From an uncultured Spirochaetaceae bacterium (GTDB lineage: Bacteria > Spirochaetota > Spirochaetia > SZUA-6 > RPPD01): a DNA stretch of 64,000 nucleotides. The position numbers were made by a program, and so were the translations under genes. This document shows positions 1-64,000 of the stretch, one piece after another. Positions within the stretch are counted from its first letter, which is position 1. Each line of letters opens with the position of its first letter. The stretch spans positions 5,701-69,700 of the forward strand of contig CAZEPL010000008.1 in assembly GCA_964514135.1 (NCBI GenBank), written 5' to 3'. The notes beneath the pieces were generated by a model. That model searched no databases. It was not told the DNA's origin and saw only the letters and a program-made list of their open reading frames with translations.

Positions 1-456
1 GTTTCGCATATTCCTTCGTATGGTGCGGAGATGAGGGGCGGTACTGCTAACTGTACGGTAGTGATTGCTACCGAAGAGATACCTTCACCTCTGGTTTTTA
101 ATCCGTCCGTCTGTGTTGCCTTGAATATTCCTTCTTTAAGAAAATTTGAATCGCGTGTCCTTCCCGGGGGAGTGTTGATTTATAATTCATCACTTATCGC
201 AGACGAACCGCAGCGAAAGGACATTATTAAAGTTCCCGTGAAAGCAAACGAGTTGGCCGAACAAGCCGGCTCGTACAAAGCGGCTAATATGGTAGCTATA
301 GGAGCTTTGTTAAAAGCGAGAACACAGATTGCCTCTTTACAGACTGTAAAAGACGCTTTGGCTGAAGCTGTGTCCAAACGCAATATTGCATTCAATGATA
401 TTAATAAAAAAGCCTTAACCTTGGGTTTTGAAAGCGTAAAAGTACCTATTAATTAA
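1..456 (+). CDS. 2-oxoacid:ferredoxin oxidoreductase gamma subunit (POR/KOR gamma family), 3' portion; the gene begins upstream of the window
   Basis: Frame 1 is open from nt 1 (VSHIPSYGAEMRGGTANCTV...). It shows the POR gamma-domain pattern: a PGGVLIYNSSL segment, then ...KVPVKANELAEQAGSYKAANMVAIGALL. It ends at TAA 454-456. Confidence 0.6.
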   Translation, partial: VSHIPSYGAEMRGGTANCTVVIATEEIPSPLVFNPSVCVALNIPSLRKFESRVLPGGVLIYNSSLIADEPQRKDIIKVPVKANELAEQAGSYKAANMVAIGALLKARTQIASLQTVKDALAEAVSKRNIAFNDINKKALTLGFESVKVPIN

Positions 457-528
457 TTTTACCACACAAATATATAGTCTTTTTTACTAAAAACTGCTCA
501 TTTTTTCTCTTTTTATCGAAATAATTAG

Positions 529-556
529 TTGACAGAAAATCTTTTGGGAATAAAAT
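529..556 (+). promoter_or_regulatory. sigma-70-type promoter for the mraZ/dcw operon (TTGACA-N16-TAAAAT)
   Basis: TTGACA at 529-534, a 16-nt spacer, then TAAAAT at 551-556, about 40 nt upstream of mraZ. Confidence 0.5.
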
Positions 557-565
557 GATGGATAT

Positions 566-600
566 GTGGGAAAAAGTGGGATATTTTAGTAGAATGTGGT
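566..600 (+). promoter_or_regulatory. Direct GTGGG repeats at 10-bp periodicity (MraZ-box-like operator)
   Basis: GTGGG at 566-570 and 576-580, and GTGGT at 596-600, directly downstream of the putative -10 and overlapping the mraZ start. MraZ is known to bind spaced TGGGN repeats. Confidence 0.45.
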
Positions 601-610
601 AGGAGTATGG

Positions 611-1060
611 ATGTTAACCGGTGAATTTAAATATTCTTTGGATGATAAAGGTCGCCTTATGATACCTGCTCGCATGAGATCGGCAATAGTGGGAAATGTT
701 CTTATTGTCACACGCGGTGTTGAAAAGTGTATCTGGCTGTTCTCACCGGAAGAGTGGAAGAGAATTTCACAGGATATGCTGCTCTCATCATCACTTTTTC
801 ATGAAAAAGCCAGGCTTATTCAAAGAAGAATATTGGCGCCTGCTCAAGAGATTGAAATTGATAAATCAGGAAGGATGAGCATTCCGCAGACTTTACGGGA
901 GTATTCAAATCTAAAAAAGGAATGTATTATTTTAGGAATGTTGAAATACATGGAAATTTGGGATGAGGAAAATTATCAGGATTATTGGAATGAAAATGAA
1001 AGTAAATTCCGTGACGCTGCGGAAGAATTGGGTGGTAAGGTAACATTTAGAGATGAGTAA
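611..1060 (+). CDS. mraZ: Transcriptional regulator MraZ
   Basis: MLTGEFKYSLDDKGRLMIPARMR... duplicated MraZ-type domain. First gene of the dcw cluster. The ORF track starts at 596; the ATG at 611 gives the typical MraZ N-terminus. Confidence 0.9.
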   Translation: MLTGEFKYSLDDKGRLMIPARMRSAIVGNVLIVTRGVEKCIWLFSPEEWKRISQDMLLSSSLFHEKARLIQRRILAPAQEIEIDKSGRMSIPQTLREYSNLKKECIILGMLKYMEIWDEENYQDYWNENESKFRDAAEELGGKVTFRDE

Positions 1061-2039
1061 AGCTATTAACCGGATATTCAAAGACAAGATAACTCATACA
1101 CCGGTATTGTTGGATGAAGTCTTGGATTTCCTTAAACCGGAATCCGCTGATAACACTGCTGCTGCTCAGAACATAATGGTTGATGCCACATGCGGTGAGG
1201 GTGGTCATGCGGAAGCTTTCTTGAGTCGCTATACAGATATAATATTACTTTGTGTGGATGCCGACAAAAAGCAGATTGAAAGTGCACGCAGGCGTTTGAA
1301 AAAATTCAGCTCGCGTGTAGAAATGTTTACGATGTGGTTTTCTGAGTTCTTCTCCAATTATCATATTTATAATAGAGAATCACCGGATAGAATATTGCTG
1401 GATTTGGGAATTTCACGCTTTCATTACGAGAAGAGCGGAAGGGGATTTTCATTCCAGAAAGATGAGTATCTTGATATGCGTATAAACGAAAACCTGCAGC
1501 AGACAGCATATGATATCGTCAATCAAGCTTCAGAGCAGGAACTGACTGGTATTTTGCGGGAATATGGAGAAGAACGCTATGCTTATGCTATTGCCCGGGC
1601 AATATGTCGGGAACGTAAAAGTGAGCCTGTCCGCACGAGTGTTAAATTAGCTCATCTAGTGTGCGAGGCTGTACCACGGCAATCCTCAAGGAAAAGAATA
1701 CATCCTGCCACAAAAACCTTTCAGGCTCTGCGTATTGCCGTGAACGGTGAACTCAGTGAGCTGGAAAAAGGTCTTGCGGCGGGATTTCAGGTGCTCAAAA
1801 AAGGCGGCAGATTCGGTGTTATATCATTCCACTCACTGGAGGACAGAATAGTAAAACGCTTTTTTAAGAGTAAAAATAAGTCCTGTACCTGCCCCCCTGA
1901 GTGGCCGATTTGTCAATGTAGAGGAGAAAAAGAACTGATTTTGCTCACAAAAAAACCGATTACACCGCAGGAAAGTGAGGTAAGAGCAAATCCTGCGGCA
2001 CGTAGTGCAAAACTAAGAGTAGTGGAGAAATGTGTATGA
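1053..2039 (+). CDS. rsmH: 16S rRNA (cytosine1402-N4)-methyltransferase RsmH (MraW)
   Basis: VDATCGEGGHAEAFL SAM-binding motif. Overlaps the mraZ stop by 8 nt. Canonical dcw position. Confidence 0.92.
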   Translation: MSKAINRIFKDKITHTPVLLDEVLDFLKPESADNTAAAQNIMVDATCGEGGHAEAFLSRYTDIILLCVDADKKQIESARRRLKKFSSRVEMFTMWFSEFFSNYHIYNRESPDRILLDLGISRFHYEKSGRGFSFQKDEYLDMRINENLQQTAYDIVNQASEQELTGILREYGEERYAYAIARAICRERKSEPVRTSVKLAHLVCEAVPRQSSRKRIHPATKTFQALRIAVNGELSELEKGLAAGFQVLKKGGRFGVISFHSLEDRIVKRFFKSKNKSCTCPPEWPICQCRGEKELILLTKKPITPQESEVRANPAARSAKLRVVEKCV

Positions 2040-2308
2040 TATTTAAAAGATTTCTTATGCTCATTTTTGTCTGTACCATACCGGTTGTACTTTTTTTCAG
2101 CAGTGTTCAGGCTTATGATTATGTAAAGCTTAGGAATGAAATTGAAGAACTGGAAGCCCGGCAGAAAGAATGGATAGAAAAGAATAAGAAGCTTATCGCC
2201 AGTATTGAGGTTTTAAGGACGCCAAAACGTATAGAAAAAATTGCCCGGGATGATCTGGGGCTGAAGAAGATCGATAAGGAGCGGATACGAAAAGTGGTCT
2301 TTGAATAA
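2030..2308 (+). CDS. ftsL: Cell division protein FtsL-like (septum formation initiator family)
   Basis: 92 aa with an N-terminal TM helix followed by a coiled coil (EIEELEARQKEWIEKNKKL). Position between rsmH and the mur genes. Confidence 0.7.
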   Translation: MCMIFKRFLMLIFVCTIPVVLFFSSVQAYDYVKLRNEIEELEARQKEWIEKNKKLIASIEVLRTPKRIEKIARDDLGLKKIDKERIRKVVFE

Positions 2309-3728
2309 AAGGAGAAAACATAATAGAGTGAGGGGAACTAAGCTAGAACAAAATCTGTTTTCCTGTAATGAGCTGGTCAGCGCTACGCATGGAACATGTA
2401 TGAGGACGGGTGGAGAGCATATTTTCCATGTATCGATTGATTCCCGTGAAATTGCTCCGGGCGATCTCTTTGTTCCGTTAAAAGGTGAAAAGGTTGACGG
2501 TCATGATTATCTGGAAGCGGCCATAAATAATGGTGCCAGAGCAGTAATTGTAGGACATGAAGAGTGGAAAGCGCGCGAATCGCGGCTTGTGCCGCTCTTG
2601 GAAAACCGCGATGTAATATGTGTTGCGGTAGACGATACTTTGCGAGCCTTGCAAAGGCTTGCCGAGTATCACATGCGGCGTCTAAAAAATGTATTTCGTA
2701 TTGGAATAACGGGCAGCAGCGGCAAGACAACAACTAAGGAAATAATCGGAGCGGTTCTGGCGGGAGCAGCTTCTACCATTATAAATCCAGGCAACCTGAA
2801 TTCTGAAATTGGCGTACCGCTTACCGCATTTCAGGTAAACTCTTCTTATGAATATGCGGTATTTGAGATGGGAATAAATCATAGCGGTGAGATGGATATA
2901 TTAGCTGATATCGTAAGGCCGGATCTGGTTGTAATAACCAATATCGGAACAGCCCATATAGGATTACTGGGATCAGGGAACAATATTGCTTCAGAAAAAA
3001 AGAAAATAACCCGGCATTTTAACGGTCAGCAGAAGTTATTTATTTATGAAGATGAGAAATATTTTAGCTACTTTTCAGAAAACATCCGGGGGCAGGTAAT
3101 TGCCTACGGACAAAAAAGTGTACAAGGGCTTTTAGGGAGTGAGGATCTGGGGTTAGATGGAACCATTATTAACTGGGAGGAGCTCCAGATCCACTTCCCG
3201 CTTATTGGAAAGCATAATTATATAAATGCTTTATCTGCAATCGCAGTAGCGGAGGAGTTGGGTATCGCTCAACATCATATCAAGCATGGAATCGAAGCGG
3301 TTAAACCGCTTTTTGGGCGATCTGAAATTCTAAAAGGAAGGGTAACAATTATTAAAGACTGCTATAACGCCAATCCCGATTCTGTTTCCAAAGCGCTTGA
3401 GTTTATGCATACGCTTTCTTGGAAAGGAAAAAAGATTGTAGTATTGGGCAGTATGCTCGAACTTGGGCTTAAGAGTGAATCCGCCCATAAGCACATAGGC
3501 AGGCTTGCGGCAGGATTTGATTTTGACTGCGTATTTTTTTCTGGTATTGAATCGCTGGATGCATTTAAAGCTTGTAAGGAAAATAAGTTTAAAGGCATAA
3601 CAGTTTGGAAGGAATCCGTGATGGATCTGACGCCCATATTAACACAGCATGCCGACTCAGGCGATATTGTGCTTATAAAAGGCTCGCGTGCTTTAGAATT
3701 AGAAAGACTGATTCAGTCATTTAGTTAA
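2301..3728 (+). CDS. murF: UDP-N-acetylmuramoyl-tripeptide--D-alanyl-D-alanine ligase MurF
   Basis: IDSREIAPGDLFVPLKGEKVDGHDY, a GITGSSGKTTTKE P-loop, and a C-terminal YNANPDS motif. The true start may be a few codons downstream. Confidence 0.88.
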   Translation: MNKRRKHNRVRGTKLEQNLFSCNELVSATHGTCMRTGGEHIFHVSIDSREIAPGDLFVPLKGEKVDGHDYLEAAINNGARAVIVGHEEWKARESRLVPLLENRDVICVAVDDTLRALQRLAEYHMRRLKNVFRIGITGSSGKTTTKEIIGAVLAGAASTIINPGNLNSEIGVPLTAFQVNSSYEYAVFEMGINHSGEMDILADIVRPDLVVITNIGTAHIGLLGSGNNIASEKKKITRHFNGQQKLFIYEDEKYFSYFSENIRGQVIAYGQKSVQGLLGSEDLGLDGTIINWEELQIHFPLIGKHNYINALSAIAVAEELGIAQHHIKHGIEAVKPLFGRSEILKGRVTIIKDCYNANPDSVSKALEFMHTLSWKGKKIVVLGSMLELGLKSESAHKHIGRLAAGFDFDCVFFSGIESLDAFKACKENKFKGITVWKESVMDLTPILTQHADSGDIVLIKGSRALELERLIQSFS

Positions 3729-3757
3729 CATTGTCTTTAAGAAAGGGAGGGGGTGCA

Positions 3758-4897
3758 ATGTTATTAAAGCTGCTTTATCCGCTTGTTAAATATATCACCT
3801 TCTTCAATGTCTTTCAGTACATTACATTTCGTGCCGCATATGCGGCCGTAACAGCCCTCCTTATATCATTTTTATTCGGACCGAAAATAATTAGAAAATT
3901 ACAAGAATTACGGGTAGGTCAAAAAGTGAGACGCGACGGTCCGGAAACTCATCTATCCAAATCAGGCACACCGACCATGGGTGGTATTCTTATAATCCTT
4001 TCGATAGTAATTGCTATTCTGCTCTGGCAGAATCTTGATAATACCTATACCTGGATTATTCTCCTGGCCGTAATCGGTTTTGGCAGTATAGGTTTTGTTG
4101 ATGATTATTTGAAAATAAAGCGCAAAAACGCAGTAGGCTTAAAAAGTAGTTTTAAATGGATTGCTCAGTTTGTGTTGGCATTTGCTGTTGCACTCCTCAT
4201 TTTTAATTTCAGGAATTACCACACTGTAAGCGTAACACCCCCCCTGTTTTCTTCTATGAAATTAATCATCCATTATGATTACACCACCCTGCTGTATATT
4301 CCGTTTATAAAGAATCCGGTATTGGATTTTTCATACTTTTATATTCCTTTTTCCATTCTCCTGCTCCTTGCTACCTCGAATGCGGTTAATCTTACCGACG
4401 GTTTGGATGGTTTAGCAACGGGGCTTGTCATTATGGTCGGCATCACTTTTGCAATATTAGCGTACCTTACCGGTAATATAAAATTCGCGGAGTATCTGGG
4501 CATACCTTTTATAGCAAATAGCGGAGAACTTACCATCGCGGGTTTAGCTTTGGTAGGCGCATGTGTGGGATTTTTATGGTTCAATGCCCATCCGGCGGAA
4601 ATAATGATGGGAGATACCGGAAGTCTTGCTTTAGGCGGAATGATCGGGGTTTTTGCTCTTATTTTAAAAAAGGAAATTCTTATTATCATAATCGGAGGTG
4701 TATTTGTAATTGAAACCCTCTCTGTAATTATTCAGATAGTATACTATAAATTTACCAAGAAAAGGGTATTTCTCATGGCGCCCCTTCATCATCATTTTGA
4801 ACTGAAGGGATGGAAAGAGTCTAAAGTAGTAACCCGTCTTTGGATTTTGGGCGGTTTGTTCGCGCTCTTGGGTCTTTCTACCTTGAAAATACAATAG
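3758..4897 (+). CDS. mraY: Phospho-N-acetylmuramoyl-pentapeptide transferase MraY
   Basis: Polytopic membrane protein with a VNLTDGLDGLA motif. RBS GGGAGGGGG upstream of the ATG at 3758; the ORF-track start at 3731 reads through the RBS. Confidence 0.9.
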   Translation: MLLKLLYPLVKYITFFNVFQYITFRAAYAAVTALLISFLFGPKIIRKLQELRVGQKVRRDGPETHLSKSGTPTMGGILIILSIVIAILLWQNLDNTYTWIILLAVIGFGSIGFVDDYLKIKRKNAVGLKSSFKWIAQFVLAFAVALLIFNFRNYHTVSVTPPLFSSMKLIIHYDYTTLLYIPFIKNPVLDFSYFYIPFSILLLLATSNAVNLTDGLDGLATGLVIMVGITFAILAYLTGNIKFAEYLGIPFIANSGELTIAGLALVGACVGFLWFNAHPAEIMMGDTGSLALGGMIGVFALILKKEILIIIIGGVFVIETLSVIIQIVYYKFTKKRVFLMAPLHHHFELKGWKESKVVTRLWILGGLFALLGLSTLKIQ

Positions 4898-4909
4898 AAG
4901 AATGAGGCA

Positions 4910-6037
4910 GTGTTAGTGGAAAAGGTTTCCAGAGGACAAGTAGATTATTTTTTACTCGTGATAATCATTCTTTTATTTGGAGTAGGAATGGCTATTCTGT
5001 TTTCCGCCTCGTATAACCACGCTGAAAAACTGGGGAAAAATCCGCATTATTTTTTCAACAAACAGGTTGTCTGGCTGCTCTTGGGAGGATTTATCGCATA
5101 TGGTATATCGCGAGCTCCCTTGACGCTTATCAGAAAATGCATACCTTTTGTGTTGATCAGTGCTTTTTTAATCTCTCTTCTGCCTTTTGTCACGGGCCTC
5201 GGAAAAGATATTAATGGCGCACGACGCTGGATATTCTTTTTTGATTATTCCTTTCAACCCTCAGAGTATGTAAAACTGGCGCTCATCCTTTATTTGGCAT
5301 CTATACTCAATAAGAAAGAGAGCCGGCTGAATGATCCTCTAAATGCTCTGCTTCCGCCATTGCTTATTGTTTCGCTATTTGTTGTCGTGATTTTTTTGCA
5401 AAATGATCTTTCCACCGCTGCCTTCATATTTTTTATCGCCATTTCTTTATTTTATATTGCCAAGATTAAACTCATATATTTCTTTTATTTGGCAACTGTG
5501 GTACTGCCGATCGGTATAATCATCCTCTTTACAAAAACATACTGGGTAGAAAAGATCATGGCTTTTCTCGATCCCAGTCGCAATCCGGAAGGCGCAGGAT
5601 ATCAAATATTAACATCACGCATAGCGCTTGCCAGCGGGGGATTATGGGGCAAGGGATTAGGCTTGGGTGTTCGAAAGAAGCACCTGCCTGAAGCGAGCTC
5701 AGATTTTATCTTCTCTGTGGCCGGAGAGGAGATGGGGTTTATTGGTTTGTTTTTCATTATTGTTCTGTTTATGCTTTTTGCGCTGCGTGGTTTTCTGATC
5801 GCATTTAAAAGCAAAGACGGTTTTTCTTTTTTCTTGGCATTTGGCATAACATCATCCATCCTGATTCAGGCGCTGCTTAATATGTTTGTGGTAGCGGGTC
5901 TTATGCCCACAACCGGCATACCTCTGCCCTTTTTTTCACATGGCGGTTCATCGATTGTAATCACCCTTATTATGTGTGGATTGCTTATCAATTTATCGCG
6001 CACAACAAGCTCTCATGAAGGAGCGCGCTATGGCTGA
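4910..6037 (+). CDS. ftsW: SEDS-family peptidoglycan glycosyltransferase FtsW
   Basis: GTG start. About 10 TM helices. Characteristic SEDS segments (PSEYVKLALILYLA..., SDFIFSVAGEEMGFIG). Confidence 0.88.
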   Translation: MLVEKVSRGQVDYFLLVIIILLFGVGMAILFSASYNHAEKLGKNPHYFFNKQVVWLLLGGFIAYGISRAPLTLIRKCIPFVLISAFLISLLPFVTGLGKDINGARRWIFFFDYSFQPSEYVKLALILYLASILNKKESRLNDPLNALLPPLLIVSLFVVVIFLQNDLSTAAFIFFIAISLFYIAKIKLIYFFYLATVVLPIGIIILFTKTYWVEKIMAFLDPSRNPEGAGYQILTSRIALASGGLWGKGLGLGVRKKHLPEASSDFIFSVAGEEMGFIGLFFIIVLFMLFALRGFLIAFKSKDGFSFFLAFGITSSILIQALLNMFVVAGLMPTTGIPLPFFSHGGSSIVITLIMCGLLINLSRTTSSHEGARYG

Positions 6038-6854
6038 TGTGCTGACCTTTGCTTCCAAGAAAAAACACAAAACTGATAATCTGCTGCGTAAAATATTATG
6101 GGGATTTATTATTATTCTCGTTATTTTTTCAATTGCACAGCTTTTTTTCCATTTTTTTATAGCTCCGCGGGTAACAATAAAGAATATAATTATCACAAGT
6201 GATATTCCTTTTACGGAACAAGAGATATTGCGTATTGCAGGAATTTCCAGAAAGGAGTATTATTTTCTCATTAATACGCATGAGGTGCAAGAAAGGCTTA
6301 TGGCGCATCCCCTGGTACGAAACGCTTTTGTTCAAAAGATTTTTCCGGATACCATTTCATTAAAGCTTGAGGGAAGAGTGCCGTTAATGATCGCTTTGGT
6401 AGACAGACAGAATAAAACAGTACCCGTAACTATTGACGAAGAGGGAGTCGTATTTCAGATAGCAGATACGGTAAGCAATTGGAATCTTCCCGTGCTGTCC
6501 GGGCTGCAGTTCGATTCATTAGATTTCGGGATAAAACTGCCGCGCGATATTATTCCTTTTTTAAAAGATTTTAAAAATATAAGTGAACAGCATCCTGGCC
6601 TTGCAAGTCTCATTTCGGAGATAAAAATAGTAAAAGAAGAAACAGGGGATTTTGAATATATTATTTATCCGCTTAACTTTCCTAAAGGTGTATGTGTGGG
6701 AAGAAAAATAGACGCGAGTATTCTTAAATATATTTTGCTTGCCTTGAAAATTTTGCAGCAAGAAGGTATTTTGCATCTGGTTAAGGATTTGGATTTTAGA
6801 ACTGGCGAGCTTGTGTACAAAATGAAGGAGGATGAAGCTATTGCCTCAAGATGA
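6030..6854 (+). CDS. ftsQ: Cell division protein FtsQ/DivIB (POTRA domain)
   Basis: N-terminal TM helix, then a POTRA-like VTIKNIIITSD...EILRIAGI region. Position between ftsW and ftsA. The ATG at 6030 overlaps the ftsW stop (ATGGCTGA). Confidence 0.75.
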   Translation: MADVLTFASKKKHKTDNLLRKILWGFIIILVIFSIAQLFFHFFIAPRVTIKNIIITSDIPFTEQEILRIAGISRKEYYFLINTHEVQERLMAHPLVRNAFVQKIFPDTISLKLEGRVPLMIALVDRQNKTVPVTIDEEGVVFQIADTVSNWNLPVLSGLQFDSLDFGIKLPRDIIPFLKDFKNISEQHPGLASLISEIKIVKEETGDFEYIIYPLNFPKGVCVGRKIDASILKYILLALKILQQEGILHLVKDLDFRTGELVYKMKEDEAIASR

Positions 6855-8073
6855 TATTATCGTAGGATTGGATATTGGAACGACTAAGGTAAGTGCTGTT
6901 ATCGGCCAATATAATGAAAATAATATTCTCGAAGTAACCGGTGTGGGCTCTTCTCCTACCCGCGGCCTTAGACGAGGCATTATTATAAATATCGAATCAA
7001 CTGTAAAATCTGTTATTCAAGCCGTGGAAGCGGCTGAAATGATGTCGGGCCGCGAAGTTGACGAGGTCTGTACGGGTATTTCAGGCGCTCATATCGAAGG
7101 TATTAATTCACGCGGAGTGGTAGCCGTAACCGGTAAAGGCCGGGAAATAATCAGAGAGGATGTGGATCGGGTCATCGATGCGGCTAAAGCAATTGTGGTT
7201 CCCATGGACAGGGTAATACTTCATGTGATTCCGCAGGAGTTCGTCGTGGATGATCAGGGCGGAATAAAAAATCCCGTCGGCATGATAGGTGTACGCCTTG
7301 AATCCGAGGTACATATTGTAACGGGTTCGCTTTCTGCGGCCCAGAACATCATGAAAAGTGTAAACCGTGCCGGTTTCAAAGTAAATGAGCTTATTCTGGA
7401 ATCTCTCGCTGCTTCAAAAGCAGCATTATCCCAAGATGAAAAAGAGCTGGGTGTGCTGCTGATAGATTTGGGAGGCGGTACTACCAATATCCTGGTACAC
7501 ATCGAGGGTTCTCCGTATCACAGCTCAATCCTTTCTATTGGCGGTGATCAGGTTACCAGTGATCTCTCAATAATGCTTAAAACACCGCTGGATTCGGCTG
7601 AGAAAATAAAAAAGGATGCGGGTTGTTGTTATTTGGATTTGGTAGCTGATGACGAGGAAGTGCAAATACCACGTGTGGGTGGGAGGCCTCCTGAGCGAAT
7701 ATCACGCAGGCGGATAGCCCAGATTATTCAGCCGCGGATGGAAGAGATATTTCGCTTAACCAAGGAACAGATAGAGAATAAGGGATATTTAAACAGATTG
7801 GGCGGAGGTGTTGTTGTTGTGGGGGGCGGAGCCCTCTTGCCTGGCATTGTGGAACTGGCCACCGAAACCTTCGGTCTGCCTGTACGCATCGGGTATCCCA
7901 TGAAACTGGGCGGTCTGGTTGAAGAGTATTCAAGTCCGGAGTTTGCCACTGCGGTAGGGCTTTTGCTTTTCGGATCTCGAAGAGAAGAAACTGTGGGTAT
8001 AGATATCCAGCGCAAAGATCGATCTCAAGGGTTGTTTACCAGGTTGAAAGAGTGGTTTCAAGAATTTTTTTAA
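6832..8073 (+). CDS. ftsA: Cell division protein FtsA
   Basis: Actin-like ATPase. IVGLDIGTTKVSAVIG phosphate-1 motif and LIDLGGGTTN phosphate-2 motif. RBS AAGGAGG precedes the start. Confidence 0.93.
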   Translation: MKLLPQDDIIVGLDIGTTKVSAVIGQYNENNILEVTGVGSSPTRGLRRGIIINIESTVKSVIQAVEAAEMMSGREVDEVCTGISGAHIEGINSRGVVAVTGKGREIIREDVDRVIDAAKAIVVPMDRVILHVIPQEFVVDDQGGIKNPVGMIGVRLESEVHIVTGSLSAAQNIMKSVNRAGFKVNELILESLAASKAALSQDEKELGVLLIDLGGGTTNILVHIEGSPYHSSILSIGGDQVTSDLSIMLKTPLDSAEKIKKDAGCCYLDLVADDEEVQIPRVGGRPPERISRRRIAQIIQPRMEEIFRLTKEQIENKGYLNRLGGGVVVVGGGALLPGIVELATETFGLPVRIGYPMKLGGLVEEYSSPEFATAVGLLLFGSRREETVGIDIQRKDRSQGLFTRLKEWFQEFF

Positions 8074-8118
8074 GATTTATAAAATTTTGATATAAACAAC
8101 ATATTTCGGGAGGGGAGT

Positions 8119-9276
8119 ATGACAATCGAAATGCTTGATGATGAATTATCAAGCCCTACAATTATAAAAGTAATTGGCGTGGGCGGTGGGGGAAATAATG
8201 CATTAAACCGCATGATTTCAGCAGGACTGAACCATGTACAGTTTATTGCCGTAAATACGGATGTTCAGGCACTGCAGACTTCAAAGGCGGAAATTAAAAT
8301 ACCGATAGGTTCTAAACTCACGGGCGGACTCGGCGCCGGCGGTATTCCGGAAATCGGTGAAAAAGCCGCATTGGAAAATCAAGAAGAAATAAAACAGGCC
8401 TTAAAAGGCTCGGACATGCTGTTTATCACGGCAGGCATGGGCGGAGGTACGGGTACCGGTGCGGCACCGATTATGGCACATATTGCCAGAGAACTCAATA
8501 TCTTAACGGTAGCTGTTGTAACAAAACCGTTTGATTTTGAAGGCCGTAAAAAAATGGTGCTTGCCGAACAAGGTCTCAAGCGTCTGCGGGAAGCCGTAGA
8601 TACACTTATTGTAATTCCAAACCAGTATCTGCTCAAAATCGTTGAAAAACGTACACCGATTAAAGAAGCCTTTTTTATGGCAGACGATGTACTGCGTCAG
8701 GGTGTACAGGGTATTTCCGATCTCATCACCGTTCCGGGAGAGATAAATATTGATTTTGCCGATGTAAAAACCATAATGAATGGCCGCGGCGATGCCATGA
8801 TGGGTGTTGGTGTCGGGCATGGTGATAATCGTGCTGTGGATGCAGCCACACAGGCTATCAATAACCCTCTGCTGGAAGACTCGAGTATTGAAGGAGCCAA
8901 GGGTGTGCTGGTTAATGTAAGCGGCGGAGAAGATCTTTCGCTCACCGAGTATGAGGAGATCGTAAAGATAATCACTGCCAATGCGGATGAGGATGCACTC
9001 ATTATAGCCGGGAATGCAGTGGATAACTCGTTAAGCGATCAGATTAAGGTTACGGTAATTGCTACGGGATTTAACAAAAGTATTCCTCACCTGAAAAAAG
9101 AGGTCATACCGGAAAATGAATCCGAGATAATTTCTTATAATGAGTGGATTGCTATGAGTAAAGGCATAAGCAATAAATCCCAAAATGATTATCTGTTAGG
9201 CAGGAATTCCAAAGAGACCGAACTGTGGGTGCCTACGATCTTACGAAATAAAAGAGCAATGGGGCAAAATGAGTAA
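8119..9276 (+). CDS. ftsZ: Cell division GTPase FtsZ
   Basis: GVGGGGNNA tubulin signature and T7 loop ([15 protein letters not shown]). C-terminal variable tail. Confidence 0.97.
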
Positions 9277-10169
9277 TGAAAGCTCTAACTGAAAAAATAT
9301 TACAGCAGTTCGAAGAGTACATGCATGTGGAGATGAGATTAGCCGCGCGCAGTATAAGTACCTATCTTACGGAATGCCGTATGTTTTTAGCGTACATTAA
9401 CAAGATGAATAAAGTACTAAGTGATACAACTGCTGTAGATATTATAGAATACTTAGTTGCTCGTCAGATTGACGGTCTCGATCAACGGACAATATCTAAG
9501 ATATTGAGCAGCCTGAGGGCTTTTTATAAATATTGTATGTTAGAAGAACTTCACAAGACAAATCCTGCCATACTCGTGGAAACGCCGCGCATTCCTAAAA
9601 AATTACCCGCTGTGTTTTCTAAAGAAGAGGTTGATAGATTCTTGGCTGCTATTGACGACACTACCCCTTTAGGCTTGAGGGATCGTGCTTTGTTTGAATT
9701 AATCTATTCCTGTGGTTTGCGTGTTTCTGAGGCTGTGAATTTGAAGATTGAAGAACTATATTTAAAAGAAGGCATTATAAAAGTATTGGGCAAAGGCGGG
9801 AAAGAACGCCTGGTGCCGATTGGTGAACACGCGACATATTGGCTTATCCAATATTTAAGCAGAGCCCGGTCTAAAATAGCCGGAAACAAAATAAGGCAGA
9901 ACTTTGTTTTCTTAAATAGATGGGGCAAAAAGCTGTCGAGAAAAGGCATGTGGAAGCGCTTTAAGGAGATCGCAGATCTCTCAGGAATTGAAGGTAAAAT
10001 ACATACGCTCCGGCATTCTTTTGCCACTCATATGCTTAAAGGGGGAGCGGATTTGCGCTCGGTTCAGGAGCTTTTAGGCCATGCCGATATCGGTACAACT
10101 CAGATTTATACGCACTTGGAAAAAGAGGATTTACATAACTATCATAAACGCTATCATCCCAGGGGATGA
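9276..10169 (+). CDS. xerC: Tyrosine site-specific recombinase XerC/XerD family
   Basis: The R..H..R..Y catalytic set is identifiable (RHSFATHML...LGHADIGTTQIYTHL). The start overlaps the ftsZ stop as taATG. Confidence 0.85.
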   Translation: MKALTEKILQQFEEYMHVEMRLAARSISTYLTECRMFLAYINKMNKVLSDTTAVDIIEYLVARQIDGLDQRTISKILSSLRAFYKYCMLEELHKTNPAILVETPRIPKKLPAVFSKEEVDRFLAAIDDTTPLGLRDRALFELIYSCGLRVSEAVNLKIEELYLKEGIIKVLGKGGKERLVPIGEHATYWLIQYLSRARSKIAGNKIRQNFVFLNRWGKKLSRKGMWKRFKEIADLSGIEGKIHTLRHSFATHMLKGGADLRSVQELLGHADIGTTQIYTHLEKEDLHNYHKRYHPRG

Positions 10170-10208
10170 TGCTTTAGAATATTATTTGGAGGTTTTAAAG
10201 AAAGCAAA

Positions 10209-11084
10209 ATGATGAAAAATCATGGATTGGTTTTATTTTTGTGTTGCCTGCTTGTTGTGGTCGGTATATGTATAGAGAGCTGCAGACCGCGCAGTGAGGA
10301 GGAAAATATTTTAGAGACCTTAGCTCAGATGAATGATTTTACTTATAAAGGAAAACCGGTACCGCGGGAGACCATTGAAGAATTAAAAAGTACAATTCTC
10401 TTGTTTGAAGAAAAAATTGAAGATGCGGTAAAAGTAACAGGCGAATTAGGGCTGTATTATAAGATGTTGGCAAAAAGATATTTGGAGATCGAAGAGCTGA
10501 AAGAAAAGATTGCAGAATTAAAGCAGCGGCAGCAGGAACAGGAGCAGGACACTCCTGAAACGGAGGGGGGGTACCGTAATATATTAATTGTAAAATACGT
10601 AAAAGAGAAAATGCTGTATAAAGCTTTGGAAAACTTACATCTGGCCATTGAAATCAATCCGGAAAACCCTATTCTGTTTTATTTGGCCGGAAACTGTGCG
10701 GCTCGTGTTGCCAAATCTATGGTGAGCGGGAATCAGCGTATTGAACGGGATCGTAATTTTTCCGAGGCTTATGCCTATTATAAACGGGCGATTGAGCTCG
10801 ACCCGGGTTATGTTGATGCACTGAAAGGACTGTCGGTCTTATTAATCTTTGAGCTCGGGCGGGCAACAGAAGCTGAAAGTTATATCCAACGTATTTTAGA
10901 AAAAGAAAAGCGCAATACCGAAGCCATGGCACTCTTAGCCAGAGTATATTTTGAACAAGACAGGTTCGAGGATGCTAAAGAGCTGTATGAGAATATTGTG
11001 GCGGAGAGTTCGGATAAAGAGATGGTGGAGGAAGCGAACAAGAATATTCAATATATAAAGGATATTGTAGGTGAGTTATACTAA
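10209..11084 (+). CDS. TPR-repeat protein with N-terminal signal peptide (probable lipoprotein)
   Basis: Hydrophobic leader with a Cys (LVVVGICIESC). Coiled-coil and TPR-like repeats (YYKRAIELDPGYVDALKGL...). Confidence 0.6.
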   Translation: MMKNHGLVLFLCCLLVVVGICIESCRPRSEEENILETLAQMNDFTYKGKPVPRETIEELKSTILLFEEKIEDAVKVTGELGLYYKMLAKRYLEIEELKEKIAELKQRQQEQEQDTPETEGGYRNILIVKYVKEKMLYKALENLHLAIEINPENPILFYLAGNCAARVAKSMVSGNQRIERDRNFSEAYAYYKRAIELDPGYVDALKGLSVLLIFELGRATEAESYIQRILEKEKRNTEAMALLARVYFEQDRFEDAKELYENIVAESSDKEMVEEANKNIQYIKDIVGELY

Positions 11085-12096
11085 CGAACTTTTATTTTTA
11101 GCCATTAACAGAGTCCCGTTTTTCAAAGCCCGCGATAAATTATTGCTGGCGGAAGTGGTTTCTTCGGTTTCTGAATTTTCAAGATTTTCTAAAGCTGATA
11201 TCAGCCGCTGTTTAGGTCGGGTAGTACGGGATGGACGGTGGGAACCCCAAGTTTATCTTAAATTCGCAGAATGTGATAGAAAATACTTGACGAAAGCACA
11301 TATTAAATACACTTTTTACAGTGAAGATAATTATCCGAAGCAGTTGAGAGAGATATACGATCCGCCGCTGGTTCTGTATTATCGGGGTAATGATTTTAAA
11401 CTAAAGCAGCCGCTTGTGGCTGTAGTGGGAACCAGAAGACCAACCGGTGATGCTCTCATGCGGGCTTATGCCTTAGGTGTGGAAATGAGCGCGTGCCATG
11501 TCGGAGTAATTTCAGGGCTGGCAAAAGGAATTGATACTGCGGTACATTCAGGCTGTGTATCTGTTGGCGGATATGGAATCGCCGTAATGGGGAACGGAAT
11601 TGATATGGTCTATCCTGCGTCGAGTAAAGGTACGGCTCATAAATTGTTAGACAGTGGAGGTACCCTGGTAAGCGAGTATCCTCCCGGAATGAGCCCGTGT
11701 AAATACCATTTTCCTGAGCGAAATCGCATAATAAGTGGTTTGGCTCAGGCTGTTGTTGTTGTGCAAGCTCCCAAAAAATCGGGAGCCCTGATAACCGCGG
11801 ATTTTGCATTGGAACAGGGTAGAGAGCTTTATATTCATAAAGTAGGTCTTAAGGATATATATGGTGAAGGTACGACCATGCTGCATGAGCAGGGAGCGGT
11901 TGCCATAGATAGTGCCTACACTGTTATAAAAGAATTAAGGGGTGGAAAGATGATGAACAGTGTGCCTAGTGATAACAGAAAGATAGATAGACATAAAACG
12001 GGTGGCAAGCCGGGTCATGAACTCGCGGATCTGCTTGAACTTGAAATCAATAAAAAAGTATCTGTTTATAACGGAGAATACTACTGGAGTGAATAG
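11071..12096 (+). CDS. dprA: DNA processing protein DprA (Smf)
   Basis: GTG start. Rossmann-like DprA core (VAVVGTRRPT...GLAKGIDTAVHSG...IAVMGNGIDMVYP). Confidence 0.88.
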   Translation: MSYTNELLFLAINRVPFFKARDKLLLAEVVSSVSEFSRFSKADISRCLGRVVRDGRWEPQVYLKFAECDRKYLTKAHIKYTFYSEDNYPKQLREIYDPPLVLYYRGNDFKLKQPLVAVVGTRRPTGDALMRAYALGVEMSACHVGVISGLAKGIDTAVHSGCVSVGGYGIAVMGNGIDMVYPASSKGTAHKLLDSGGTLVSEYPPGMSPCKYHFPERNRIISGLAQAVVVVQAPKKSGALITADFALEQGRELYIHKVGLKDIYGEGTTMLHEQGAVAIDSAYTVIKELRGGKMMNSVPSDNRKIDRHKTGGKPGHELADLLELEINKKVSVYNGEYYWSE

Positions 12097-14241
12097 ATGA
12101 AAGAGAACAAGAATATTTTATTAATAGTTGAATCACCTGCCAAAGCGCGTACCATAGAGAAGTATCTGGGTAAAGGCTATCAGGTTGAGGCTTCAATGGG
12201 ACATTTGATTGATCTGCCCAAATCACGGCTTGCAGTAGATGTTAAGCATAATTTTACTCCCGAATATATTACAGTACGCGGAAAAGCCAAGATTCTTAAA
12301 AACCTGATCCAGAAGGCCAAGCACACGGAAAAAATACTTCTTGCTTCCGATAATGACCGGGAAGGTGAGGCCATCTCATACCACATCAAAAATGCTATTT
12401 TAAAGAAGTATCCACAGCTTGAATTCGAGCGCATAGTGTTTAATGAAATCACACCATCGGCAATTCGTGAGGCAATCGGAACCTCTCGGGATATTGATCA
12501 GGACAAGGTTGCTGCCCAGAAAGCCAGACGTATTTTAGACAGGCTTGTCGGATATCATTTATCACCTATCCTTTGGGCAAAAGTTAAAAACGGACTATCT
12601 GCGGGAAGGGTGCAATCGGTAGCTTTACGTCTGCTGTGTGAAAGGGAAATAGAGGTTGAGAATTTTATTCCGGAAGAGTATTGGTCTTTACAGGTAAACC
12701 TTGAGAAAAAAAGCAAAAAAATTCTGGCACAGCTTGTAGAGTATAAAAAGCTGAAACCGGAGCTCAAGTTGCAAAAAGATGTAGAAGCGATAATCAAAGA
12801 GCTTAAAAACATTGAATTTACTGTAAAAGACATAAGACAGGTTGAAAAAGTCATAAAGCCGAAGGCTCCGTTCACCACATCCAAACTACAGCAGGCCGCA
12901 GCAACCCGATTAGGATTTACTTCACGAAAAACCATGCGCATAGCGCAGCAGCTCTATGAAGGTATAAATATCGGTAGCGAACATGTGGGATTGATTACGT
13001 ATATGCGTACCGATTCAACACGGATTGCAGGCAGTGCCCTTGGGCAGGTGCGTGATTTTATAAAGCAATATTATGCTCTGGAGCTGCCTCCGAAAGCGCT
13101 TTTTTATAGTGTAGCCAAAGGTGCAGAGGATGCTCATGAAGCTATCAGGCCTACTTATGTTGATAAGACCCCTGAATCTCTACGCTCAAGTTTAAGCAGC
13201 GAACAATTTAAACTGTATGCCATAATATGGGAGCAGTTTGTGGCGTCACAGATGAAACCGGCTAAATCTTCAACCATTTCTGTGGATTTTGAAGCCGGAG
13301 CTGCCGTGTTTAGATCCTCAAGTACAAAAATGATAGAGAAGGGTTTTCAAAAGGTTTTAAAGCAATTAGCATCAAAGGAGAAAAAAAACGTACTGCCCAA
13401 ACTTACTGTGGGTGAGAAGGTGGAATGCACCGGCTTCAAACCGGAACAGCATTTTACTTCGGGGCCTGCGCGCTATACCGATGCTTCAATTATAAAGACA
13501 CTTGAAGAAAATGGAATCGGGCGCCCCTCTACCTATGCGCCTATTATTTCAGTACTGCAGGATCGCTATTACATAGTAAGAAAGAATAAGCAGCTTGTTC
13601 CCACCACTCTGGGGAGAATTATCAATGACATTTTAATCAAATCCTTTCCTGACATTCTCAATGTGAATTTTACGGCAGAAATGGAGAGCAAGCTGGATAA
13701 AATAGAGGAGCATAGCCAGGAGTGGATAGCGATGCTCAAAGAGTTTTATCCGCCTTTTAAAATACAAGTTGATCATGTCATGGAGACATTGGAATCACTA
13801 AAGGGTGTACTGGATGAGGAAACCGATTACACTTGCGAAAAGTGCGGTAGGAAAATGATTAAAAAGCTGGGAAGATTCGGTTTTTTCCTTGCCTGCGGCG
13901 GTTTTCCCGAATGCAGAAACACAAAATCCGTACCGCTGGCCGATTGCCCTCGCGATAACTGTGATGGAAAAATTATTACACGCCGCAGACAGGGGGGAAG
14001 AGGAAGAGAATTTTACGGGTGCACCAATTATCCTGAATGTGATTTTATTTCACACTTTAAACCCATAAATCAGAGCTGTCCTAAGTGCGGCAAGTTTCTT
14101 GTTGAAAAAACCGATAAAAAGCGCGGTTCATACAAGTCATGCATTAATCCTCTGTGTAATTATTTGCATACAGCAGATGAATATGAGAATGGGAATAAAC
14201 AGTCAGCAATTTTAGATGAGGAGTCGCGTAACAGTGCTTAA
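12097..14241 (+). CDS. topA: DNA topoisomerase I with C-terminal zinc ribbons
   Basis: TOPRIM N-terminus (ILLIVESPAKARTIEKYLG). Active-site region. Three C4 zinc-ribbon repeats (CEKCGRKM..., CPRDNCDGK..., CPKCGKF...). Confidence 0.96.
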   Translation: MKENKNILLIVESPAKARTIEKYLGKGYQVEASMGHLIDLPKSRLAVDVKHNFTPEYITVRGKAKILKNLIQKAKHTEKILLASDNDREGEAISYHIKNAILKKYPQLEFERIVFNEITPSAIREAIGTSRDIDQDKVAAQKARRILDRLVGYHLSPILWAKVKNGLSAGRVQSVALRLLCEREIEVENFIPEEYWSLQVNLEKKSKKILAQLVEYKKLKPELKLQKDVEAIIKELKNIEFTVKDIRQVEKVIKPKAPFTTSKLQQAAATRLGFTSRKTMRIAQQLYEGINIGSEHVGLITYMRTDSTRIAGSALGQVRDFIKQYYALELPPKALFYSVAKGAEDAHEAIRPTYVDKTPESLRSSLSSEQFKLYAIIWEQFVASQMKPAKSSTISVDFEAGAAVFRSSSTKMIEKGFQKVLKQLASKEKKNVLPKLTVGEKVECTGFKPEQHFTSGPARYTDASIIKTLEENGIGRPSTYAPIISVLQDRYYIVRKNKQLVPTTLGRIINDILIKSFPDILNVNFTAEMESKLDKIEEHSQEWIAMLKEFYPPFKIQVDHVMETLESLKGVLDEETDYTCEKCGRKMIKKLGRFGFFLACGGFPECRNTKSVPLADCPRDNCDGKIITRRRQGGRGREFYGCTNYPECDFISHFKPINQSCPKCGKFLVEKTDKKRGSYKSCINPLCNYLHTADEYENGNKQSAILDEESRNSA

Positions 14242-15145
14242 AAAATATTTCGAGTACTTAAAGAGTGTAAGAAAGCTTTCTTTTAATACGATAAACTCAT
14301 ATAAACGAGATTTGGCACTGTTTATGGATTTCTTAAGTGACAATAAATGCAAAGAGGATGAGCTCAGTATGGGGCAGGTCCGAGCTTTTATTACTCTGCT
14401 ATCCAAAAAAAATCTTTCATCTCGATCTATTAACAGGACTATTTCTTCAATTAGAAGTTATTATAGATTTATGCAGCGTTATGAATTCTGTAATGCGAAT
14501 CCGTTTAAAGATATTAAATGCTTAAGGGTGGATAAATGGCTTCCTGTGTTTTTATTCGAAGAAGAGGTTCTTGAATTTTTAAACATACCTACACATGATT
14601 TTTTTAGCCTAAGAGATAAGTTGATTTTTGAATTTCTCTATTCAACAGGTTGCCGGGTCTCGGAAGTTGTCAGTTTGGATGTGATGGATATTAACCTGAA
14701 AGACCACTGTGTAAGAGTAAGGGGCAAGGGAAATAAGGAGCGTATAGTATATATTGGAAAAATGGCGCATAAAATCCTTATTGAATATATAAAGCGGCGC
14801 TCACATCATATACATAAAAATAGCATATCGGGAACTAATGCCCTTTTTATAAATAAAAGGGGTTTTCGCTTAAGTGCCAGAGGAATACGCTATGTGGTGT
14901 ACAAATATTTAAAACAAAGCGCCTGTCAAAAGAAGGTGAGTCCTCATACCTTCCGGCACACCTTTGCAACTCACCTGCTTAACCGGGGAGCTGATATCAG
15001 AGTTGTCCAGGAATTGTTGGGACACGCAAGCCTTTCGACCACGCAAGTGTATACTCATGTTGGTGTCGAGAAGCTGAAATCAATTTATCGCGAGAGTCAT
15101 CCTCATGCAAAGATGAAAAGTCAAGAAACGCAAGGAGAGAAATAA
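14216..15145 (+). CDS. xerD: Tyrosine site-specific recombinase XerD/CodV family
   Basis: RHTFATHLL...[15 protein letters not shown] catalytic motifs. Sits where B. subtilis has codV, after topA and before hslV. The start may be the GTG at 14234. Confidence 0.85.
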
Positions 15146-15147
15146 AC

Positions 15148-15681
15148 ATGGAACAGTTTCGTGGTACAACAATCCTCGCCGTACTCAAAGACGGTAAACT
15201 GGCGATCGGAGGAGATGGTCAGGTTACCTTAGCAAATACCGTAATGAAGGCCAATGCCCGGAAGGTACGCACCATTTATGAAGGGAAGATTCTGGTAGGC
15301 TTCGCTGGAGCCACGGCAGATGCTTTTACACTCTTTGAGCGCTTTGAAGTCAAAGTAAAGGAGTACGCGGGTGATCTTGCCCGTGCGGCCGTAGAGCTGG
15401 CCAAAGACTGGAGAACCGACAGGGTATTACGAAGATTGGAAGCTATGCTCTTGGTAGGCGATAACAAGAAAATACTCTTAATCTCAGGCACGGGCGATGT
15501 GGTTGAGCCTGAACTAGGAGTGGTTGGAATCGGCTCCGGCGGCAACTATGCCTATGCTGCAGCCTTAGCATATCTTGATTCTGCAAAACTGTCTGCAAAA
15601 GAAATTGTTGAAAAATCATTGAAAATCGCAGCTAGAATATGTATTTATACTAATGAAACAATTATGGTGGAGGAATTATAA
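15148..15681 (+). CDS. hslV: ATP-dependent protease subunit HslV (ClpQ)
   Basis: N-terminal TTIL after Met-Glu-Gln-Phe-Arg-Gly (Thr nucleophile). GGDGQ motif. Confidence 0.93.
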
Positions 15682-17060
15682 TGCAGATTGATACAGACAA
15701 GCTCACACCCAAAGAAATAGTGGCCGCATTAGATAAATATATTATCGGACAGGAAAAAGCAAAGCGGGCCGTGGCTATTGCACTTCGCAATAGATACCGC
15801 CGCACTAAACTGCCGGAAGAACTCAAAGACGAAGTGGCTCCTAAAAATATTATTATGATCGGCCCCACAGGTGTGGGAAAAACCGAAATTGCCCGTAGGC
15901 TTTCCAAGCTGACCGGTGCGCCGTTTATTAAGGTTGAGGCAACAAAATATACGGAAATAGGTTATGTGGGCCGGGATGTGGAATCAATGGTCAGAGATCT
16001 GGTTTCGGTGGCCATATCCATGGTGAAAGCGGAATTTCAAGAAAAGGTGGAAGAAGAAGCGGAAAAGCGGGCTGAAGAAGCTCTGCTGGATTTACTTTTA
16101 CCGGGGATGAATAAACCTGTAATCAAACCCGGAAAACAGCTTAACGCACCGGCGGAAACCGCTCCTGATCAGGGAATACAGTCCACAACACGCGAAAAAT
16201 TTAGAGAAAAATTACATAACGGTGAACTTGACGAAAAATTAGTGGAAGTAAACATAACTAAACAGGCTTTTCCCTCGGTAGAGATTTTTTCCGGTACAAG
16301 TTTTGAAGAGATGGGCATTAATATAGGTGGAAATCTTTCCAACCTGCTTGGTGGAGGAAAAAAGAAAAAACGGGTTACAGTCAAGCAGGCCAGGGAGATT
16401 CTTTTAGCAGAGGAAAGAGATAAGCTCATAGATATGGACAGGGTGTCCGAGATAGCTAAGGAGCGCACGGAACAGATGGGAATTATCTTTATCGATGAGC
16501 TGGATAAGATTGCCTCAAGCCATAGTAAAATCGGTGTTGATGTGTCGCGCGAAGGAGTACAGCGCGATATTCTGCCCATTGTTGAGGGATCCCAAGTGAA
16601 CACACGCTACGGCATCATCGATACTGCGCATATTCTCTTTATCGCGGCAGGCGCTTTCCATATGAGCAAACCCTCGGATCTGATACCCGAACTGCAGGGA
16701 CGGTTTCCGTTACGGGTGGAATTGAATGCCTTAACGAGCGAAGATTTTATTAAAATACTCACCCAGCCTAAAAATGCGCTTATTAAGCAGTATGTAGAAT
16801 TATTAAAAACGGAAGATGTCATACTGGAATTTAAAGCTGAAGCAATAGAACGGATTTCGGAGATCGCAACCGAGGTTAATACCAAAACGGAAAATATCGG
16901 TGCGCGGAGACTGCACACTATATTGGAAAATTTATTAGAGGAGGTTTCTTTTCACGCACCCGATTTAAAGGGCCAGACAATTAATATTACGAAAAAATAT
17001 GTAAATGACAAATTGAATGCTATTATCGAGGATCGAGATGTTACCCGGTATATACTGTAA
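15681..17060 (+). CDS. hslU: ATP-dependent protease ATPase subunit HslU (ClpY)
   Basis: Walker A (GPTGVGKTEIARRLS), intermediate I-domain, Walker B (IIFIDELDKIA). Confidence 0.95.
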   Translation: MQIDTDKLTPKEIVAALDKYIIGQEKAKRAVAIALRNRYRRTKLPEELKDEVAPKNIIMIGPTGVGKTEIARRLSKLTGAPFIKVEATKYTEIGYVGRDVESMVRDLVSVAISMVKAEFQEKVEEEAEKRAEEALLDLLLPGMNKPVIKPGKQLNAPAETAPDQGIQSTTREKFREKLHNGELDEKLVEVNITKQAFPSVEIFSGTSFEEMGINIGGNLSNLLGGGKKKKRVTVKQAREILLAEERDKLIDMDRVSEIAKERTEQMGIIFIDELDKIASSHSKIGVDVSREGVQRDILPIVEGSQVNTRYGIIDTAHILFIAAGAFHMSKPSDLIPELQGRFPLRVELNALTSEDFIKILTQPKNALIKQYVELLKTEDVILEFKAEAIERISEIATEVNTKTENIGARRLHTILENLLEEVSFHAPDLKGQTINITKKYVNDKLNAIIEDRDVTRYIL

Positions 17061-17078
17061 AGGTATTGTTAATTAAGC

Positions 17079-17106
17079 CTAATTTTTGGAAATAGTGTTC
17101 CGACAA
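17079..17106 (+). promoter_or_regulatory. Candidate sigma-28 (FliA)-type promoter upstream of flgB (cTAAt-N15-TCCGACAA)
   Basis: TCCGACAA at 17099-17106, preceded at 15 nt by TAAT. A near-identical TCCGACCA element sits upstream of flaB. CCGA is the core of the sigma-D/sigma-28 -10 consensus GCCGATAT. Confidence 0.3.
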
Positions 17107-17125
17107 TTGTAGGTAAGAAGAAAGA

Positions 17126-17551
17126 TTGGTTATGTATTATACTAATGCTTTTGAAAAGAATTTAAGTATTCTCCAAAGAGGTATGGACGTCTCGCTGTTA
17201 CGCTACAATGTCATCGCCAATAATATTGCCAACTCCGAAACTCCAAACTTCAAGCGGTCGGTGGTGAACTTTGAGGCACAGCTCAAGCGCGCACTTGATG
17301 CGGAAAAAATAAAACCGTCGTTTCCCGGCAGGTTGAGATATAAGCGCGGGGTTTCATTCTTTACGGAGAGAAAGTACAGCGATGTAAAACCCAAAGTTGT
17401 GTTGGATTATCTGACTACCGCTAAAAATAACGGAAATAACGTTGATATTGACGTAGAGATGATGAATGCGGTTTCCACTCAGCTGCAGTATCAGACTATG
17501 CTGCATGCGGTGAATAATGAATTTGTACGTTTAAACCTTGTACTGCGATAG
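17126..17551 (+). CDS. flgB: Flagellar basal-body rod protein FlgB
   Basis: Rod-protein N-terminal motif (SLLRYNVIANNIANSETPNFKR). Confidence 0.9.
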   Translation: MVMYYTNAFEKNLSILQRGMDVSLLRYNVIANNIANSETPNFKRSVVNFEAQLKRALDAEKIKPSFPGRLRYKRGVSFFTERKYSDVKPKVVLDYLTTAKNNGNNVDIDVEMMNAVSTQLQYQTMLHAVNNEFVRLNLVLR

Positions 17552-17566
17552 GAGATTTAAGAATAA

Positions 17567-18025
17567 ATGGGTATGTATACAACATTGAATACAGCATCGT
17601 CCGGTCTCACAGCTCAGAGATTGCGGCTGGACACGATTGCCGATAATCTGGCTAATATCGATACCACACGCACAACAGAAGGTGGGGCTTACAGACGCAG
17701 CAGGGTGGTGTTTAGGCCGCGGGTAACGCAGCCGTATTGGAGAAGTCCGTTCCTGCCCAAATATTTGGAGAATCAAATTGGGAAAGGTGTGCGTGTAGTA
17801 AAAATTGAAAAAGATTATATGTCAAAAACACGATGGGTATATGATCCCACTCATCCGGATGCTCTTAAAACCGGACCGCAGCAAGGGTATGTGGAATATC
17901 CGAATGTCAATGTGGTCTCAGAGATGGTGGATATGATCTCTGCATCACGGTCGTATGAAGCTAATGTTACAATAATAAATGGGGCTAAAAGTATGTTCCT
18001 TAAAGCCCTGGAGATAGGGAGGTAA
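17567..18025 (+). CDS. flgC: Flagellar basal-body rod protein FlgC
   Basis: ASSGLTAQRLRLDTIADNLANIDTTRT N-terminus and conserved C-terminal segment. Confidence 0.92.
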   Translation: MGMYTTLNTASSGLTAQRLRLDTIADNLANIDTTRTTEGGAYRRSRVVFRPRVTQPYWRSPFLPKYLENQIGKGVRVVKIEKDYMSKTRWVYDPTHPDALKTGPQQGYVEYPNVNVVSEMVDMISASRSYEANVTIINGAKSMFLKALEIGR

Positions 18026-18028
18026 TAG

Positions 18029-18370
18029 ATGCCTGGCTTTTATAACACATTTACATCCGGTCTTTTCAGACACAAAACAGGGCCTGTAGAGGTGCAGCCC
18101 AAGTACTTTGAACGGTTGAAGTTTAAAAAAATGAAAGAGCAGCCAAAAGGCCTAGGATTCGGAGAAATGCTGGCCGGTGCTTTAAACGGAGTCAACGACA
18201 CGCAGATGAACGCTTACAGGCTGACCGAGCAGTTTATGACCGAGCCGGGATCTGTTGATGTACACGATGTAACTCTGGGCACAGCAAAGGCCAATCTGTC
18301 GCTTTCTATTACCAAAGCCTTATTTGACAGGGCACTGCGGGCGTATAAAGAAATTATTAATATGCGATAA
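18029..18370 (+). CDS. fliE: Flagellar hook-basal body protein FliE
   Basis: FGEMLAGALNGVNDTQ...VDVHDVTLGTAKANLSLSITKALFDRALRAYKEI, typical of FliE. Confidence 0.88.
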   Translation: MPGFYNTFTSGLFRHKTGPVEVQPKYFERLKFKKMKEQPKGLGFGEMLAGALNGVNDTQMNAYRLTEQFMTEPGSVDVHDVTLGTAKANLSLSITKALFDRALRAYKEIINMR

Positions 18371-18436
18371 AAAAAGTGGATGATTGATGCGAAGTTTAGC
18401 ATCAAATAAATATTACGTTCATTAAAGGGGGGGGAG

Positions 18437-20155
18437 ATGAACGAATGGCTTAAAAAAATCATAGAGCAGATAAAGACGCTTTGGAAAAAGTGGTCAATCA
18501 ATCAAAAAATAATCATCTTGGCTGTTACGGGTGTGTCTATAGTTGCACTGATATTATTATTTACATTAAGTGCGGCACCGTCACGGCCACCGTTATTCAG
18601 AAGTCCGATCACAGATGAAAATCAACTTATACGTATCACAAACCGTTTAGACGAAGAAGGTGTGAACTACACGGTGGAGGATAATATTATCTACATGCGG
18701 GATGAAAAAACCGCAATGCGGATGAGGAGCGTACTCATTCGCGAAGATCTGGTACCGGATTATGTGGATCCCTGGGATGTATTCGACACCGACAGCTGGA
18801 CGATTACCGACTATGTACGTGATAAGAATTTTAAACGTGCCATAGAAGCTAAACTGAGACAACACATAGTAGCTTTAGATGATGTGGATTCGGTAAGCCT
18901 GAATCTATTTATACCGGATAAAGAGCTGCTGGAGGAAGACCAGGATCCCATAACATGTTCCGTTATTATCACTCCAAAGCCCGGTTCGGATATCACAACC
19001 AACAGAAGAAAGATTGAAGGTATCGAGAAACTCATAATGTTTGCCGTCTCCGGACTGCAAAAGGAAAATATCTTCATAACGGATGAGATCAGCGGAGTAC
19101 ATTTAAACGATTTCGATTCTGATATTGTGAAAGAAGGAGAAAGACTGGAGATTGCCAAAAAAGAATTAAAAATCAAGGCTGATGAAGAAAAAAAGATGAA
19201 GGCGGAAATCTACAAAGAATTGAGTAAAATATTTACACCGGATAGAATCCGTATCGTTCGTATAGACATCGATCTCGATATGAGCAAGAAAACTACGGAA
19301 ACCGAGGAATACTTTCCCATAGAAATGAGGCCGGATAATCCTAAAACACCATGGGATGAGACGGAATATGAGCCATCTATTACCAGAACAAAGGCCACTG
19401 AAAACGAATCATTCAAAGGCACAGGCTTTAATCCCGAAGGCCCTCCGGGTACCGAGGGACAGGTGCCGCCTGCTTTTAAGGATCTTTCCAGTCTGCAGGG
19501 TACTTACGATCGAAGTGTGGAAGAGTTAGAAAATGCGATTAATTCACGTACAATTAAGATGCAGGATAGGCCGTGGGTTATTAAACGTCTTACACTGGGT
19601 GTGGCGGTTGACGGGCGCTGGAAAAAGCTGCGTGATGAAGTGTCGGGTGAACTGCTGTTTAATCCGGACGGCAGCTTGCAGAGAGAATATATAGCTGTAT
19701 CCGACGAAGAAATAGCCACTGCTACAAAAATTATCGAAGGCGCCGTGGGTTATAAACGAGAGCGCGGTGATATTGTAACCGTAGAGCATATGCAATTTGA
19801 CAAGACAGCCATGTTTTTGGTTGAAGATGAACAGTATCGCGGTCAGAGGGCATTGCAGAGAGTTGTTTTTTGGATCATAATAGGTATAGGGCTTATCTTT
19901 GTAGCGATAATTGCCTTTAGAATACTTTCGAGGTATCTTGAAAGAAGAAGGCGTTTAAAAGAAGAAGAGCTCGCACGTCAGCACCAGGCTATGCGTGAGG
20001 CAGCCTTACGCAGCGCCGAGGAGAAGGGTGTTGAAGTTGAGCTCTCGGTGGAAGAGCGGGCACGTCTGGAGATGCAGGAGAATGCCATTAATATGGCACG
20101 CGAGCATCCGGAGGATGTTGCTCAGCTTATAAGATCATGGTTATTGGAGGAATAG
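18437..20155 (+). CDS. fliF: Flagellar MS-ring protein FliF
   Basis: 572 aa. N-terminal TM helix, periplasmic ring-building domains, second TM helix (VVFWIIIGIGLIFVAIIAF), charged C-terminus. Confidence 0.92.
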   Translation: MNEWLKKIIEQIKTLWKKWSINQKIIILAVTGVSIVALILLFTLSAAPSRPPLFRSPITDENQLIRITNRLDEEGVNYTVEDNIIYMRDEKTAMRMRSVLIREDLVPDYVDPWDVFDTDSWTITDYVRDKNFKRAIEAKLRQHIVALDDVDSVSLNLFIPDKELLEEDQDPITCSVIITPKPGSDITTNRRKIEGIEKLIMFAVSGLQKENIFITDEISGVHLNDFDSDIVKEGERLEIAKKELKIKADEEKKMKAEIYKELSKIFTPDRIRIVRIDIDLDMSKKTTETEEYFPIEMRPDNPKTPWDETEYEPSITRTKATENESFKGTGFNPEGPPGTEGQVPPAFKDLSSLQGTYDRSVEELENAINSRTIKMQDRPWVIKRLTLGVAVDGRWKKLRDEVSGELLFNPDGSLQREYIAVSDEEIATATKIIEGAVGYKRERGDIVTVEHMQFDKTAMFLVEDEQYRGQRALQRVVFWIIIGIGLIFVAIIAFRILSRYLERRRRLKEEELARQHQAMREAALRSAEEKGVEVELSVEERARLEMQENAINMAREHPEDVAQLIRSWLLEE

Positions 20156-20159
20156 AACC

Positions 20160-21251
20160 ATGGCAAAAAAAGCAACAAGCACAACAGCACAGGCAACCAG
20201 TGTAGTCCATACACCGACGCGTAAACATACAACTACGCACGGTACACATAAGAAACAGCTGACCGGCAGACAAAAAGCCGCTATTTTTCTTGTCACATTA
20301 GGTTCGGAAATATCGGCCGAAATATTTAAACACCTGCGGGAAGATGAAATAGAACAACTTACATTTGAAATTGCACGTTTGGAAAGTATTGAGCCGGAAG
20401 ATAGGGATAAGGTTCTTATGGAGTTCCAAGAGCTGATGATGGCTCAGGATTTTATAACTACCGGTGGTATAGATTACGCGCGTGAGCTTCTGGAAAAAGC
20501 ATTGGGAACACAGAAGGCTGTCGATATTATTAACCGTCTTACCAGCTCACTGCAGGTACGGCCGTTTGATTTTATTAGAAGAACGGATCCTGCACACCTG
20601 TTAAACTTTATTCAACAGGAGCACCCGCAGACGATTGCTTTGATTCTGGCCTATTTAGAACCGCAGAAAGCAAGTGTTATTTTAGGGAGCTTGCCGCATG
20701 AAATCCAATCCGATGTTGCCAAACGAATTGCAACCATGGATAGAACATCACCGGAGGTACTGCGTGAGGTAGAACGTGTTCTTGAGAAAAAATTATCTAC
20801 CCTATCATCCGAAGACTATACCGCAGCCGGTGGTGTGGAAAGTATCGTTGAGATCTTAAACCTGGTAGACAGGTCTACTGAAAAAACTATTATTGAGTCG
20901 TTGGAAGAAGACGATCCTGAATTAGCCGAAGAAATCAAAAAGAGAATGTTTGTATTCGAAGATATTGTACTGCTTGATGACAGGGCGATTCAAAAGGTTC
21001 TTCGTGAAGTTGATACGACCGAACTGGCCAAGGCACTTAAAGCCGTTGATTCGGAAGTGCAGGATAAAATATTCAGAAACATGTCACGCAGAGCTTCTAC
21101 GCTGCTCAAAGAAGATATGGAATACATGGGGCCGATTCGTTTAAAAGATGTGGAAGAATCTCAGCAGAAAATTGTTGCCATTATTCGAAAACTGGAAGAG
21201 CAAGGTGAAATTGTAGTTGCACGAGCGGGTGAGGACGAACTGGTTGTATAA
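20160..21251 (+). CDS. fliG: Flagellar motor switch protein FliG
   Basis: Armadillo-like FliG middle and C domains (EHPQTIALILAYLEP...). N-terminal T/H/K-rich extension. Confidence 0.92.
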   Translation: MAKKATSTTAQATSVVHTPTRKHTTTHGTHKKQLTGRQKAAIFLVTLGSEISAEIFKHLREDEIEQLTFEIARLESIEPEDRDKVLMEFQELMMAQDFITTGGIDYARELLEKALGTQKAVDIINRLTSSLQVRPFDFIRRTDPAHLLNFIQQEHPQTIALILAYLEPQKASVILGSLPHEIQSDVAKRIATMDRTSPEVLREVERVLEKKLSTLSSEDYTAAGGVESIVEILNLVDRSTEKTIIESLEEDDPELAEEIKKRMFVFEDIVLLDDRAIQKVLREVDTTELAKALKAVDSEVQDKIFRNMSRRASTLLKEDMEYMGPIRLKDVEESQQKIVAIIRKLEEQGEIVVARAGEDELVV

Positions 21252-21285
21252 TAATGAACAAGTAATTTAGTAAAAGGAGACAACT

Positions 21286-22200
21286 TTGGCAAAGAATGTT
21301 TTTCGTCCGACAGAAGTAGTTAACGTAAATAAAAAAGTATTCATCGAACCTCCCAAAGTGATAGAAAAAGAAGAGCCCAAAGTAGTTGAAAGAACAGTAG
21401 AAGAATATACCGGCCCTTCTTTGACCGACTTAAGACAGGAAGCGGAAGAGTTTAAGGAGCGCTGGGAAGATGAACGGTCTCAGAAAATCAAAGATGCCGA
21501 AGCCGAAGCGGAACGCATTATAAAAGAAGCGGAAGCTGTGGCTTTCGAAGAGGTTAAGAAAAAGAACAATCAAGCGCAAAAGATTAAACAGGAAGCCGAA
21601 GCAGAAGCAAAGCAGACAGTTGAGAATGCCAAAAAAGAAGCTCTCGAGCTTGAAGGCGAGGTAAAGCAGCGGGTTGAACGGATAGAAAATCAGGCATATG
21701 AAAAGGGATACCGCGACGGACATGAGCAGGGTTTTAATGCGGGCAAGGATGAAGTGCAGCGACTTATCGACAGGCTGCATGTGATTATGACCAAAGCAAT
21801 AGACAAGCGTAATGAAATAATAGAAGAATCGGAAACTCAAATAATAAATTTGGTATTACTTATCGCCAAAAAGGTTATAAAAGTGATTTCAGAGAATCAA
21901 AAGAATGTTGTGATTAATAATGTTATTCAGGCGCTCCGGAAGTTAAAGAGCCGCGGTGATGTGGTAATCCGTGTTAATTTAAGTGATTTGGATCTTACCA
22001 CCGAACATATTAAGGATTTTATGAGTATGGTGGAAAATCTAAAATCCATTACTGTTTTGGAAGATTCTTCAGTTGATAAAGGCGGATGTATCATCGAAAC
22101 GGATTTCGGACAGATAGATGCACGTATTTCAAGTCAGCTGCATGAAATAGAAGAAAATATCATAGAGCTCATGCCCATACGTGCCAAAGGTGAACAGTAA
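21286..22200 (+). CDS. fliH: Flagellar assembly protein FliH
   Basis: TTG start with a good RBS. E/K/A-rich coiled coil and FliH/YscL-like C-terminal domain. Position before fliI. Confidence 0.8.
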   Translation: MAKNVFRPTEVVNVNKKVFIEPPKVIEKEEPKVVERTVEEYTGPSLTDLRQEAEEFKERWEDERSQKIKDAEAEAERIIKEAEAVAFEEVKKKNNQAQKIKQEAEAEAKQTVENAKKEALELEGEVKQRVERIENQAYEKGYRDGHEQGFNAGKDEVQRLIDRLHVIMTKAIDKRNEIIEESETQIINLVLLIAKKVIKVISENQKNVVINNVIQALRKLKSRGDVVIRVNLSDLDLTTEHIKDFMSMVENLKSITVLEDSSVDKGGCIIETDFGQIDARISSQLHEIEENIIELMPIRAKGEQ

Positions 22201-22235
22201 CAAATATTTAAACTTTAAGCGGAGGGGAACAAGCA

Positions 22236-23552
22236 TTGAATATTTTTGACAAGTATACTTCTGTTCTGGAAAAAATAGATCCCATAAAATGTACGGGTGT
22301 TGTTGAGCGTATCCGCGGTTTGCTTATCGAGAGCAATGGCCCTCAGGCTGTTGTAGGTGAGTTGTGCCAGATCTTCATTCCCAAGGGGAGCGGTGTGGTA
22401 TGGGCAGAGGTAGTGGGATTAAACGGAAAAATCGTACAACTTATGCCCTATGATGAGATGGAAGGTATCGAGGTAGGTTGTATTGTAATCGCTATGGGTC
22501 AAAATTTAACAGTCCCTGTTTCACAGAAGTTACTGGGCAGGGTGCTGGACGCCATGGGCAAACCCCTAGACGGTAAAGGCGATATCGGTTCAGCAGAGTG
22601 GTATTCGATCTTTAATACGCCGCCCCACGTGCTTAATCGCAAGAGAATATCCCAGGCCGTAGCTACGGGCGTCAGATCCATTGACGGACTGCTGACTGTG
22701 GGAAAAGGACAACGTTTGGGTATTTTTTCCGGCAGCGGTATCGGCAAATCAACCATGCTCGGCATGATCGCGCGCAATACATCTGCTGATATAAATGTAA
22801 TAGCACTTATCGGAGAAAGAGGACGCGAGGTCAGAGAATTCATTGAGAACGATTTGGGTGAAGAAGGTTTAAAGCGTTCGGTAATTATAGTGGCCTCTTC
22901 CAATAAACCCCCGCTTTCAAGGATTAGGGGTGCTTTCGTGGCAACTGCAATCGCCGAATACTTCCGCGACAGCCATAAAGATGTCATGTTGATGTTTGAC
23001 TCAGTGACCAGATTTGCCAGAGCTCAGAGGGAGATCGGGCTGGCTGTAGGAGAACCTCCGGCTAACCGGGGATTTACGCCGTCCGTTTTTTCCATGCTGC
23101 CCAAGCTTTTGGAAAGATGCGGTACATCGGAGAACGGTACCATTACGGGATTTTATACTATCCTGGTCGAAGGCGATGATATGGATGAACCGGTATCGGA
23201 TGCGGTACGGGGCATTTTGGACGGCCATCTAGTACTTGCGAGAAAGCTTGCTCAAAAGAATCATTATCCGGCGGTTGACGTTCTGCAGTCTATCTCGCGC
23301 TTAAGTGTTTATGTAACAACACCTGCAGTGCAGAAAGCAGTGGGCTATATAAAACACATGCTTGCTGTTTTTTATGAAGCGGAAGATTTAATCAATGTCG
23401 GTGCCTATGCTGCGGGATCCAATCCCGAGATTGATGAGGCAATTGAAAAAATGCCGGAGATTAATAAATTTTTAAGACAAGACATATTTGAAAAGTCGAC
23501 ATTAAAAGAAACGTTTACAGAGATCGGGAAGATAGCGGGTGTGGAATTATGA
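22236..23552 (+). CDS. fliI: Flagellum-specific ATP synthase FliI
   Basis: TTG start. Walker A (GSGIGKSTMLGMIA) and Walker B. F1/V1-ATPase beta-like fold. Confidence 0.95.
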   Translation: MNIFDKYTSVLEKIDPIKCTGVVERIRGLLIESNGPQAVVGELCQIFIPKGSGVVWAEVVGLNGKIVQLMPYDEMEGIEVGCIVIAMGQNLTVPVSQKLLGRVLDAMGKPLDGKGDIGSAEWYSIFNTPPHVLNRKRISQAVATGVRSIDGLLTVGKGQRLGIFSGSGIGKSTMLGMIARNTSADINVIALIGERGREVREFIENDLGEEGLKRSVIIVASSNKPPLSRIRGAFVATAIAEYFRDSHKDVMLMFDSVTRFARAQREIGLAVGEPPANRGFTPSVFSMLPKLLERCGTSENGTITGFYTILVEGDDMDEPVSDAVRGILDGHLVLARKLAQKNHYPAVDVLQSISRLSVYVTTPAVQKAVGYIKHMLAVFYEAEDLINVGAYAAGSNPEIDEAIEKMPEINKFLRQDIFEKSTLKETFTEIGKIAGVEL

Positions 23553-23995
23553 GGCGTTTTCAGTTTAGGCTGGAAAAGCTTTTAAAGATCAGACAGTACA
23601 GAGAGCGGGAGTGGGAGCTTAAACTGGCGGATATTACAGGACAGTGTATTGTGCTTGAAAAGAGAATATTAACAAGCAAAGATAATATTTCTCATACCTT
23701 AGACGAACGTTCTGCCTTTAGCGGTAGTATTGATATTTACGGTCTTATTGCCAATGAAATGTATATAGCACGCATGAAGCAGGATATTATAAATTCCGGA
23801 ATAGAGCTTGAGCAAAAGAAAAGAAAGAGAGAACAGGTTAAACAAAAGTTCCTTGAAGTATCAAAACAAAAGAAAATCTTGGAAAAGCTGAAACAAAGGA
23901 AAGAAGAAGAATATTACAAAGAAGCAAAAAGGGAAGAGTTTAAAAATGTCGATGAAATTAATGCGGGAGATTTAATCCGTAAACATGTTACTTAA
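23549..23995 (+). CDS. fliJ: Flagellar export chaperone FliJ
   Basis: 148 aa, all coiled coil. Overlaps the fliI stop. Canonical position. Confidence 0.75.
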   Translation: MRRFQFRLEKLLKIRQYREREWELKLADITGQCIVLEKRILTSKDNISHTLDERSAFSGSIDIYGLIANEMYIARMKQDIINSGIELEQKKRKREQVKQKFLEVSKQKKILEKLKQRKEEEYYKEAKREEFKNVDEINAGDLIRKHVT

Positions 23996-24007
23996 AAGCT
24001 AGGAGGA

Positions 24008-24619
24008 ATGAATATGGCTGAATATAGTACCATACCGATTGGACTGAGAATATTCGTTCTTATTTTGATTGTAATCCTTTTAATCATTTTAGGATTTTTT
24101 ATTTTAAACAGTTTGGGGATTGTTGATGCGCGTTTATTATTGGCGCCCATTAACAGTCTGTTTAATATCGGGCCGGAAACAAAAATAGATGTGGATGATC
24201 CCATGCTTTTAACAAAACAAAGGCTGGCTAAAGACTATGAAGCCGTTGATCTTTTACAGCAGGAAGTGGCAAAACTGCAGCTGGAGGTTGATACCAAGAG
24301 CGGTGAGATAAACCAACAAATGGAGGAGCTTACAGAGCGTGAAAAACAGTTAGAAGAACGAGAAAAATTGATTAAGCAACAAACCAAAGAGGGCGATGAT
24401 AGAAGGATACGGCTGGAACAGATGTCAAAGCAGTTTTCTGAGATGCCTCCAAAAAAAGCTGTTGAGATAATGAGCACTATGAACGTGCAGGAAGTGATTG
24501 ACATTCTTAAGGTTACCGAAGAACTGGCAGCCAAAGAAGGGGAAGCTTCTATTGTACCCTTCTGGTTAAGCGAGATGGATAAAGAAAAAGCAGCCGAGAT
24601 TCAGGAAAAGTGGAGGTAA
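24008..24619 (+). CDS. FlbB/YlxF-like flagellar protein (N-terminal TM anchor, coiled coil, MgtE-N-like C-terminal helices)
   Basis: Single N-terminal TM helix, a central coiled coil, and a C-terminal segment resembling the MgtE intracellular N-domain (AVEIMSTMNVQEVIDIL...WLSEMDKEKAAEI). It occupies the same post-fliJ slot as Borrelia flbB and B. subtilis ylxF. Confidence 0.55.
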   Translation: MNMAEYSTIPIGLRIFVLILIVILLIILGFFILNSLGIVDARLLLAPINSLFNIGPETKIDVDDPMLLTKQRLAKDYEAVDLLQQEVAKLQLEVDTKSGEINQQMEELTEREKQLEEREKLIKQQTKEGDDRRIRLEQMSKQFSEMPPKKAVEIMSTMNVQEVIDILKVTEELAAKEGEASIVPFWLSEMDKEKAAEIQEKWR

Positions 24620-24635
24620 AAACCTTCAAGGGAGG

Positions 24636-25862
24636 TTGCCTTTGGCAATGACAAACACATCTATGGTAAATATGCTGTTTAGTAAACAGGATAAAAATAT
24701 CACGGAATTACTAAGCAGCAGTCCTGGTGATAAGCTTTATGACAATAAATCTCTGAAGAATAAAGAAGCTCCGAAAGTCGATGGTAATAAAGAGCCGAAC
24801 AAAGATAAGCCGGTGTCGTTTAAAACGGTTTTGGAGAATGAGGTTAAAAAGCAGACCGGAGATAAAAAACAAAAAGACAACAATTCGATTGAAGATCTGA
24901 AAAAAAGAAAAGACATAAAACCTTTCTATATTATACCCAAAGATAAAAAGAAAACGGAATCTCTCTTAATCAAAGCGGATAAAAAAGTAGCGGAAGAACT
25001 TTTAAAGAAATTAGGTGAAGGAAAATCAATTAAGCATGAGCTGAATCACCTCGCCGTGAATCCTGAACTTTCCCCAATGCTCAAAAACAACAATACTGGT
25101 AAAAAGGGTGCGGAACTGTTAGCTAAGCAGCTCTTAAAAACAATTAAGACAGAGAACAAAAAGGAAAACAAACTTTCTGCAAACCCCCGACTTGTTGTAG
25201 TTGATTTGAGGGAGAAGGCTCCTCTTAAAAAGCATACATATAATGCAAAAAACAATAAGCTTAATAAGATCGGGTATGATCCCAAAGCGGATAAGAACGC
25301 AAACACGAAATATAACGAAAATGTTTTAGATAAAGAAGAAATAAAATTATTTACCAAGAATACCAATACCCAGGAGAGTATTGCCGAGCTTAAAACGGAT
25401 GTTCAAAACAAACACATTCCCGTAAAACAACCCAATCCGCAGTTTTCGCAATTGCAGAAAAACCTAAGCTCGGAGCTGGTAAAGCACACAAGGCTCATCA
25501 TTAAGGACGGCGGTAACGGTGAGATACGCTTGGTGCTTAAACCAAAAACGTTGGGCAGTGTGAGAGTTCGGGTAAATATTCAAGATAACAATATAGCAGG
25601 CAAAATATTTGTCGACAATAATATTGTGAAGGAACTAGTGCAGAGCAGTCTTTCCAATCTCTATAATGCGTTCAAGGAGGACGGTTTTAATCAGGCCATG
25701 ATTAATGTATTTGTGGGCAGTGAAAAGAACCAGGAGCAAGCTGAGACGGAAGATTTTGAGACTAAGCTCGCTCACGATAAATCAAGTGATTTCCGGAGTA
25801 ATGACGAAGTTATTTCAGAAGAGCTTGTATCCGTAGATTCCTTGGTGAATATAGTAGTTTAA
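24636..25862 (+). CDS. fliK: Flagellar hook-length control protein FliK (Tap1-like)
   Basis: K/N-rich disordered N-terminal part. C-terminal Flg_hook-like domain (GEIRLVLKPKTLGSVRVRVNIQDNNIAGKIFVDNNIVKELVQSSLSNL). Position immediately before flgD-flgE. Confidence 0.65.
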   Translation: MPLAMTNTSMVNMLFSKQDKNITELLSSSPGDKLYDNKSLKNKEAPKVDGNKEPNKDKPVSFKTVLENEVKKQTGDKKQKDNNSIEDLKKRKDIKPFYIIPKDKKKTESLLIKADKKVAEELLKKLGEGKSIKHELNHLAVNPELSPMLKNNNTGKKGAELLAKQLLKTIKTENKKENKLSANPRLVVVDLREKAPLKKHTYNAKNNKLNKIGYDPKADKNANTKYNENVLDKEEIKLFTKNTNTQESIAELKTDVQNKHIPVKQPNPQFSQLQKNLSSELVKHTRLIIKDGGNGEIRLVLKPKTLGSVRVRVNIQDNNIAGKIFVDNNIVKELVQSSLSNLYNAFKEDGFNQAMINVFVGSEKNQEQAETEDFETKLAHDKSSDFRSNDEVISEELVSVDSLVNIVV

Positions 25863-25873
25863 AGGAGAAAAAA

Positions 25874-26344
25874 ATGAGTGTTGAGGGTTTAAATAATTCT
25901 TTGTTATCTGAAAAAGATTTGGCAGTAACAAAACGTCTTGCCGATTCGCTGAATAAAAACGTAAATAACGGCAAAGGCTTTAAACAGATTATGGGTCAGG
26001 AAGAGTTTTTGCGCTTACTTACCGAAGAGTTTAAAAATCAGGATCCCACACAGCCCATCAAGGATCGGGATTTTATCGCTCAGATGGCACAGATTTCGCA
26101 GCTGGATCAAGTAACGAAAATGACCAAACAGATAACTGCTATGAACCAATCACTCAATAATGTATCTTTATTGATTCAAAAAAATAATGCGCTTTCCCTG
26201 TTAGGGAAAGTTGTAGATATAGTAGAGGGAGGGAAGATCATAAGTGGTACGGTAGAGGAAATAATAGGAGGGGATTTCCCTCAACTGCTTGTGAACGGAA
26301 AATACTATGACTATCAAAATGTGAGCAAGTTGCGAAATAAATAG
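25874..26344 (+). CDS. flgD: Flagellar hook assembly/capping protein FlgD
   Basis: Conserved FLRLLTEEFKNQDPTQP...FIAQMAQISQLDQV motif. Confidence 0.88.
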   Translation: MSVEGLNNSLLSEKDLAVTKRLADSLNKNVNNGKGFKQIMGQEEFLRLLTEEFKNQDPTQPIKDRDFIAQMAQISQLDQVTKMTKQITAMNQSLNNVSLLIQKNNALSLLGKVVDIVEGGKIISGTVEEIIGGDFPQLLVNGKYYDYQNVSKLRNK

Positions 26345-26356
26345 GGGGAAAAGACT

Positions 26357-27724
26357 ATGATGCGATCACTCTACTCCGGTGTAGCCGGACTACAAAACCA
26401 TCAGATCAGGATGGATGTCATTGGAAACAACGTAGCCAATGTCAATACCACGGGCTTTAAAAAAGGACGTGTAACCTTTCAGGACATGATTTCACAGATG
26501 ATATCGGGAGCGGCAAAACCTACGAATGAGGTTGGCGGTGTTAATCCCAAGCAGGTGGGTTTAGGAATGCTTATATCCGCGATCGATACCATTCACACTC
26601 AGGGAAGTCTGCAGACCACAGGAAAGAAAACGGACGTCTCAATTAGCGGTGAAGGATTATTCATTATACAGGACGGCGAACGCCGCTTTTTTACCCGTGC
26701 GGGCGCGTTTTCTCTGGATGAGAACGGTACTCTGGTAAATCCGTCCAACGGCATGCGTGTGCAGGGCTGGCTGGCTGAAAACATAGCTGGCGAAAACGTT
26801 ATTAACACTTCCGGTGATTTAAACGATATAGTCATTCCCGTGTACAGCAAGGATCTTCCCCTCGCTACGGACAATATTGTCTATAGGTGTAACCTGGATC
26901 AGCGGGCGCTACCTATAGCAGAAGGTGCAAGCCCTAAAGAAATATTAGAGAATACACATACCGCAACCATCGAGATTTTTGACTCTTTGGGCAATACTCA
27001 TGAAATGAGGCTCAATTTCAGGAAGAACCCTGACCTTAACAACAGCTGGATAGTCGCTGTAACAGTTGATGGTATCGATGCCAATGCCAATCTGGGAGTG
27101 GAAGCCGGTGGGGCAAATACCTTTACCATTAATTTTGACAATAACGGTAATATTATCTCAGTGCTTGATACTGATGGAGATACCGTAGGTGGTACTGAGG
27201 CTACAAATCTATTAGAAATATTAATTACCTACGATGTGCCGGGAACAGAACCGGCTGAAACCCAGGATTTCAGGTTGAATTTAGGTAATGCTAATATGGC
27301 AAATGGAGTAACCCAGGCAGCGGACTTCTTTACCACCAAGGCCATCAAGCAGGATGGACACGGTCTGGGCTATTTGGAAGATTTCAAAATTGATCAAAAC
27401 GGAGTGATCACAGGTGTGTACTCAAACGGAGTAGACCGCGCTCTTGGTCAGATTGCCCTGGCTACTTTTACCAATCCGGGAGGACTTGAGAAAGCCGGAG
27501 AAAACAACTACATTATTTCCAATAACTCAGGTCTGGCCCTCATCAGTCCTTCGGGAACCGAAGGAAAGGGCAGAATACTTTCCGGCACACTGGAAATGAG
27601 TAATGTGGATCTGGCCGAACAGTTTGTAGATATGATTGTAACCCAAAGAGGTTTCCAGGCCAACTCACGCTCGATCACAACATCGGATCAAATGCTGCAG
27701 GAGATCTTAACATTAAAACGATAA
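26357..27724 (+). CDS. flgE: Flagellar hook protein FlgE
   Basis: SLYSGVAGLQNHQIRMDVIGNNVANVNTTGFKK N-terminus and conserved C-terminal helices. K165 and C178 are present, the spirochete lysinoalanine cross-link positions. Confidence 0.95.
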   Translation: MMRSLYSGVAGLQNHQIRMDVIGNNVANVNTTGFKKGRVTFQDMISQMISGAAKPTNEVGGVNPKQVGLGMLISAIDTIHTQGSLQTTGKKTDVSISGEGLFIIQDGERRFFTRAGAFSLDENGTLVNPSNGMRVQGWLAENIAGENVINTSGDLNDIVIPVYSKDLPLATDNIVYRCNLDQRALPIAEGASPKEILENTHTATIEIFDSLGNTHEMRLNFRKNPDLNNSWIVAVTVDGIDANANLGVEAGGANTFTINFDNNGNIISVLDTDGDTVGGTEATNLLEILITYDVPGTEPAETQDFRLNLGNANMANGVTQAADFFTTKAIKQDGHGLGYLEDFKIDQNGVITGVYSNGVDRALGQIALATFTNPGGLEKAGENNYIISNNSGLALISPSGTEGKGRILSGTLEMSNVDLAEQFVDMIVTQRGFQANSRSITTSDQMLQEILTLKR

Positions 27725-27743
27725 GGATATATAATCGTGTAGC

Positions 27744-27941
27744 ATGATAGAAGTAACAAAGCTTGACGGAAAGATTTATTATTTAAATCCGCATCATATA
27801 GAATATATTGAGTGTAATCCGGATACGACATTGGTTATGCTTTCAGGAAGACGACTGGTGGTTAAAGATGACTACCAGTCTATTTTTAAGCGGATAATCG
27901 AGTATAGAAGACTTATCGGCGCCTTTAAAAACGAGGAGTAA
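27744..27941 (+). CDS. flbD: Flagellar protein FlbD
   Basis: 65 aa. MIEVTKLDGKIYYLNPHHIEYIE... is the classic FlbD signature. Position between flgE and motA. Confidence 0.85.
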   Translation: MIEVTKLDGKIYYLNPHHIEYIECNPDTTLVMLSGRRLVVKDDYQSIFKRIIEYRRLIGAFKNEE

Positions 27942-27946
27942 GTGGT

Positions 27947-28729
27947 ATGGATCTTGGAACAATATTAGGTGTAATTGCAGGTATCTTATTGGTTGCGTTC
28001 GGTATACTGGTTATGGGGGCCTCGCTTACCACATACATCGATCCGGCATCGGTTCTCATTACTTTCGGAGGATCATTGGCAGCTATTATGATATCTAATC
28101 CGCTGTCAAGGACGTTGGGAATATTCAGATACGTACGCCAGACCTTGAGCATACCAAGCTGGGAAGAAGAACGCATTATCTCCCGCCTGGTCGCTTTTTC
28201 GGAAAAAGCACGAAGAGACGGCCTGCTTGCTTTGGAAGATGATCTGGATGAGGTTGAAGATGAATTCTTACGCAAAGGCATTCAGCTGGTTGTTGACGGA
28301 ACGGACCCGGAGATAATTAAAAATGTTTTGTATAACGAGCTGAGTAAAATACAGGAACGTCACGGAATCGGGATAAAAGTATTTGAAGATTGGGGTAAAC
28401 TGGCGCCTGCATTCGGAATGATCGGAACACTTATCGGTCTTATCTCCATTATGGGAAATATTGAAGATAAATCCGCTATCGGTCCCGGTATGGCCACGGC
28501 ACTGCTTACCACATTATACGGAGCCTTGTTTGCCAACTTGATTCTTATTCCTATTGCTAATAAATTAGAAGATAGGGATATCGCAGAGAGCCTGATAAAA
28601 GAGATTATGATCGAAGGTATACTTTCCATTCAGCAGGGTGATAATCCGAGAATTCTTGAAGAAAAGCTCATCGCTTTTCTTCCTCCGGCTCGAAGAGAAG
28701 CTATTAAACAGGAATCAGGAAGGGATTAG
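27947..28729 (+). CDS. motA: Flagellar motor stator protein MotA
   Basis: Four TM helices and a conserved C-terminal helix region (GPGMATALLTTLYGALFANLILIPIANKL). Confidence 0.92.
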   Translation: MDLGTILGVIAGILLVAFGILVMGASLTTYIDPASVLITFGGSLAAIMISNPLSRTLGIFRYVRQTLSIPSWEEERIISRLVAFSEKARRDGLLALEDDLDEVEDEFLRKGIQLVVDGTDPEIIKNVLYNELSKIQERHGIGIKVFEDWGKLAPAFGMIGTLIGLISIMGNIEDKSAIGPGMATALLTTLYGALFANLILIPIANKLEDRDIAESLIKEIMIEGILSIQQGDNPRILEEKLIAFLPPARREAIKQESGRD

Positions 28730-28740
28730 GAGAAACAAAC

Positions 28741-29469
28741 ATGCCGTTTAAAAGAAAGAAAAAAGCAAAAGGAGAGGGTTCACCGTATTGGATGATTACC
28801 TATGGCGATATGACAACGCTTTTACTGGTTTTTTTCGTGGTTATGTTTACCACAGCCGAGATTGACGGAAGCGAACTGCGTATGATTTTAGCTGCATTTC
28901 AAGGATTGGGCGTGATGAGGGGAGGTAATACCCTTCAGGTCGGTAAACTGGCGGAACTCGGCAATAACATCATGACTCTGCCCTCGGTAGAAAGAGGAAG
29001 AGCACTGGATAAGGCACGTAAATTAGCCAAATCCATCTTCGAACCGGAGATATCGGTTCGTAAAGTAAGGTTGAAAGAAGACGAACGAGGGTTAATAATT
29101 TCACTCTCTGCAGAGCTGTTTTTTGATCCGGCGAGTGCGGTGCTGAAAATTGAAGAAGCCAGGCCCATACTTTATAAGGTAAGGGATCTCCTGCTTTCCG
29201 AAGATGTTCGTGATAAAAAAGTAAGAATAGAGGGACATACGGATGATATAAAAATGGCTCCCGATTCCGAGTTCACTACTAATTGGGATCTTTCCGCAGC
29301 ACGCAGTCTCGAGGTACTGAAGTATTTAATAGAATACGGAGTGAACGAACAAAATATGCAGGTGGCGGGTTATGCCGATACGGTCCCGGTTTCGAATAAC
29401 AGTACGGAAGAGGGCAGAGCGGATAATCGAAGGGTGGATATTGTAATATTAACAGAGGGCCATTTATAG
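28741..29469 (+). CDS. motB: Flagellar motor stator protein MotB (OmpA-like C-terminal domain)
   Basis: N-terminal TM helix with the conserved Asp (WMITYGDMTTLLLVFFVV). OmpA-like peptidoglycan-binding C-terminus (NWDLSAARSLEV...NRRVDIVI). Confidence 0.92.
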   Translation: MPFKRKKKAKGEGSPYWMITYGDMTTLLLVFFVVMFTTAEIDGSELRMILAAFQGLGVMRGGNTLQVGKLAELGNNIMTLPSVERGRALDKARKLAKSIFEPEISVRKVRLKEDERGLIISLSAELFFDPASAVLKIEEARPILYKVRDLLLSEDVRDKKVRIEGHTDDIKMAPDSEFTTNWDLSAARSLEVLKYLIEYGVNEQNMQVAGYADTVPVSNNSTEEGRADNRRVDIVILTEGHL

Positions 29470-29501
29470 AACGGCAGTTTAAAAATAAATTATTAAGTAT
29501 T

Positions 29502-29538
29502 GAGCTTTTTGCAAAAATGTTATTTTTGCAAAAAGCTC
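29502..29538. repeat. Perfect 16-bp-arm inverted repeat (GAGCTTTTTGCAAAAA-N5-TTTTTGCAAAAAGCTC) between motB and fliL
   Basis: Read directly from the sequence. Arms 29502-29517 and 29523-29538, loop TGTTA. No mismatches. Confidence 0.8.
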
Positions 29539-29570
29539 CTAATATTATATGAAGATAGAGAGGTGAGAAA

Positions 29571-30128
29571 ATGGCTGATGAAGATCGTTTTTTAGACAGC
29601 GAAGCCGATCAAGCGACCGAAGAGGTTGAAGTTGGCCGGAAAGTTGGTTTTGTTCCCGCTCTGGTATTAAAGGCCTTAAAATGGGCAGCTATCGGAATTA
29701 TCGTGGTATTACTCGTCATTATTGTGGCCTATTTAACAGTAGAAATTGCCATGCAGGGCAGGGTGCCGGCACAGGATTTACCTCCTGTATCCCAGCAGAT
29801 CGCCGCATCAACTGAGATCTATCAGATCTATAAGAATCTAAAACCGTTAAGAGGACAGACATCGGATAATCCGCCATATATTTATACGGCGGAAATACAT
29901 ATCGCTTATGAAAAAGGTAATAATGCCATGACTACAGAGATTAATGAAAGAGATTCGCAAATACATAATCTTATTTTGAAAATATTGGGCAGCAAAAAAT
30001 CGAGTGAGCTTAATACCAATGATTTTAGTTTACTGGAAAGGGATATTACCTATAGTCTGAATCAAATTATGCGAAGCGGGAAAATAAAGGCTATATTTAT
30101 TCAGGAGATGCAGACTTTTCCACAGTAA
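29571..30128 (+). CDS. fliL: Flagellar basal body-associated protein FliL
   Basis: 185 aa. Single TM helix (IGIIVVLLVIIVAYL). Position between motB and fliM. Confidence 0.75.
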   Translation: MADEDRFLDSEADQATEEVEVGRKVGFVPALVLKALKWAAIGIIVVLLVIIVAYLTVEIAMQGRVPAQDLPPVSQQIAASTEIYQIYKNLKPLRGQTSDNPPYIYTAEIHIAYEKGNNAMTTEINERDSQIHNLILKILGSKKSSELNTNDFSLLERDITYSLNQIMRSGKIKAIFIQEMQTFPQ

Positions 30129-30190
30129 GAGTAATGATAAACACTTTGCTTAAAATAAAAAAAGTTGTATAATGGAATAAGAGGATGTAG

Positions 30191-31216
30191 ATGACTGAAG
30201 TTCTCTCTCAAGATGAAATAGATCAACTGCTTTCGGCCATATCATCAGGAGAAGTGGAAACCCCTGACACACAGGCCATGCCTGCTCAGCGCAATATCAA
30301 AATCTATGATTTTAAAAGACCGGATAAATTCTCCAAAGATCAAATACGAACCGTCTCCATTATGCATGAGACCTTCGCCAGACTTACCACCACATCGCTT
30401 TCGGCACAACTAAGAAGTCTGGTGCATGTGCATGTCGCCTCTGTAGATCAGCTTACCTACGAGGAGTTTATACGATCTATTCCCAATCCCACTACTCTGG
30501 CTGTGATTAATATGGATCCGCTTAAAGGCTCGGCCATACTTGAAATCGATCCTTCGGTTACATTTTCCATAATTGACAGACTTTTTGGGGGACAGGGCGA
30601 AGAAACAAAACTATCGAGAGATCTTACTGATATCGAGCAATCGGTCATGGAAGGAATAATTGTGCGGATATTGGGCAATATGCGTGAAGCCTGGAGCACG
30701 GTTATTGATTTAAGGCCCCGCTTAGGACAGATTGAAACAAATCCACAATTCGCACAGATTGTACCTCCTACCGAAATGGTGGTACTTGTGACACTTGAGA
30801 CGAAAGTCGGGGATGTAGACGGGCTTATGAATTTTTGCATTCCGTACCTGACTATCGAACCGATTATCTCGAAATTATCCGCGCAATACTGGTATTCTTC
30901 TGTACGGCGAGGGACTACAACCGAGAACCTGAATATTTTGAGAGAACGTCTGGAAACGGTGAGCGTGAATATAGTGGCGGAGATAGGCAGCATGATGCTC
31001 AAAGTAAAAGATGTGTTGGCTTTAAAAAAAGGGGATGTGATACGGCTGCCCAATGTGAGAATAAACGATCCTATGGGTTTGAAAATAGGAGATAGAAAGA
31101 AATTTTTATGCAGACCGGGAATAGTTGGTAATAAAACGGCGATTCAAGTTATAAAGAAGCTTGAAGAAACAAAACCCGAAGAGTTTGAAGAACTTAAAGT
31201 AGAAGGGGAGGAGTAA
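30191..31216 (+). CDS. fliM: Flagellar motor switch protein FliM
   Basis: N-terminal LSQDEIDQLL CheY-binding motif, CheC-like middle domain, C-terminal SpoA-like domain. Confidence 0.93.
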   Translation: MTEVLSQDEIDQLLSAISSGEVETPDTQAMPAQRNIKIYDFKRPDKFSKDQIRTVSIMHETFARLTTTSLSAQLRSLVHVHVASVDQLTYEEFIRSIPNPTTLAVINMDPLKGSAILEIDPSVTFSIIDRLFGGQGEETKLSRDLTDIEQSVMEGIIVRILGNMREAWSTVIDLRPRLGQIETNPQFAQIVPPTEMVVLVTLETKVGDVDGLMNFCIPYLTIEPIISKLSAQYWYSSVRRGTTTENLNILRERLETVSVNIVAEIGSMMLKVKDVLALKKGDVIRLPNVRINDPMGLKIGDRKKFLCRPGIVGNKTAIQVIKKLEETKPEEFEELKVEGEE

Positions 31217-31218
31217 GT

Positions 31219-32337
31219 ATGAGTGAAGGCTATCTTTCGCAAGATGAAATAGATGCTCTGTTGCAGGGTACGGAAGAAATAACCGACGCAAAAGACTTAA
31301 GCAGCGGCGGTCCGCTTGCAGCAAATGAAAAAAATGTGTTTAAATCAATAATTCAAAGTACGATTGAATCGCAAAGCTCAAACATATCTATGGTTACCGG
31401 TAAATCGGTTATAATCGGGGCACCGAGTATAGAAGTAAAATCAAAACAACAATTGCTCGCCGAACTGATGAATGAAGTCGTGGAAGTGAAGATTGATTTT
31501 ACAGACGGAATTGTGGGCGAGCATTCATATCTGCTTGTACCGGATTTCGCAACAAAACTGGCGGGTTATATCATGGGACAGTCGGGAGTCGAGCTCAACG
31601 AAGCCGCACTGTCAGGTGTGGCTGAAGCGATTTCCAATATTGTAGGCGCAATTGCCACAACTTTGGGCAATCAGATAAATCAAACAGTAATGATATCAAG
31701 TGCACAGTGTGCTAAGGTAAAAAAAGAGAAAATAAAATTTCCGCCTGGTGATAATTTAATAAAAGTAGAATATCCAATTTCGATTGAGGGAGAAAAACCT
31801 GCAACTCTTATTGAGTTGTTTGCATTGTCCTCGGTCAAAGAAGTCGTAGCACGATCGACCGGTAACGGGATGGCGACAGGTCAGCCAGTCGCTGCGGGCA
31901 GTAAAAAGGGTGGAAAAGGAGATGTTATGTCACAAGGAATGTCAAATATCACGGGAGGTGACTCAGGGCAGGGAGGCGATCAATCGATTCTTGATGGATT
32001 AAACAGCATGATGCCAAATCCCAATGTACAGTCAGTTCAACTGCCTAATCTGCAGACATCGCAGGCATCACAAGAACAGAGTAACATCGGATTACTTATG
32101 GATGTATATATGGAGATGACTGTAGAGTTGGGAAGAACCAAGAAGCTTATTCGCGATATTCTGGGTATCGGTGAAGGAACAATCATCGAATTGGATAAAT
32201 TAGCAGGGGAACCTGTAGATATACTGGTAAATCATAAGTTGATTGCCAAAGGTGAAGTGGTAGTTATTGATGAAAACTTCGGTGTACGTGTAACTGAAAT
32301 TGTATCACCATTGGAGAGGATGGCGGATCTCAAATAA
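31219..32337 (+). CDS. fliY: Flagellar motor switch protein FliY (CheC-like N-domain plus FliN C-domain)
   Basis: N-terminal LSQDEIDALL, CheC-like phosphatase-type domain, Q/G/S-rich linker, C-terminal FliN/SpoA domain (GEVVVIDENFGVRVTEIV). Confidence 0.9.
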   Translation: MSEGYLSQDEIDALLQGTEEITDAKDLSSGGPLAANEKNVFKSIIQSTIESQSSNISMVTGKSVIIGAPSIEVKSKQQLLAELMNEVVEVKIDFTDGIVGEHSYLLVPDFATKLAGYIMGQSGVELNEAALSGVAEAISNIVGAIATTLGNQINQTVMISSAQCAKVKKEKIKFPPGDNLIKVEYPISIEGEKPATLIELFALSSVKEVVARSTGNGMATGQPVAAGSKKGGKGDVMSQGMSNITGGDSGQGGDQSILDGLNSMMPNPNVQSVQLPNLQTSQASQEQSNIGLLMDVYMEMTVELGRTKKLIRDILGIGEGTIIELDKLAGEPVDILVNHKLIAKGEVVVIDENFGVRVTEIVSPLERMADLK

Positions 32338-32353
32338 AAAAGTACAATATAGT

Positions 32354-32382
32354 TGACAGAAATTATTTTACATGCCATAATT
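32354..32382 (+). promoter_or_regulatory. Internal sigma-70-type promoter (TTGACA-N17-CATAAT) ahead of fliZ/fliO-fliPQR-flhBAFG
   Basis: TTGACA at 32354-32359, a 17-nt spacer, CATAAT at 32377-32382. Sits in a 150-bp non-coding gap, unusual within this tightly packed operon. Confidence 0.5.
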
Positions 32383-32489
32383 AAAAAAAGTAATTAAAAA
32401 TATTAGTTTTTAGTATCGGGAGGGGAAAACTGAAAACTACATCTCTTTTATTAACAATAATATTAATAACATTAGTAACATGCTCGGTA

Positions 32490-33020
32490 ATGTATGCGCA
32501 AGAACAACAGGATATTCTTAGCGAAGACTATGCAGCCTCGGATCAGGCTGATACACAAACCGGCCCGGCAGTACAGCAAATGGAACCGATTGGTCCTTCT
32601 TTTTGGGATTATCTTTCCATGGTACTGGGCCTCGGGGTTGTGGTCGTTATAATCGTTGTGATATTTTATGCAATTAAAAGGGGCATTAATAAAAAAATAG
32701 TTCAAAACGAATTGATAAAGATATTGGGTTCAAAAATAGTAACCGGAAATAAGGTGCTCCATTTAATTGAAGTGGGAAATGCGGTGTACTTAATCGCTTC
32801 TTCAAATGAAGGTATCTCTTTGATTTCAGAGGTTTCAGATAAAGAGACAAAGGATACTATAAAATTGAAAGCAAGCCAACGCCCTGAAAATCCGGTAAAA
32901 GGATTCGGTGATCTTATTGTAGGTTTTTTAAACCGTAAAAGTCAAAAAAAACAGGTTATTGACCACAGTATAAATTTTATGAAGGAACAAAGGAGCAGAT
33001 TGCATAAGATGAATAAGTAA
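32490..33020 (+). CDS. fliO: Flagellar biosynthesis protein FliO/FliZ
   Basis: Single TM helix (LSMVLGLGVVVVIIVVIFYAI) and FliO-family C-terminal region. The in-frame sequence upstream of the first ATG encodes a signal-peptide-like segment, so the true start is probably near 32430 (CTG after the GGGAGGGG RBS). Confidence 0.7.
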   Translation: MYAQEQQDILSEDYAASDQADTQTGPAVQQMEPIGPSFWDYLSMVLGLGVVVVIIVVIFYAIKRGINKKIVQNELIKILGSKIVTGNKVLHLIEVGNAVYLIASSNEGISLISEVSDKETKDTIKLKASQRPENPVKGFGDLIVGFLNRKSQKKQVIDHSINFMKEQRSRLHKMNK

Positions 33021-33049
33021 AAAATAGAATTGAAATCCTGGGAGGGGAC

Positions 33050-33811
33050 ATGAAAAAAATTATCGTGCTGATTGTACTTGTTATCTGCTGCAGTACAGTC
33101 GGTATATCTGCGCAAGAAGATGCAAATATAAATATTCCCTATTTTGATATCGGTATACGAAATGCCGCTAACAATGAAGAAGTTGCTTTGTCACTGCAGC
33201 TTCTCTTACTGCTGTCAATAATCACTATTGCTCCATCAATTATTGTACTCACAACAGCGTTTTTAAGGATTGCCATCGTTTTTAATTTCATAAACAGATC
33301 GCTTTCATTGCAAAACGTCCCTCCTACCCATGTGCTTATGGGGATTGCTCTCTTTTTAACATTTTTTATTATGTGGCCTACCTTCAGCGCAGTATATGAA
33401 ACCGCGTTTAAGCCTTTTGCCGATGGAACTATCGGAATTGAAAAAATGTATGAGAATGCTGAACAGCCGGTTAAAACGTTTATGTGGAAGCAGTTGGGAA
33501 GGGATTATAAGAATGTCGAGTTGTTTTTAAAGTTAGGTAATTACCCGAAACCTAAAACCAAGGGAGATGTACCCATTCATGTACTCATACCGGCATTTAT
33601 CCTTAATGAATTGGGTATCGCTTTTAAAATTGGCATAATGCTGTTTATTCCTTTCATTGTTATCGATATGGTCATTGCATCGACATTAATGTCAATGGGA
33701 ATGATCATGCTCCCGCCGATTATGATTTCGTTACCTTTCAAACTCATTCTCTTTGTACTGGTTGACGGCTGGAGTCTGATTACAATGCAGTTGGTAAAAA
33801 GCTTTATGTGA
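33050..33811 (+). CDS. fliP: Flagellar type III export apparatus protein FliP
   Basis: Signal peptide plus conserved FliP TM regions (LQLLLLLSIITIAPSIIVLTTAFLRIAIV...). Confidence 0.95.
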   Translation: MKKIIVLIVLVICCSTVGISAQEDANINIPYFDIGIRNAANNEEVALSLQLLLLLSIITIAPSIIVLTTAFLRIAIVFNFINRSLSLQNVPPTHVLMGIALFLTFFIMWPTFSAVYETAFKPFADGTIGIEKMYENAEQPVKTFMWKQLGRDYKNVELFLKLGNYPKPKTKGDVPIHVLIPAFILNELGIAFKIGIMLFIPFIVIDMVIASTLMSMGMIMLPPIMISLPFKLILFVLVDGWSLITMQLVKSFM

Positions 33812-33852
33812 CCGCAAACGCCATACGTATGAGCGTACTATAAGGAGGAATT

Positions 33853-34122
33853 ATGAGCTTAGGCATGGCAGTAAATCTTTTGAGGGGCGGGGTTCTGCAG
33901 GTGCTTGTAATAGCATCTCCAATTTTGCTTATTGGAATGCTTACCGGCTTAATTATTTCTATTATTCAGGCTACCACAAGCATTCAGGAACAGACTCTCA
34001 CTTTTGTTCCCAAGATAGCTGCTATTTTGGGAGCAGTCATAATTTTTGGACCGTGGATAATCTCATCAATGGTACAGTTTACCATCAGGTTGTTTCAACA
34101 GATATCTGCTATACCGGGATAA
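33853..34122 (+). CDS. fliQ: Flagellar type III export apparatus protein FliQ
   Basis: 89 aa, two TM helices. Canonical FliQ sequence (LLIGMLTGLIISIIQATTSIQEQTLTFVPKI). Confidence 0.93.
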   Translation: MSLGMAVNLLRGGVLQVLVIASPILLIGMLTGLIISIIQATTSIQEQTLTFVPKIAAILGAVIIFGPWIISSMVQFTIRLFQQISAIPG

Positions 34123-34194
34123 CGGAGGAAGACAATAGAAATATATCTGGTACAGTTTCAAATATTTCTTTTAATATTCGTAAGGATTACAGCT

Positions 34195-34920
34195 ATGGTA
34201 CATGTAGCTCCGTTGCTGTCTTCCAGTGCCATACCTGAGGTTGCAAAAATAGGTCTTTCGCTTTTTACTTCCTTGGCCGTTTTTCCGTGGGTGTATGCTA
34301 TGGGTTTTGAGATGCCTGCCAATATTATCGATTATTTTTTGCTGATTGTAGGAGAAATGTTTATAGGCATTATCATTGGTTTTTTCTTGGCAATCATTTA
34401 TGTCGCATTTCAAGTTGCGGGGAAATTTTTTTCACTGCAAATGGGATTCGGAGCTTCATCTGTATTTGATCCTCTGGCACAAATAGAAGTTCCGCTGATG
34501 GGCCAGCTGTTAAATATAATCGGGATGTTTGCCTTTATTTCCATAGGAGGTTTTCAGAAAATATTTTTAATCGGAGTTTACAAATCATTTAAATCGATAA
34601 GAGCGGTTGATCTGGTAAACGGGAAGCCGTTCCTGCTGAAATTATTTATGGGCAGTTTGGGTAAATTGTTTGACAGTGCGATTACCATCGCCTTTCCCAT
34701 CCTGGGAACACTCTTTATCGTTTCGGTGTGTATGGGACTGCTGGCAAAAGCAGCCCCGCAGATGAACCTGCTTATGTTGGGTTTTCCGATTGCAATCGGG
34801 GTAGCCTTTCTTATTTTGTTTTTCAGTATACCGTTTCTGGTTGAGGCGTGTGCCGGGCTTATCGACTCAAGCTTCAGGCAATTAATAAATATTTATCAAG
34901 GTATTACAGGCGGAGGATAA
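34195..34920 (+). CDS. fliR: Flagellar type III export apparatus protein FliR
   Basis: Polytopic FliR. The in-frame upstream sequence (IYLVQFQIFLLIFVRITAMV) matches the conserved FliR N-terminus. The true start is therefore probably near 34135-34147, a non-ATG codon after the GGAGGA RBS. Confidence 0.85.
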   Translation: MVHVAPLLSSSAIPEVAKIGLSLFTSLAVFPWVYAMGFEMPANIIDYFLLIVGEMFIGIIIGFFLAIIYVAFQVAGKFFSLQMGFGASSVFDPLAQIEVPLMGQLLNIIGMFAFISIGGFQKIFLIGVYKSFKSIRAVDLVNGKPFLLKLFMGSLGKLFDSAITIAFPILGTLFIVSVCMGLLAKAAPQMNLLMLGFPIAIGVAFLILFFSIPFLVEACAGLIDSSFRQLINIYQGITGGG

Positions 34921-36074
34921 TGGCGAGCGAACTATTGTTTTACACATACAGATTGAATAAGCTGCCGCCAGAACTGATCTCTGTGCATTTGCAGTGGTTT
35001 GCCGCAGAAGATGAAGGACGCACAGAAGAACCAACAGAGCATAAAATACGGAAGGCCAGAGAAGAAGGTAGGGTTGTAAAATCTGCTGAGTTTAGTTCAG
35101 CGCTCATTCTGCTTGTGGGAATAGGGGCGCTTGCACTGCTTGCCACCTATATGTTGGAAACATTTTTAGCTATGATAAGATATTTTTTAGTAAACTCATA
35201 TAAAATAGATATAACAACTAATGCGATTAGCGTACAAGCTGTTTTCAGCTTTTTAATTCGACTTACGCTGCCTGTTGTGGCTGTGGTGTTTATTACCGCA
35301 CTTATGAGTAATTTACTGCAAGTAGGTTTTTTATTTACGGTAAAACCCATAACACCGGATTTTACCAAGATTATACCCAAATTCGGTAAATTCTTTAAGA
35401 GAGCAATGTTTTCTGCAGAAGCGGGATTCAATTTATTCAAATCGCTTATTAAAGTTGTATTGGTGGCAATTTTAGCATTCTTAAATATACAGGCGGAACT
35501 GCCAAAGATAATGAATCTGCTTAAAGTGCATTTCTTCAACGGTGTTGAGCTTATTTCTTCAGTGGTTTTCAGAATAATTTTTGAAGCTGGTATTTTACTG
35601 TTAATGCTCTCTGTATTGGATTACATGTTTCAAAAAAGACTGCACAGAGAGCGTTTAAAAATGTCGCGCCAGGAGCTGAAAGAAGAAAGAAGAATGTACG
35701 AAGGCGATCCACTGGTGAAAAGCAGGTTGCGTGAACGTATGCGCGAGATAATGACCAGAAATATGCTGCAGGCTGTGCCCAAGGCTGATGTGGTAATTAC
35801 CAACCCCACGCATTTTGCTGTTGCCTTGGAATGGGAACGCTTAATCATGGCTGCCCCGACGCTTGTGGCCAAGGGTGCTGATATGATAGCGCATAAAATT
35901 AAAGAGATTGCACTGGAGAACGAGGTTCCCGTCGTGGAAAATAAACCGCTTGCTCAAGCCTTATATGATGAAGTTGAAATCGGAGAAATAATTCCTGAAA
36001 AATATTATGAAGTAATCGCCACAATACTGGCTGAGATTTATAAACTTAAAGGAGTTAGCAAAGAGGTGATTTAG
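34920..36074 (+). CDS. flhB: Flagellar type III export apparatus switch protein FlhB
   Basis: N-terminal EEGRTEEPTEHKIRKAREEGRVVKS. Four TM helices. NPTH autocleavage motif (VITNPTHFAVAL). Start overlaps the fliR stop (taATG). Confidence 0.95.
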   Translation: MASELLFYTYRLNKLPPELISVHLQWFAAEDEGRTEEPTEHKIRKAREEGRVVKSAEFSSALILLVGIGALALLATYMLETFLAMIRYFLVNSYKIDITTNAISVQAVFSFLIRLTLPVVAVVFITALMSNLLQVGFLFTVKPITPDFTKIIPKFGKFFKRAMFSAEAGFNLFKSLIKVVLVAILAFLNIQAELPKIMNLLKVHFFNGVELISSVVFRIIFEAGILLLMLSVLDYMFQKRLHRERLKMSRQELKEERRMYEGDPLVKSRLRERMREIMTRNMLQAVPKADVVITNPTHFAVALEWERLIMAAPTLVAKGADMIAHKIKEIALENEVPVVENKPLAQALYDEVEIGEIIPEKYYEVIATILAEIYKLKGVSKEVI

Positions 36075-36114
36075 CATGAATATATACAAGATAAAAACTG
36101 TATGGAGTAACTAA

Positions 36115-38202
36115 ATGGCAGATATGCAACGGGTATTCGGGTATTTAACTAAAAGAAAAAGCGATCTTGCCATAGCAGCAGGTGTAATTACTATTGTACT
36201 GATGCTGCTTATTCCGCTTCCCGAATTCATTCTCGATACATTCATGTCCGTAAACCTGGTAATAAGCTTATTGGTCATACTCATAGTCTTATTTTCCAAG
36301 AAGGTCCTTGATTTTTCCGTGTTCCCGACCGCTCTGCTTATTTTAACAGTGTACGGACTGGCACTTAATGTTTCTTCTACCAGATTGATTTTAGCTAAGG
36401 GGAAGGAATTTCAGGGTCAGATTGTTAGAGCGTTTGGAGCCTTTGTCACAGGATCTGAGCACGAGTTTACCGGTTATGTGATCGGTCTCATTATCTTTAT
36501 TGTGATTATTGCGGTTCAGTTTATCGTCATAACAAAGGGTTCAACTCGGGTTGCAGAAGTAGCAGCACGTTTTACTTTGGATGCCCTGCCAGGAAAGCAG
36601 ATGGCTGTTGAAGCTGAATATAATTCGGGTTTAATTACGGAAGAAGAGGCAATCAGAAGAAAGCATGAAATCCAGCGTGAAGTTGACTTTTACGGAGCAA
36701 TGGATGGTGCTTCAAAATTTGTTTCCGGTAATGTTAAAGTTGGAATCCTCATCACGTTGATTAATATGATAGGTGGTCTCATTGTCGGCATGACGATACA
36801 TGGTGAAACCTGGTCGGAAGCTGTTAATACCTATATTTCACTCACTATAGGCGACGGTCTGGCAGCACAGCTGCCGGTTCTCTTAATATCTACCGCGACC
36901 GGTATTGTTGTAACAAGAGCGGTGTCGGACGCCAGCTTCGGAACGGATGTGACATCACAGTTCTCAAGTCAATCAAAACCATTTTTAATCGGTATGGTAT
37001 TTTTAATTCTGATGGGTTTTTTACCGGGCTTCCCCTGGTATTTATTATGGCCGATGGGCGCACTGTTTGGATTTTTGGCATATACTCTTTCAAAAAATAT
37101 GATGGTCAAAGAAGAGAAGGTAAAGCTAAAAGAAGCCTCGGAACAAGAAAGAAAGCTGCCTGCGGAAATATCACCGGTAGTACCATTGGATCCTCTGTCG
37201 CTGGAGTTGGGCTATGGTCTTATTCCGTTAGTGGATAAGGAGCATGGGGCGGAACTGTTGGATAGGATAACACGAATTAGAAGGGAAGCTGCCTTGGATC
37301 TGGGGCTTGTGGTGCCGCGGATTCGTATCATAGATAATATGCGTCTCGATCCGCCCGAGTACTGCTTTAAAATCAAGGGTGTTGAGGTGGGGAGAGGAAA
37401 GATCAGAATGGGACGCTATCTGGCAATTAATCCAAGCGGAGAAAAGGAAGAACTGCCGGGAGAAAAAACACATGATCCGACATTTGGGCTTCCGGCTGTT
37501 TGGATTTCGGAGGAGCATAGAGATAAGGCTGAGCAGTTGGGTTATACCGTAGTAGACCCGCCGTCAATAATAGCGACACATCTTACTGAAATTATAAAAC
37601 AGCATGCTGAAGAATTATTAGGCAGACAAGAAGTACAATCGATTATGGATGCATTACGTGCTGATTATCCTGCTGTTGTGGAAGAGGTTGTAAAGACACT
37701 GTTAGTCGGTGAAATACAAAAAGTCCTGCAGGGATTATTAAAGGAACAGGTATCGATAAGGAATATTGTGGTCATACTGGAGACTCTGGCGGATTTCGGC
37801 CCGGTTACAAAAGATTTAAGCTATCTGACAGAAAAAGCCCGTCAGGCTTTGGGACGTCAGATATGTTTTCAGTATGCAGATGAAAACAGAATATTACGAG
37901 TGCTGACGATTGATCCTGATGTAGAGAAAAGAATTATTGATTCGCGGGTTGAAACAGGCAAGGGTTTAACTGCTGCTTTGGAACCCGCTCTGCAGCGTAA
38001 GTGGATAAATTCATGTCATAATTTCATAAAAAGTGTACAAGAACAGGGATATCTGCCTATAATCCTCTGTTCGGAAGCCGCACGGCCCTTGGTTAAAGAC
38101 AGTACAAAACGTGAGCTACCGCAGCTGGCGGTAATGTCTGTGCCGGAAATAGTTACGGAAGTAACTGTAGAATCTTTGGGATCAATATCAATAAATGAGT
38201 AA
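36115..38202 (+). CDS. flhA: Flagellar type III export apparatus protein FlhA
   Basis: 695 aa. N-terminal TM domain and large cytoplasmic FlhA-C domain. Confidence 0.96.
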   Translation: MADMQRVFGYLTKRKSDLAIAAGVITIVLMLLIPLPEFILDTFMSVNLVISLLVILIVLFSKKVLDFSVFPTALLILTVYGLALNVSSTRLILAKGKEFQGQIVRAFGAFVTGSEHEFTGYVIGLIIFIVIIAVQFIVITKGSTRVAEVAARFTLDALPGKQMAVEAEYNSGLITEEEAIRRKHEIQREVDFYGAMDGASKFVSGNVKVGILITLINMIGGLIVGMTIHGETWSEAVNTYISLTIGDGLAAQLPVLLISTATGIVVTRAVSDASFGTDVTSQFSSQSKPFLIGMVFLILMGFLPGFPWYLLWPMGALFGFLAYTLSKNMMVKEEKVKLKEASEQERKLPAEISPVVPLDPLSLELGYGLIPLVDKEHGAELLDRITRIRREAALDLGLVVPRIRIIDNMRLDPPEYCFKIKGVEVGRGKIRMGRYLAINPSGEKEELPGEKTHDPTFGLPAVWISEEHRDKAEQLGYTVVDPPSIIATHLTEIIKQHAEELLGRQEVQSIMDALRADYPAVVEEVVKTLLVGEIQKVLQGLLKEQVSIRNIVVILETLADFGPVTKDLSYLTEKARQALGRQICFQYADENRILRVLTIDPDVEKRIIDSRVETGKGLTAALEPALQRKWINSCHNFIKSVQEQGYLPIILCSEAARPLVKDSTKRELPQLAVMSVPEIVTEVTVESLGSISINE

Positions 38203-38212
38203 GGGAGATACT

Positions 38213-39394
38213 ATGCAATATTTTACCATACAAGCAAAATCGCATAGAGAGGCAATCGATAAGATGAGAATACAACATGGTGAGAATGGGAAAATACTTA
38301 CCTATCGTAATATTCGTTTGGGCGGATTTTTAGGCTTGTTTTCAAAAGACGGAGTAGAGATTACAGGCTATGTTTCTGAAAAAAACCATAAACAGAATAA
38401 TATTCAAAACGAAAAAATGAAAGTATTGGAGACGGCAAAAAAAGAACAAACACTCAACTATATACTTAAAGAATTAAAGGAATTGAAGTATGGTATCGGT
38501 AAGTCGATAGGAATACAGCAACAAGATCCGCCGGCAATTAAAAGAGTAAAGGAAATATTGTTGGAAAACGATTTTTCTTTGGAATACATCGGGCAGATAA
38601 CCGATAAGATGTGCAATAGATTTTCTATGATGGAGTTAGAAAATATAAATAAAATACAGGGTGATCTGATTGATTGGATTGCAGAGAGTGTTTCCATATA
38701 TGATGTTGATGAACAGAATGCTAAAAAACCCAAAATAATAACTGTAATAGGACCTACGGGAGTTGGCAAAACCACAACTGTTGCCAAACTGGCTGCACTT
38801 TATGGGTTAGAAAATAACGGGAAAAAGCCCTTAAATGTGAGGATAATTACTATTGATAATTATAGAATAGGAGCAAAACAGCAAATTGAGACATATGGTA
38901 ATATCATGCGTATTCCGGTATCTTTTGCAGAAACGCCCTCGGATTTAAAAAAACTGATTGCTCTGTATAATGATATTGATATAATTTTGATTGATACGAT
39001 TGGTAAAAGCCAAAAAGATTATAAAAAATTAGCGGAAATGAAAGAATTATTGGACTATTGCGGGAGTAAAACGATTACGATATTGGCGGTAAGTGCAACA
39101 ACAAAATGTAAAGATCTTGAAGAAATATTTCAGCAGTATGAACCGTTTAAATATGTTTCTATAATTATAACCAAGCTTGACGAGACTTCACAAATAGGTA
39201 ATATCATAAGTGTTATAGCTAAAAAGAAGAAATCGATTTCTTTTGTTACAGACGGTCAGAAAGTGCCGCAGGATATTGAAAAAGCTTCAATCCTGCGCTT
39301 TTTGCTGCAACTGGAAGGATTGCATATAAATCGCGAGTATTTAGAAAAAAAGTATGGTAAAAGAGAAAATGTTTTAAATGAGGTGTGGAGCTAA
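38213..39394 (+). CDS. flhF: Flagellar biosynthesis GTPase FlhF (SRP-type)
   Basis: SRP-GTPase G domain (VIGPTGVGKTTTVAKLAA). The ATG at 38213 has a well-spaced RBS (AAGGGAG); the ORF-track start at 38195 overlaps the flhA end. Confidence 0.9.
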   Translation: MQYFTIQAKSHREAIDKMRIQHGENGKILTYRNIRLGGFLGLFSKDGVEITGYVSEKNHKQNNIQNEKMKVLETAKKEQTLNYILKELKELKYGIGKSIGIQQQDPPAIKRVKEILLENDFSLEYIGQITDKMCNRFSMMELENINKIQGDLIDWIAESVSIYDVDEQNAKKPKIITVIGPTGVGKTTTVAKLAALYGLENNGKKPLNVRIITIDNYRIGAKQQIETYGNIMRIPVSFAETPSDLKKLIALYNDIDIILIDTIGKSQKDYKKLAEMKELLDYCGSKTITILAVSATTKCKDLEEIFQQYEPFKYVSIIITKLDETSQIGNIISVIAKKKKSISFVTDGQKVPQDIEKASILRFLLQLEGLHINREYLEKKYGKRENVLNEVWS

Positions 39395-39397
39395 GGT

Positions 39398-40255
39398 GTG
39401 GCTGATCAGGCAGAAAAACTCAGAGAATTAATGCAGAACCGAAAAGAAGATACTCGCTTGAATACACGAATTATAGCAGTCTCAAGCGGAAAAGGCGGTG
39501 TAGGAAAGACAAATATTGCCATAAATTTAGCTCTGTCGTATGCGGAATTGGGTAAAAAAGTAACCGTGATGGATGCGGATCTGGGGCTGGCTAATGTCAA
39601 TGTTGTACTGGGAGTTATTCCAAAGTATAATCTGTACCACGTAATAAGACAGCAGAAAAAAATGAAAGATATCATTATGGACACAAGTTACGGGATTAAA
39701 ATTGTAGCCGGTGCATCAGGTTTTTCCAAAATTGCAAATCTTTCCGAAGATGAAAGAAAGATATTTATACAGGAATTGGATGAACTTGCCAATGCGGATA
39801 TCATAATTATCGATACAGGTGCGGGAGTATCAAATAACGTCATTTCTTTTATCGCTGCTGCAGATGATGTTATTATTGTTACTACACCGGAACCCACGGC
39901 TATCACAGACGCCTACGGTATTATAAAGATTATTGCAACAGAAATAGAAAATATTGATTTAGGATTGAAATTAGTAGTAAACAGGGTGAATTCAGTAACT
40001 GAAGGCAAAAAGGTAGCTCAGCGAGTAATTTCAATCGCGAATAATTTCTTGAATATAAAAGTAGATTATCTCGGTTTTATATATAACGATAAATTGGTTC
40101 ATAATGCTGTAATAAAGCAAAAACCGTTTTTTTCAATCGATCCTCACAGCAAAGCTTCAATATGCATTAAACATATAATTAGCAGATTAGAAAATATCGA
40201 TTATCGTGAAGGCAGCGGTATTTCACGTTTTTTAAAAAAGCTTTTTGGTAATTAA
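39398..40255 (+). CDS. flhG: Flagellar number regulator FlhG/YlxH (MinD-like ATPase)
   Basis: GTG start. Deviant Walker A ([18 protein letters not shown]). MinD/ParA fold. Confidence 0.9.
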
Positions 40256-40267
40256 GTTCTTACCCGC

Positions 40268-40296
40268 TTGACGGTAAAGGCTTTTTCTCATAATCT
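40268..40296 (+). promoter_or_regulatory. Candidate sigma-70-type promoter (TTGACG-N17-TAATCT) ahead of the acidic-protein/fliA cassette
   Basis: TTGACG at 40268-40273, a 17-nt spacer, TAATCT at 40291-40296. Confidence 0.3.
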
Positions 40297-40326
40297 TTTA
40301 TTAAGGAGTGGTGGGAGATAAAATAT

Positions 40327-41166
40327 ATGATACGCTGGAATATAGCGGTATACTCAGGTTTAGGAGCTTTTTGTTTATCATTTATTATAGGAATATTGAG
40401 CGGGAATCCTTTTCTTGCTATTCTTTTTCGTGCTTTTATATTCGGTGTTATATTTGCAGGGATGGGAGCTGCGGGGAGCTTTATAATAAATAAGTTTTTA
40501 CCTGAAATATTTAATGCTGATTATAAACAGACAGCAGAAGCAACTAATAGTAAAAATGTTGATATCGTGCTTCCGGAAGAGAATCCTGTTTTAGGTGAAT
40601 CTTTATTTGAAGAAAAAGAAAAAAGTGGTGATGAGATTATTGAAGATGTTGACATGGCAGAAGAGCTGGAGACCGCAGAAGAGATTGAAGCAACTGATGG
40701 TATTGATGAGTATGAAGATGTTGATGCGGATGAGAATATAAATCAATATGAAGAGCCGGAAGAACAGGAAGAAGAAGTAACAGCAGAGGAAAAACTTGAA
40801 AACGGTTATGATAATATTGTCGTAGAAGAAATGGATCATGATAAAAATGAAAATATAGATGTAACGGATAAGACAAATCAAAAAAATCAGCTTCAGGAGC
40901 AGGCAGTTCAGGCTCCGGAAAGCGCTGAAGCAAGCTCTGAAAAAATAGCCGACGAAGAATTGGATGAGCTTCCGGATATGGGGGTATTGGAAAATTCATT
41001 TATGGTAATAAGCAGTGATGAGGGCTCAGAAAATAATCCTCTCGCCGGAGTAAAGTCACAACTTTCCGGTAAAATAACAAAAAAAGAAGATCCGGCGGTA
41101 TATGCACAAGCAGTGCGTACAATCATAAAAAGAGATGAGGAAGGACCAAAAAAATATGGCCGATGA
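40327..41166 (+). CDS. Hypothetical membrane protein: two N-terminal TM helices plus a long highly acidic (E/D-rich) low-complexity tail
   Basis: [24 protein letters not shown]...[24 protein letters not shown], then about 200 aa that are extremely E/D-rich. The 3' end overlaps the fliA start by 11 nt. Confidence 0.6.
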
Positions 41167-41944
41167 ACTTTTTAAAAAAAAGTCAGAGGAAGAGCTTTGG
41201 AGATCTTATAGAAAGAAAAAAGATCCCAAGATACGTGATTTCTTTGTTAAACAATATGCACCATTAGTAAAATATGTTGCAGGTAAAGTTGCCATAGGAA
41301 TGCCTCAAAATGTGGAGTTTGATGATCTGGTCGGTTATGGAGTATTCGGTTTGTTTGATGCGATAGAGAAATTCGATCCTGAAAAGCATGTAAAATTTAA
41401 GACATATGCCGTAACGCGAATTCGTGGATCTATCTTTGATGAATTGAGATCTATCGACTGGGTTCCCAGATCAGTAAGGCAAAAGACGAGAGAAGTAGAA
41501 GATACAATTTCTCACTTAGAAGGACAATTAGGAAGATCTGCTTCTGATAATGAAATTGCAAAGGCCTTAAATCTTACTATAGACGATTATCAAAATCTTA
41601 TGCTTAAAATCAGTGGTACCTCAATAATGTCGATTCATGATGTCTGGTATACCGGAGAGGATAATGATAAAATATCCATTGCAGAAAGCATAGAATCACC
41701 CTCAAGTCTTAATCCTGATACGATTGTAGAAAAAAACGAAATTAAGCGTGTTATTATTGAAGTTATTAATGAGCTTCCGGAAAAAGAGAAAAAAGTTCTT
41801 GTCCTTTACTATTATGAAGACTTAACTTTAAAGGAGATAGGTGAAGTACTCGATGTAACCGAATCGAGAGTATCACAGTTGCATACTAAGGCGATATTGC
41901 GCTTAAGAGCAAAACTTACGAGCTTAAAGAAGGGTATAATGTAA
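41156..41944 (+). CDS. fliA: Flagellar RNA polymerase sigma factor FliA (sigma-28/WhiG family)
   Basis: Region 2 ([37 protein letters not shown]). Region 4 HTH ([25 protein letters not shown]). Confidence 0.92.
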
Positions 41945-41945
41945 A

Positions 41946-43895
41946 GTGATTAAAATAGATCAATTAAGAAAATATATGAAAACACTCTATGAAAAAGATA
42001 AAAAAAATAAAACCATACATGCAAAAGGAAAAACTTTAGACGATGCATTACGCGAAGCGGCTATTCAATTGGGATTACCAATAAAAAAGATAGAGTATGA
42101 AATTATCAAAAGAGGTACTAAAAAAGTACTCGGTATGGGCGGCGGAGAATGGGAACTTGTTGCTTATGCTGCAGCAGAAGACCTGGATGCAAAAGATATA
42201 TTTGAAGAAGAGATTGCTTTTGATATGAATCTCAAATCAGAATATCTTGAGAAGGCTAAAAATAAAGACGGCAAAATAAGTGTCCGCCTGCAGCCGGACG
42301 GTGTCTTTTTAAAAGTAAACAAACCTATAGGCAGCGGGAAAAAAGCAAATATTGCAGCTGCTAAAAATATAATTATGAAAAGAAATATCACAAGTTATGA
42401 CGAAGCGCTTGTCGATAAAGTTGTACGCTATGCAGACGATAAGTATGTTAAAATTGCCAATTTTGAATACAATCCCGGTCAAGATCCCGTTCTTTCGGTG
42501 AGTATTGCAGATATGGAGATGAAAGCTTTTTTACTTTTACAGGCACCGGGACCTGGTGGTGCAGATTTAGCCGCGGAAACAATAAAGGGTTATCTAAACA
42601 ATAATAGAGTTGTTTTCGGAATTAAAGAAGAGGTGCTAAGGAGTTTGCAAGAAAATCCTGTTTATAATGAAGAAATCCTGGTTGCCGAAGGTCAGAAACA
42701 AGCCAACGGAAACGATGCAAAACTAGTTTATAATTTCAAGACTGATCATACGACTATTATTTTTAAGGAAAAAAACGGTCGTGTGGATTTTAAGGACCTT
42801 AATTTAATTGAGAATGTAGTTGCCGGTCAGCAGTTGGCAAAAAAAGTACCGCCGGAACGCGGCAAAGAAGGACAGACAGTTACGGGAAAAACATTACCTG
42901 CAAAGCCCGGTAAAGATAGTACAATCGGAGTGGGAAAAAATGTAAAACTCTCGGAAGATGGAACGACAGTAATATCGGAAATCAACGGTCAGGTAATCCT
43001 CCTTAATGGAAAATTAAACGTAGAGCCCGTATACACAGTCCCGGGAGATGTAAATCTTCATACCGGTAATATTTTATTCTTGGGTACGGTTATAGTACGC
43101 GGAAATGTTGAAGACGGATTTTCAGTAAAAGCTGCGGGAAATATAGAGGTAATGGGGAATATCGGAAAAGCAATGCTTGATGCGGAAGGAGATATTATTG
43201 TACACCAAGGTATACTGGGCAAGAATGAAGGTAAAGTAAAATGTGGAAAAAATATATATGCAAAATTTATTGAGCATGCTTATGTTGAGGCAGAGAATAA
43301 TGTAATTGTAACCGATGGAATACTGCATTCATATGTCGATTCAAATAAAAAAATAATCTGTCAAGGAAGAAGAGCTTCGATTGTTGGAGGGAGACTACGG
43401 GCAGCAGAAGAAATTAATGCCAAAAACCTAGGATCGGTTGCAGGTGCTGAGACTATTTTAGAAGTAGGATATGATCCGAAAAGTAAGAAAAGACTCATAG
43501 AACTGCAGTCACAGAATGAGATATTAAGTAAAGAATTGGAAGAAATCGAGAGAAATGTAAACACATTAGAGAATCTAAAGAAGGTACAAAAAACACTACC
43601 GGAAGAAAAAGAGAAATATCTTATAGAACTCAATGAAAAGCGTATGAAAATATTATCGGAAATGAAAGAGATAAAGAACCAGATTGATGAAATAAAACAT
43701 CACCTCGCATCGCTTAAAGTGAAAGGTAAAATATCAGCCTCTGAAAGAGTATTCCCCGGAGTGAAGATATATCTTAAAGATGTTATGGATAAAGTTCGTG
43801 TAGAACAAAAATCGGTTACCTATATATTAGAGGGTAAGCGTATAAGGATGACAAAATATGAGCCTGTAGAAGGAGAATACTTGAGGAAAAGATAA
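41946..43895 (+). CDS. FapA/DUF342-family protein (Jag-N-like N-terminal domain, beta-helical repeat core, C-terminal coiled coil)
   Basis: GTG start 2 nt after the fliA stop. N-terminal KTLDDALREAAIQLGLPIKKIEYEII (Jag_N-like). Repetitive GN-rich beta-solenoid segment (GNILFLGTVIVRGNVEDGFSVKAAGNIEVMGNIG...). Coiled-coil tail. Confidence 0.65.
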   Translation: MIKIDQLRKYMKTLYEKDKKNKTIHAKGKTLDDALREAAIQLGLPIKKIEYEIIKRGTKKVLGMGGGEWELVAYAAAEDLDAKDIFEEEIAFDMNLKSEYLEKAKNKDGKISVRLQPDGVFLKVNKPIGSGKKANIAAAKNIIMKRNITSYDEALVDKVVRYADDKYVKIANFEYNPGQDPVLSVSIADMEMKAFLLLQAPGPGGADLAAETIKGYLNNNRVVFGIKEEVLRSLQENPVYNEEILVAEGQKQANGNDAKLVYNFKTDHTTIIFKEKNGRVDFKDLNLIENVVAGQQLAKKVPPERGKEGQTVTGKTLPAKPGKDSTIGVGKNVKLSEDGTTVISEINGQVILLNGKLNVEPVYTVPGDVNLHTGNILFLGTVIVRGNVEDGFSVKAAGNIEVMGNIGKAMLDAEGDIIVHQGILGKNEGKVKCGKNIYAKFIEHAYVEAENNVIVTDGILHSYVDSNKKIICQGRRASIVGGRLRAAEEINAKNLGSVAGAETILEVGYDPKSKKRLIELQSQNEILSKELEEIERNVNTLENLKKVQKTLPEEKEKYLIELNEKRMKILSEMKEIKNQIDEIKHHLASLKVKGKISASERVFPGVKIYLKDVMDKVRVEQKSVTYILEGKRIRMTKYEPVEGEYLRKR

Positions 43896-44216
43896 ATGTC
43901 TATTCTGCCCATTGACCTCCAGATTCTTTTCTCTCAGATGAATCAAGTGGGAAAAGAGCAGGCCATACAGAAAGATGGCAATGCAATTCATCAGTCACTT
44001 CAGGGGATGGAGCTGGTAAAAAATACCGAGCAGAAAGATAGTTCTGTAAATCAAAGTAAAGATATCGGCGAAGGCTTAGAAAAAATAAAGAATGAAGAAA
44101 ACAAAAAGAAGGAAGAGCGGGAAAGAGAAAAAAATGAAAAAAAAGAACAAGCAGAGCATAAAAAAACAGTATTTGCAGATCCTGATTTAGGTAAGCATAT
44201 TGATATAATGGGATAA
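43896..44216 (+). CDS. Hypothetical small K/E-rich protein
   Basis: 106 aa. ATG directly abuts the FapA stop. Highly charged (NEENKKKEEREREKNEKKEQAEHKK). No recognisable motif. Confidence 0.45.
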   Translation: MSILPIDLQILFSQMNQVGKEQAIQKDGNAIHQSLQGMELVKNTEQKDSSVNQSKDIGEGLEKIKNEENKKKEEREREKNEKKEQAEHKKTVFADPDLGKHIDIMG

Positions 44217-44226
44217 TAAACATTTT

Positions 44227-44676
44227 ATGGAATCCTTTCTTTTTATTATAGCATGTCAGTTGATCAGTTTTTTATTACTCTATATTTTTTTAAAGCGCAA
44301 ACTCGATAAGCAATATTCGAAACAGGGTCAAATTGAAAGCATTGAACATGAAGTTGAAAAGATAATTATCGAGTTAAATCAAACAACAGCACGTAATATA
44401 GGATTGATTGAAAATAAGTTAAAAGAAATCGAAGCACTGATGGGTACCACGGACAAAAGACTGAATATTCTTAGGCGTGAAAGCGAGAAGCATGATTTAA
44501 GTAAAAAAGTATATAATAATCTTATGGAAAGCAGTAATCAACATAAGAACAGGAACATCAAAGATGAAGTAATCAGACTCTATTCCAGCGGCTTTCCATC
44601 CGAGATGATTGCCAATCAGTTAGGAGCTTCAGTCGGAGAAGTTGAGCTTATTATATCCTTAGCAGAGAAAAAGTAA
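44227..44676 (+). CDS. Hypothetical single-pass membrane protein with coiled coil and C-terminal HTH-like segment (positional analog of B. subtilis SwrB)
   Basis: N-terminal TM helix (FLFIIACQLISFLLLYIFL), a coiled coil, and a C-terminal DEVIRLYSSGFPSEMIANQLGASVGEVELIISLA segment. Confidence 0.5.
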   Translation: MESFLFIIACQLISFLLLYIFLKRKLDKQYSKQGQIESIEHEVEKIIIELNQTTARNIGLIENKLKEIEALMGTTDKRLNILRRESEKHDLSKKVYNNLMESSNQHKNRNIKDEVIRLYSSGFPSEMIANQLGASVGEVELIISLAEKK

Positions 44677-44700
44677 TAACTATACTGCTCTCTTTCTACC

Positions 44701-44731
44701 TTGACAACATAATAAATAATAGGTATATAAT
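44701..44731 (+). promoter_or_regulatory. Strong sigma-70-type promoter for the ffh-rpsP-rimM-trmD-rplS operon (TTGACA-N17-TATATAAT)
   Basis: TTGACA at 44701-44706, a 17-nt spacer, extended -10 TATATAAT at 44724-44731. Confidence 0.55.
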
Positions 44732-44757
44732 CATAGGTTAGGTAGTTTGGTGGTACA

Positions 44758-46086
44758 ATGTTAGATGGATTAAGTAAAAAATTTACAGATATTATTCGAC
44801 ACATAAGCGGCAAGGCAGCAATAAGCGAGAAGAATATTGAAGCTGTAATTAATGAAATTAAAATTGCCTTACTTGAAGCGGATGTTAATTTACGGGTAGT
44901 AAGAAGATTTGTAAATCATACTACTGAAGACGCATTGGGCGCGAAGGTAGTATCGGGAGTAACTCCAAGTCAACAGTTTATTAAAATAATTCATGACCGT
45001 CTGGTAGGGCTGTTGGGCGAAAACAGGCAGGAGCTCATGTTAAAAGGACCGGATACTCAATCCGTAATTCTTTGTTTGGGGCTTCAAGGTTCGGGTAAAA
45101 CTACTACTGCCGCAAAATTGGCAAGTCTGCTAAAGAGTAAAAACAGAAAAACTCTCTTGGTAGCAGCGGATCTTATAAGGCCGGCTGCAATCGAGCAGTT
45201 ATCAATATTGGGCAAACAGGTCGGAGTGGAAGTATATAAGGAAGAAAAAAGCAATCCGCTTAAAGTAGTAAAAAACTCTATTAAATATGCTGAAAAAAAT
45301 CAGTTTGATACGATCATCATCGATACATCCGGGAGATTACATATTGATGAGTATATGATGAAAGAAATTGAAGATATTAAAAAGACAGCCAAGGCGGATG
45401 AAGTACTATTGGTTGCCGATGCTATGACAGGACAACATGCGGTAGATATTGCCAAAGAATTTAATGAAAGAGTAGAAATTACAGGTGTTATTTTAACTAA
45501 ATTTGATTCTGATACCCGCGGCGGTGCCGCTCTTTCTATAAAAAGCGTTACCGGAAAATCGATAAAGTTTATAGGGGTTGGAGAAAAGATAGAAGATATT
45601 GAGCCTTTTTATCCGGATCGAATTGCCTCACGCATATTAGGTATGGGCGATATTGTAACACTGGTGGAAAAGGCACAAGAAACAATAGAGCTTAAAGAAG
45701 CCGAAGATTTACAGAGAAAGATTGAATCAAAAACATTTGATTTTGAAGATTATTTGGATCAATACAGAAGAATGAAAAAAATGGGCAATATGCGCTCACT
45801 TATTGAAATGATTCCCGGTTTAAAAGGAAATATCGATCCTGATGGCATCGATATGAACGATATGAAAAGAGAAGAGGCAATAATTCTTTCTATGACAAAA
45901 AAAGAAAGGAAAAATCCGCGAATTATTGGTCCGGGCAGACGGAAGAGAATCGCAAAGGGATCGGGAACAGCAGTGTTCGATGTAAATAAACTACTTAAGA
46001 AATTTGAAAAAACCAAAGCTATGATGAAGAAAGTAAGTAAAAATAAAGAATATCAAACACAAATGATGTCTCGTTTAGGCATGTAG
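44758..46086 (+). CDS. ffh: Signal recognition particle protein Ffh (SRP54)
   Basis: N domain, G domain (GLQGSGKTTTAAKLA, DTSGR), and methionine-rich M domain (RRMKKMGNMRSLIEMIPG). Confidence 0.96.
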   Translation: MLDGLSKKFTDIIRHISGKAAISEKNIEAVINEIKIALLEADVNLRVVRRFVNHTTEDALGAKVVSGVTPSQQFIKIIHDRLVGLLGENRQELMLKGPDTQSVILCLGLQGSGKTTTAAKLASLLKSKNRKTLLVAADLIRPAAIEQLSILGKQVGVEVYKEEKSNPLKVVKNSIKYAEKNQFDTIIIDTSGRLHIDEYMMKEIEDIKKTAKADEVLLVADAMTGQHAVDIAKEFNERVEITGVILTKFDSDTRGGAALSIKSVTGKSIKFIGVGEKIEDIEPFYPDRIASRILGMGDIVTLVEKAQETIELKEAEDLQRKIESKTFDFEDYLDQYRRMKKMGNMRSLIEMIPGLKGNIDPDGIDMNDMKREEAIILSMTKKERKNPRIIGPGRRKRIAKGSGTAVFDVNKLLKKFEKTKAMMKKVSKNKEYQTQMMSRLGM

Positions 46087-46122
46087 TGATATTATAGATA
46101 ATCTATGAAGGAGGTTAACACT

Positions 46123-46368
46123 TTGAGTGTAAAAATAAGGTTAAAAAGACTTGGAACAAAAAAGCGACCTTATTATCGAATTGTGGTGATGGATTCACGT
46201 GAGCCTCGTGATGGGCGCTCACTTGAGGAAGTTGGATTCTATCATCCGATAGAAGTTGAAGAAAAACAACTCATGATAAAGGAAGATCGTATAAATGAGT
46301 GGTTACAAAAAGGGGCAAAACCGAGTCACACCGTTAAAAAACTCTTAAAACGAAAGAATATTCAATAA
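46123..46368 (+). CDS. rpsP: 30S ribosomal protein S16
   Basis: TTG start after an AAGGAGG RBS gives MSVKIRLKRLGTKKRPYYRIVV. The ORF-track start at 46105 reads through the RBS. Confidence 0.93.
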   Translation: MSVKIRLKRLGTKKRPYYRIVVMDSREPRDGRSLEEVGFYHPIEVEEKQLMIKEDRINEWLQKGAKPSHTVKKLLKRKNIQ

Positions 46369-46401
46369 TTTTAAACACTTAATATATGAAAGGAGTTAAT
46401 C

Positions 46402-46635
46402 GTGGAGAAAGATCTTGTTGAGTACATTGCAAAAGCACTGGTTGATGACCCGAGTGGAGTTAATGTTAATGTTATTGAAGGAGAAAAATCAACCATCCTG
46501 GAACTTAAAGTCGCCGATGGCGACATCGGGAAGGTCATTGGTAAACATGGTAGAATTGCCAAAGCAATTAGAACCATATTAAGTGCTGCGGCAACAAAAA
46601 AGGAGAAGAGGGTAGTATTAGAGATCCTGGATTAA
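46402..46635 (+). CDS. KH-domain RNA-binding protein (YlqC/UPF0109 family)
   Basis: GTG start. [20 protein letters not shown]-type motif. Conserved position after rpsP. Confidence 0.85.
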
Positions 46636-46655
46636 GTGATTTAATCGCAGTTGGG

Positions 46656-47135
46656 ATGGTTCTCTCGAGTTATGGCACAAAAGGTTTTTTAAAAGTAAAG
46701 AGTTTTTCGGGAGAAACCAAACATTTTTTTAAAATTCAAAAAGTGTATTTACTAAAAAATAAACAATATGAAACTTTTTTTATAGAAAAGATTCAAAACG
46801 CCCATAAAGCGCTTTTAATAAAAGTGCAGGGTATTAATTCACCTGAGCAGATTAATAAATATCTCAGGTGTGAAATATGGGTAGAAAAGAAATATGCAAG
46901 TCCTTTACATAAGGGCGAATATTATATCAGCGATCTTTATAAATGTAATGTTTTTTTAAAAAGGAAAATGGTGGGACATGTCAAATCCGTATGTGAAGGC
47001 GCACATGCAGATCTGCTTGAAGTATTAGATGAGAATAATAAATTAATTATAATACCATTTTTGGATCATTTTATCGGAAAGGTTGATATAAAAAATCAAC
47101 GTATTTATTTAAGAGAGGATTGCATGCTGCTGTGA
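46656..47135 (+). CDS. rimM: 16S rRNA processing protein RimM
   Basis: Conserved position between the KH protein and trmD. N-terminal beta-barrel-like GxxxKxxG pattern (YGTKGFLKVKSF). Confidence 0.75.
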   Translation: MVLSSYGTKGFLKVKSFSGETKHFFKIQKVYLLKNKQYETFFIEKIQNAHKALLIKVQGINSPEQINKYLRCEIWVEKKYASPLHKGEYYISDLYKCNVFLKRKMVGHVKSVCEGAHADLLEVLDENNKLIIIPFLDHFIGKVDIKNQRIYLREDCMLL

Positions 47136-47818
47136 TTTTTACGGTCATCACTCTTTTTCCTGAGGTGTTTAAAGAATTTTTAGGCTGCTCTATAATTGGC
47201 AGGGCTCTTGAAAAAGAGTTAGTATGGGTAAACCTGGTAAACTTAAGGGATTATGCATATGATAAGCATAAGACCTGTGACGACAGCCCTTATGGAGGCG
47301 GTGCCGGTATGGTGCTCAAGGCAGAACCGTTGGCTTTAGCTCTAAATGCAGTAGGAGTAAAAGGAAAAAGAATTATTTATCCGTCAGCAGGCGGGAGACT
47401 GCTTAATCAAGAGAGAGCAGCACAGTTGGCAGCCGAAATAGAATTAGTTATCGTTTGCGGGCATTACGAAGGTATTGATCAAAGGATAATTGATACATAT
47501 ATTACAGATGAGATATCTATTGGTGATTATATTGTTTCATCCGGAGAAACAGCTGCTATGGTAATGATAGATGCCATAACACGATTATTAAAGGGTGTGA
47601 TTAGTGAAGATTCATTAGAGGAAGAAAGCTTCCAACAAGGTCTTTTAGAATATCCGCAATATACGAGACCGAGAGAAATATTGGGCTTAAAAGTTCCGGA
47701 AGTATTGTTGAACGGAAACCATAAAGAAATACAAAAATGGCGTTTGGAACAGAGTTTTAAAAAAACGCTCAAAAATAGATCTGATTTAATTACGGAAAAC
47801 AATTTACAGGAAAGCTAA
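47120..47818 (+). CDS. trmD: tRNA (guanine37-N1)-methyltransferase TrmD
   Basis: SPOUT knot motifs (IFTVITLFPEVF, DDSPYGGGAGMVLK, VCGHYEGIDQR). Confidence 0.95.
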   Translation: MHAAVIFTVITLFPEVFKEFLGCSIIGRALEKELVWVNLVNLRDYAYDKHKTCDDSPYGGGAGMVLKAEPLALALNAVGVKGKRIIYPSAGGRLLNQERAAQLAAEIELVIVCGHYEGIDQRIIDTYITDEISIGDYIVSSGETAAMVMIDAITRLLKGVISEDSLEEESFQQGLLEYPQYTRPREILGLKVPEVLLNGNHKEIQKWRLEQSFKKTLKNRSDLITENNLQES

Positions 47819-47846
47819 GAAAAATAAATAAGAAGGGAGAAAAGAA

Positions 47847-48476
47847 ATGGATCTTATAAAGGCTTGTGAAGCAGAACAGATAAGAGATGATATAAAGAAT
47901 TTTAATATTGGTGATACGGTTAAAATTCATTTCAAAATCATTGAGGGGAAAACAGAGAGGGTACAAGTATTCGAAGGTCTGTGCATAGCAAAGAAGAATA
48001 CAGGTATTAGGAAAACTTTTACCGTAAGGAAGATATCCTATGGGATTGGCGTGGAGAGAACCTTCCCTCTGCATTCACCCAAAATTGTAAATGTAGAAAT
48101 TATTCGGGTTGGACGTGTAAGAAGAGCAAAACTTTACTATATCCGGAGCAGGGTGGGTAAAGCTGCCAAAGTAAAAGAGTATATTCAGAAAAAGGAATCC
48201 AAAGAAACTCTTAAGAAGAGTAAAAAAGCCACGAAGACCAAACCAGCTGAAATTGAAGCTGTAAAAGAAACGGTACAACAAGAACAAAAAGTAAAGACGG
48301 AGGGCAAGACCAACTCAATTAAAACGAAAACTATGGTCAAGAAAGAGACCGAAGATACAAAAGTTAAAAAAGCGACCACGGAGTTAAAAACCAAAAAAGA
48401 GACTAAAGAAACTGCAGTTAAAAAGAAAGCTGCTCCTACGGTAATAAAAGAGGATAATAAGAAAAAAGAGCAATAA
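47847..48476 (+). CDS. rplS: 50S ribosomal protein L19 with roughly 90-aa lysine-rich C-terminal extension
   Basis: The L19 core spans residues 1 to about 115 ([23 protein letters not shown]...[13 protein letters not shown]...RRAKLYYIR). It is followed by a K/E/T-rich tail ([27 protein letters not shown]...[18 protein letters not shown]). Confidence 0.9.
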
Positions 48477-49492
48477 TGGATCCAATTGATATAGACAGAA
48501 ATGTCCAAATAAAATTAACCGCCGGATTTCAAGCTGCCCTGAAATCCGGCGATTTTGTTTATATAAGTGTTATAAAAAAAGTGGCCGTTCATAAATGGGC
48601 AATTGGTATCCATGGGAAAACCGTGCCTGCCTATTCAGATATTGAGCTGCAACCTGGTGATATAATTAAGGCTCAGGTGCGTATTCAGGGTAATAAAATA
48701 AATCTAAAATTAGTAGAAGATAAAGAAAGCTTATTACAGGAAAAATTAATACATCAGGGCATAGCAAACGATAAACTTTCTTTACTTATTATCTCCAGCT
48801 TAATAAAAGGTGGATTGGCAGTAGACGCCCATATTATAAGTAAAATAAAGCAGTTATTAAAAACACTTAAAAAAGAGGACAGAGGTATAATTGCATTGCT
48901 TATTCAGGTATTAAAAAAAGGCATTTCGTTGGATTCGCCACAGATTCATGAATTGTTATCACTGTTAAATTACGGTGAAAAGAGAAAAGAAAATAAGCAA
49001 CGAAAAAGAAAGCAAGAAAATGATTCGCACAAAGTCAAAGCAGAACAAGCAATAAAAGAGTCTATTATAAGGTGTGATGACAGTATCAATAATATACTGG
49101 CACTTTTTAATCAGCTCAAAGCGGAAGGTGAAAATTGGATTATCATTCCGTTTGATTTTAGCTTAGAACAAACTGATCTAAGCGGAACAATCAGATTGCT
49201 TTATGATGCATATAACAAAAAAGTATTAAAAGTGTGTGTGATTGTATGGGCAAATGAAGAACAAAAGTGGAGTTTTTTTATAAATTCTGAAAGCATACCC
49301 CGGACTATGACGATATATTGCAGTAAAAAGCATATGCTTAAGAAAGCAGCAGGCGGACTTCATGAATTAGCATTAAAATTAGATAACAACAATGTAAAAA
49401 TTGACGATACTAAATTTGAGGACGAAAATTTAGATGGTTTTTATCCCTTGGATGAGGTAAACTATTATAAAAGTATTAATACACTGCAATAG
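48476..49492 (+). CDS. YlqG-like protein (putative FliK-like, Flg_hook-type C-terminal region)
   Basis: Position after rplS and before a FlhB-C-like gene, as for B. subtilis ylqG-ylqH. The C-terminal segment (GTIRLLYDAYNKKVLKVCVIVWANEEQKWSFFI) shows the alternating pattern of FliK C-domains. The match is weak. Confidence 0.45.
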   Translation: MDPIDIDRNVQIKLTAGFQAALKSGDFVYISVIKKVAVHKWAIGIHGKTVPAYSDIELQPGDIIKAQVRIQGNKINLKLVEDKESLLQEKLIHQGIANDKLSLLIISSLIKGGLAVDAHIISKIKQLLKTLKKEDRGIIALLIQVLKKGISLDSPQIHELLSLLNYGEKRKENKQRKRKQENDSHKVKAEQAIKESIIRCDDSINNILALFNQLKAEGENWIIIPFDFSLEQTDLSGTIRLLYDAYNKKVLKVCVIVWANEEQKWSFFINSESIPRTMTIYCSKKHMLKKAAGGLHELALKLDNNNVKIDDTKFEDENLDGFYPLDEVNYYKSINTLQ

Positions 49493-49527
49493 GATGATTT
49501 TGATAAAATGGTGAGTGAATAGAGAAA

Positions 49528-49770
49528 ATGGAAAAAGCTGTTGCTCTTAAATACACCCGTGAACTTCCTGCTCCGTTCATCATAGCTAAAGGGAAAGGCG
49601 ATCTTGCACGCAAAATCAGGACAATAGCGGATGCTAATGGAATATCCATTGTAGAAAATCATATGTTAACTGAAGGACTTATTGAATTGGAATTGGGATC
49701 TTTAATACCAGAAGAGTATTATGAAATAATCGCAAAAATATTTGTCTTTGTAGCACAATTTGGAGTGTAA
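49528..49770 (+). CDS. Stand-alone FlhB C-terminal-domain homolog (YlqH/FhlB-like)
   Basis: 80 aa. [48 protein letters not shown]...[16 protein letters not shown] aligns with FlhB after the NPTH site. Compare this window's own FlhB (AVALEWERLIMAAPTLVAKGADMIAHKIKEIALENEVPVVENKPLAQALY...IPEKYYEVIATILAEIY). Confidence 0.85.
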
Positions 49771-49771
49771 A

Positions 49772-50896
49772 ATGATTGAAATCGCTACTGTAAATCTTAA
49801 ACCCGGAATGAAATTTGATGCTCCAGTATACATTGATGATAAAAATATTCTCGTGCCTCCGGGAATACCAATAAAAGCAAAAGATATTGAAAGATTGAAA
49901 AGGTGGGAAATAAATACCGTACGCACTAATGGGAGTGAAATCAAGGATGAGAGTGACCAGACAAAGGTTTCACATGAGCTGCTTTTTGAATTGGAGCCGG
50001 AAGAGAAACAATGTCTCGATGCATATTATCAATTCTTAACAAAATTAACCGAGGTGTTTACAGACATTAGAAAGCAGAATAAGATTTCCCATGATAAAAT
50101 TGATAGAATTGTCAATGATTTATATTTACATGTAAAAGAACATAAAAATAAAATGATCCAACTCGTACTGCAGTCGGAAAAACATGCAGACGATCTCACA
50201 ACAAACTCTATTAATTGCACGATTATCTCAATAGTAATCGGCTTGATTTTGAAGACCATAAGTCACAGGATCCTTATCCTCGCTACGGGAGCATTACTTC
50301 ATGATGTAGGAATGCTGCGGATTCCGGAAGAAATTGTCAACAAGAAAGCGGATCTGACGGCTAAAGAACTAAATATGATTAAAACTCATCCAATATATTC
50401 GTATACGATAATTTCCAAGGAATTAAAATTTGCTGATGAAATTGCTCAGATCGGGCTTTACCATCAAGAAAGGTGGGATGGTAAAGGATATCCTAAACAA
50501 TTAAATAAAGAAAACATACCTCTCTTTGCCCGAATTGTAGCAGTAGCTGATTCATATGTGGCTATGGTAAAAGAAAGACCATATAGAGGGCATATGATAG
50601 GGTACGACGCTATTAAAACTATAATCAGTGATAATTTTAAAAGATTTGATCCCAACGTTGTTAAAGCATTCTTGAAAGGTATGGGAATATATCCCATCGG
50701 TAGTATCGTACTGCTCAATAACGGCGCTCTTGGGAGGGTAAACGAGATAAATAGTGACGCACCGTTAAGGCCTAAGATTGATATATTAATTGACGAATAT
50801 GGAGATAAATTACAGGAGAGCACGAAGATGGATTTATTAAAAAGTGGGGATTTTTTTATTGTACGCGCTGTTGATAAAAAAGTAGTGCAGATGTGA
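49772..50896 (+). CDS. HD-GYP domain cyclic-di-GMP phosphodiesterase-type protein
   Basis: HD motif ([17 protein letters not shown]) and GYP motif ([11 protein letters not shown]). N-terminal accessory domain. Confidence 0.85.
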
Positions 50897-50900
50897 AATA

Positions 50901-51248
50901 ATGAATAAGAGATTAAAAGGGGCAGAAGGGGAGAAGAAAGCGATTAAAAAGCTGATAGATGAAGGGTACACAGTACTTACTCAAAATTATAGATCAAAAT
51001 ATGGAGAAATAGACATTATTGCTTTGAAAAATGATACATTAGCTTTCGTTGAAGTAAAGGTATTCGATAGCTTGGATAGAGAAAATCTGGAATATATGAT
51101 AAATTCGGTAAAGAAGAGGCATATTGTAAATACTGCCAAATTATATCTTATGAATAATGCACATTTTATGGAGAAACATAAAAGATTTGATGTCATTTTA
51201 TTTCAAAACAATTTTACACAAGTACATCATTTTAAAAATGCATTTTAA
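50901..51248 (+). CDS. yraN: YraN-family (UPF0102) predicted endonuclease
   Basis: GAEGEKKAIKKL...GYTVLTQNYRSKYGEIDIIA...AFVEVK, the typical YraN core. Confidence 0.8.
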   Translation: MNKRLKGAEGEKKAIKKLIDEGYTVLTQNYRSKYGEIDIIALKNDTLAFVEVKVFDSLDRENLEYMINSVKKRHIVNTAKLYLMNNAHFMEKHKRFDVILFQNNFTQVHHFKNAF

Positions 51249-51253
51249 ATTAA

Positions 51254-51282
51254 CATACTACCAGCAAAGCTGGTGGTATGTT
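51254..51282. other. Strong 13-bp-stem hairpin (ACATACTACCAGC-AAA-GCTGGTGGTATGT) after yraN
   Basis: Read directly. One G·T-type mismatch. Confidence 0.6.
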
Positions 51283-51296
51283 GGAGCAAGGTGGAA

Positions 51297-51328
51297 GAAA
51301 AAGCCACCACCTATGGTGGTAGCTTTTT
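51297..51328 (+). terminator. Rho-independent terminator (AAAAAGCCACCACC-TAT-GGTGGTAGCTTTTT), potentially bidirectional
   Basis: 14-bp stem with one mismatch, flanked by an A-run upstream and a T-run downstream. Confidence 0.55.
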
Positions 51329-51352
51329 CGGAAGTAAAGGAGTGGGGGCGGT

Positions 51353-51484
51353 TTGAAAATCGCTAAACAAAGCGATAAAGATAAATTAGAAGAGCTCAAA
51401 AAAAAGATCCATGATGAGGAATATTTATCTGACGCTATTAAAAAATTAGCCCAAAAATTAACAGAAGACTTGATTAATGAGGAT
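51353..51484 (+). CDS. Candidate 43-aa micro-ORF resembling the C-terminal sigma-28-binding helices of FlgM
   Basis: TTG start after an AAGGAG RBS. MKIAKQSDKDKLEELKKKIHDEEYLSDAIKKLAQKLTEDLINED. The pattern E-x-L-K-x-x-I-x-x-[GE]-E-Y-x-x-D-x-x-K-[IL]-A-x-x-L recalls the FlgM C-domain. Too short for the ORF track. Confidence 0.25.
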
Positions 51485-51490
51485 TAGCTT

Positions 51491-51871
51491 ATGTCATATC
51501 ATAACCGGAGAAAAACAAATTACAGTGATCATAGAAATAAATTTAGACAAAATAGAGAATCGCGTAGGGAAACAGATAATAAAAACTATCCTCCATGCCC
51601 AATCTGTAAAAATAAAATTAAAGAGATTTCATCTGCCATTAATTACCGGGAAACGGAAGAGCCGGCACATTTTGATTGTATTCTAAAATCTATTGAAAAC
51701 AGTGAGGAGTTGGCTTCTCACGAAAAAATATGCTATTTAGGGAATGGCAGTTTTGGTATTGTCCGATTTCAAAAAGATCCCTCTGTTTTCCCTTTTATTA
51801 TTAGGAAAAGAATACAATATGAAGATCCGAGCGCGTTACTTTCATGGCGTAATAGACTTTTTAAAAAGTAA
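51491..51871 (+). CDS. Hypothetical basic protein with CPxC...HxxC zinc-ribbon-like motif
   Basis: 126 aa. R/K-rich N-terminus. CPIC-N20-HFDC. Confidence 0.4.
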   Translation: MSYHNRRKTNYSDHRNKFRQNRESRRETDNKNYPPCPICKNKIKEISSAINYRETEEPAHFDCILKSIENSEELASHEKICYLGNGSFGIVRFQKDPSVFPFIIRKRIQYEDPSALLSWRNRLFKK

Positions 51872-51915
51872 TTTCGCTCAATTAATGAAGAGATTAACTA
51901 AGTAATAATATACTT

Positions 51916-52653
51916 TTATTTACTATACTGCTTGAGCTGTTCAAGTACCTCTAAAGCTTTATTTTTGACAACTCTACTATAGTTACCTTGAGCAATTCGT
52001 ATCAGTGATCTGTATGCTCGGGGTTCATAGATTCCGTCATTTGACTCAGCTATTTTACCAAAAGCTAATGCCGCGACATAAGCAAAGTTATCGTTAGGGG
52101 CCAAAGTATCTTGAACTTCAACCGCTTCTGCCAGCGCTCTCACCGCTCGATTATCCTCATTAAGACCAATTTCCCCCAGGGCATATGCGGCGTTCGATTT
52201 TACGATGGGGTCCACATCATTTATAAGAACACCAATAAGGATATTTACGGCTTTTTCTTTAGCTTTATCACTCTTTACAAATTGTAATGCATTACACGCT
52301 TGGCTGCGCACTTCAGGAAAATAGTTGATAATTCTCCCTCTTTCTGAATGCAATGTTGTAGTTCCCTCACCGGCTAAACGACCTAGAATAAGTGCCATAG
52401 TGAATTCTTCATCGGTAGATTTTCCTTCTTTTAATGTCTTTTCAACACGGGTTATTGCTCTTAGTTTCGCTTCTCTATCGTTTGATGTAGCCTCTTCGCT
52501 GATAATTTGCAGTTCGGGATTCTTAAAAAATAACTCTTCGATAGGCGGTTCTTTATCTGATGAATCATCACCATCGTTGCTTTGGGCTATCAACATGGCG
52601 GGTGATACCAGAAATATTAGCATAAGAAATATATAGAGCACATTAATCTTCAT
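51916..52653 (-). CDS. Secreted HEAT/PBS-lyase-repeat protein
   Basis: Signal peptide (MKINVLYIFLMLIFLVSPAMLIAQS). Repeated HEAT-like units (VRSQACNALQFV, SNAAYALGEIG, RAVRALAEA, AYVAALAFGKIA). Confidence 0.6.
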   Translation of the reverse strand: MKINVLYIFLMLIFLVSPAMLIAQSNDGDDSSDKEPPIEELFFKNPELQIISEEATSNDREAKLRAITRVEKTLKEGKSTDEEFTMALILGRLAGEGTTTLHSERGRIINYFPEVRSQACNALQFVKSDKAKEKAVNILIGVLINDVDPIVKSNAAYALGEIGLNEDNRAVRALAEAVEVQDTLAPNDNFAYVAALAFGKIAESNDGIYEPRAYRSLIRIAQGNYSRVVKNKALEVLEQLKQYSK

Positions 52654-52709
52654 CTTTACACTCCATTCATAAAAGATTACTTATGAATCATTATGGTAAT
52701 GATTATATA

Positions 52710-53219
52710 CTACCATACACCAATTTTCCATAACTTATTATTATCTTTTTCCAATAAATATATCACATAGTTGGTATTATTTACAATAGCAATTACTTTT
52801 ACACTGTTCTGGTCTAAGAATTCAATTCTATCCATTTTTATGCCTGTACGGCTAGGTATGAATACAAAAAGAAAGAAATCTTTTAAATTTTTTATGGTAA
52901 TATTACTATTTTTCAAACTTGGTTCTTCTGATACCTGTTTTAGATAAAAAGGATCACTGTTTTTCAGGACATATTCTTTGGTTAATATGCTTTTCCACGT
53001 CTCGTAATCTTCACGGTCCATAATTTTTTGTATTTTCTCTATGAATTGATAGATTTCATTGAAAGTTATATTATAGGTTTCCTGGCTAACTTTATAAGTA
53101 TTATTGCTTAAATTTTCTGTCTGGTTTTCGCTGTCATTACTTTTTTTTACAGTAGTACAAAACGTACATATTACCGATACTATGCAAAATACTGCGATAA
53201 TTAACGGTTTGTTTCTCAT
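52710..53219 (-). CDS. Hypothetical secreted/lipoprotein
   Basis: N-terminal hydrophobic leader with Cys residues (LIIAVFCIVSVICTFCTT). No recognisable domain. Confidence 0.45.
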   Translation of the reverse strand: MRNKPLIIAVFCIVSVICTFCTTVKKSNDSENQTENLSNNTYKVSQETYNITFNEIYQFIEKIQKIMDREDYETWKSILTKEYVLKNSDPFYLKQVSEEPSLKNSNITIKNLKDFFLFVFIPSRTGIKMDRIEFLDQNSVKVIAIVNNTNYVIYLLEKDNNKLWKIGVW

Positions 53220-53408
53220 TTTAATATAAGTTTATATGAGGAAATTGCAAAAATCAATATGTTTGACTGTTTTTTTGGCAAAGTAGTTTATTCATTCTCA
53301 TTTAAAATGGGAATTGCCATTGTTGACCATACTATTTAATTTGTGTAGACTCTATGTACGAAAATTGCGGTTTTACGCAATGTGCAAAAATTAATTGTGA
53401 GTTATGGC

Positions 53409-53891
53409 ATGAGACGTGTAATATATCCGGGAACATTTGATCCTCCAACCAACGGACATTTAAATGTTATATCAAGAGCCGCCAAAATATTTGATCAGAT
53501 AGAGATTGTCATAGCGGTAAATTCCGAAAAGCACTGTGTGTTTACCCCCCAAGAACGTTTTGATATGTTAAAGAACCTGGTAAAAAAGCATAAAAATGTC
53601 AATGTCCACTTATGGGAAGGTCTTATAGTGAATTTTGCACAGAAAATGAAGGCAAATGTGATATTGAGGGGAGTACGGGCACTTTCTGATTTTGATCATG
53701 AGTTTGAGTTATCTATGATGAACAAGGCTCTTAATCCGGATATTGAAACGATTCTTTTACCAACGGATAAAAAGTACTTTGTTTTAAGGTCCTCTGCCAT
53801 AAAAGAAGTAGCGCATTTTAAGGGAGACATCTCTGAAATGGTGCCTAAACTTGTGGCAGATGCTTTAAAGTTAAGATTACAAAGTTCTTGA
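53409..53891 (+). CDS. coaD: Phosphopantetheine adenylyltransferase CoaD
   Basis: MRRVIYPGTFDPPTNGHLNVISRA (nucleotidyltransferase H-x-G-H motif). The ORF-track start at 53382 is probably too far upstream. Confidence 0.92.
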   Translation: MRRVIYPGTFDPPTNGHLNVISRAAKIFDQIEIVIAVNSEKHCVFTPQERFDMLKNLVKKHKNVNVHLWEGLIVNFAQKMKANVILRGVRALSDFDHEFELSMMNKALNPDIETILLPTDKKYFVLRSSAIKEVAHFKGDISEMVPKLVADALKLRLQSS

Positions 53892-53916
53892 CATTAACTT
53901 AACAATAGTGTAATTT
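53888..53916 (+). promoter_or_regulatory. Sigma-70-type promoter (TTGACA-N17-TAATTT) for rpmF-acpP-rnc, overlapping the coaD stop
   Basis: TTGACA at 53888-53893, TAATTT at 53911-53916. Confidence 0.4.
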
Positions 53917-53954
53917 TTGCTATCTTAACTAACAACTACACGTGAGGATAAAAT

Positions 53955-54143
53955 ATGGCAGTACCAAAGCATAAAGCATCAAAGGCCAGGACTCGAAGAC
54001 GAAGGACTATTAATATGCGTTTGCAGCCTCCACATCCAGTTGAATGCAACAATTGTGGTAATTTAACTCTTTTACATAAAATATGTACAAAATGTGGTTT
54101 CTATCGGGGAAAACAAATCCTTAAGCCTGAAGATATGGCTTAA
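53955..54143 (+). CDS. rpmF: 50S ribosomal protein L32
   Basis: MAVPKHKASKARTRRRR and a C4-type ribbon (CNNCGN...CTKCG). Confidence 0.93.
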   Translation: MAVPKHKASKARTRRRRTINMRLQPPHPVECNNCGNLTLLHKICTKCGFYRGKQILKPEDMA

Positions 54144-54171
54144 TCAATAAAAACAATAAAAGGAGTTATAT

Positions 54172-54420
54172 ATGGATAAAAATGAACTATTAGGGAAGAT
54201 GAAAAAATTGATTGCGGAAAGACTTGAAATCGATGAAAGTAAAATTACACCGAATGCCTCCTTTAGAGAAGATCTCGGTGCCGACAGTTTGGATACATAC
54301 GAGTTAGTGTATGCAATTGAAGAAGAACTAGGAATTACAATTCCTGATGAAAAAGCAAATGAATTCGAAACAGTAGGAGATGCTTTAGAATATATTAAAT
54401 CGGAACTCGATAAGAAATAG
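54172..54420 (+). CDS. acpP: Acyl carrier protein
   Basis: DLGADSLDTYELV phosphopantetheine attachment motif. Confidence 0.95.
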   Translation: MDKNELLGKMKKLIAERLEIDESKITPNASFREDLGADSLDTYELVYAIEEELGITIPDEKANEFETVGDALEYIKSELDKK

Positions 54421-54436
54421 CGTCTACTAGTATTAC

Positions 54437-55195
54437 ATGCTTAAATACACAATAAAAGGTAACGTACCTCCGATAGACCAGGAAAGAAAGAAAGAATTAA
54501 AATTATTTCAAAAACTCGCTGGATTAAGGTTCAAGAGTGCTAACTTCTTGAACCTCGCTTTTGCGCATAGATCATACGCAAATGAAATACCGGGCGATAG
54601 TGAAAATAATGAGAAATTAGAATTTTTAGGCGATTCGGTTCTTGGGCTCATCGTAAGCGAATATTTATTTATTAATTTAGAGGATAAAACCGAAGGCGAT
54701 CTGGCAAAGATTAAATCATTTGTAGTCAGTGAAGATATTCTCGCATCGGTGGCAAAAAAAATCCGCGTCGATAATTATATACTTATCGGCAAGGGAGAAG
54801 AATACTCAGGTGGAAGAAGTAAAAAAGCCCTTATAGCTGATGCAATGGAAGCTATTTTTGGAGCCTATTATTTGGACTCAGGCTACACTGCAGTAAGAGA
54901 ATTCGTATTAAAACTGTTAATGCCTGAGATTGATAAAGTAGTAGAAGATAGACACAAAAAAGATTATAAAAGCTTATTACAAGAATTGGTTCAAAAGAAA
55001 TTTAAGGCTTACCCCAGATACAGCGTCATAAGAAAAACCGGACCTGACCATGATAAAACATTTGTTATAGAGGTGAGTATAAACAATATATCATATGGTA
55101 AGGGTGTGGGAAAGAATAAAAAAGAAGCGGAACAACAGGCTGCCGGTATTGCGTATAATACGTTAACTAAGCAGTCTACGTTAAAAAAGACTTAA
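54437..55195 (+). CDS. rnc: Ribonuclease III
   Basis: ERLEFLGDSVLGL catalytic signature and C-terminal dsRBD. Confidence 0.95.
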   Translation: MLKYTIKGNVPPIDQERKKELKLFQKLAGLRFKSANFLNLAFAHRSYANEIPGDSENNEKLEFLGDSVLGLIVSEYLFINLEDKTEGDLAKIKSFVVSEDILASVAKKIRVDNYILIGKGEEYSGGRSKKALIADAMEAIFGAYYLDSGYTAVREFVLKLLMPEIDKVVEDRHKKDYKSLLQELVQKKFKAYPRYSVIRKTGPDHDKTFVIEVSINNISYGKGVGKNKKEAEQQAAGIAYNTLTKQSTLKKT

Positions 55196-56540
55196 GGCGT
55201 TGTTCATAAAATCTTTTTGCAATATTCAATAATGTTTCACGCGTATTCAACGCAGGATCATCGAGTACACATTCCAGAAGATAATCTAATATTTTTCCTA
55301 CATACACACTCTGAGAGATAGCAAGCTCCTGCATAACATCGTGACCATTTATACAAAGATCTTGAACTGAAAAAATTCTACTGTCTTGCAGTAATTTATT
55401 AATTCGCGCTCGAAACTGCCCAAGATTATAAGAAATCACCGGATGATTACACATCCCCATCTGATCCGCCTTTCTTAAAGCGAACAGATCATCTATATGC
55501 GTGGGGCCAATCCGGCGGATAAATCGTCTAACTGCCGCATCGGACCATGATTCATCATAGCTCCACATATGCTGTAAAATAAGATGACATGTGTTTTCCA
55601 TGATTACATTAGAAAATATAAGACGCTTAAGGATTCGATATGCAAGTTGCTTGGATTTTATTTCATGACTGTAAAAACGAAGTTCGCTGTTTTCGTTCTG
55701 GGTAATTGAAATTGGCTTTCCAATATCATGGAAAAGAGCGGCTAATCTTACCGGTAAATTGGAGGGTGGTGCTGCATCGCATGAATAAAGTGAATGATAA
55801 TAAACATCAAAACAGTGCATGGCAGGTTGTTCCACATCTTTACAGGCCTCAAGCTCAGGAAGTATGTAATGCATCAGGCCTGTTGTTCGCAGTAATTCAA
55901 AACCCTGTGAGGGAGTATGAGTTTCAAGAATTTTAATCAGTTCATCTCGTATACGTTCTTGTGAAATATTTTTAATCAGGTGAGCGGTTTGGGTGATGCC
56001 GTGAAAAGTTTCATCTTCAATGTTGAATCCCAAAACACAGGCAAAACGGCATGCTCTTAGCGTGCGCAGAGCATCCTCCTCAAAGCGTCGGACCGGATCG
56101 CCGATGGCTCTTATAATCTTTTTTTTAAGATCGGCTCTGCCATTAAACGGATCATGCAAAGCATGAGTGTTTAAATCATAGGCAAAAGCGTTTATGGTAA
56201 AATCTCTTCGTTTAAGATCTTCATAGAGCGAGGGTGAAAAATCTACTTTGTCCGGTCTTCTATGATCCGTATAGTTACCATCTATTCTAAAAGTGGTAAC
56301 TTCAAACTGGTGAGTTTTAAAAAGAACGGTAACCGTACCATGCTGTATTCCGGTGGGAATAACCCTGCTAAACAATTGACTGACTTGTTGAGGTAAGGCA
56401 TCAGTAGCAATGTCAAAATCTTTAATTTTCTTCCCCAATAAAAGATTGCGAATAGCTCCACCTACCACATAGCACTGGAATCCTTTTGTTTTAAAACGGG
56501 ATGCTAACTTCTTTAAGTCATTCAGCAACTTTATCTTCAT
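55176..56540 (-). CDS. cca: CCA-adding tRNA nucleotidyltransferase (Pol-beta NT domain plus HD domain)
   Basis: GGAIRNLLLGKKIKDFDIATDALP head domain. HD-domain region (LAALFHDIGKP). Confidence 0.85.
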   Translation of the reverse strand: MKIKLLNDLKKLASRFKTKGFQCYVVGGAIRNLLLGKKIKDFDIATDALPQQVSQLFSRVIPTGIQHGTVTVLFKTHQFEVTTFRIDGNYTDHRRPDKVDFSPSLYEDLKRRDFTINAFAYDLNTHALHDPFNGRADLKKKIIRAIGDPVRRFEEDALRTLRACRFACVLGFNIEDETFHGITQTAHLIKNISQERIRDELIKILETHTPSQGFELLRTTGLMHYILPELEACKDVEQPAMHCFDVYYHSLYSCDAAPPSNLPVRLAALFHDIGKPISITQNENSELRFYSHEIKSKQLAYRILKRLIFSNVIMENTCHLILQHMWSYDESWSDAAVRRFIRRIGPTHIDDLFALRKADQMGMCNHPVISYNLGQFRARINKLLQDSRIFSVQDLCINGHDVMQELAISQSVYVGKILDYLLECVLDDPALNTRETLLNIAKRFYEQRLKSFLT

Positions 56541-56597
56541 CTTAACAAGTTAGAATCTCTTGCTGACCTTGTCAATAAAAGAATAATTGTTGAAAGC

Positions 56598-56632
56598 AAA
56601 AAAAGGCGGCCAAAGATGCAAGGCCGCCTTTT
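56598..56632. terminator. Bidirectional rho-independent terminator between flaB (3' end) and cca
   Basis: AAAAAAA-GGCGGCC-N10-GGCCGCC-TTTT. GC-rich 7-bp stem with an A-run on one side and a T-run on the other. Confidence 0.7.
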
Positions 56633-56642
56633 ATAGTGAAGT

Positions 56643-57515
56643 TTATCTAAACAACTGGAGTACAGATTGAGGTTTGGTATTTGCCTGTGCCAGCATGGCG
56701 GTAGCAGACTGTACCAAGATCTGGTTTTTCACGAAACTAACCATCTGCTCTGCCATATCTGCATCCCTAATGCGGGATTCAGCTGCCTGCATGTTTTCCG
56801 CTCCTGTTAACAGACCAAAAACAGCGTACTCCATTCTGTTTTGAGAAGCACCGAGATCGGCACGCTGCTTGCTGACCTTTTTTAAGGCCTCATCAATGAC
56901 TCCGATCGAGCGGTTTGCACTGTCGGGAGTTTCCAGCGAGAGAAAAGTAGCATCATGCGGATATCCGTCGGCTCCTTGAATTCCCAATCCTTGAGCAGTC
57001 ATGGTGCCAATGAATACTCTTTCTCTTTGATCCATATTTGCACCGATGTGAAACCACATACTACCTGTAATTGAATTTTCACCGGTAAATCTGGCGAAGC
57101 GGCCGGTGAGAAAGTTCATACCGTTAAACTGAGCATGAGACGCAATACGGTTCACTTCATCGACAAGCTGTGAGACCTCTACCTGAATCTGCATACGGTC
57201 TTCATCCGAATAGATTCCGTTTGAGGCCTGAATAGCCAACTCGCGCAAGCGCTGCAGGATATCCTGTGATTCCTGTAAATAACCTTCAGCTACCTGGATA
57301 AAAGAAATACCGTCTTCCGCATTCATGGCTGCTCTGTTTAAACCGCGTATTTGTGAGCGCATCTTTTCAGATACGGCTAAACCGGATGCGTCATCACCAG
57401 CTCTGGTTATTCGTAAGCCAGAGGAAAGTTTCTCCATATCTTTGTCTAATCCTATGCCATTGGATTTTAAGTGCCGAAATGCAAACATGGCACTTAGGTT
57501 GTGGTTAATAATCAT
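56643..57515 (-). CDS. flaB: Flagellar filament core flagellin FlaB
   Basis: [20 protein letters not shown]...[34 protein letters not shown]-terminus and conserved C-terminal helices ([16 protein letters not shown]). Spirochete FlaB length of 290 aa. Confidence 0.95.
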
Positions 57516-57560
57516 ACAATCCTCCTTGATTGTTTTACCTGGACATCCTTGTCCAGTATG
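57516..57560 (-). promoter_or_regulatory. flaB 5' leader with two CsrA-type binding sites (hairpin-loop ACAAGGAUGU, and AAGGAGGA at the SD)
   Basis: Minus-strand mRNA: ...CUGGACA-AGGA-UGUCCAG..(17 nt)..AAGGAGGAUU-AUG. 7-bp perfect stem with GGA in the loop. ACAAGGAUGU matches the CsrA SELEX consensus RUACARGGAUGU. Confidence 0.5.
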
Positions 57561-57570
57561 CCTACTTAGA

Positions 57571-57597
57571 TGGTCGGAAAATAAATAAACTGCTTTA
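57571..57597 (-). promoter_or_regulatory. Candidate sigma-28-type promoter for flaB (TAAA-N15-TCCGACCA)
   Basis: Minus strand: TAAA (57597-57594), a 15-nt spacer, TCCGACCA (57578-57571). Compare the sigma-D consensus TAAA-N15-GCCGATAT and the sibling element upstream of flgB. Confidence 0.4.
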
Positions 57598-57710
57598 GCT
57601 TTTAATCTTAGAGTTAATAAATATACATATGGGATAAAAATTGTATAGTTGTTTATTTATGCATTATGTGGTAAACTAATAATAATTTTGGCGTAATGCG
57701 GATGTAGGGT

Positions 57711-59507
57711 GTGAGCAAAAAATCAACGCTTCGTGAATTATCGAGCAATCTCACAGAAAAAGAACGAAAAGAGTTGCTTGAGAAAATATATAACAGTCAA
57801 AAGAATGAAGAGCAGGAATATATTGTTCCCATAGAGCTTGAAGAAGATGAACGGCGCAGAATAATTCACTCTGAAATCAGGCAGTTAAAATGGTGGAAAA
57901 AATTTATTCTCTGGCTGCAGACCTTGTTGAGTGGAAAGGATAAAGAAAAGCTTTTCCTTTCTATGAAGATTACTGAGCTTAAAAAAACTATTAGATGCAT
58001 TAATCCGGGATTAACAGGATTTGAAACGCGTGATTTAACGATTAAATTTGCCCAACATATCTATGATATATACTGTACTGCATTTCCACTCATTCATTTT
58101 TATTACAATTTTACCGGGAAACCAGATTTTAAAGATAAATTAATAATTCGCTTAATTGATGAGAGTAATCCTCACGCTAAAAAGAATATAAAAGATTTTT
58201 TTAATATCGATGAAATGGAGGAGATATATGCAGCTTCCGGAAGAGAGAAATTGGAAAAAATACTCTATAAACGGGTCGATGATTATTTAAAAGCAATTCC
58301 GGTTAAGATATTTAATAAAGTGGAAGCAGAAATAAAACCTATTTTCTCATTAAAAAACATTGTTCTTTTTCACTATCGCGAAATATTTAATTTTTTTAGT
58401 TACCTGCTGCCGTCTGAAATGCTCGATAAAAAATATCCGTTTTTTAAGAGCGCACCGGCACTCATAATTATTGATCATCTGGAAAGACTGTACTACGCTC
58501 TATTTTTTGCCTTATCCAATCTGGAGAGTGGTTTTGTGATAAGTGATGAATTGTTATGGTGCGCAGTGCTGCTACAGAATAATTTAGGCATTGATGTACA
58601 TATTGAAGAAGATAACAATCTCTATTCAAGACTTGAACAGGAGAAGTCGTTATTACAAAATCACTTTTTAGCACTGATTTCGGAAGTAACCAAGTTTAAT
58701 GCAGTTGTACCGCTTTTAGATCTTATTAAGTATTTTAGGAAGGATCCGTACTACCGTCTTAAATTTTATCTGCCGACTCTTCCTATAAAAACCATTTATT
58801 TTAAAGCATGCAAGTTAAAATTAGAAAAACAGCTAAACGATAAAATAATGCTTATTAAAGAGAGAGTTATTAATAGAAAAATAATGGAATTATTTAGTGA
58901 TAAGGATATAATCCCTTTGCGTTATTATACAGAAGAAAGAGAAGAAATATTCACTAAACTGGGATTAGCGTATTTTTCTAAAATCAAATCACTTACCCTG
59001 CTTTATAATTATATTAAAAAAGTATACCGAGTTGTTATACAGGATATCCTTCAGGTAATAAATGATTACTTTTTTGCTCATAATAAACGTAATCAACATA
59101 AACTACTTAATTTTGCTTCCACACTGGAAGAGCTTGAAGATAAAATATTACATTTCGATAAAGCACTATCACCTGAAGAAGAGGATGGCAAAGCGCTTAT
59201 GAGACTGAGATACAATATAGCGACAGACCTTACTCATCAAAAATTATATAGGAACATTGTATCTGAAAAAGATAAAGATGCGAGTGATCTGGTAGAAAAA
59301 GGCGTAGAATGTCTTACAGGAATAAATGAAATATTTGATGAGATACTTCATAATCCCATAGAGAGTGTAAAATTCACACTGAAAACATTGCAGACCTATA
59401 AAACAAAGAATTATACAATGGAACAGCTTTTACAAACTGTTATTAATAGTGTTACTGACTTCTTGGCTGTTTTTCATCAAGTAGTAGAAATGGAGAAGGG
59501 AAAGTGA
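57711..59507 (+). CDS. Hypothetical protein (598 aa, predominantly alpha-helical, no recognisable motif)
   Basis: Long ORF with a GTG start, divergent from flaB. Codon usage matches its neighbours. No motifs recognised. Confidence 0.5.
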   Translation: MSKKSTLRELSSNLTEKERKELLEKIYNSQKNEEQEYIVPIELEEDERRRIIHSEIRQLKWWKKFILWLQTLLSGKDKEKLFLSMKITELKKTIRCINPGLTGFETRDLTIKFAQHIYDIYCTAFPLIHFYYNFTGKPDFKDKLIIRLIDESNPHAKKNIKDFFNIDEMEEIYAASGREKLEKILYKRVDDYLKAIPVKIFNKVEAEIKPIFSLKNIVLFHYREIFNFFSYLLPSEMLDKKYPFFKSAPALIIIDHLERLYYALFFALSNLESGFVISDELLWCAVLLQNNLGIDVHIEEDNNLYSRLEQEKSLLQNHFLALISEVTKFNAVVPLLDLIKYFRKDPYYRLKFYLPTLPIKTIYFKACKLKLEKQLNDKIMLIKERVINRKIMELFSDKDIIPLRYYTEEREEIFTKLGLAYFSKIKSLTLLYNYIKKVYRVVIQDILQVINDYFFAHNKRNQHKLLNFASTLEELEDKILHFDKALSPEEEDGKALMRLRYNIATDLTHQKLYRNIVSEKDKDASDLVEKGVECLTGINEIFDEILHNPIESVKFTLKTLQTYKTKNYTMEQLLQTVINSVTDFLAVFHQVVEMEKGK

Positions 59508-59986
59508 GTTATTCTTTGTCTTATTTTTTTTGCCGTGACTTCCGGATTCTCAACTAAGACACGCTTGCCAGCTATAAGATCAGCTATCCCAATTTCATGC
59601 GGGTAACGCGGTATAATATGCAGATGGAGATGCTTTATCGACGCACCGGCTTCTAATCCCATATTGTAACCGATGTTATAACCACATGGGTTATGAGTAT
59701 AATCTAAAATATCCAAAAAATAATGAGTGAGCTTACCAAGGTGCTCATTTTCTTTGTTTTTATACTGTCTTATATCCTCAATATGCTTTTTAGGAAAAAT
59801 CAGTATATGACCGGGATTATACGGGTAAAGATTGAGGCTTACAATGAAAAGATCGTCGTGAAAAACAGTGAGGTCGGTTTCGGAATTATTCTGCTTTGCT
59901 AGGCTGCACAGAATACAACCTGAAGTTTTTTTATGCTTGATATAAGCTAATTTTCTAAAATTATAAAAATATCCCTCACTCAACAT
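59477..59986 (-). CDS. HIT-family (histidine triad) nucleotide hydrolase/transferase
   Basis: HLHLHIIPR histidine-triad motif. N-terminal CILC zinc-binding-like motif. Confidence 0.85.
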   Translation of the reverse strand: MLSEGYFYNFRKLAYIKHKKTSGCILCSLAKQNNSETDLTVFHDDLFIVSLNLYPYNPGHILIFPKKHIEDIRQYKNKENEHLGKLTHYFLDILDYTHNPCGYNIGYNMGLEAGASIKHLHLHIIPRYPHEIGIADLIAGKRVLVENPEVTAKKIRQRITHFPFSISTT

Positions 59987-60910
59987 TTATTCCGCTTTTT
60001 CAAAGAGTTCAGTCTGGGGAACTTTAAGGAGATCTTGGCCCCCGAGCTTCTCAATATAGAGAAATTTCAAGAGAATCGGATATTTATTGAGTAATTCCCC
60101 ATATTCTTTCAGCTGATTCAGTCTGTATTGTGCCCTTTGATAATCGAAATCTTTTTGATCGATCGAGGCTTTTTGCCTTTCAATAAGTTCAATTTCATAG
60201 TCTTTGCGCGCTGTTAATATTTCCAAATATTGAGATTTTGTCAGTAGATATAGTTCGGGATCCGGCAGATTAAGAGGTGATAACGGGGTTGCCTGGATTA
60301 TTTTCAATTCCGGATGATTTTCTTGCAGCTGCATAATCATTTGCTTTTCCAAATCCTTAAGGTTAATGAGAAGCCTTAAATCTTCTTCTGTTTTGAGTGC
60401 TAAAAGAAGGGTGTAGATCTCACTGGTAAGCTGACCTTCTTTTAATATATACCACTGAGGGAGTGTCTCAGGTGTAATCTTCTCATCTTTAACTAAAGAA
60501 ACTAAATATCTTTCATTGAAGCAAAAGGCAAGCGCTATATCGATACTAAATGAAAAATCAGCTTTTTCTTCAAGTTGAGCGTAAACTTCTGCCGAAGGAA
60601 ACTTCCCGGATGTTTGAATTTTACTTGAATGAACTTCCGTTTTAAAGATATAAAGAGTCATATTTGTGGGAATAATATTTTCCCATCGCCATATAAAATC
60701 ACTATCGGGTTGGATCAACTCTTGGTCATAGCCTCCGGTTTTTGTAACCATAACTCCAAATGCGTCTGCAGGAACGAAGAGATTCATCCAGCCAAAAATA
60801 AAACACACACCACCCAATATGATTAAGATAAATAAGATGATTATTAGTTTTTTCATAATATCCTCTTTGTCTGTATATAATAAAGAATATTCATTAAAAT
60901 TCAATATCAA
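59987..60910 (-). CDS. Hypothetical protein with N-terminal signal/TM segment
   Basis: MKKLIIILFILIILGGVCFIFGW leader; the probable start is the internal Met at about 60856. Rest unrecognised. Confidence 0.45.
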   Translation of the reverse strand: MILNFNEYSLLYTDKEDIMKKLIIILFILIILGGVCFIFGWMNLFVPADAFGVMVTKTGGYDQELIQPDSDFIWRWENIIPTNMTLYIFKTEVHSSKIQTSGKFPSAEVYAQLEEKADFSFSIDIALAFCFNERYLVSLVKDEKITPETLPQWYILKEGQLTSEIYTLLLALKTEEDLRLLINLKDLEKQMIMQLQENHPELKIIQATPLSPLNLPDPELYLLTKSQYLEILTARKDYEIELIERQKASIDQKDFDYQRAQYRLNQLKEYGELLNKYPILLKFLYIEKLGGQDLLKVPQTELFEKAE

Positions 60911-60945
60911 TTCTTAAATAAATATGATATTCAGGGCTAATGGTA

Positions 60946-61275
60946 CTATATCAATGCTCTTAAAACCTTAATACTAAATAGAAGTATTAAGGAAAATGTC
61001 ACAGAACAAGTACAAAGTATAAATCTCCTTATATTTACCTGCCTATTTTTAATGGCTAATATAATAGTAAGAAATAGATAATAGATTCCGAGGAGGCAGT
61101 GTAATATGAGAAAAATGTTGAGAATATCAAGAAGAAAAAGCTGAGTACTGTCTAAAAATTTTTGGTAATTACCTACTAAATAAAATGAAAAAAGGAATAA
61201 GATAAAAACAAAAGTGAATAACGCTCCTCGATTAGTTAACGTATAGATGAGGTTTATTTTTATTTGCCTTTTCAT
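60946..61275 (-). CDS. Hypothetical small membrane protein (3 TM helices)
   Basis: 109 aa, very hydrophobic and AT-rich. Low confidence that it is a real gene. Confidence 0.3.
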   Translation of the reverse strand: MKRQIKINLIYTLTNRGALFTFVFILFLFSFYLVGNYQKFLDSTQLFLLDILNIFLILHCLLGIYYLFLTIILAIKNRQVNIRRFILCTCSVTFSLILLFSIKVLRALI

Positions 61276-61350
61276 CTTATCCTATACTATACTATATTAA
61301 TAAATAAGTCATTATTAATATGAGATTATATACTACCCGGGATAGTTATA

Positions 61351-62256
61351 GTGCAAATCGAGAAAGACATAGACTACACTGCTATATTTAATGAGTATTG
61401 TCGGCCGCTTAAACCGCTTGCTACAAAACTAAAGGAATCCTTAGGAATTTTAGAGAACATTCGTGCTTTGATATTTGATATCTATGGTACGCTTTTTATT
61501 TCCGACTCCGGTGATATCGGAACGGCTCGGAATAGCGGAAATAAAAACATCTTTACAAGTGCTTTAGAGAAAGCTGGAGTGAATATTACGTCGGAAAATC
61601 GAAAAAAAGCCGGTATACACCTGCTTCATGATGCTATAAAGCACGAGCATGTAAGGCTTAAAAACAAAGGAATAGATTATCCCGAAATCGATATTATTGA
61701 GATATGGAAATCAGTATTAAATGAGATTGATGACAATCATACCCATGCCGGAGAGTATGACGACTCATTTATTAAAAAACTAGCTTTGAGCTTTGAACTT
61801 CAGGTTAATCCTGTTTGGCCAATGCCCGGTATCTTAGATGTGCTGTCATGGTTTACGAACAAAAAATATTTTTTAGGCGTAGTTTCCAATGCACAATTTT
61901 ATACCCCTCTTATATTCAAAGGTCTATTGCGCTGTTCTCTGTCCGCTTTAGGTTTTAATGAAGATCTGCTGATTTTTTCTTATAAACATTCAATGGCCAA
62001 GCCCTCGCTCCGGTTTTTCGAGCTGCTCTTGGAAAGGCTACAGAATACCTACTCCGTATTACCTGAGCAGATTATTTATATCGGAAATGATATGCTCAAT
62101 GATATATATCCCGCTCTACAGCTTGGAATGCGCACGGCATTATTTGCCGGAGATGCGCGATCGCTGCGCTTGCGGAAAGACAATCCATTATGTAAAGATA
62201 TTAAACCGGATATTGTGATTACAAATTTGAAACAATTAATTGAAGTGATAAGATAG
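61351..62256 (+). CDS. HAD-superfamily hydrolase (motif I DxYGTL variant)
   Basis: LIFDIYGTLF (motif I with Tyr replacing the second Asp, as in L-2-haloacid-dehalogenase-type HADs). GNDMLNDI motif IV. Confidence 0.6.
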   Translation: MQIEKDIDYTAIFNEYCRPLKPLATKLKESLGILENIRALIFDIYGTLFISDSGDIGTARNSGNKNIFTSALEKAGVNITSENRKKAGIHLLHDAIKHEHVRLKNKGIDYPEIDIIEIWKSVLNEIDDNHTHAGEYDDSFIKKLALSFELQVNPVWPMPGILDVLSWFTNKKYFLGVVSNAQFYTPLIFKGLLRCSLSALGFNEDLLIFSYKHSMAKPSLRFFELLLERLQNTYSVLPEQIIYIGNDMLNDIYPALQLGMRTALFAGDARSLRLRKDNPLCKDIKPDIVITNLKQLIEVIR

Positions 62257-62276
62257 CGTCGAAGATAGGTGTTGTT

Positions 62277-63308
62277 GTGGATAAGATAAAAGAAGTAAAG
62301 AAAACAGATTTAGTCCGCTTAGAAAGAACAGAAGTTAAAATATGGAAGAACAGTTTTGCACAGAGCCCTATTCCTGTCCTCATTCTTAATAAACATTTAC
62401 GAATTATTTGGGTTAATAATAAGTTTTCACATCTTTTTGGCGATAACACAAACGTCTTAGGCTTACCTATTGAAAAATTTTATTTTTCTTCTCTTGATGA
62501 AAGCAAAATAAAAGAACTCCGCAAGAATATCTATTCAGCCCATTATGGGTTTAGCTGGACAGGTAAGGTTGAGAAAAAAGGAGTAAAGCAGTTTTCGGTA
62601 ATTACTAATCTCCTCATTTTACCGATTATTAATTCACTCAGTCAGGGTGCAAAACCAACTGCTTATGCTTGTATTTTAGATAATATAAGTGATGAATATA
62701 AGCAGATGCTTAAAAGCACTTTCTTAAGTTTACTTGAGGCCTCTCGTTTAAAGGATAATGATACGGGAAATCATATTGAACGTGTTAATCGCTATGCCAG
62801 ATGTATGACTGAAAAACTGCATGGTGATGAGCGGTACCCTTTGGTTGATAGAGAGTTTATAGAAGATATTGGTTTTTTAGCAGCGTTGCATGATGTGGGA
62901 AAAATAGGAACTCCGGATGACATATTAAACAAAAAAAATCAACTGCATGATTGGGAATGGAATATTATGAAAGAGCATACAATTAATGGTGCGTATATTT
63001 TAAGTACATATCCGAATCCCATGGAAAAAGAGATTGCACTATATCATCATGAAAAATGGGATGGCTCCGGATATCCTTATGGTTTAAGAGAAGAGATGAT
63101 TCCGCTTTCTGCCAGAATCGTAGCTATCGGAGATGTATATGATGCCTTGAGGATGCAGAGGAGTTGTAAAGATCCGATGGGGCACAAACAGGCTTTGGAA
63201 CTTATTCAAAAAGGCATAGGTACGCATTTTGAACCAAAACTTATAGATTATTTCCTCTATTTAGAAAAAGATTTCCAACATATATTTACAAAACTCCGCG
63301 ATGAATAA
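62277..63308 (+). CDS. HD-GYP domain protein with N-terminal PAS-like sensor region
   Basis: HD motif (LAALHDVGKIGTPDDIL) and GYP motif (HHEKWDGSGYPYGL). About 150 aa of N-terminal sensor-like domain. Confidence 0.85.
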   Translation: MDKIKEVKKTDLVRLERTEVKIWKNSFAQSPIPVLILNKHLRIIWVNNKFSHLFGDNTNVLGLPIEKFYFSSLDESKIKELRKNIYSAHYGFSWTGKVEKKGVKQFSVITNLLILPIINSLSQGAKPTAYACILDNISDEYKQMLKSTFLSLLEASRLKDNDTGNHIERVNRYARCMTEKLHGDERYPLVDREFIEDIGFLAALHDVGKIGTPDDILNKKNQLHDWEWNIMKEHTINGAYILSTYPNPMEKEIALYHHEKWDGSGYPYGLREEMIPLSARIVAIGDVYDALRMQRSCKDPMGHKQALELIQKGIGTHFEPKLIDYFLYLEKDFQHIFTKLRDE

Positions 63309-63328
63309 TTCGCTAAAAGGTAATAGTG

Positions 63329-64000
63329 ATGTCCCTGATACAAATGCAACAGGTATGTTTTGGCTTTGGCGCACAGCAGTTATTAACTGACATAACTTTA
63401 CACATTGAACTCGAAATGTGCACAGCGCTTGTTGGTGCAAACGGGAGCGGGAAAACAACATTACTAAAAATTATCTGCGGCAAAATAAGGCCTGATTCCG
63501 GCGTAGTACAAATCCGAAAAAATATTAAGGTTGCATACCTTCCTCAGTCAGGTGTGAAGTTGAGTAATTTAAATCTGTATGAAGAGGTGGAAAAAGTTTT
63601 TGCGCATGAAAAAGACCTCACAGAGAATTTGAAATGTATCGAGGAGAAATTAGCGAACAACTCTATTAAAGATGTGGAACAGAGGGGATTAATTAATGAA
63701 TATGCAGCTTTACAGACTCGCATTGAATCTAGTGAATACTATTTAAAGGATAAATTCATCCATCGTGTGCTGTTGGGATTAGGATTTAAAAAGAAACAGT
63801 TTACATTATGCTGCAGGCATTTTTCAGACGGGTTTAAAATGCGAATTGCTTTGGCTAAAGTGTTATTGCAAAATGCACAAGTGCTCTTATTAGACGAACC
63901 CACAAATTATTTGGATCTGGATGCGTGTGAATGGTTAAAAAATTATTTATTAACATATAAAGGCGCAGTTATTCTGGTATCGCATGATAAATATTTCTTA
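63329..64000 (+). CDS. ABC-F family ATPase (EttA/Uup-like), 5' portion; the gene continues past the window end
   Basis: Walker A (GANGSGKTTLLKIICG). ABC-F-type signature (FSDGFKMRIALAKVLL). Walker B (LLLDEPTNYLD). No stop before nt 64000. Confidence 0.7.
   Translation, partial: MSLIQMQQVCFGFGAQQLLTDITLHIELEMCTALVGANGSGKTTLLKIICGKIRPDSGVVQIRKNIKVAYLPQSGVKLSNLNLYEEVEKVFAHEKDLTENLKCIEEKLANNSIKDVEQRGLINEYAALQTRIESSEYYLKDKFIHRVLLGLGFKKKQFTLCCRHFSDGFKMRIALAKVLLQNAQVLLLDEPTNYLDLDACEWLKNYLLTYKGAVILVSHDKYFL

Follow-up and report, generated by a model that had tools for sequence, protein, structure and literature searches.

A two-hairpin flaB leader with predicted CsrA sites behind a sigma-28-type promoter in an uncultured Spirochaetaceae bacterium

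Results and Discussion

Our analysis of a 64-kb stretch of DNA from an uncultured Spirochaetaceae bacterium, in the following called the window, revealed that the flagellin gene flaB is preceded by a short leader with two hairpins, SL1 and SL2, each of which presents a GGA motif. Judging from the sequence and its comparison with related leaders, we consider it very probable that this leader is bound by CsrA, switched by FliW and transcribed from a sigma-28 promoter. Both hairpins are conserved with compensatory base changes in about 90 Spirochaetota flaB leaders. It is well supported that the leader belongs to a flagellin control circuit of a kind already known, a case that a specialist would have expected, and the finding leaves the current understanding of the CsrA mechanism unchanged. 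What the analysis adds is a class-wide structural model with covariation, together with a usable covariance model.

The flaB gene and its promoter

The gene flaB (56643..57515, minus strand) encodes a flagellin core protein of 290 amino acids with Flagellin_N and Flagellin_C domains. It begins with an AUG at 57515-57513 and the canonical flagellin N-terminus MIINHN, and the protein shares 72-80% identity with FlaB of 80 Spirochaetota genomes. Downstream of the gene we found an intrinsic terminator (56598..56630, minus strand) consisting of AAGGCGGCC, a 10-nt loop, GGCCGCCUU and a U-run, which an automatic terminator scan had missed because its loop is longer than 8 nt. Since flaB ends in a strong intrinsic terminator of its own, it is monocistronic.

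Upstream of flaB, the minus strand carries a sigma-28-type promoter that reads CTAAAG-N15-CCGACCAT (57598-57570, coordinates checked by script). It consists of the -35 element CTAAAG (57593..57598, with TAAA at 57597-57594), a 15-nt spacer (57592-57578) and the -10 element CCGACCAT (57570..57577). CCGA begins at 57577, 16 nt after TAAA, and the arrangement can also be written as TAAA-N15-TCCGACCA. The -35 element agrees with the consensus at 4/4 positions; the -10 element agrees with GCCGATAA at only 5/8 positions, with the CCGA core intact. A simple scan for promoters and terminators gave no useful result on sigma-28. Alignment of related leaders on CCGA gave the lineage consensus CT(A/C)AAG-N14-nCCGA(A/C/T), which some 50 of the 80 related flaB leaders share. 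When the pattern CT[AC]AAG-N14-15-CCGA was searched in 488 kb of related loci, 31 of the 36 matches were located no more than 170 nt upstream of a flagellin ATG, and in the 64-kb window two matches were found where 0.31 are expected, one of them being that of flaB. The sigma-28-like promoter is therefore both conserved in and specific to flaB upstream regions. The second match in the window, at 63151, lies antisense within a gene and is probably due to chance.

The window also contains the gene for the cognate sigma factor. The gene fliA (41135..41944, plus strand) for a sigma-28 factor of the FliA/WhiG type is located after flhA-flhF-flhG at the end of a motility operon of the spirochete flgB type (flgB at 17126, fliF at 18437, flhA at 36115, followed by flhF, flhG and fliA), and scores 426.8 bits against NF004935 (cutoff 343) and 292.6 bits against TIGR02479 FliA_WhiG (cutoff 189.6). 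The claim of a first-pass annotation, made from the DNA alone, that flaB follows a sigma-28-like promoter was thus borne out by a motif that is present, conserved and flaB-specific, with fliA in the same window.

The usual geometry of sigma-28 promoters was used to place the transcription start near 57566 (region 57564..57568, minus strand). Transcripts starting there would begin 10 nt before SL1 and would have a 5'UTR of about 51 nt. The distance from CCGA to the SL1 core is 26 nt in the window and never falls below 18 nt in 50 leaders, a minimum that just suffices to keep SL1 within the transcript and that indirectly supports a location of both sites inside it.

Two GGA hairpins in the leader

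SL1 (57539..57556, minus strand) reads CUGGACA-AGGA-UGUCCAG and forms a stem of 7 bp with the 4-nt loop AGGA, so that the GGA at 57548-57546 lies in the loop of the minimum free energy hairpin. It contains GGACAAGGAUGU, which matches the CsrA SELEX consensus RUACARGGAUGU (PMC7652899) at 11 of 12 positions, and is predicted to be the first, high-affinity CsrA site. Folded alone, SL1 has a minimum free energy of -10.5 kcal/mol (z = -3.9). CsrA ligands obtained by SELEX have stems of mostly no more than 4 bp (PMC7652899); with its 7 bp and -10.5 kcal/mol SL1 is more stable than these typical ligands, which counts against reading it as a CsrA site. A role of SL1 as a terminator or attenuator was considered and rejected, as a U-run is absent after it.

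The linker GTAAA (57538-57534, minus strand) joins SL1 to SL2 (57516..57533, minus strand), which reads ACAAUC-AAGGAG-GAUUGU, with its GGA at 57525-57523, and is predicted to combine the second CsrA site with the ribosome-binding site. The Shine-Dalgarno sequence AAGGAGGA (57527-57520, minus strand) is enclosed by SL2, of which it forms the loop and the 3' arm, its 3' part being paired. The sequence CAAGGAGG (57528-57521) is located in the SL2 hexaloop, 10 nt ahead of the AUG. SL2 alone folds with -5.2 kcal/mol (z = -6.8). Both GGA sites fit CANGGANG, the high-affinity hexaloop motif for CsrA (PMC4894983), and they are 23 nt apart; a single CsrA dimer can bridge sites at distances of 10-63 nt, with an optimum of about 18 nt (PMC7652899).

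These results agree closely with the first-pass annotation. It had described a GGA in the 4-nt loop of a hairpin with a near-perfect match to the SELEX consensus, which is the 11/12 match at 57556-57539, and a second GGA within the Shine-Dalgarno sequence, which we find at 57525-57523. Every element that it quoted from the leader is exact, and what it overlooked is the SL2 hairpin around the second GGA.

How much weight the folding carries depends on the segment considered. The predicted 5'UTR of 54 nt folds with -15.7 kcal/mol (z = -4.0), only one of 200 shuffled sequences folds as well, and the centroid structure consists of exactly SL1 and SL2. An arbitrary 81-nt slice, in contrast, has an unexceptional folding energy (z = -0.89), so that the significance of the structure comes mainly from comparative data. 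The latter value could be taken to suggest a chance resemblance in an AT-rich intergenic region, the more so as any strong Shine-Dalgarno sequence contains GGA. We assign this explanation an almost negligible probability. When both strands of the 64-kb window were scanned for CANGGANG hairpins, SL1 and SL2 were the only ones found; shuffled sequences lead one to expect 1.05 such hairpins with stems of at least 4 bp and 0.135 with stems as long as those of SL1 and SL2. Chance is also contradicted by the covariation in about 90 leaders that is described below, and by the frequency of hairpins with an NGGA tetraloop and a stem of at least 6 bp, which occur in 45 of 94 flaB leaders compared with 6 of 464 control upstream regions. 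This strict, tetraloop-only definition under-counts, since an A-C or A-A mismatch at the closing position gives many leaders a hexaloop, and it was replaced by an anchor on CANGGANG.

No match to a curated Rfam family was found across the whole window at gathering thresholds. The sole match in the leader at E <= 10, to SAM-II, scored 13.4 bits against a cut-off of 44 and was dismissed as noise.

Conservation across spirochete flaB leaders

For comparison we used 80 Spirochaetota flaB loci, with one genome scanned per species, which together provide 94 flagellin leaders. They include loci from Marispirochaeta, Sediminispirochaeta, Alkalispirochaeta, Treponema and many MAGs. Synteny marks many of them as orthologues, with a gene for a CCA-adding enzyme downstream of flaB in 54 of the 80 loci and a DUF5312 gene upstream in 40 of 80.

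The SL1 core CA-NGGA-NG is present in 80 of 94 flagellin leaders, and most of the others have a one-nucleotide variant. Among 75 distinct sequences, 77% of the cells in the SL1 alignment pair, and double changes occur in 7 of 9 base pairs. RNAalifold, applied to 73 whole leaders, recovered SL1 independently, with compensatory changes in 5 of 6 pairs; SL2 was absent from its consensus and rests on an explicit pair-count test. In that kind of test the covariation score was 0.469 for SL1, compared with 0.07-0.20 when the 3' partner was slid, and 0.309 for SL2, compared with 0.08-0.12 in the slid controls; neither score was reached by any of 500 shuffles (0/500 for each hairpin), a statistic that overstates significance and is not a probability, since the leaders are phylogenetically related. 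The slid controls and RNAalifold mitigate this relatedness.

The pattern of variation bears on what the hairpins might be. Taken as DNA, SL1 is a perfect 7-bp palindrome, CTGGACA-N4-TGTCCAG, located at about +10 to +27 from the inferred transcription start, and might serve a dimeric transcription factor as its operator, immediately behind the promoter. We regard this as very improbable. While ACA-NGGA-(U/C/A)G, the inner core with its loop, is fixed, the outer stem drifts between CG, AU, GC, UA and GU pairs, i.e. the outer bases vary freely yet stay complementary, whereas a DNA operator would conserve the sequence of its half-sites. Also, G-U pairs are tolerated in the leader stems, which indicates that the structure acts at the RNA level: at several stem positions a G-U (G-T in DNA) keeps the RNA helix but breaks the symmetry of the DNA. 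The conserved bases are those of the asymmetric loop NGGA, and at a constant distance there is another GGA hairpin that overlaps the Shine-Dalgarno sequence.

A further explanation that accepts the RNA structure is that the hairpins act without CsrA, SL1 protecting the very abundant flaB mRNA from 5'-dependent decay and SL2 tuning translation by hiding part of the Shine-Dalgarno sequence. SL1 is unusually stable (-10.5 kcal/mol), and in those relatives whose leaders are shortest it starts no more than 2-10 nt from the inferred 5' end; in SL2, the Shine-Dalgarno sequence is paired in its 3' part. The hairpins may well stabilise or sequester in addition to their main role; as the whole explanation we consider it quite unlikely. 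A stabiliser needs a stem only, yet the sequence that is fixed in SL1 is its loop and closing bases while the sequence of the stem drifts. In SL2, the C-G closing pair and the C-A-NGGA-G-G hexaloop of the Shine-Dalgarno hairpin are kept in 82 of 83 sequences, bearing in mind that GGA and the closing C-G are invariant by construction in anchored alignments. The distance between the two GGA motifs is likewise constrained; over 78 leaders its median is 24 nt, and the interquartile range spans 23-26 nt. Fixed loop and closing bases, a kept hexaloop and constrained spacing are properties of a protein-binding site and argue against a pure stabiliser. CANGGAGG adjoins the ATG in 90 of 94 flagellin leaders.

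R1, a covariance model that spans the entire leader, yielded 85 matches at E < 1e-3 in 552 kb, all of which end at a flagellin ATG; its own training sequences are matched by construction, and several of the matches come from outside the training set. In the window, R1 has a single match, at 57513-57561, with 58.6 bits.

csrA and fliW in related spirochetes

We did not find csrA or fliW in the 64-kb window or in 84 flaB loci (searched by regular expression, and by phmmer/tblastn for CsrA), nor in the adjoining 6-7 kb or so on each side of it. When JGI metagenomes were searched with a degenerate DNA pattern for csrA, 45 contigs were hit, mostly from termite gut, and none from the samples Ga0307430, Ga0307431 or Ga0307438. 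The candidates P0236, P0206, P0244, P0211, P0095, P0199, P0194, P0312 and P0276 were rejected as the csrA of the window organism, since they belong to other spirochetes or samples. Starting from CsrA of B. burgdorferi, a word-indexed homologue search did not get beyond the Borreliaceae. An exhaustive HMMER search for CsrA returned mostly tandem-CsrA fusions and one Spirochaetaceae CsrA (P0095), and a spirochete CsrA profile gave 7,595 clusters at E <= 1e-12, the named top matches of which all belong to Spirochaetia, Spirochaetales, Treponema or Rectinemataceae; this profile search, too, did not lead to the copy of the window organism.

In all of the related spirochete contigs that we examined, csrA occurs in the context (flgN-)flgK-flgL-fliW-csrA. 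The same fliW-csrA operon is described from Leptospira, Borrelia and T. pallidum (PMC8668096), and T. denticola has a flgN-flgK-flgL-fliW-csrA cluster (PMC9481697). One contig of 8.8 kb (L185) combines both parts of the system: it carries a flaB with the same two-hairpin leader (45.3 bits with R1) that is 71% identical to the flaB of the window, a second flaB, flaG and fliD, and on the opposite strand flgL-fliW-csrA, with Pfam scores of 78.5 bits for CsrA and 138.8 bits for FliW. We infer that the window organism has csrA and fliW as well.

With csrA missing from the window and its flanks of 6-7 kb, one might suppose that a different RNA-binding protein or a small RNA, rather than CsrA, recognises the hairpins. 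We give this only a slim chance. The motif is a near-perfect copy of an experimentally derived CsrA ligand, matching 11 of 12 positions in SL1 and CANGGANG at both sites. The csrA-fliW pair is ubiquitous in the lineage and, on L185, shares a contig with an equivalent leader. Finally, binding of CsrA to flaB leaders is reported for three other spirochete genera (PMC12327847, PMC8668096 and PMC9481697).

Comparison with known flagellin leaders

The closest full analogue, combining sigma-28 with two GGA stem-loops, is flaA of C. jejuni (Dugar et al. 2016, PMC4894983), whose architecture is nearly identical. It is transcribed from a sigma-28 promoter, as we predict for flaB of the window, its 5'UTR measures 45 nt as opposed to the approximately 51 nt inferred here, and its leader likewise forms two stem-loops with ANGGA or CANGGANG in the loop, the second of which lies over the ribosome-binding site (PMC4894983). 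The GGA motifs are 21 nt apart in C. jejuni and 23 nt apart in the window, and the C. jejuni structure is also backed by compensatory changes (PMC4894983). Binding of CsrA, sponge activity and polar localisation of the mRNA have been shown for flaA; FliW antagonises CsrA in C. jejuni, and flaG is a co-regulated target (PMC4894983). In a locus related to the window (L085), flaG is preceded by a leader similar to that of flaB. The two systems differ in that C. jejuni belongs to another phylum, with sequence homology limited to the motif, and in that SL1 of the window has a longer stem and a tetraloop when the A-U pair closes.

The leader of hag in B. subtilis (Yakhnin 2007, Mukherjee 2011), as reviewed in PMC7652899, belongs to a flagellin gene transcribed by sigma-D/sigma-28 and has two CsrA sites, one of them over the Shine-Dalgarno sequence as in the window. 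Bound CsrA blocks ribosome binding there, and FliW antagonises CsrA (PMC7652899). By analogy, the leader in the window would correspond functionally to that of hag. B. subtilis differs in being a Firmicute with external flagella, and in the window the Shine-Dalgarno site is itself a conserved hairpin.

Among spirochetes, flaB of B. burgdorferi comes from the same phylum and encodes a flagellin orthologous to FlaB of the window. CsrA binds its 5'UTR and blocks translation (Sze 2011, as cited in PMC12327847), fliW immediately precedes csrA, and experiments have demonstrated the partner switch (PMC12327847). However, Borrelia is without sigma-28 (PMC11607428), whereas the window has a conserved sigma-28 promoter and fliA; flaB of B. 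burgdorferi is therefore not sigma-28 dependent. The first-pass annotation had likened the leader to both hag and B. burgdorferi flaB. The likeness to B. burgdorferi does not extend to sigma-28 dependence.

In Leptospira, flaB3 and flaB4 have a GGA hexaloop 6-7 nt before the start codon and over the Shine-Dalgarno sequence, the counterpart of SL2, and CsrA binding was found by EMSA to depend on the GGA (PMC8668096). The csrA locus reads flgN-flgK-flgL-fliW-csrA (PMC8668096). Unlike in the window, a single site with four mismatches to the consensus is described, and the regulatory outcome varies between Leptospira species (PMC8668096).

T. denticola, with its genes flaB1 and flaB2, is the closest studied relative (PMC9481697). 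For flaB2 a sigma-28 promoter was mapped (-35 TTAA, -10 CCGATAA) in a genome that has FliA, and the start lies 124 nt upstream as opposed to about 51 nt inferred for flaB of the window; that CsrA sites lie close to the Shine-Dalgarno sequences of both genes is brought up only in the discussion, and the text gives no analysis of their structure or conservation (PMC9481697).

Proposed regulation and wider significance

Experiments have established that CsrA represses flagellin in B. burgdorferi (PMC12327847), Leptospira (PMC8668096), C. jejuni (PMC4894983) and B. subtilis (PMC7652899), and by analogy with these systems CsrA binding, repression and a FliW switch can be proposed for the window organism. 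Sigma-28 RNA polymerase would transcribe flaB as a monocistronic late flagellar gene from CTAAAG-N15-CCGACCAT, and the resulting leader of about 51 nt would fold into SL1 and SL2, with SL1 presenting A-AGGA-U on a stem of 6-7 bp and SL2 presenting A-AGGA-G in a hexaloop. A CsrA dimer could then bind both GGA loops, 23 nt apart, at once and block the 30S subunit, so that translation of FlaB would be repressed. Binding of FliW to CsrA would relieve this repression, and unsecreted FlaB in the cytoplasm would in turn sequester FliW. By this sequestration the synthesis of FlaB would be tied to its export, which is the Hag/FliW/CsrA partner switch, a mechanism established for B. subtilis (PMC7652899), C. 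jejuni (PMC4894983) and B. burgdorferi (PMC12327847). The first-pass annotation had already read the leader as CsrA-controlled, and what that reading predicts at the level of sequence holds: CANGGANG sites, 23-nt spacing, covariation, promoter and fliA.

The flagellin/FliW/CsrA circuit has been shown in a few cultured bacteria, and our results would extend it to uncultured environmental Spirochaetales. In this class the circuit would be coupled with transcription by sigma-28, which is not the case in Borrelia. The comparison has yielded a testable RNA model in which two GGA hairpins covary and keep a constant spacing. This model could be curated as an RNA family, and it could help to annotate the regulation of flaB, and perhaps of further CsrA targets like flaG, in the genomes of spirochetes.

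A broader reading, which we put forward only tentatively and think rather doubtful as a whole, is that the leader is a distinct cis-regulatory RNA family that also serves as a CsrA sponge and in which SL1 is also an mRNA stabiliser. This family would be one absent from Rfam and conserved across both free-living and host-associated Spirochaetia. The very abundant flaB leader may act as a sponge for CsrA by analogy with flaA of C. jejuni, and since relatives have a similar leader ahead of their flaG-fliD operon, such a sponge would coordinate a small CsrA regulon. SL1, near the 5' end, may additionally stabilise the flaB mRNA.

As a side observation, the proteins of the window occur in the Logan assemblies SRR8556697, SRR8556701, SRR8556772 and SRR9707989 and in JGI 3300031278, 3300031337 and 3300031358, and the window organism was seen in several sediment-type metagenomes.

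Candidate CsrA targets and csrA gene neighborhoods

Comparison with related spirochetes suggests flaG as a second, predicted CsrA target in this group, since a two-site leader resembling that of flaB precedes the flaG-fliD operon on two related contigs (L085, 9954-10001, minus strand; L086, 7368-7415, minus strand). In both, a hairpin of the form CCGGUAA-CGGA-UUACCGG is followed by CACGGAGG, which constitutes the Shine-Dalgarno sequence, and the covariance model of the whole two-hairpin flaB leader (R1) scored the flaG-fliD leader with E = 0.012. The same contigs also encode fliW-csrA. Such a role, predicted here from leader sequence, would parallel that in C. jejuni, where flaG is a CsrA target (PMC4894983).

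The synteny around spirochete csrA is conserved (loci L085, L118, L122, L131 and L185). In these loci flgN-flgK-flgL-fliW-csrA is convergent with genes for an HD/HD_5 protein, TsaD and TsaE, a small ORF, genes for PilZ and TP0873_N/DUF8042 proteins, and fliD, flaG and the flagellin gene(s).

Among the proteins from outside the window that an exhaustive CsrA search recovered (P0042 and others), many, 120-310 aa long, have CsrA domains in tandem, and a single protein of 894 aa contains 12 CsrA-like repeats. Fusions of several CsrA domains appear to be common in metagenomes.

Genomic context of flaB

Divergent from flaB lies a gene for a 598-aa DUF5312 protein (57711-59507, plus strand), and the two start codons are only 195 nt apart. 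A DUF5312 homologue was found upstream of flaB in 40 of the 80 related loci, and the pairing is therefore conserved. At the other end, the flaB intrinsic terminator (56598-56630, minus strand) has a GC-rich stem of 7-9 bp, a 10-nt loop and a U7 tract; it was not picked up by the automatic terminator scan because this was limited to loops of ≤8 nt.

The sigma-28 promoter pattern of flaB has a second match in the window, CTCAAG-N15-CCGATAGC at 63151 (minus strand), which lies antisense inside the coding region of a PAS/HD-GYP-like gene (62277-63308, plus strand). An antisense transcript could be driven from it; with 0.31 matches expected per window, the match is probably due to chance.

Motility operon and remaining genes

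A long motility operon of the spirochete flgB type (17126-44216, plus strand) includes flgB, fliF, flhA, flhF, flhG, fliA (41135-41944) and a gene for a Jag_N-FapA protein (41946-43895). The latter two are flanked by ORFs of 279 aa (40327-41166) and 106 aa (43896-44216), all on the plus strand. Neither ORF matched a family in Pfam or NCBIfam, and they may represent lineage-specific flagellar proteins. Beyond the operon, a stand-alone FlhB-C-terminal-like protein of 80 aa is encoded at 49528-49770.

For positions 1-17000 (plus strand) gene assignments were taken from the matching locus L139: 2-oxoacid:ferredoxin oxidoreductase subunits are followed by a division/cell-wall cluster (mraZ-rsmH-ftsL-mur-mraY-ftsW-ftsQ-ftsA-ftsZ) and then by xerC/D-like, TPR and dprA genes.
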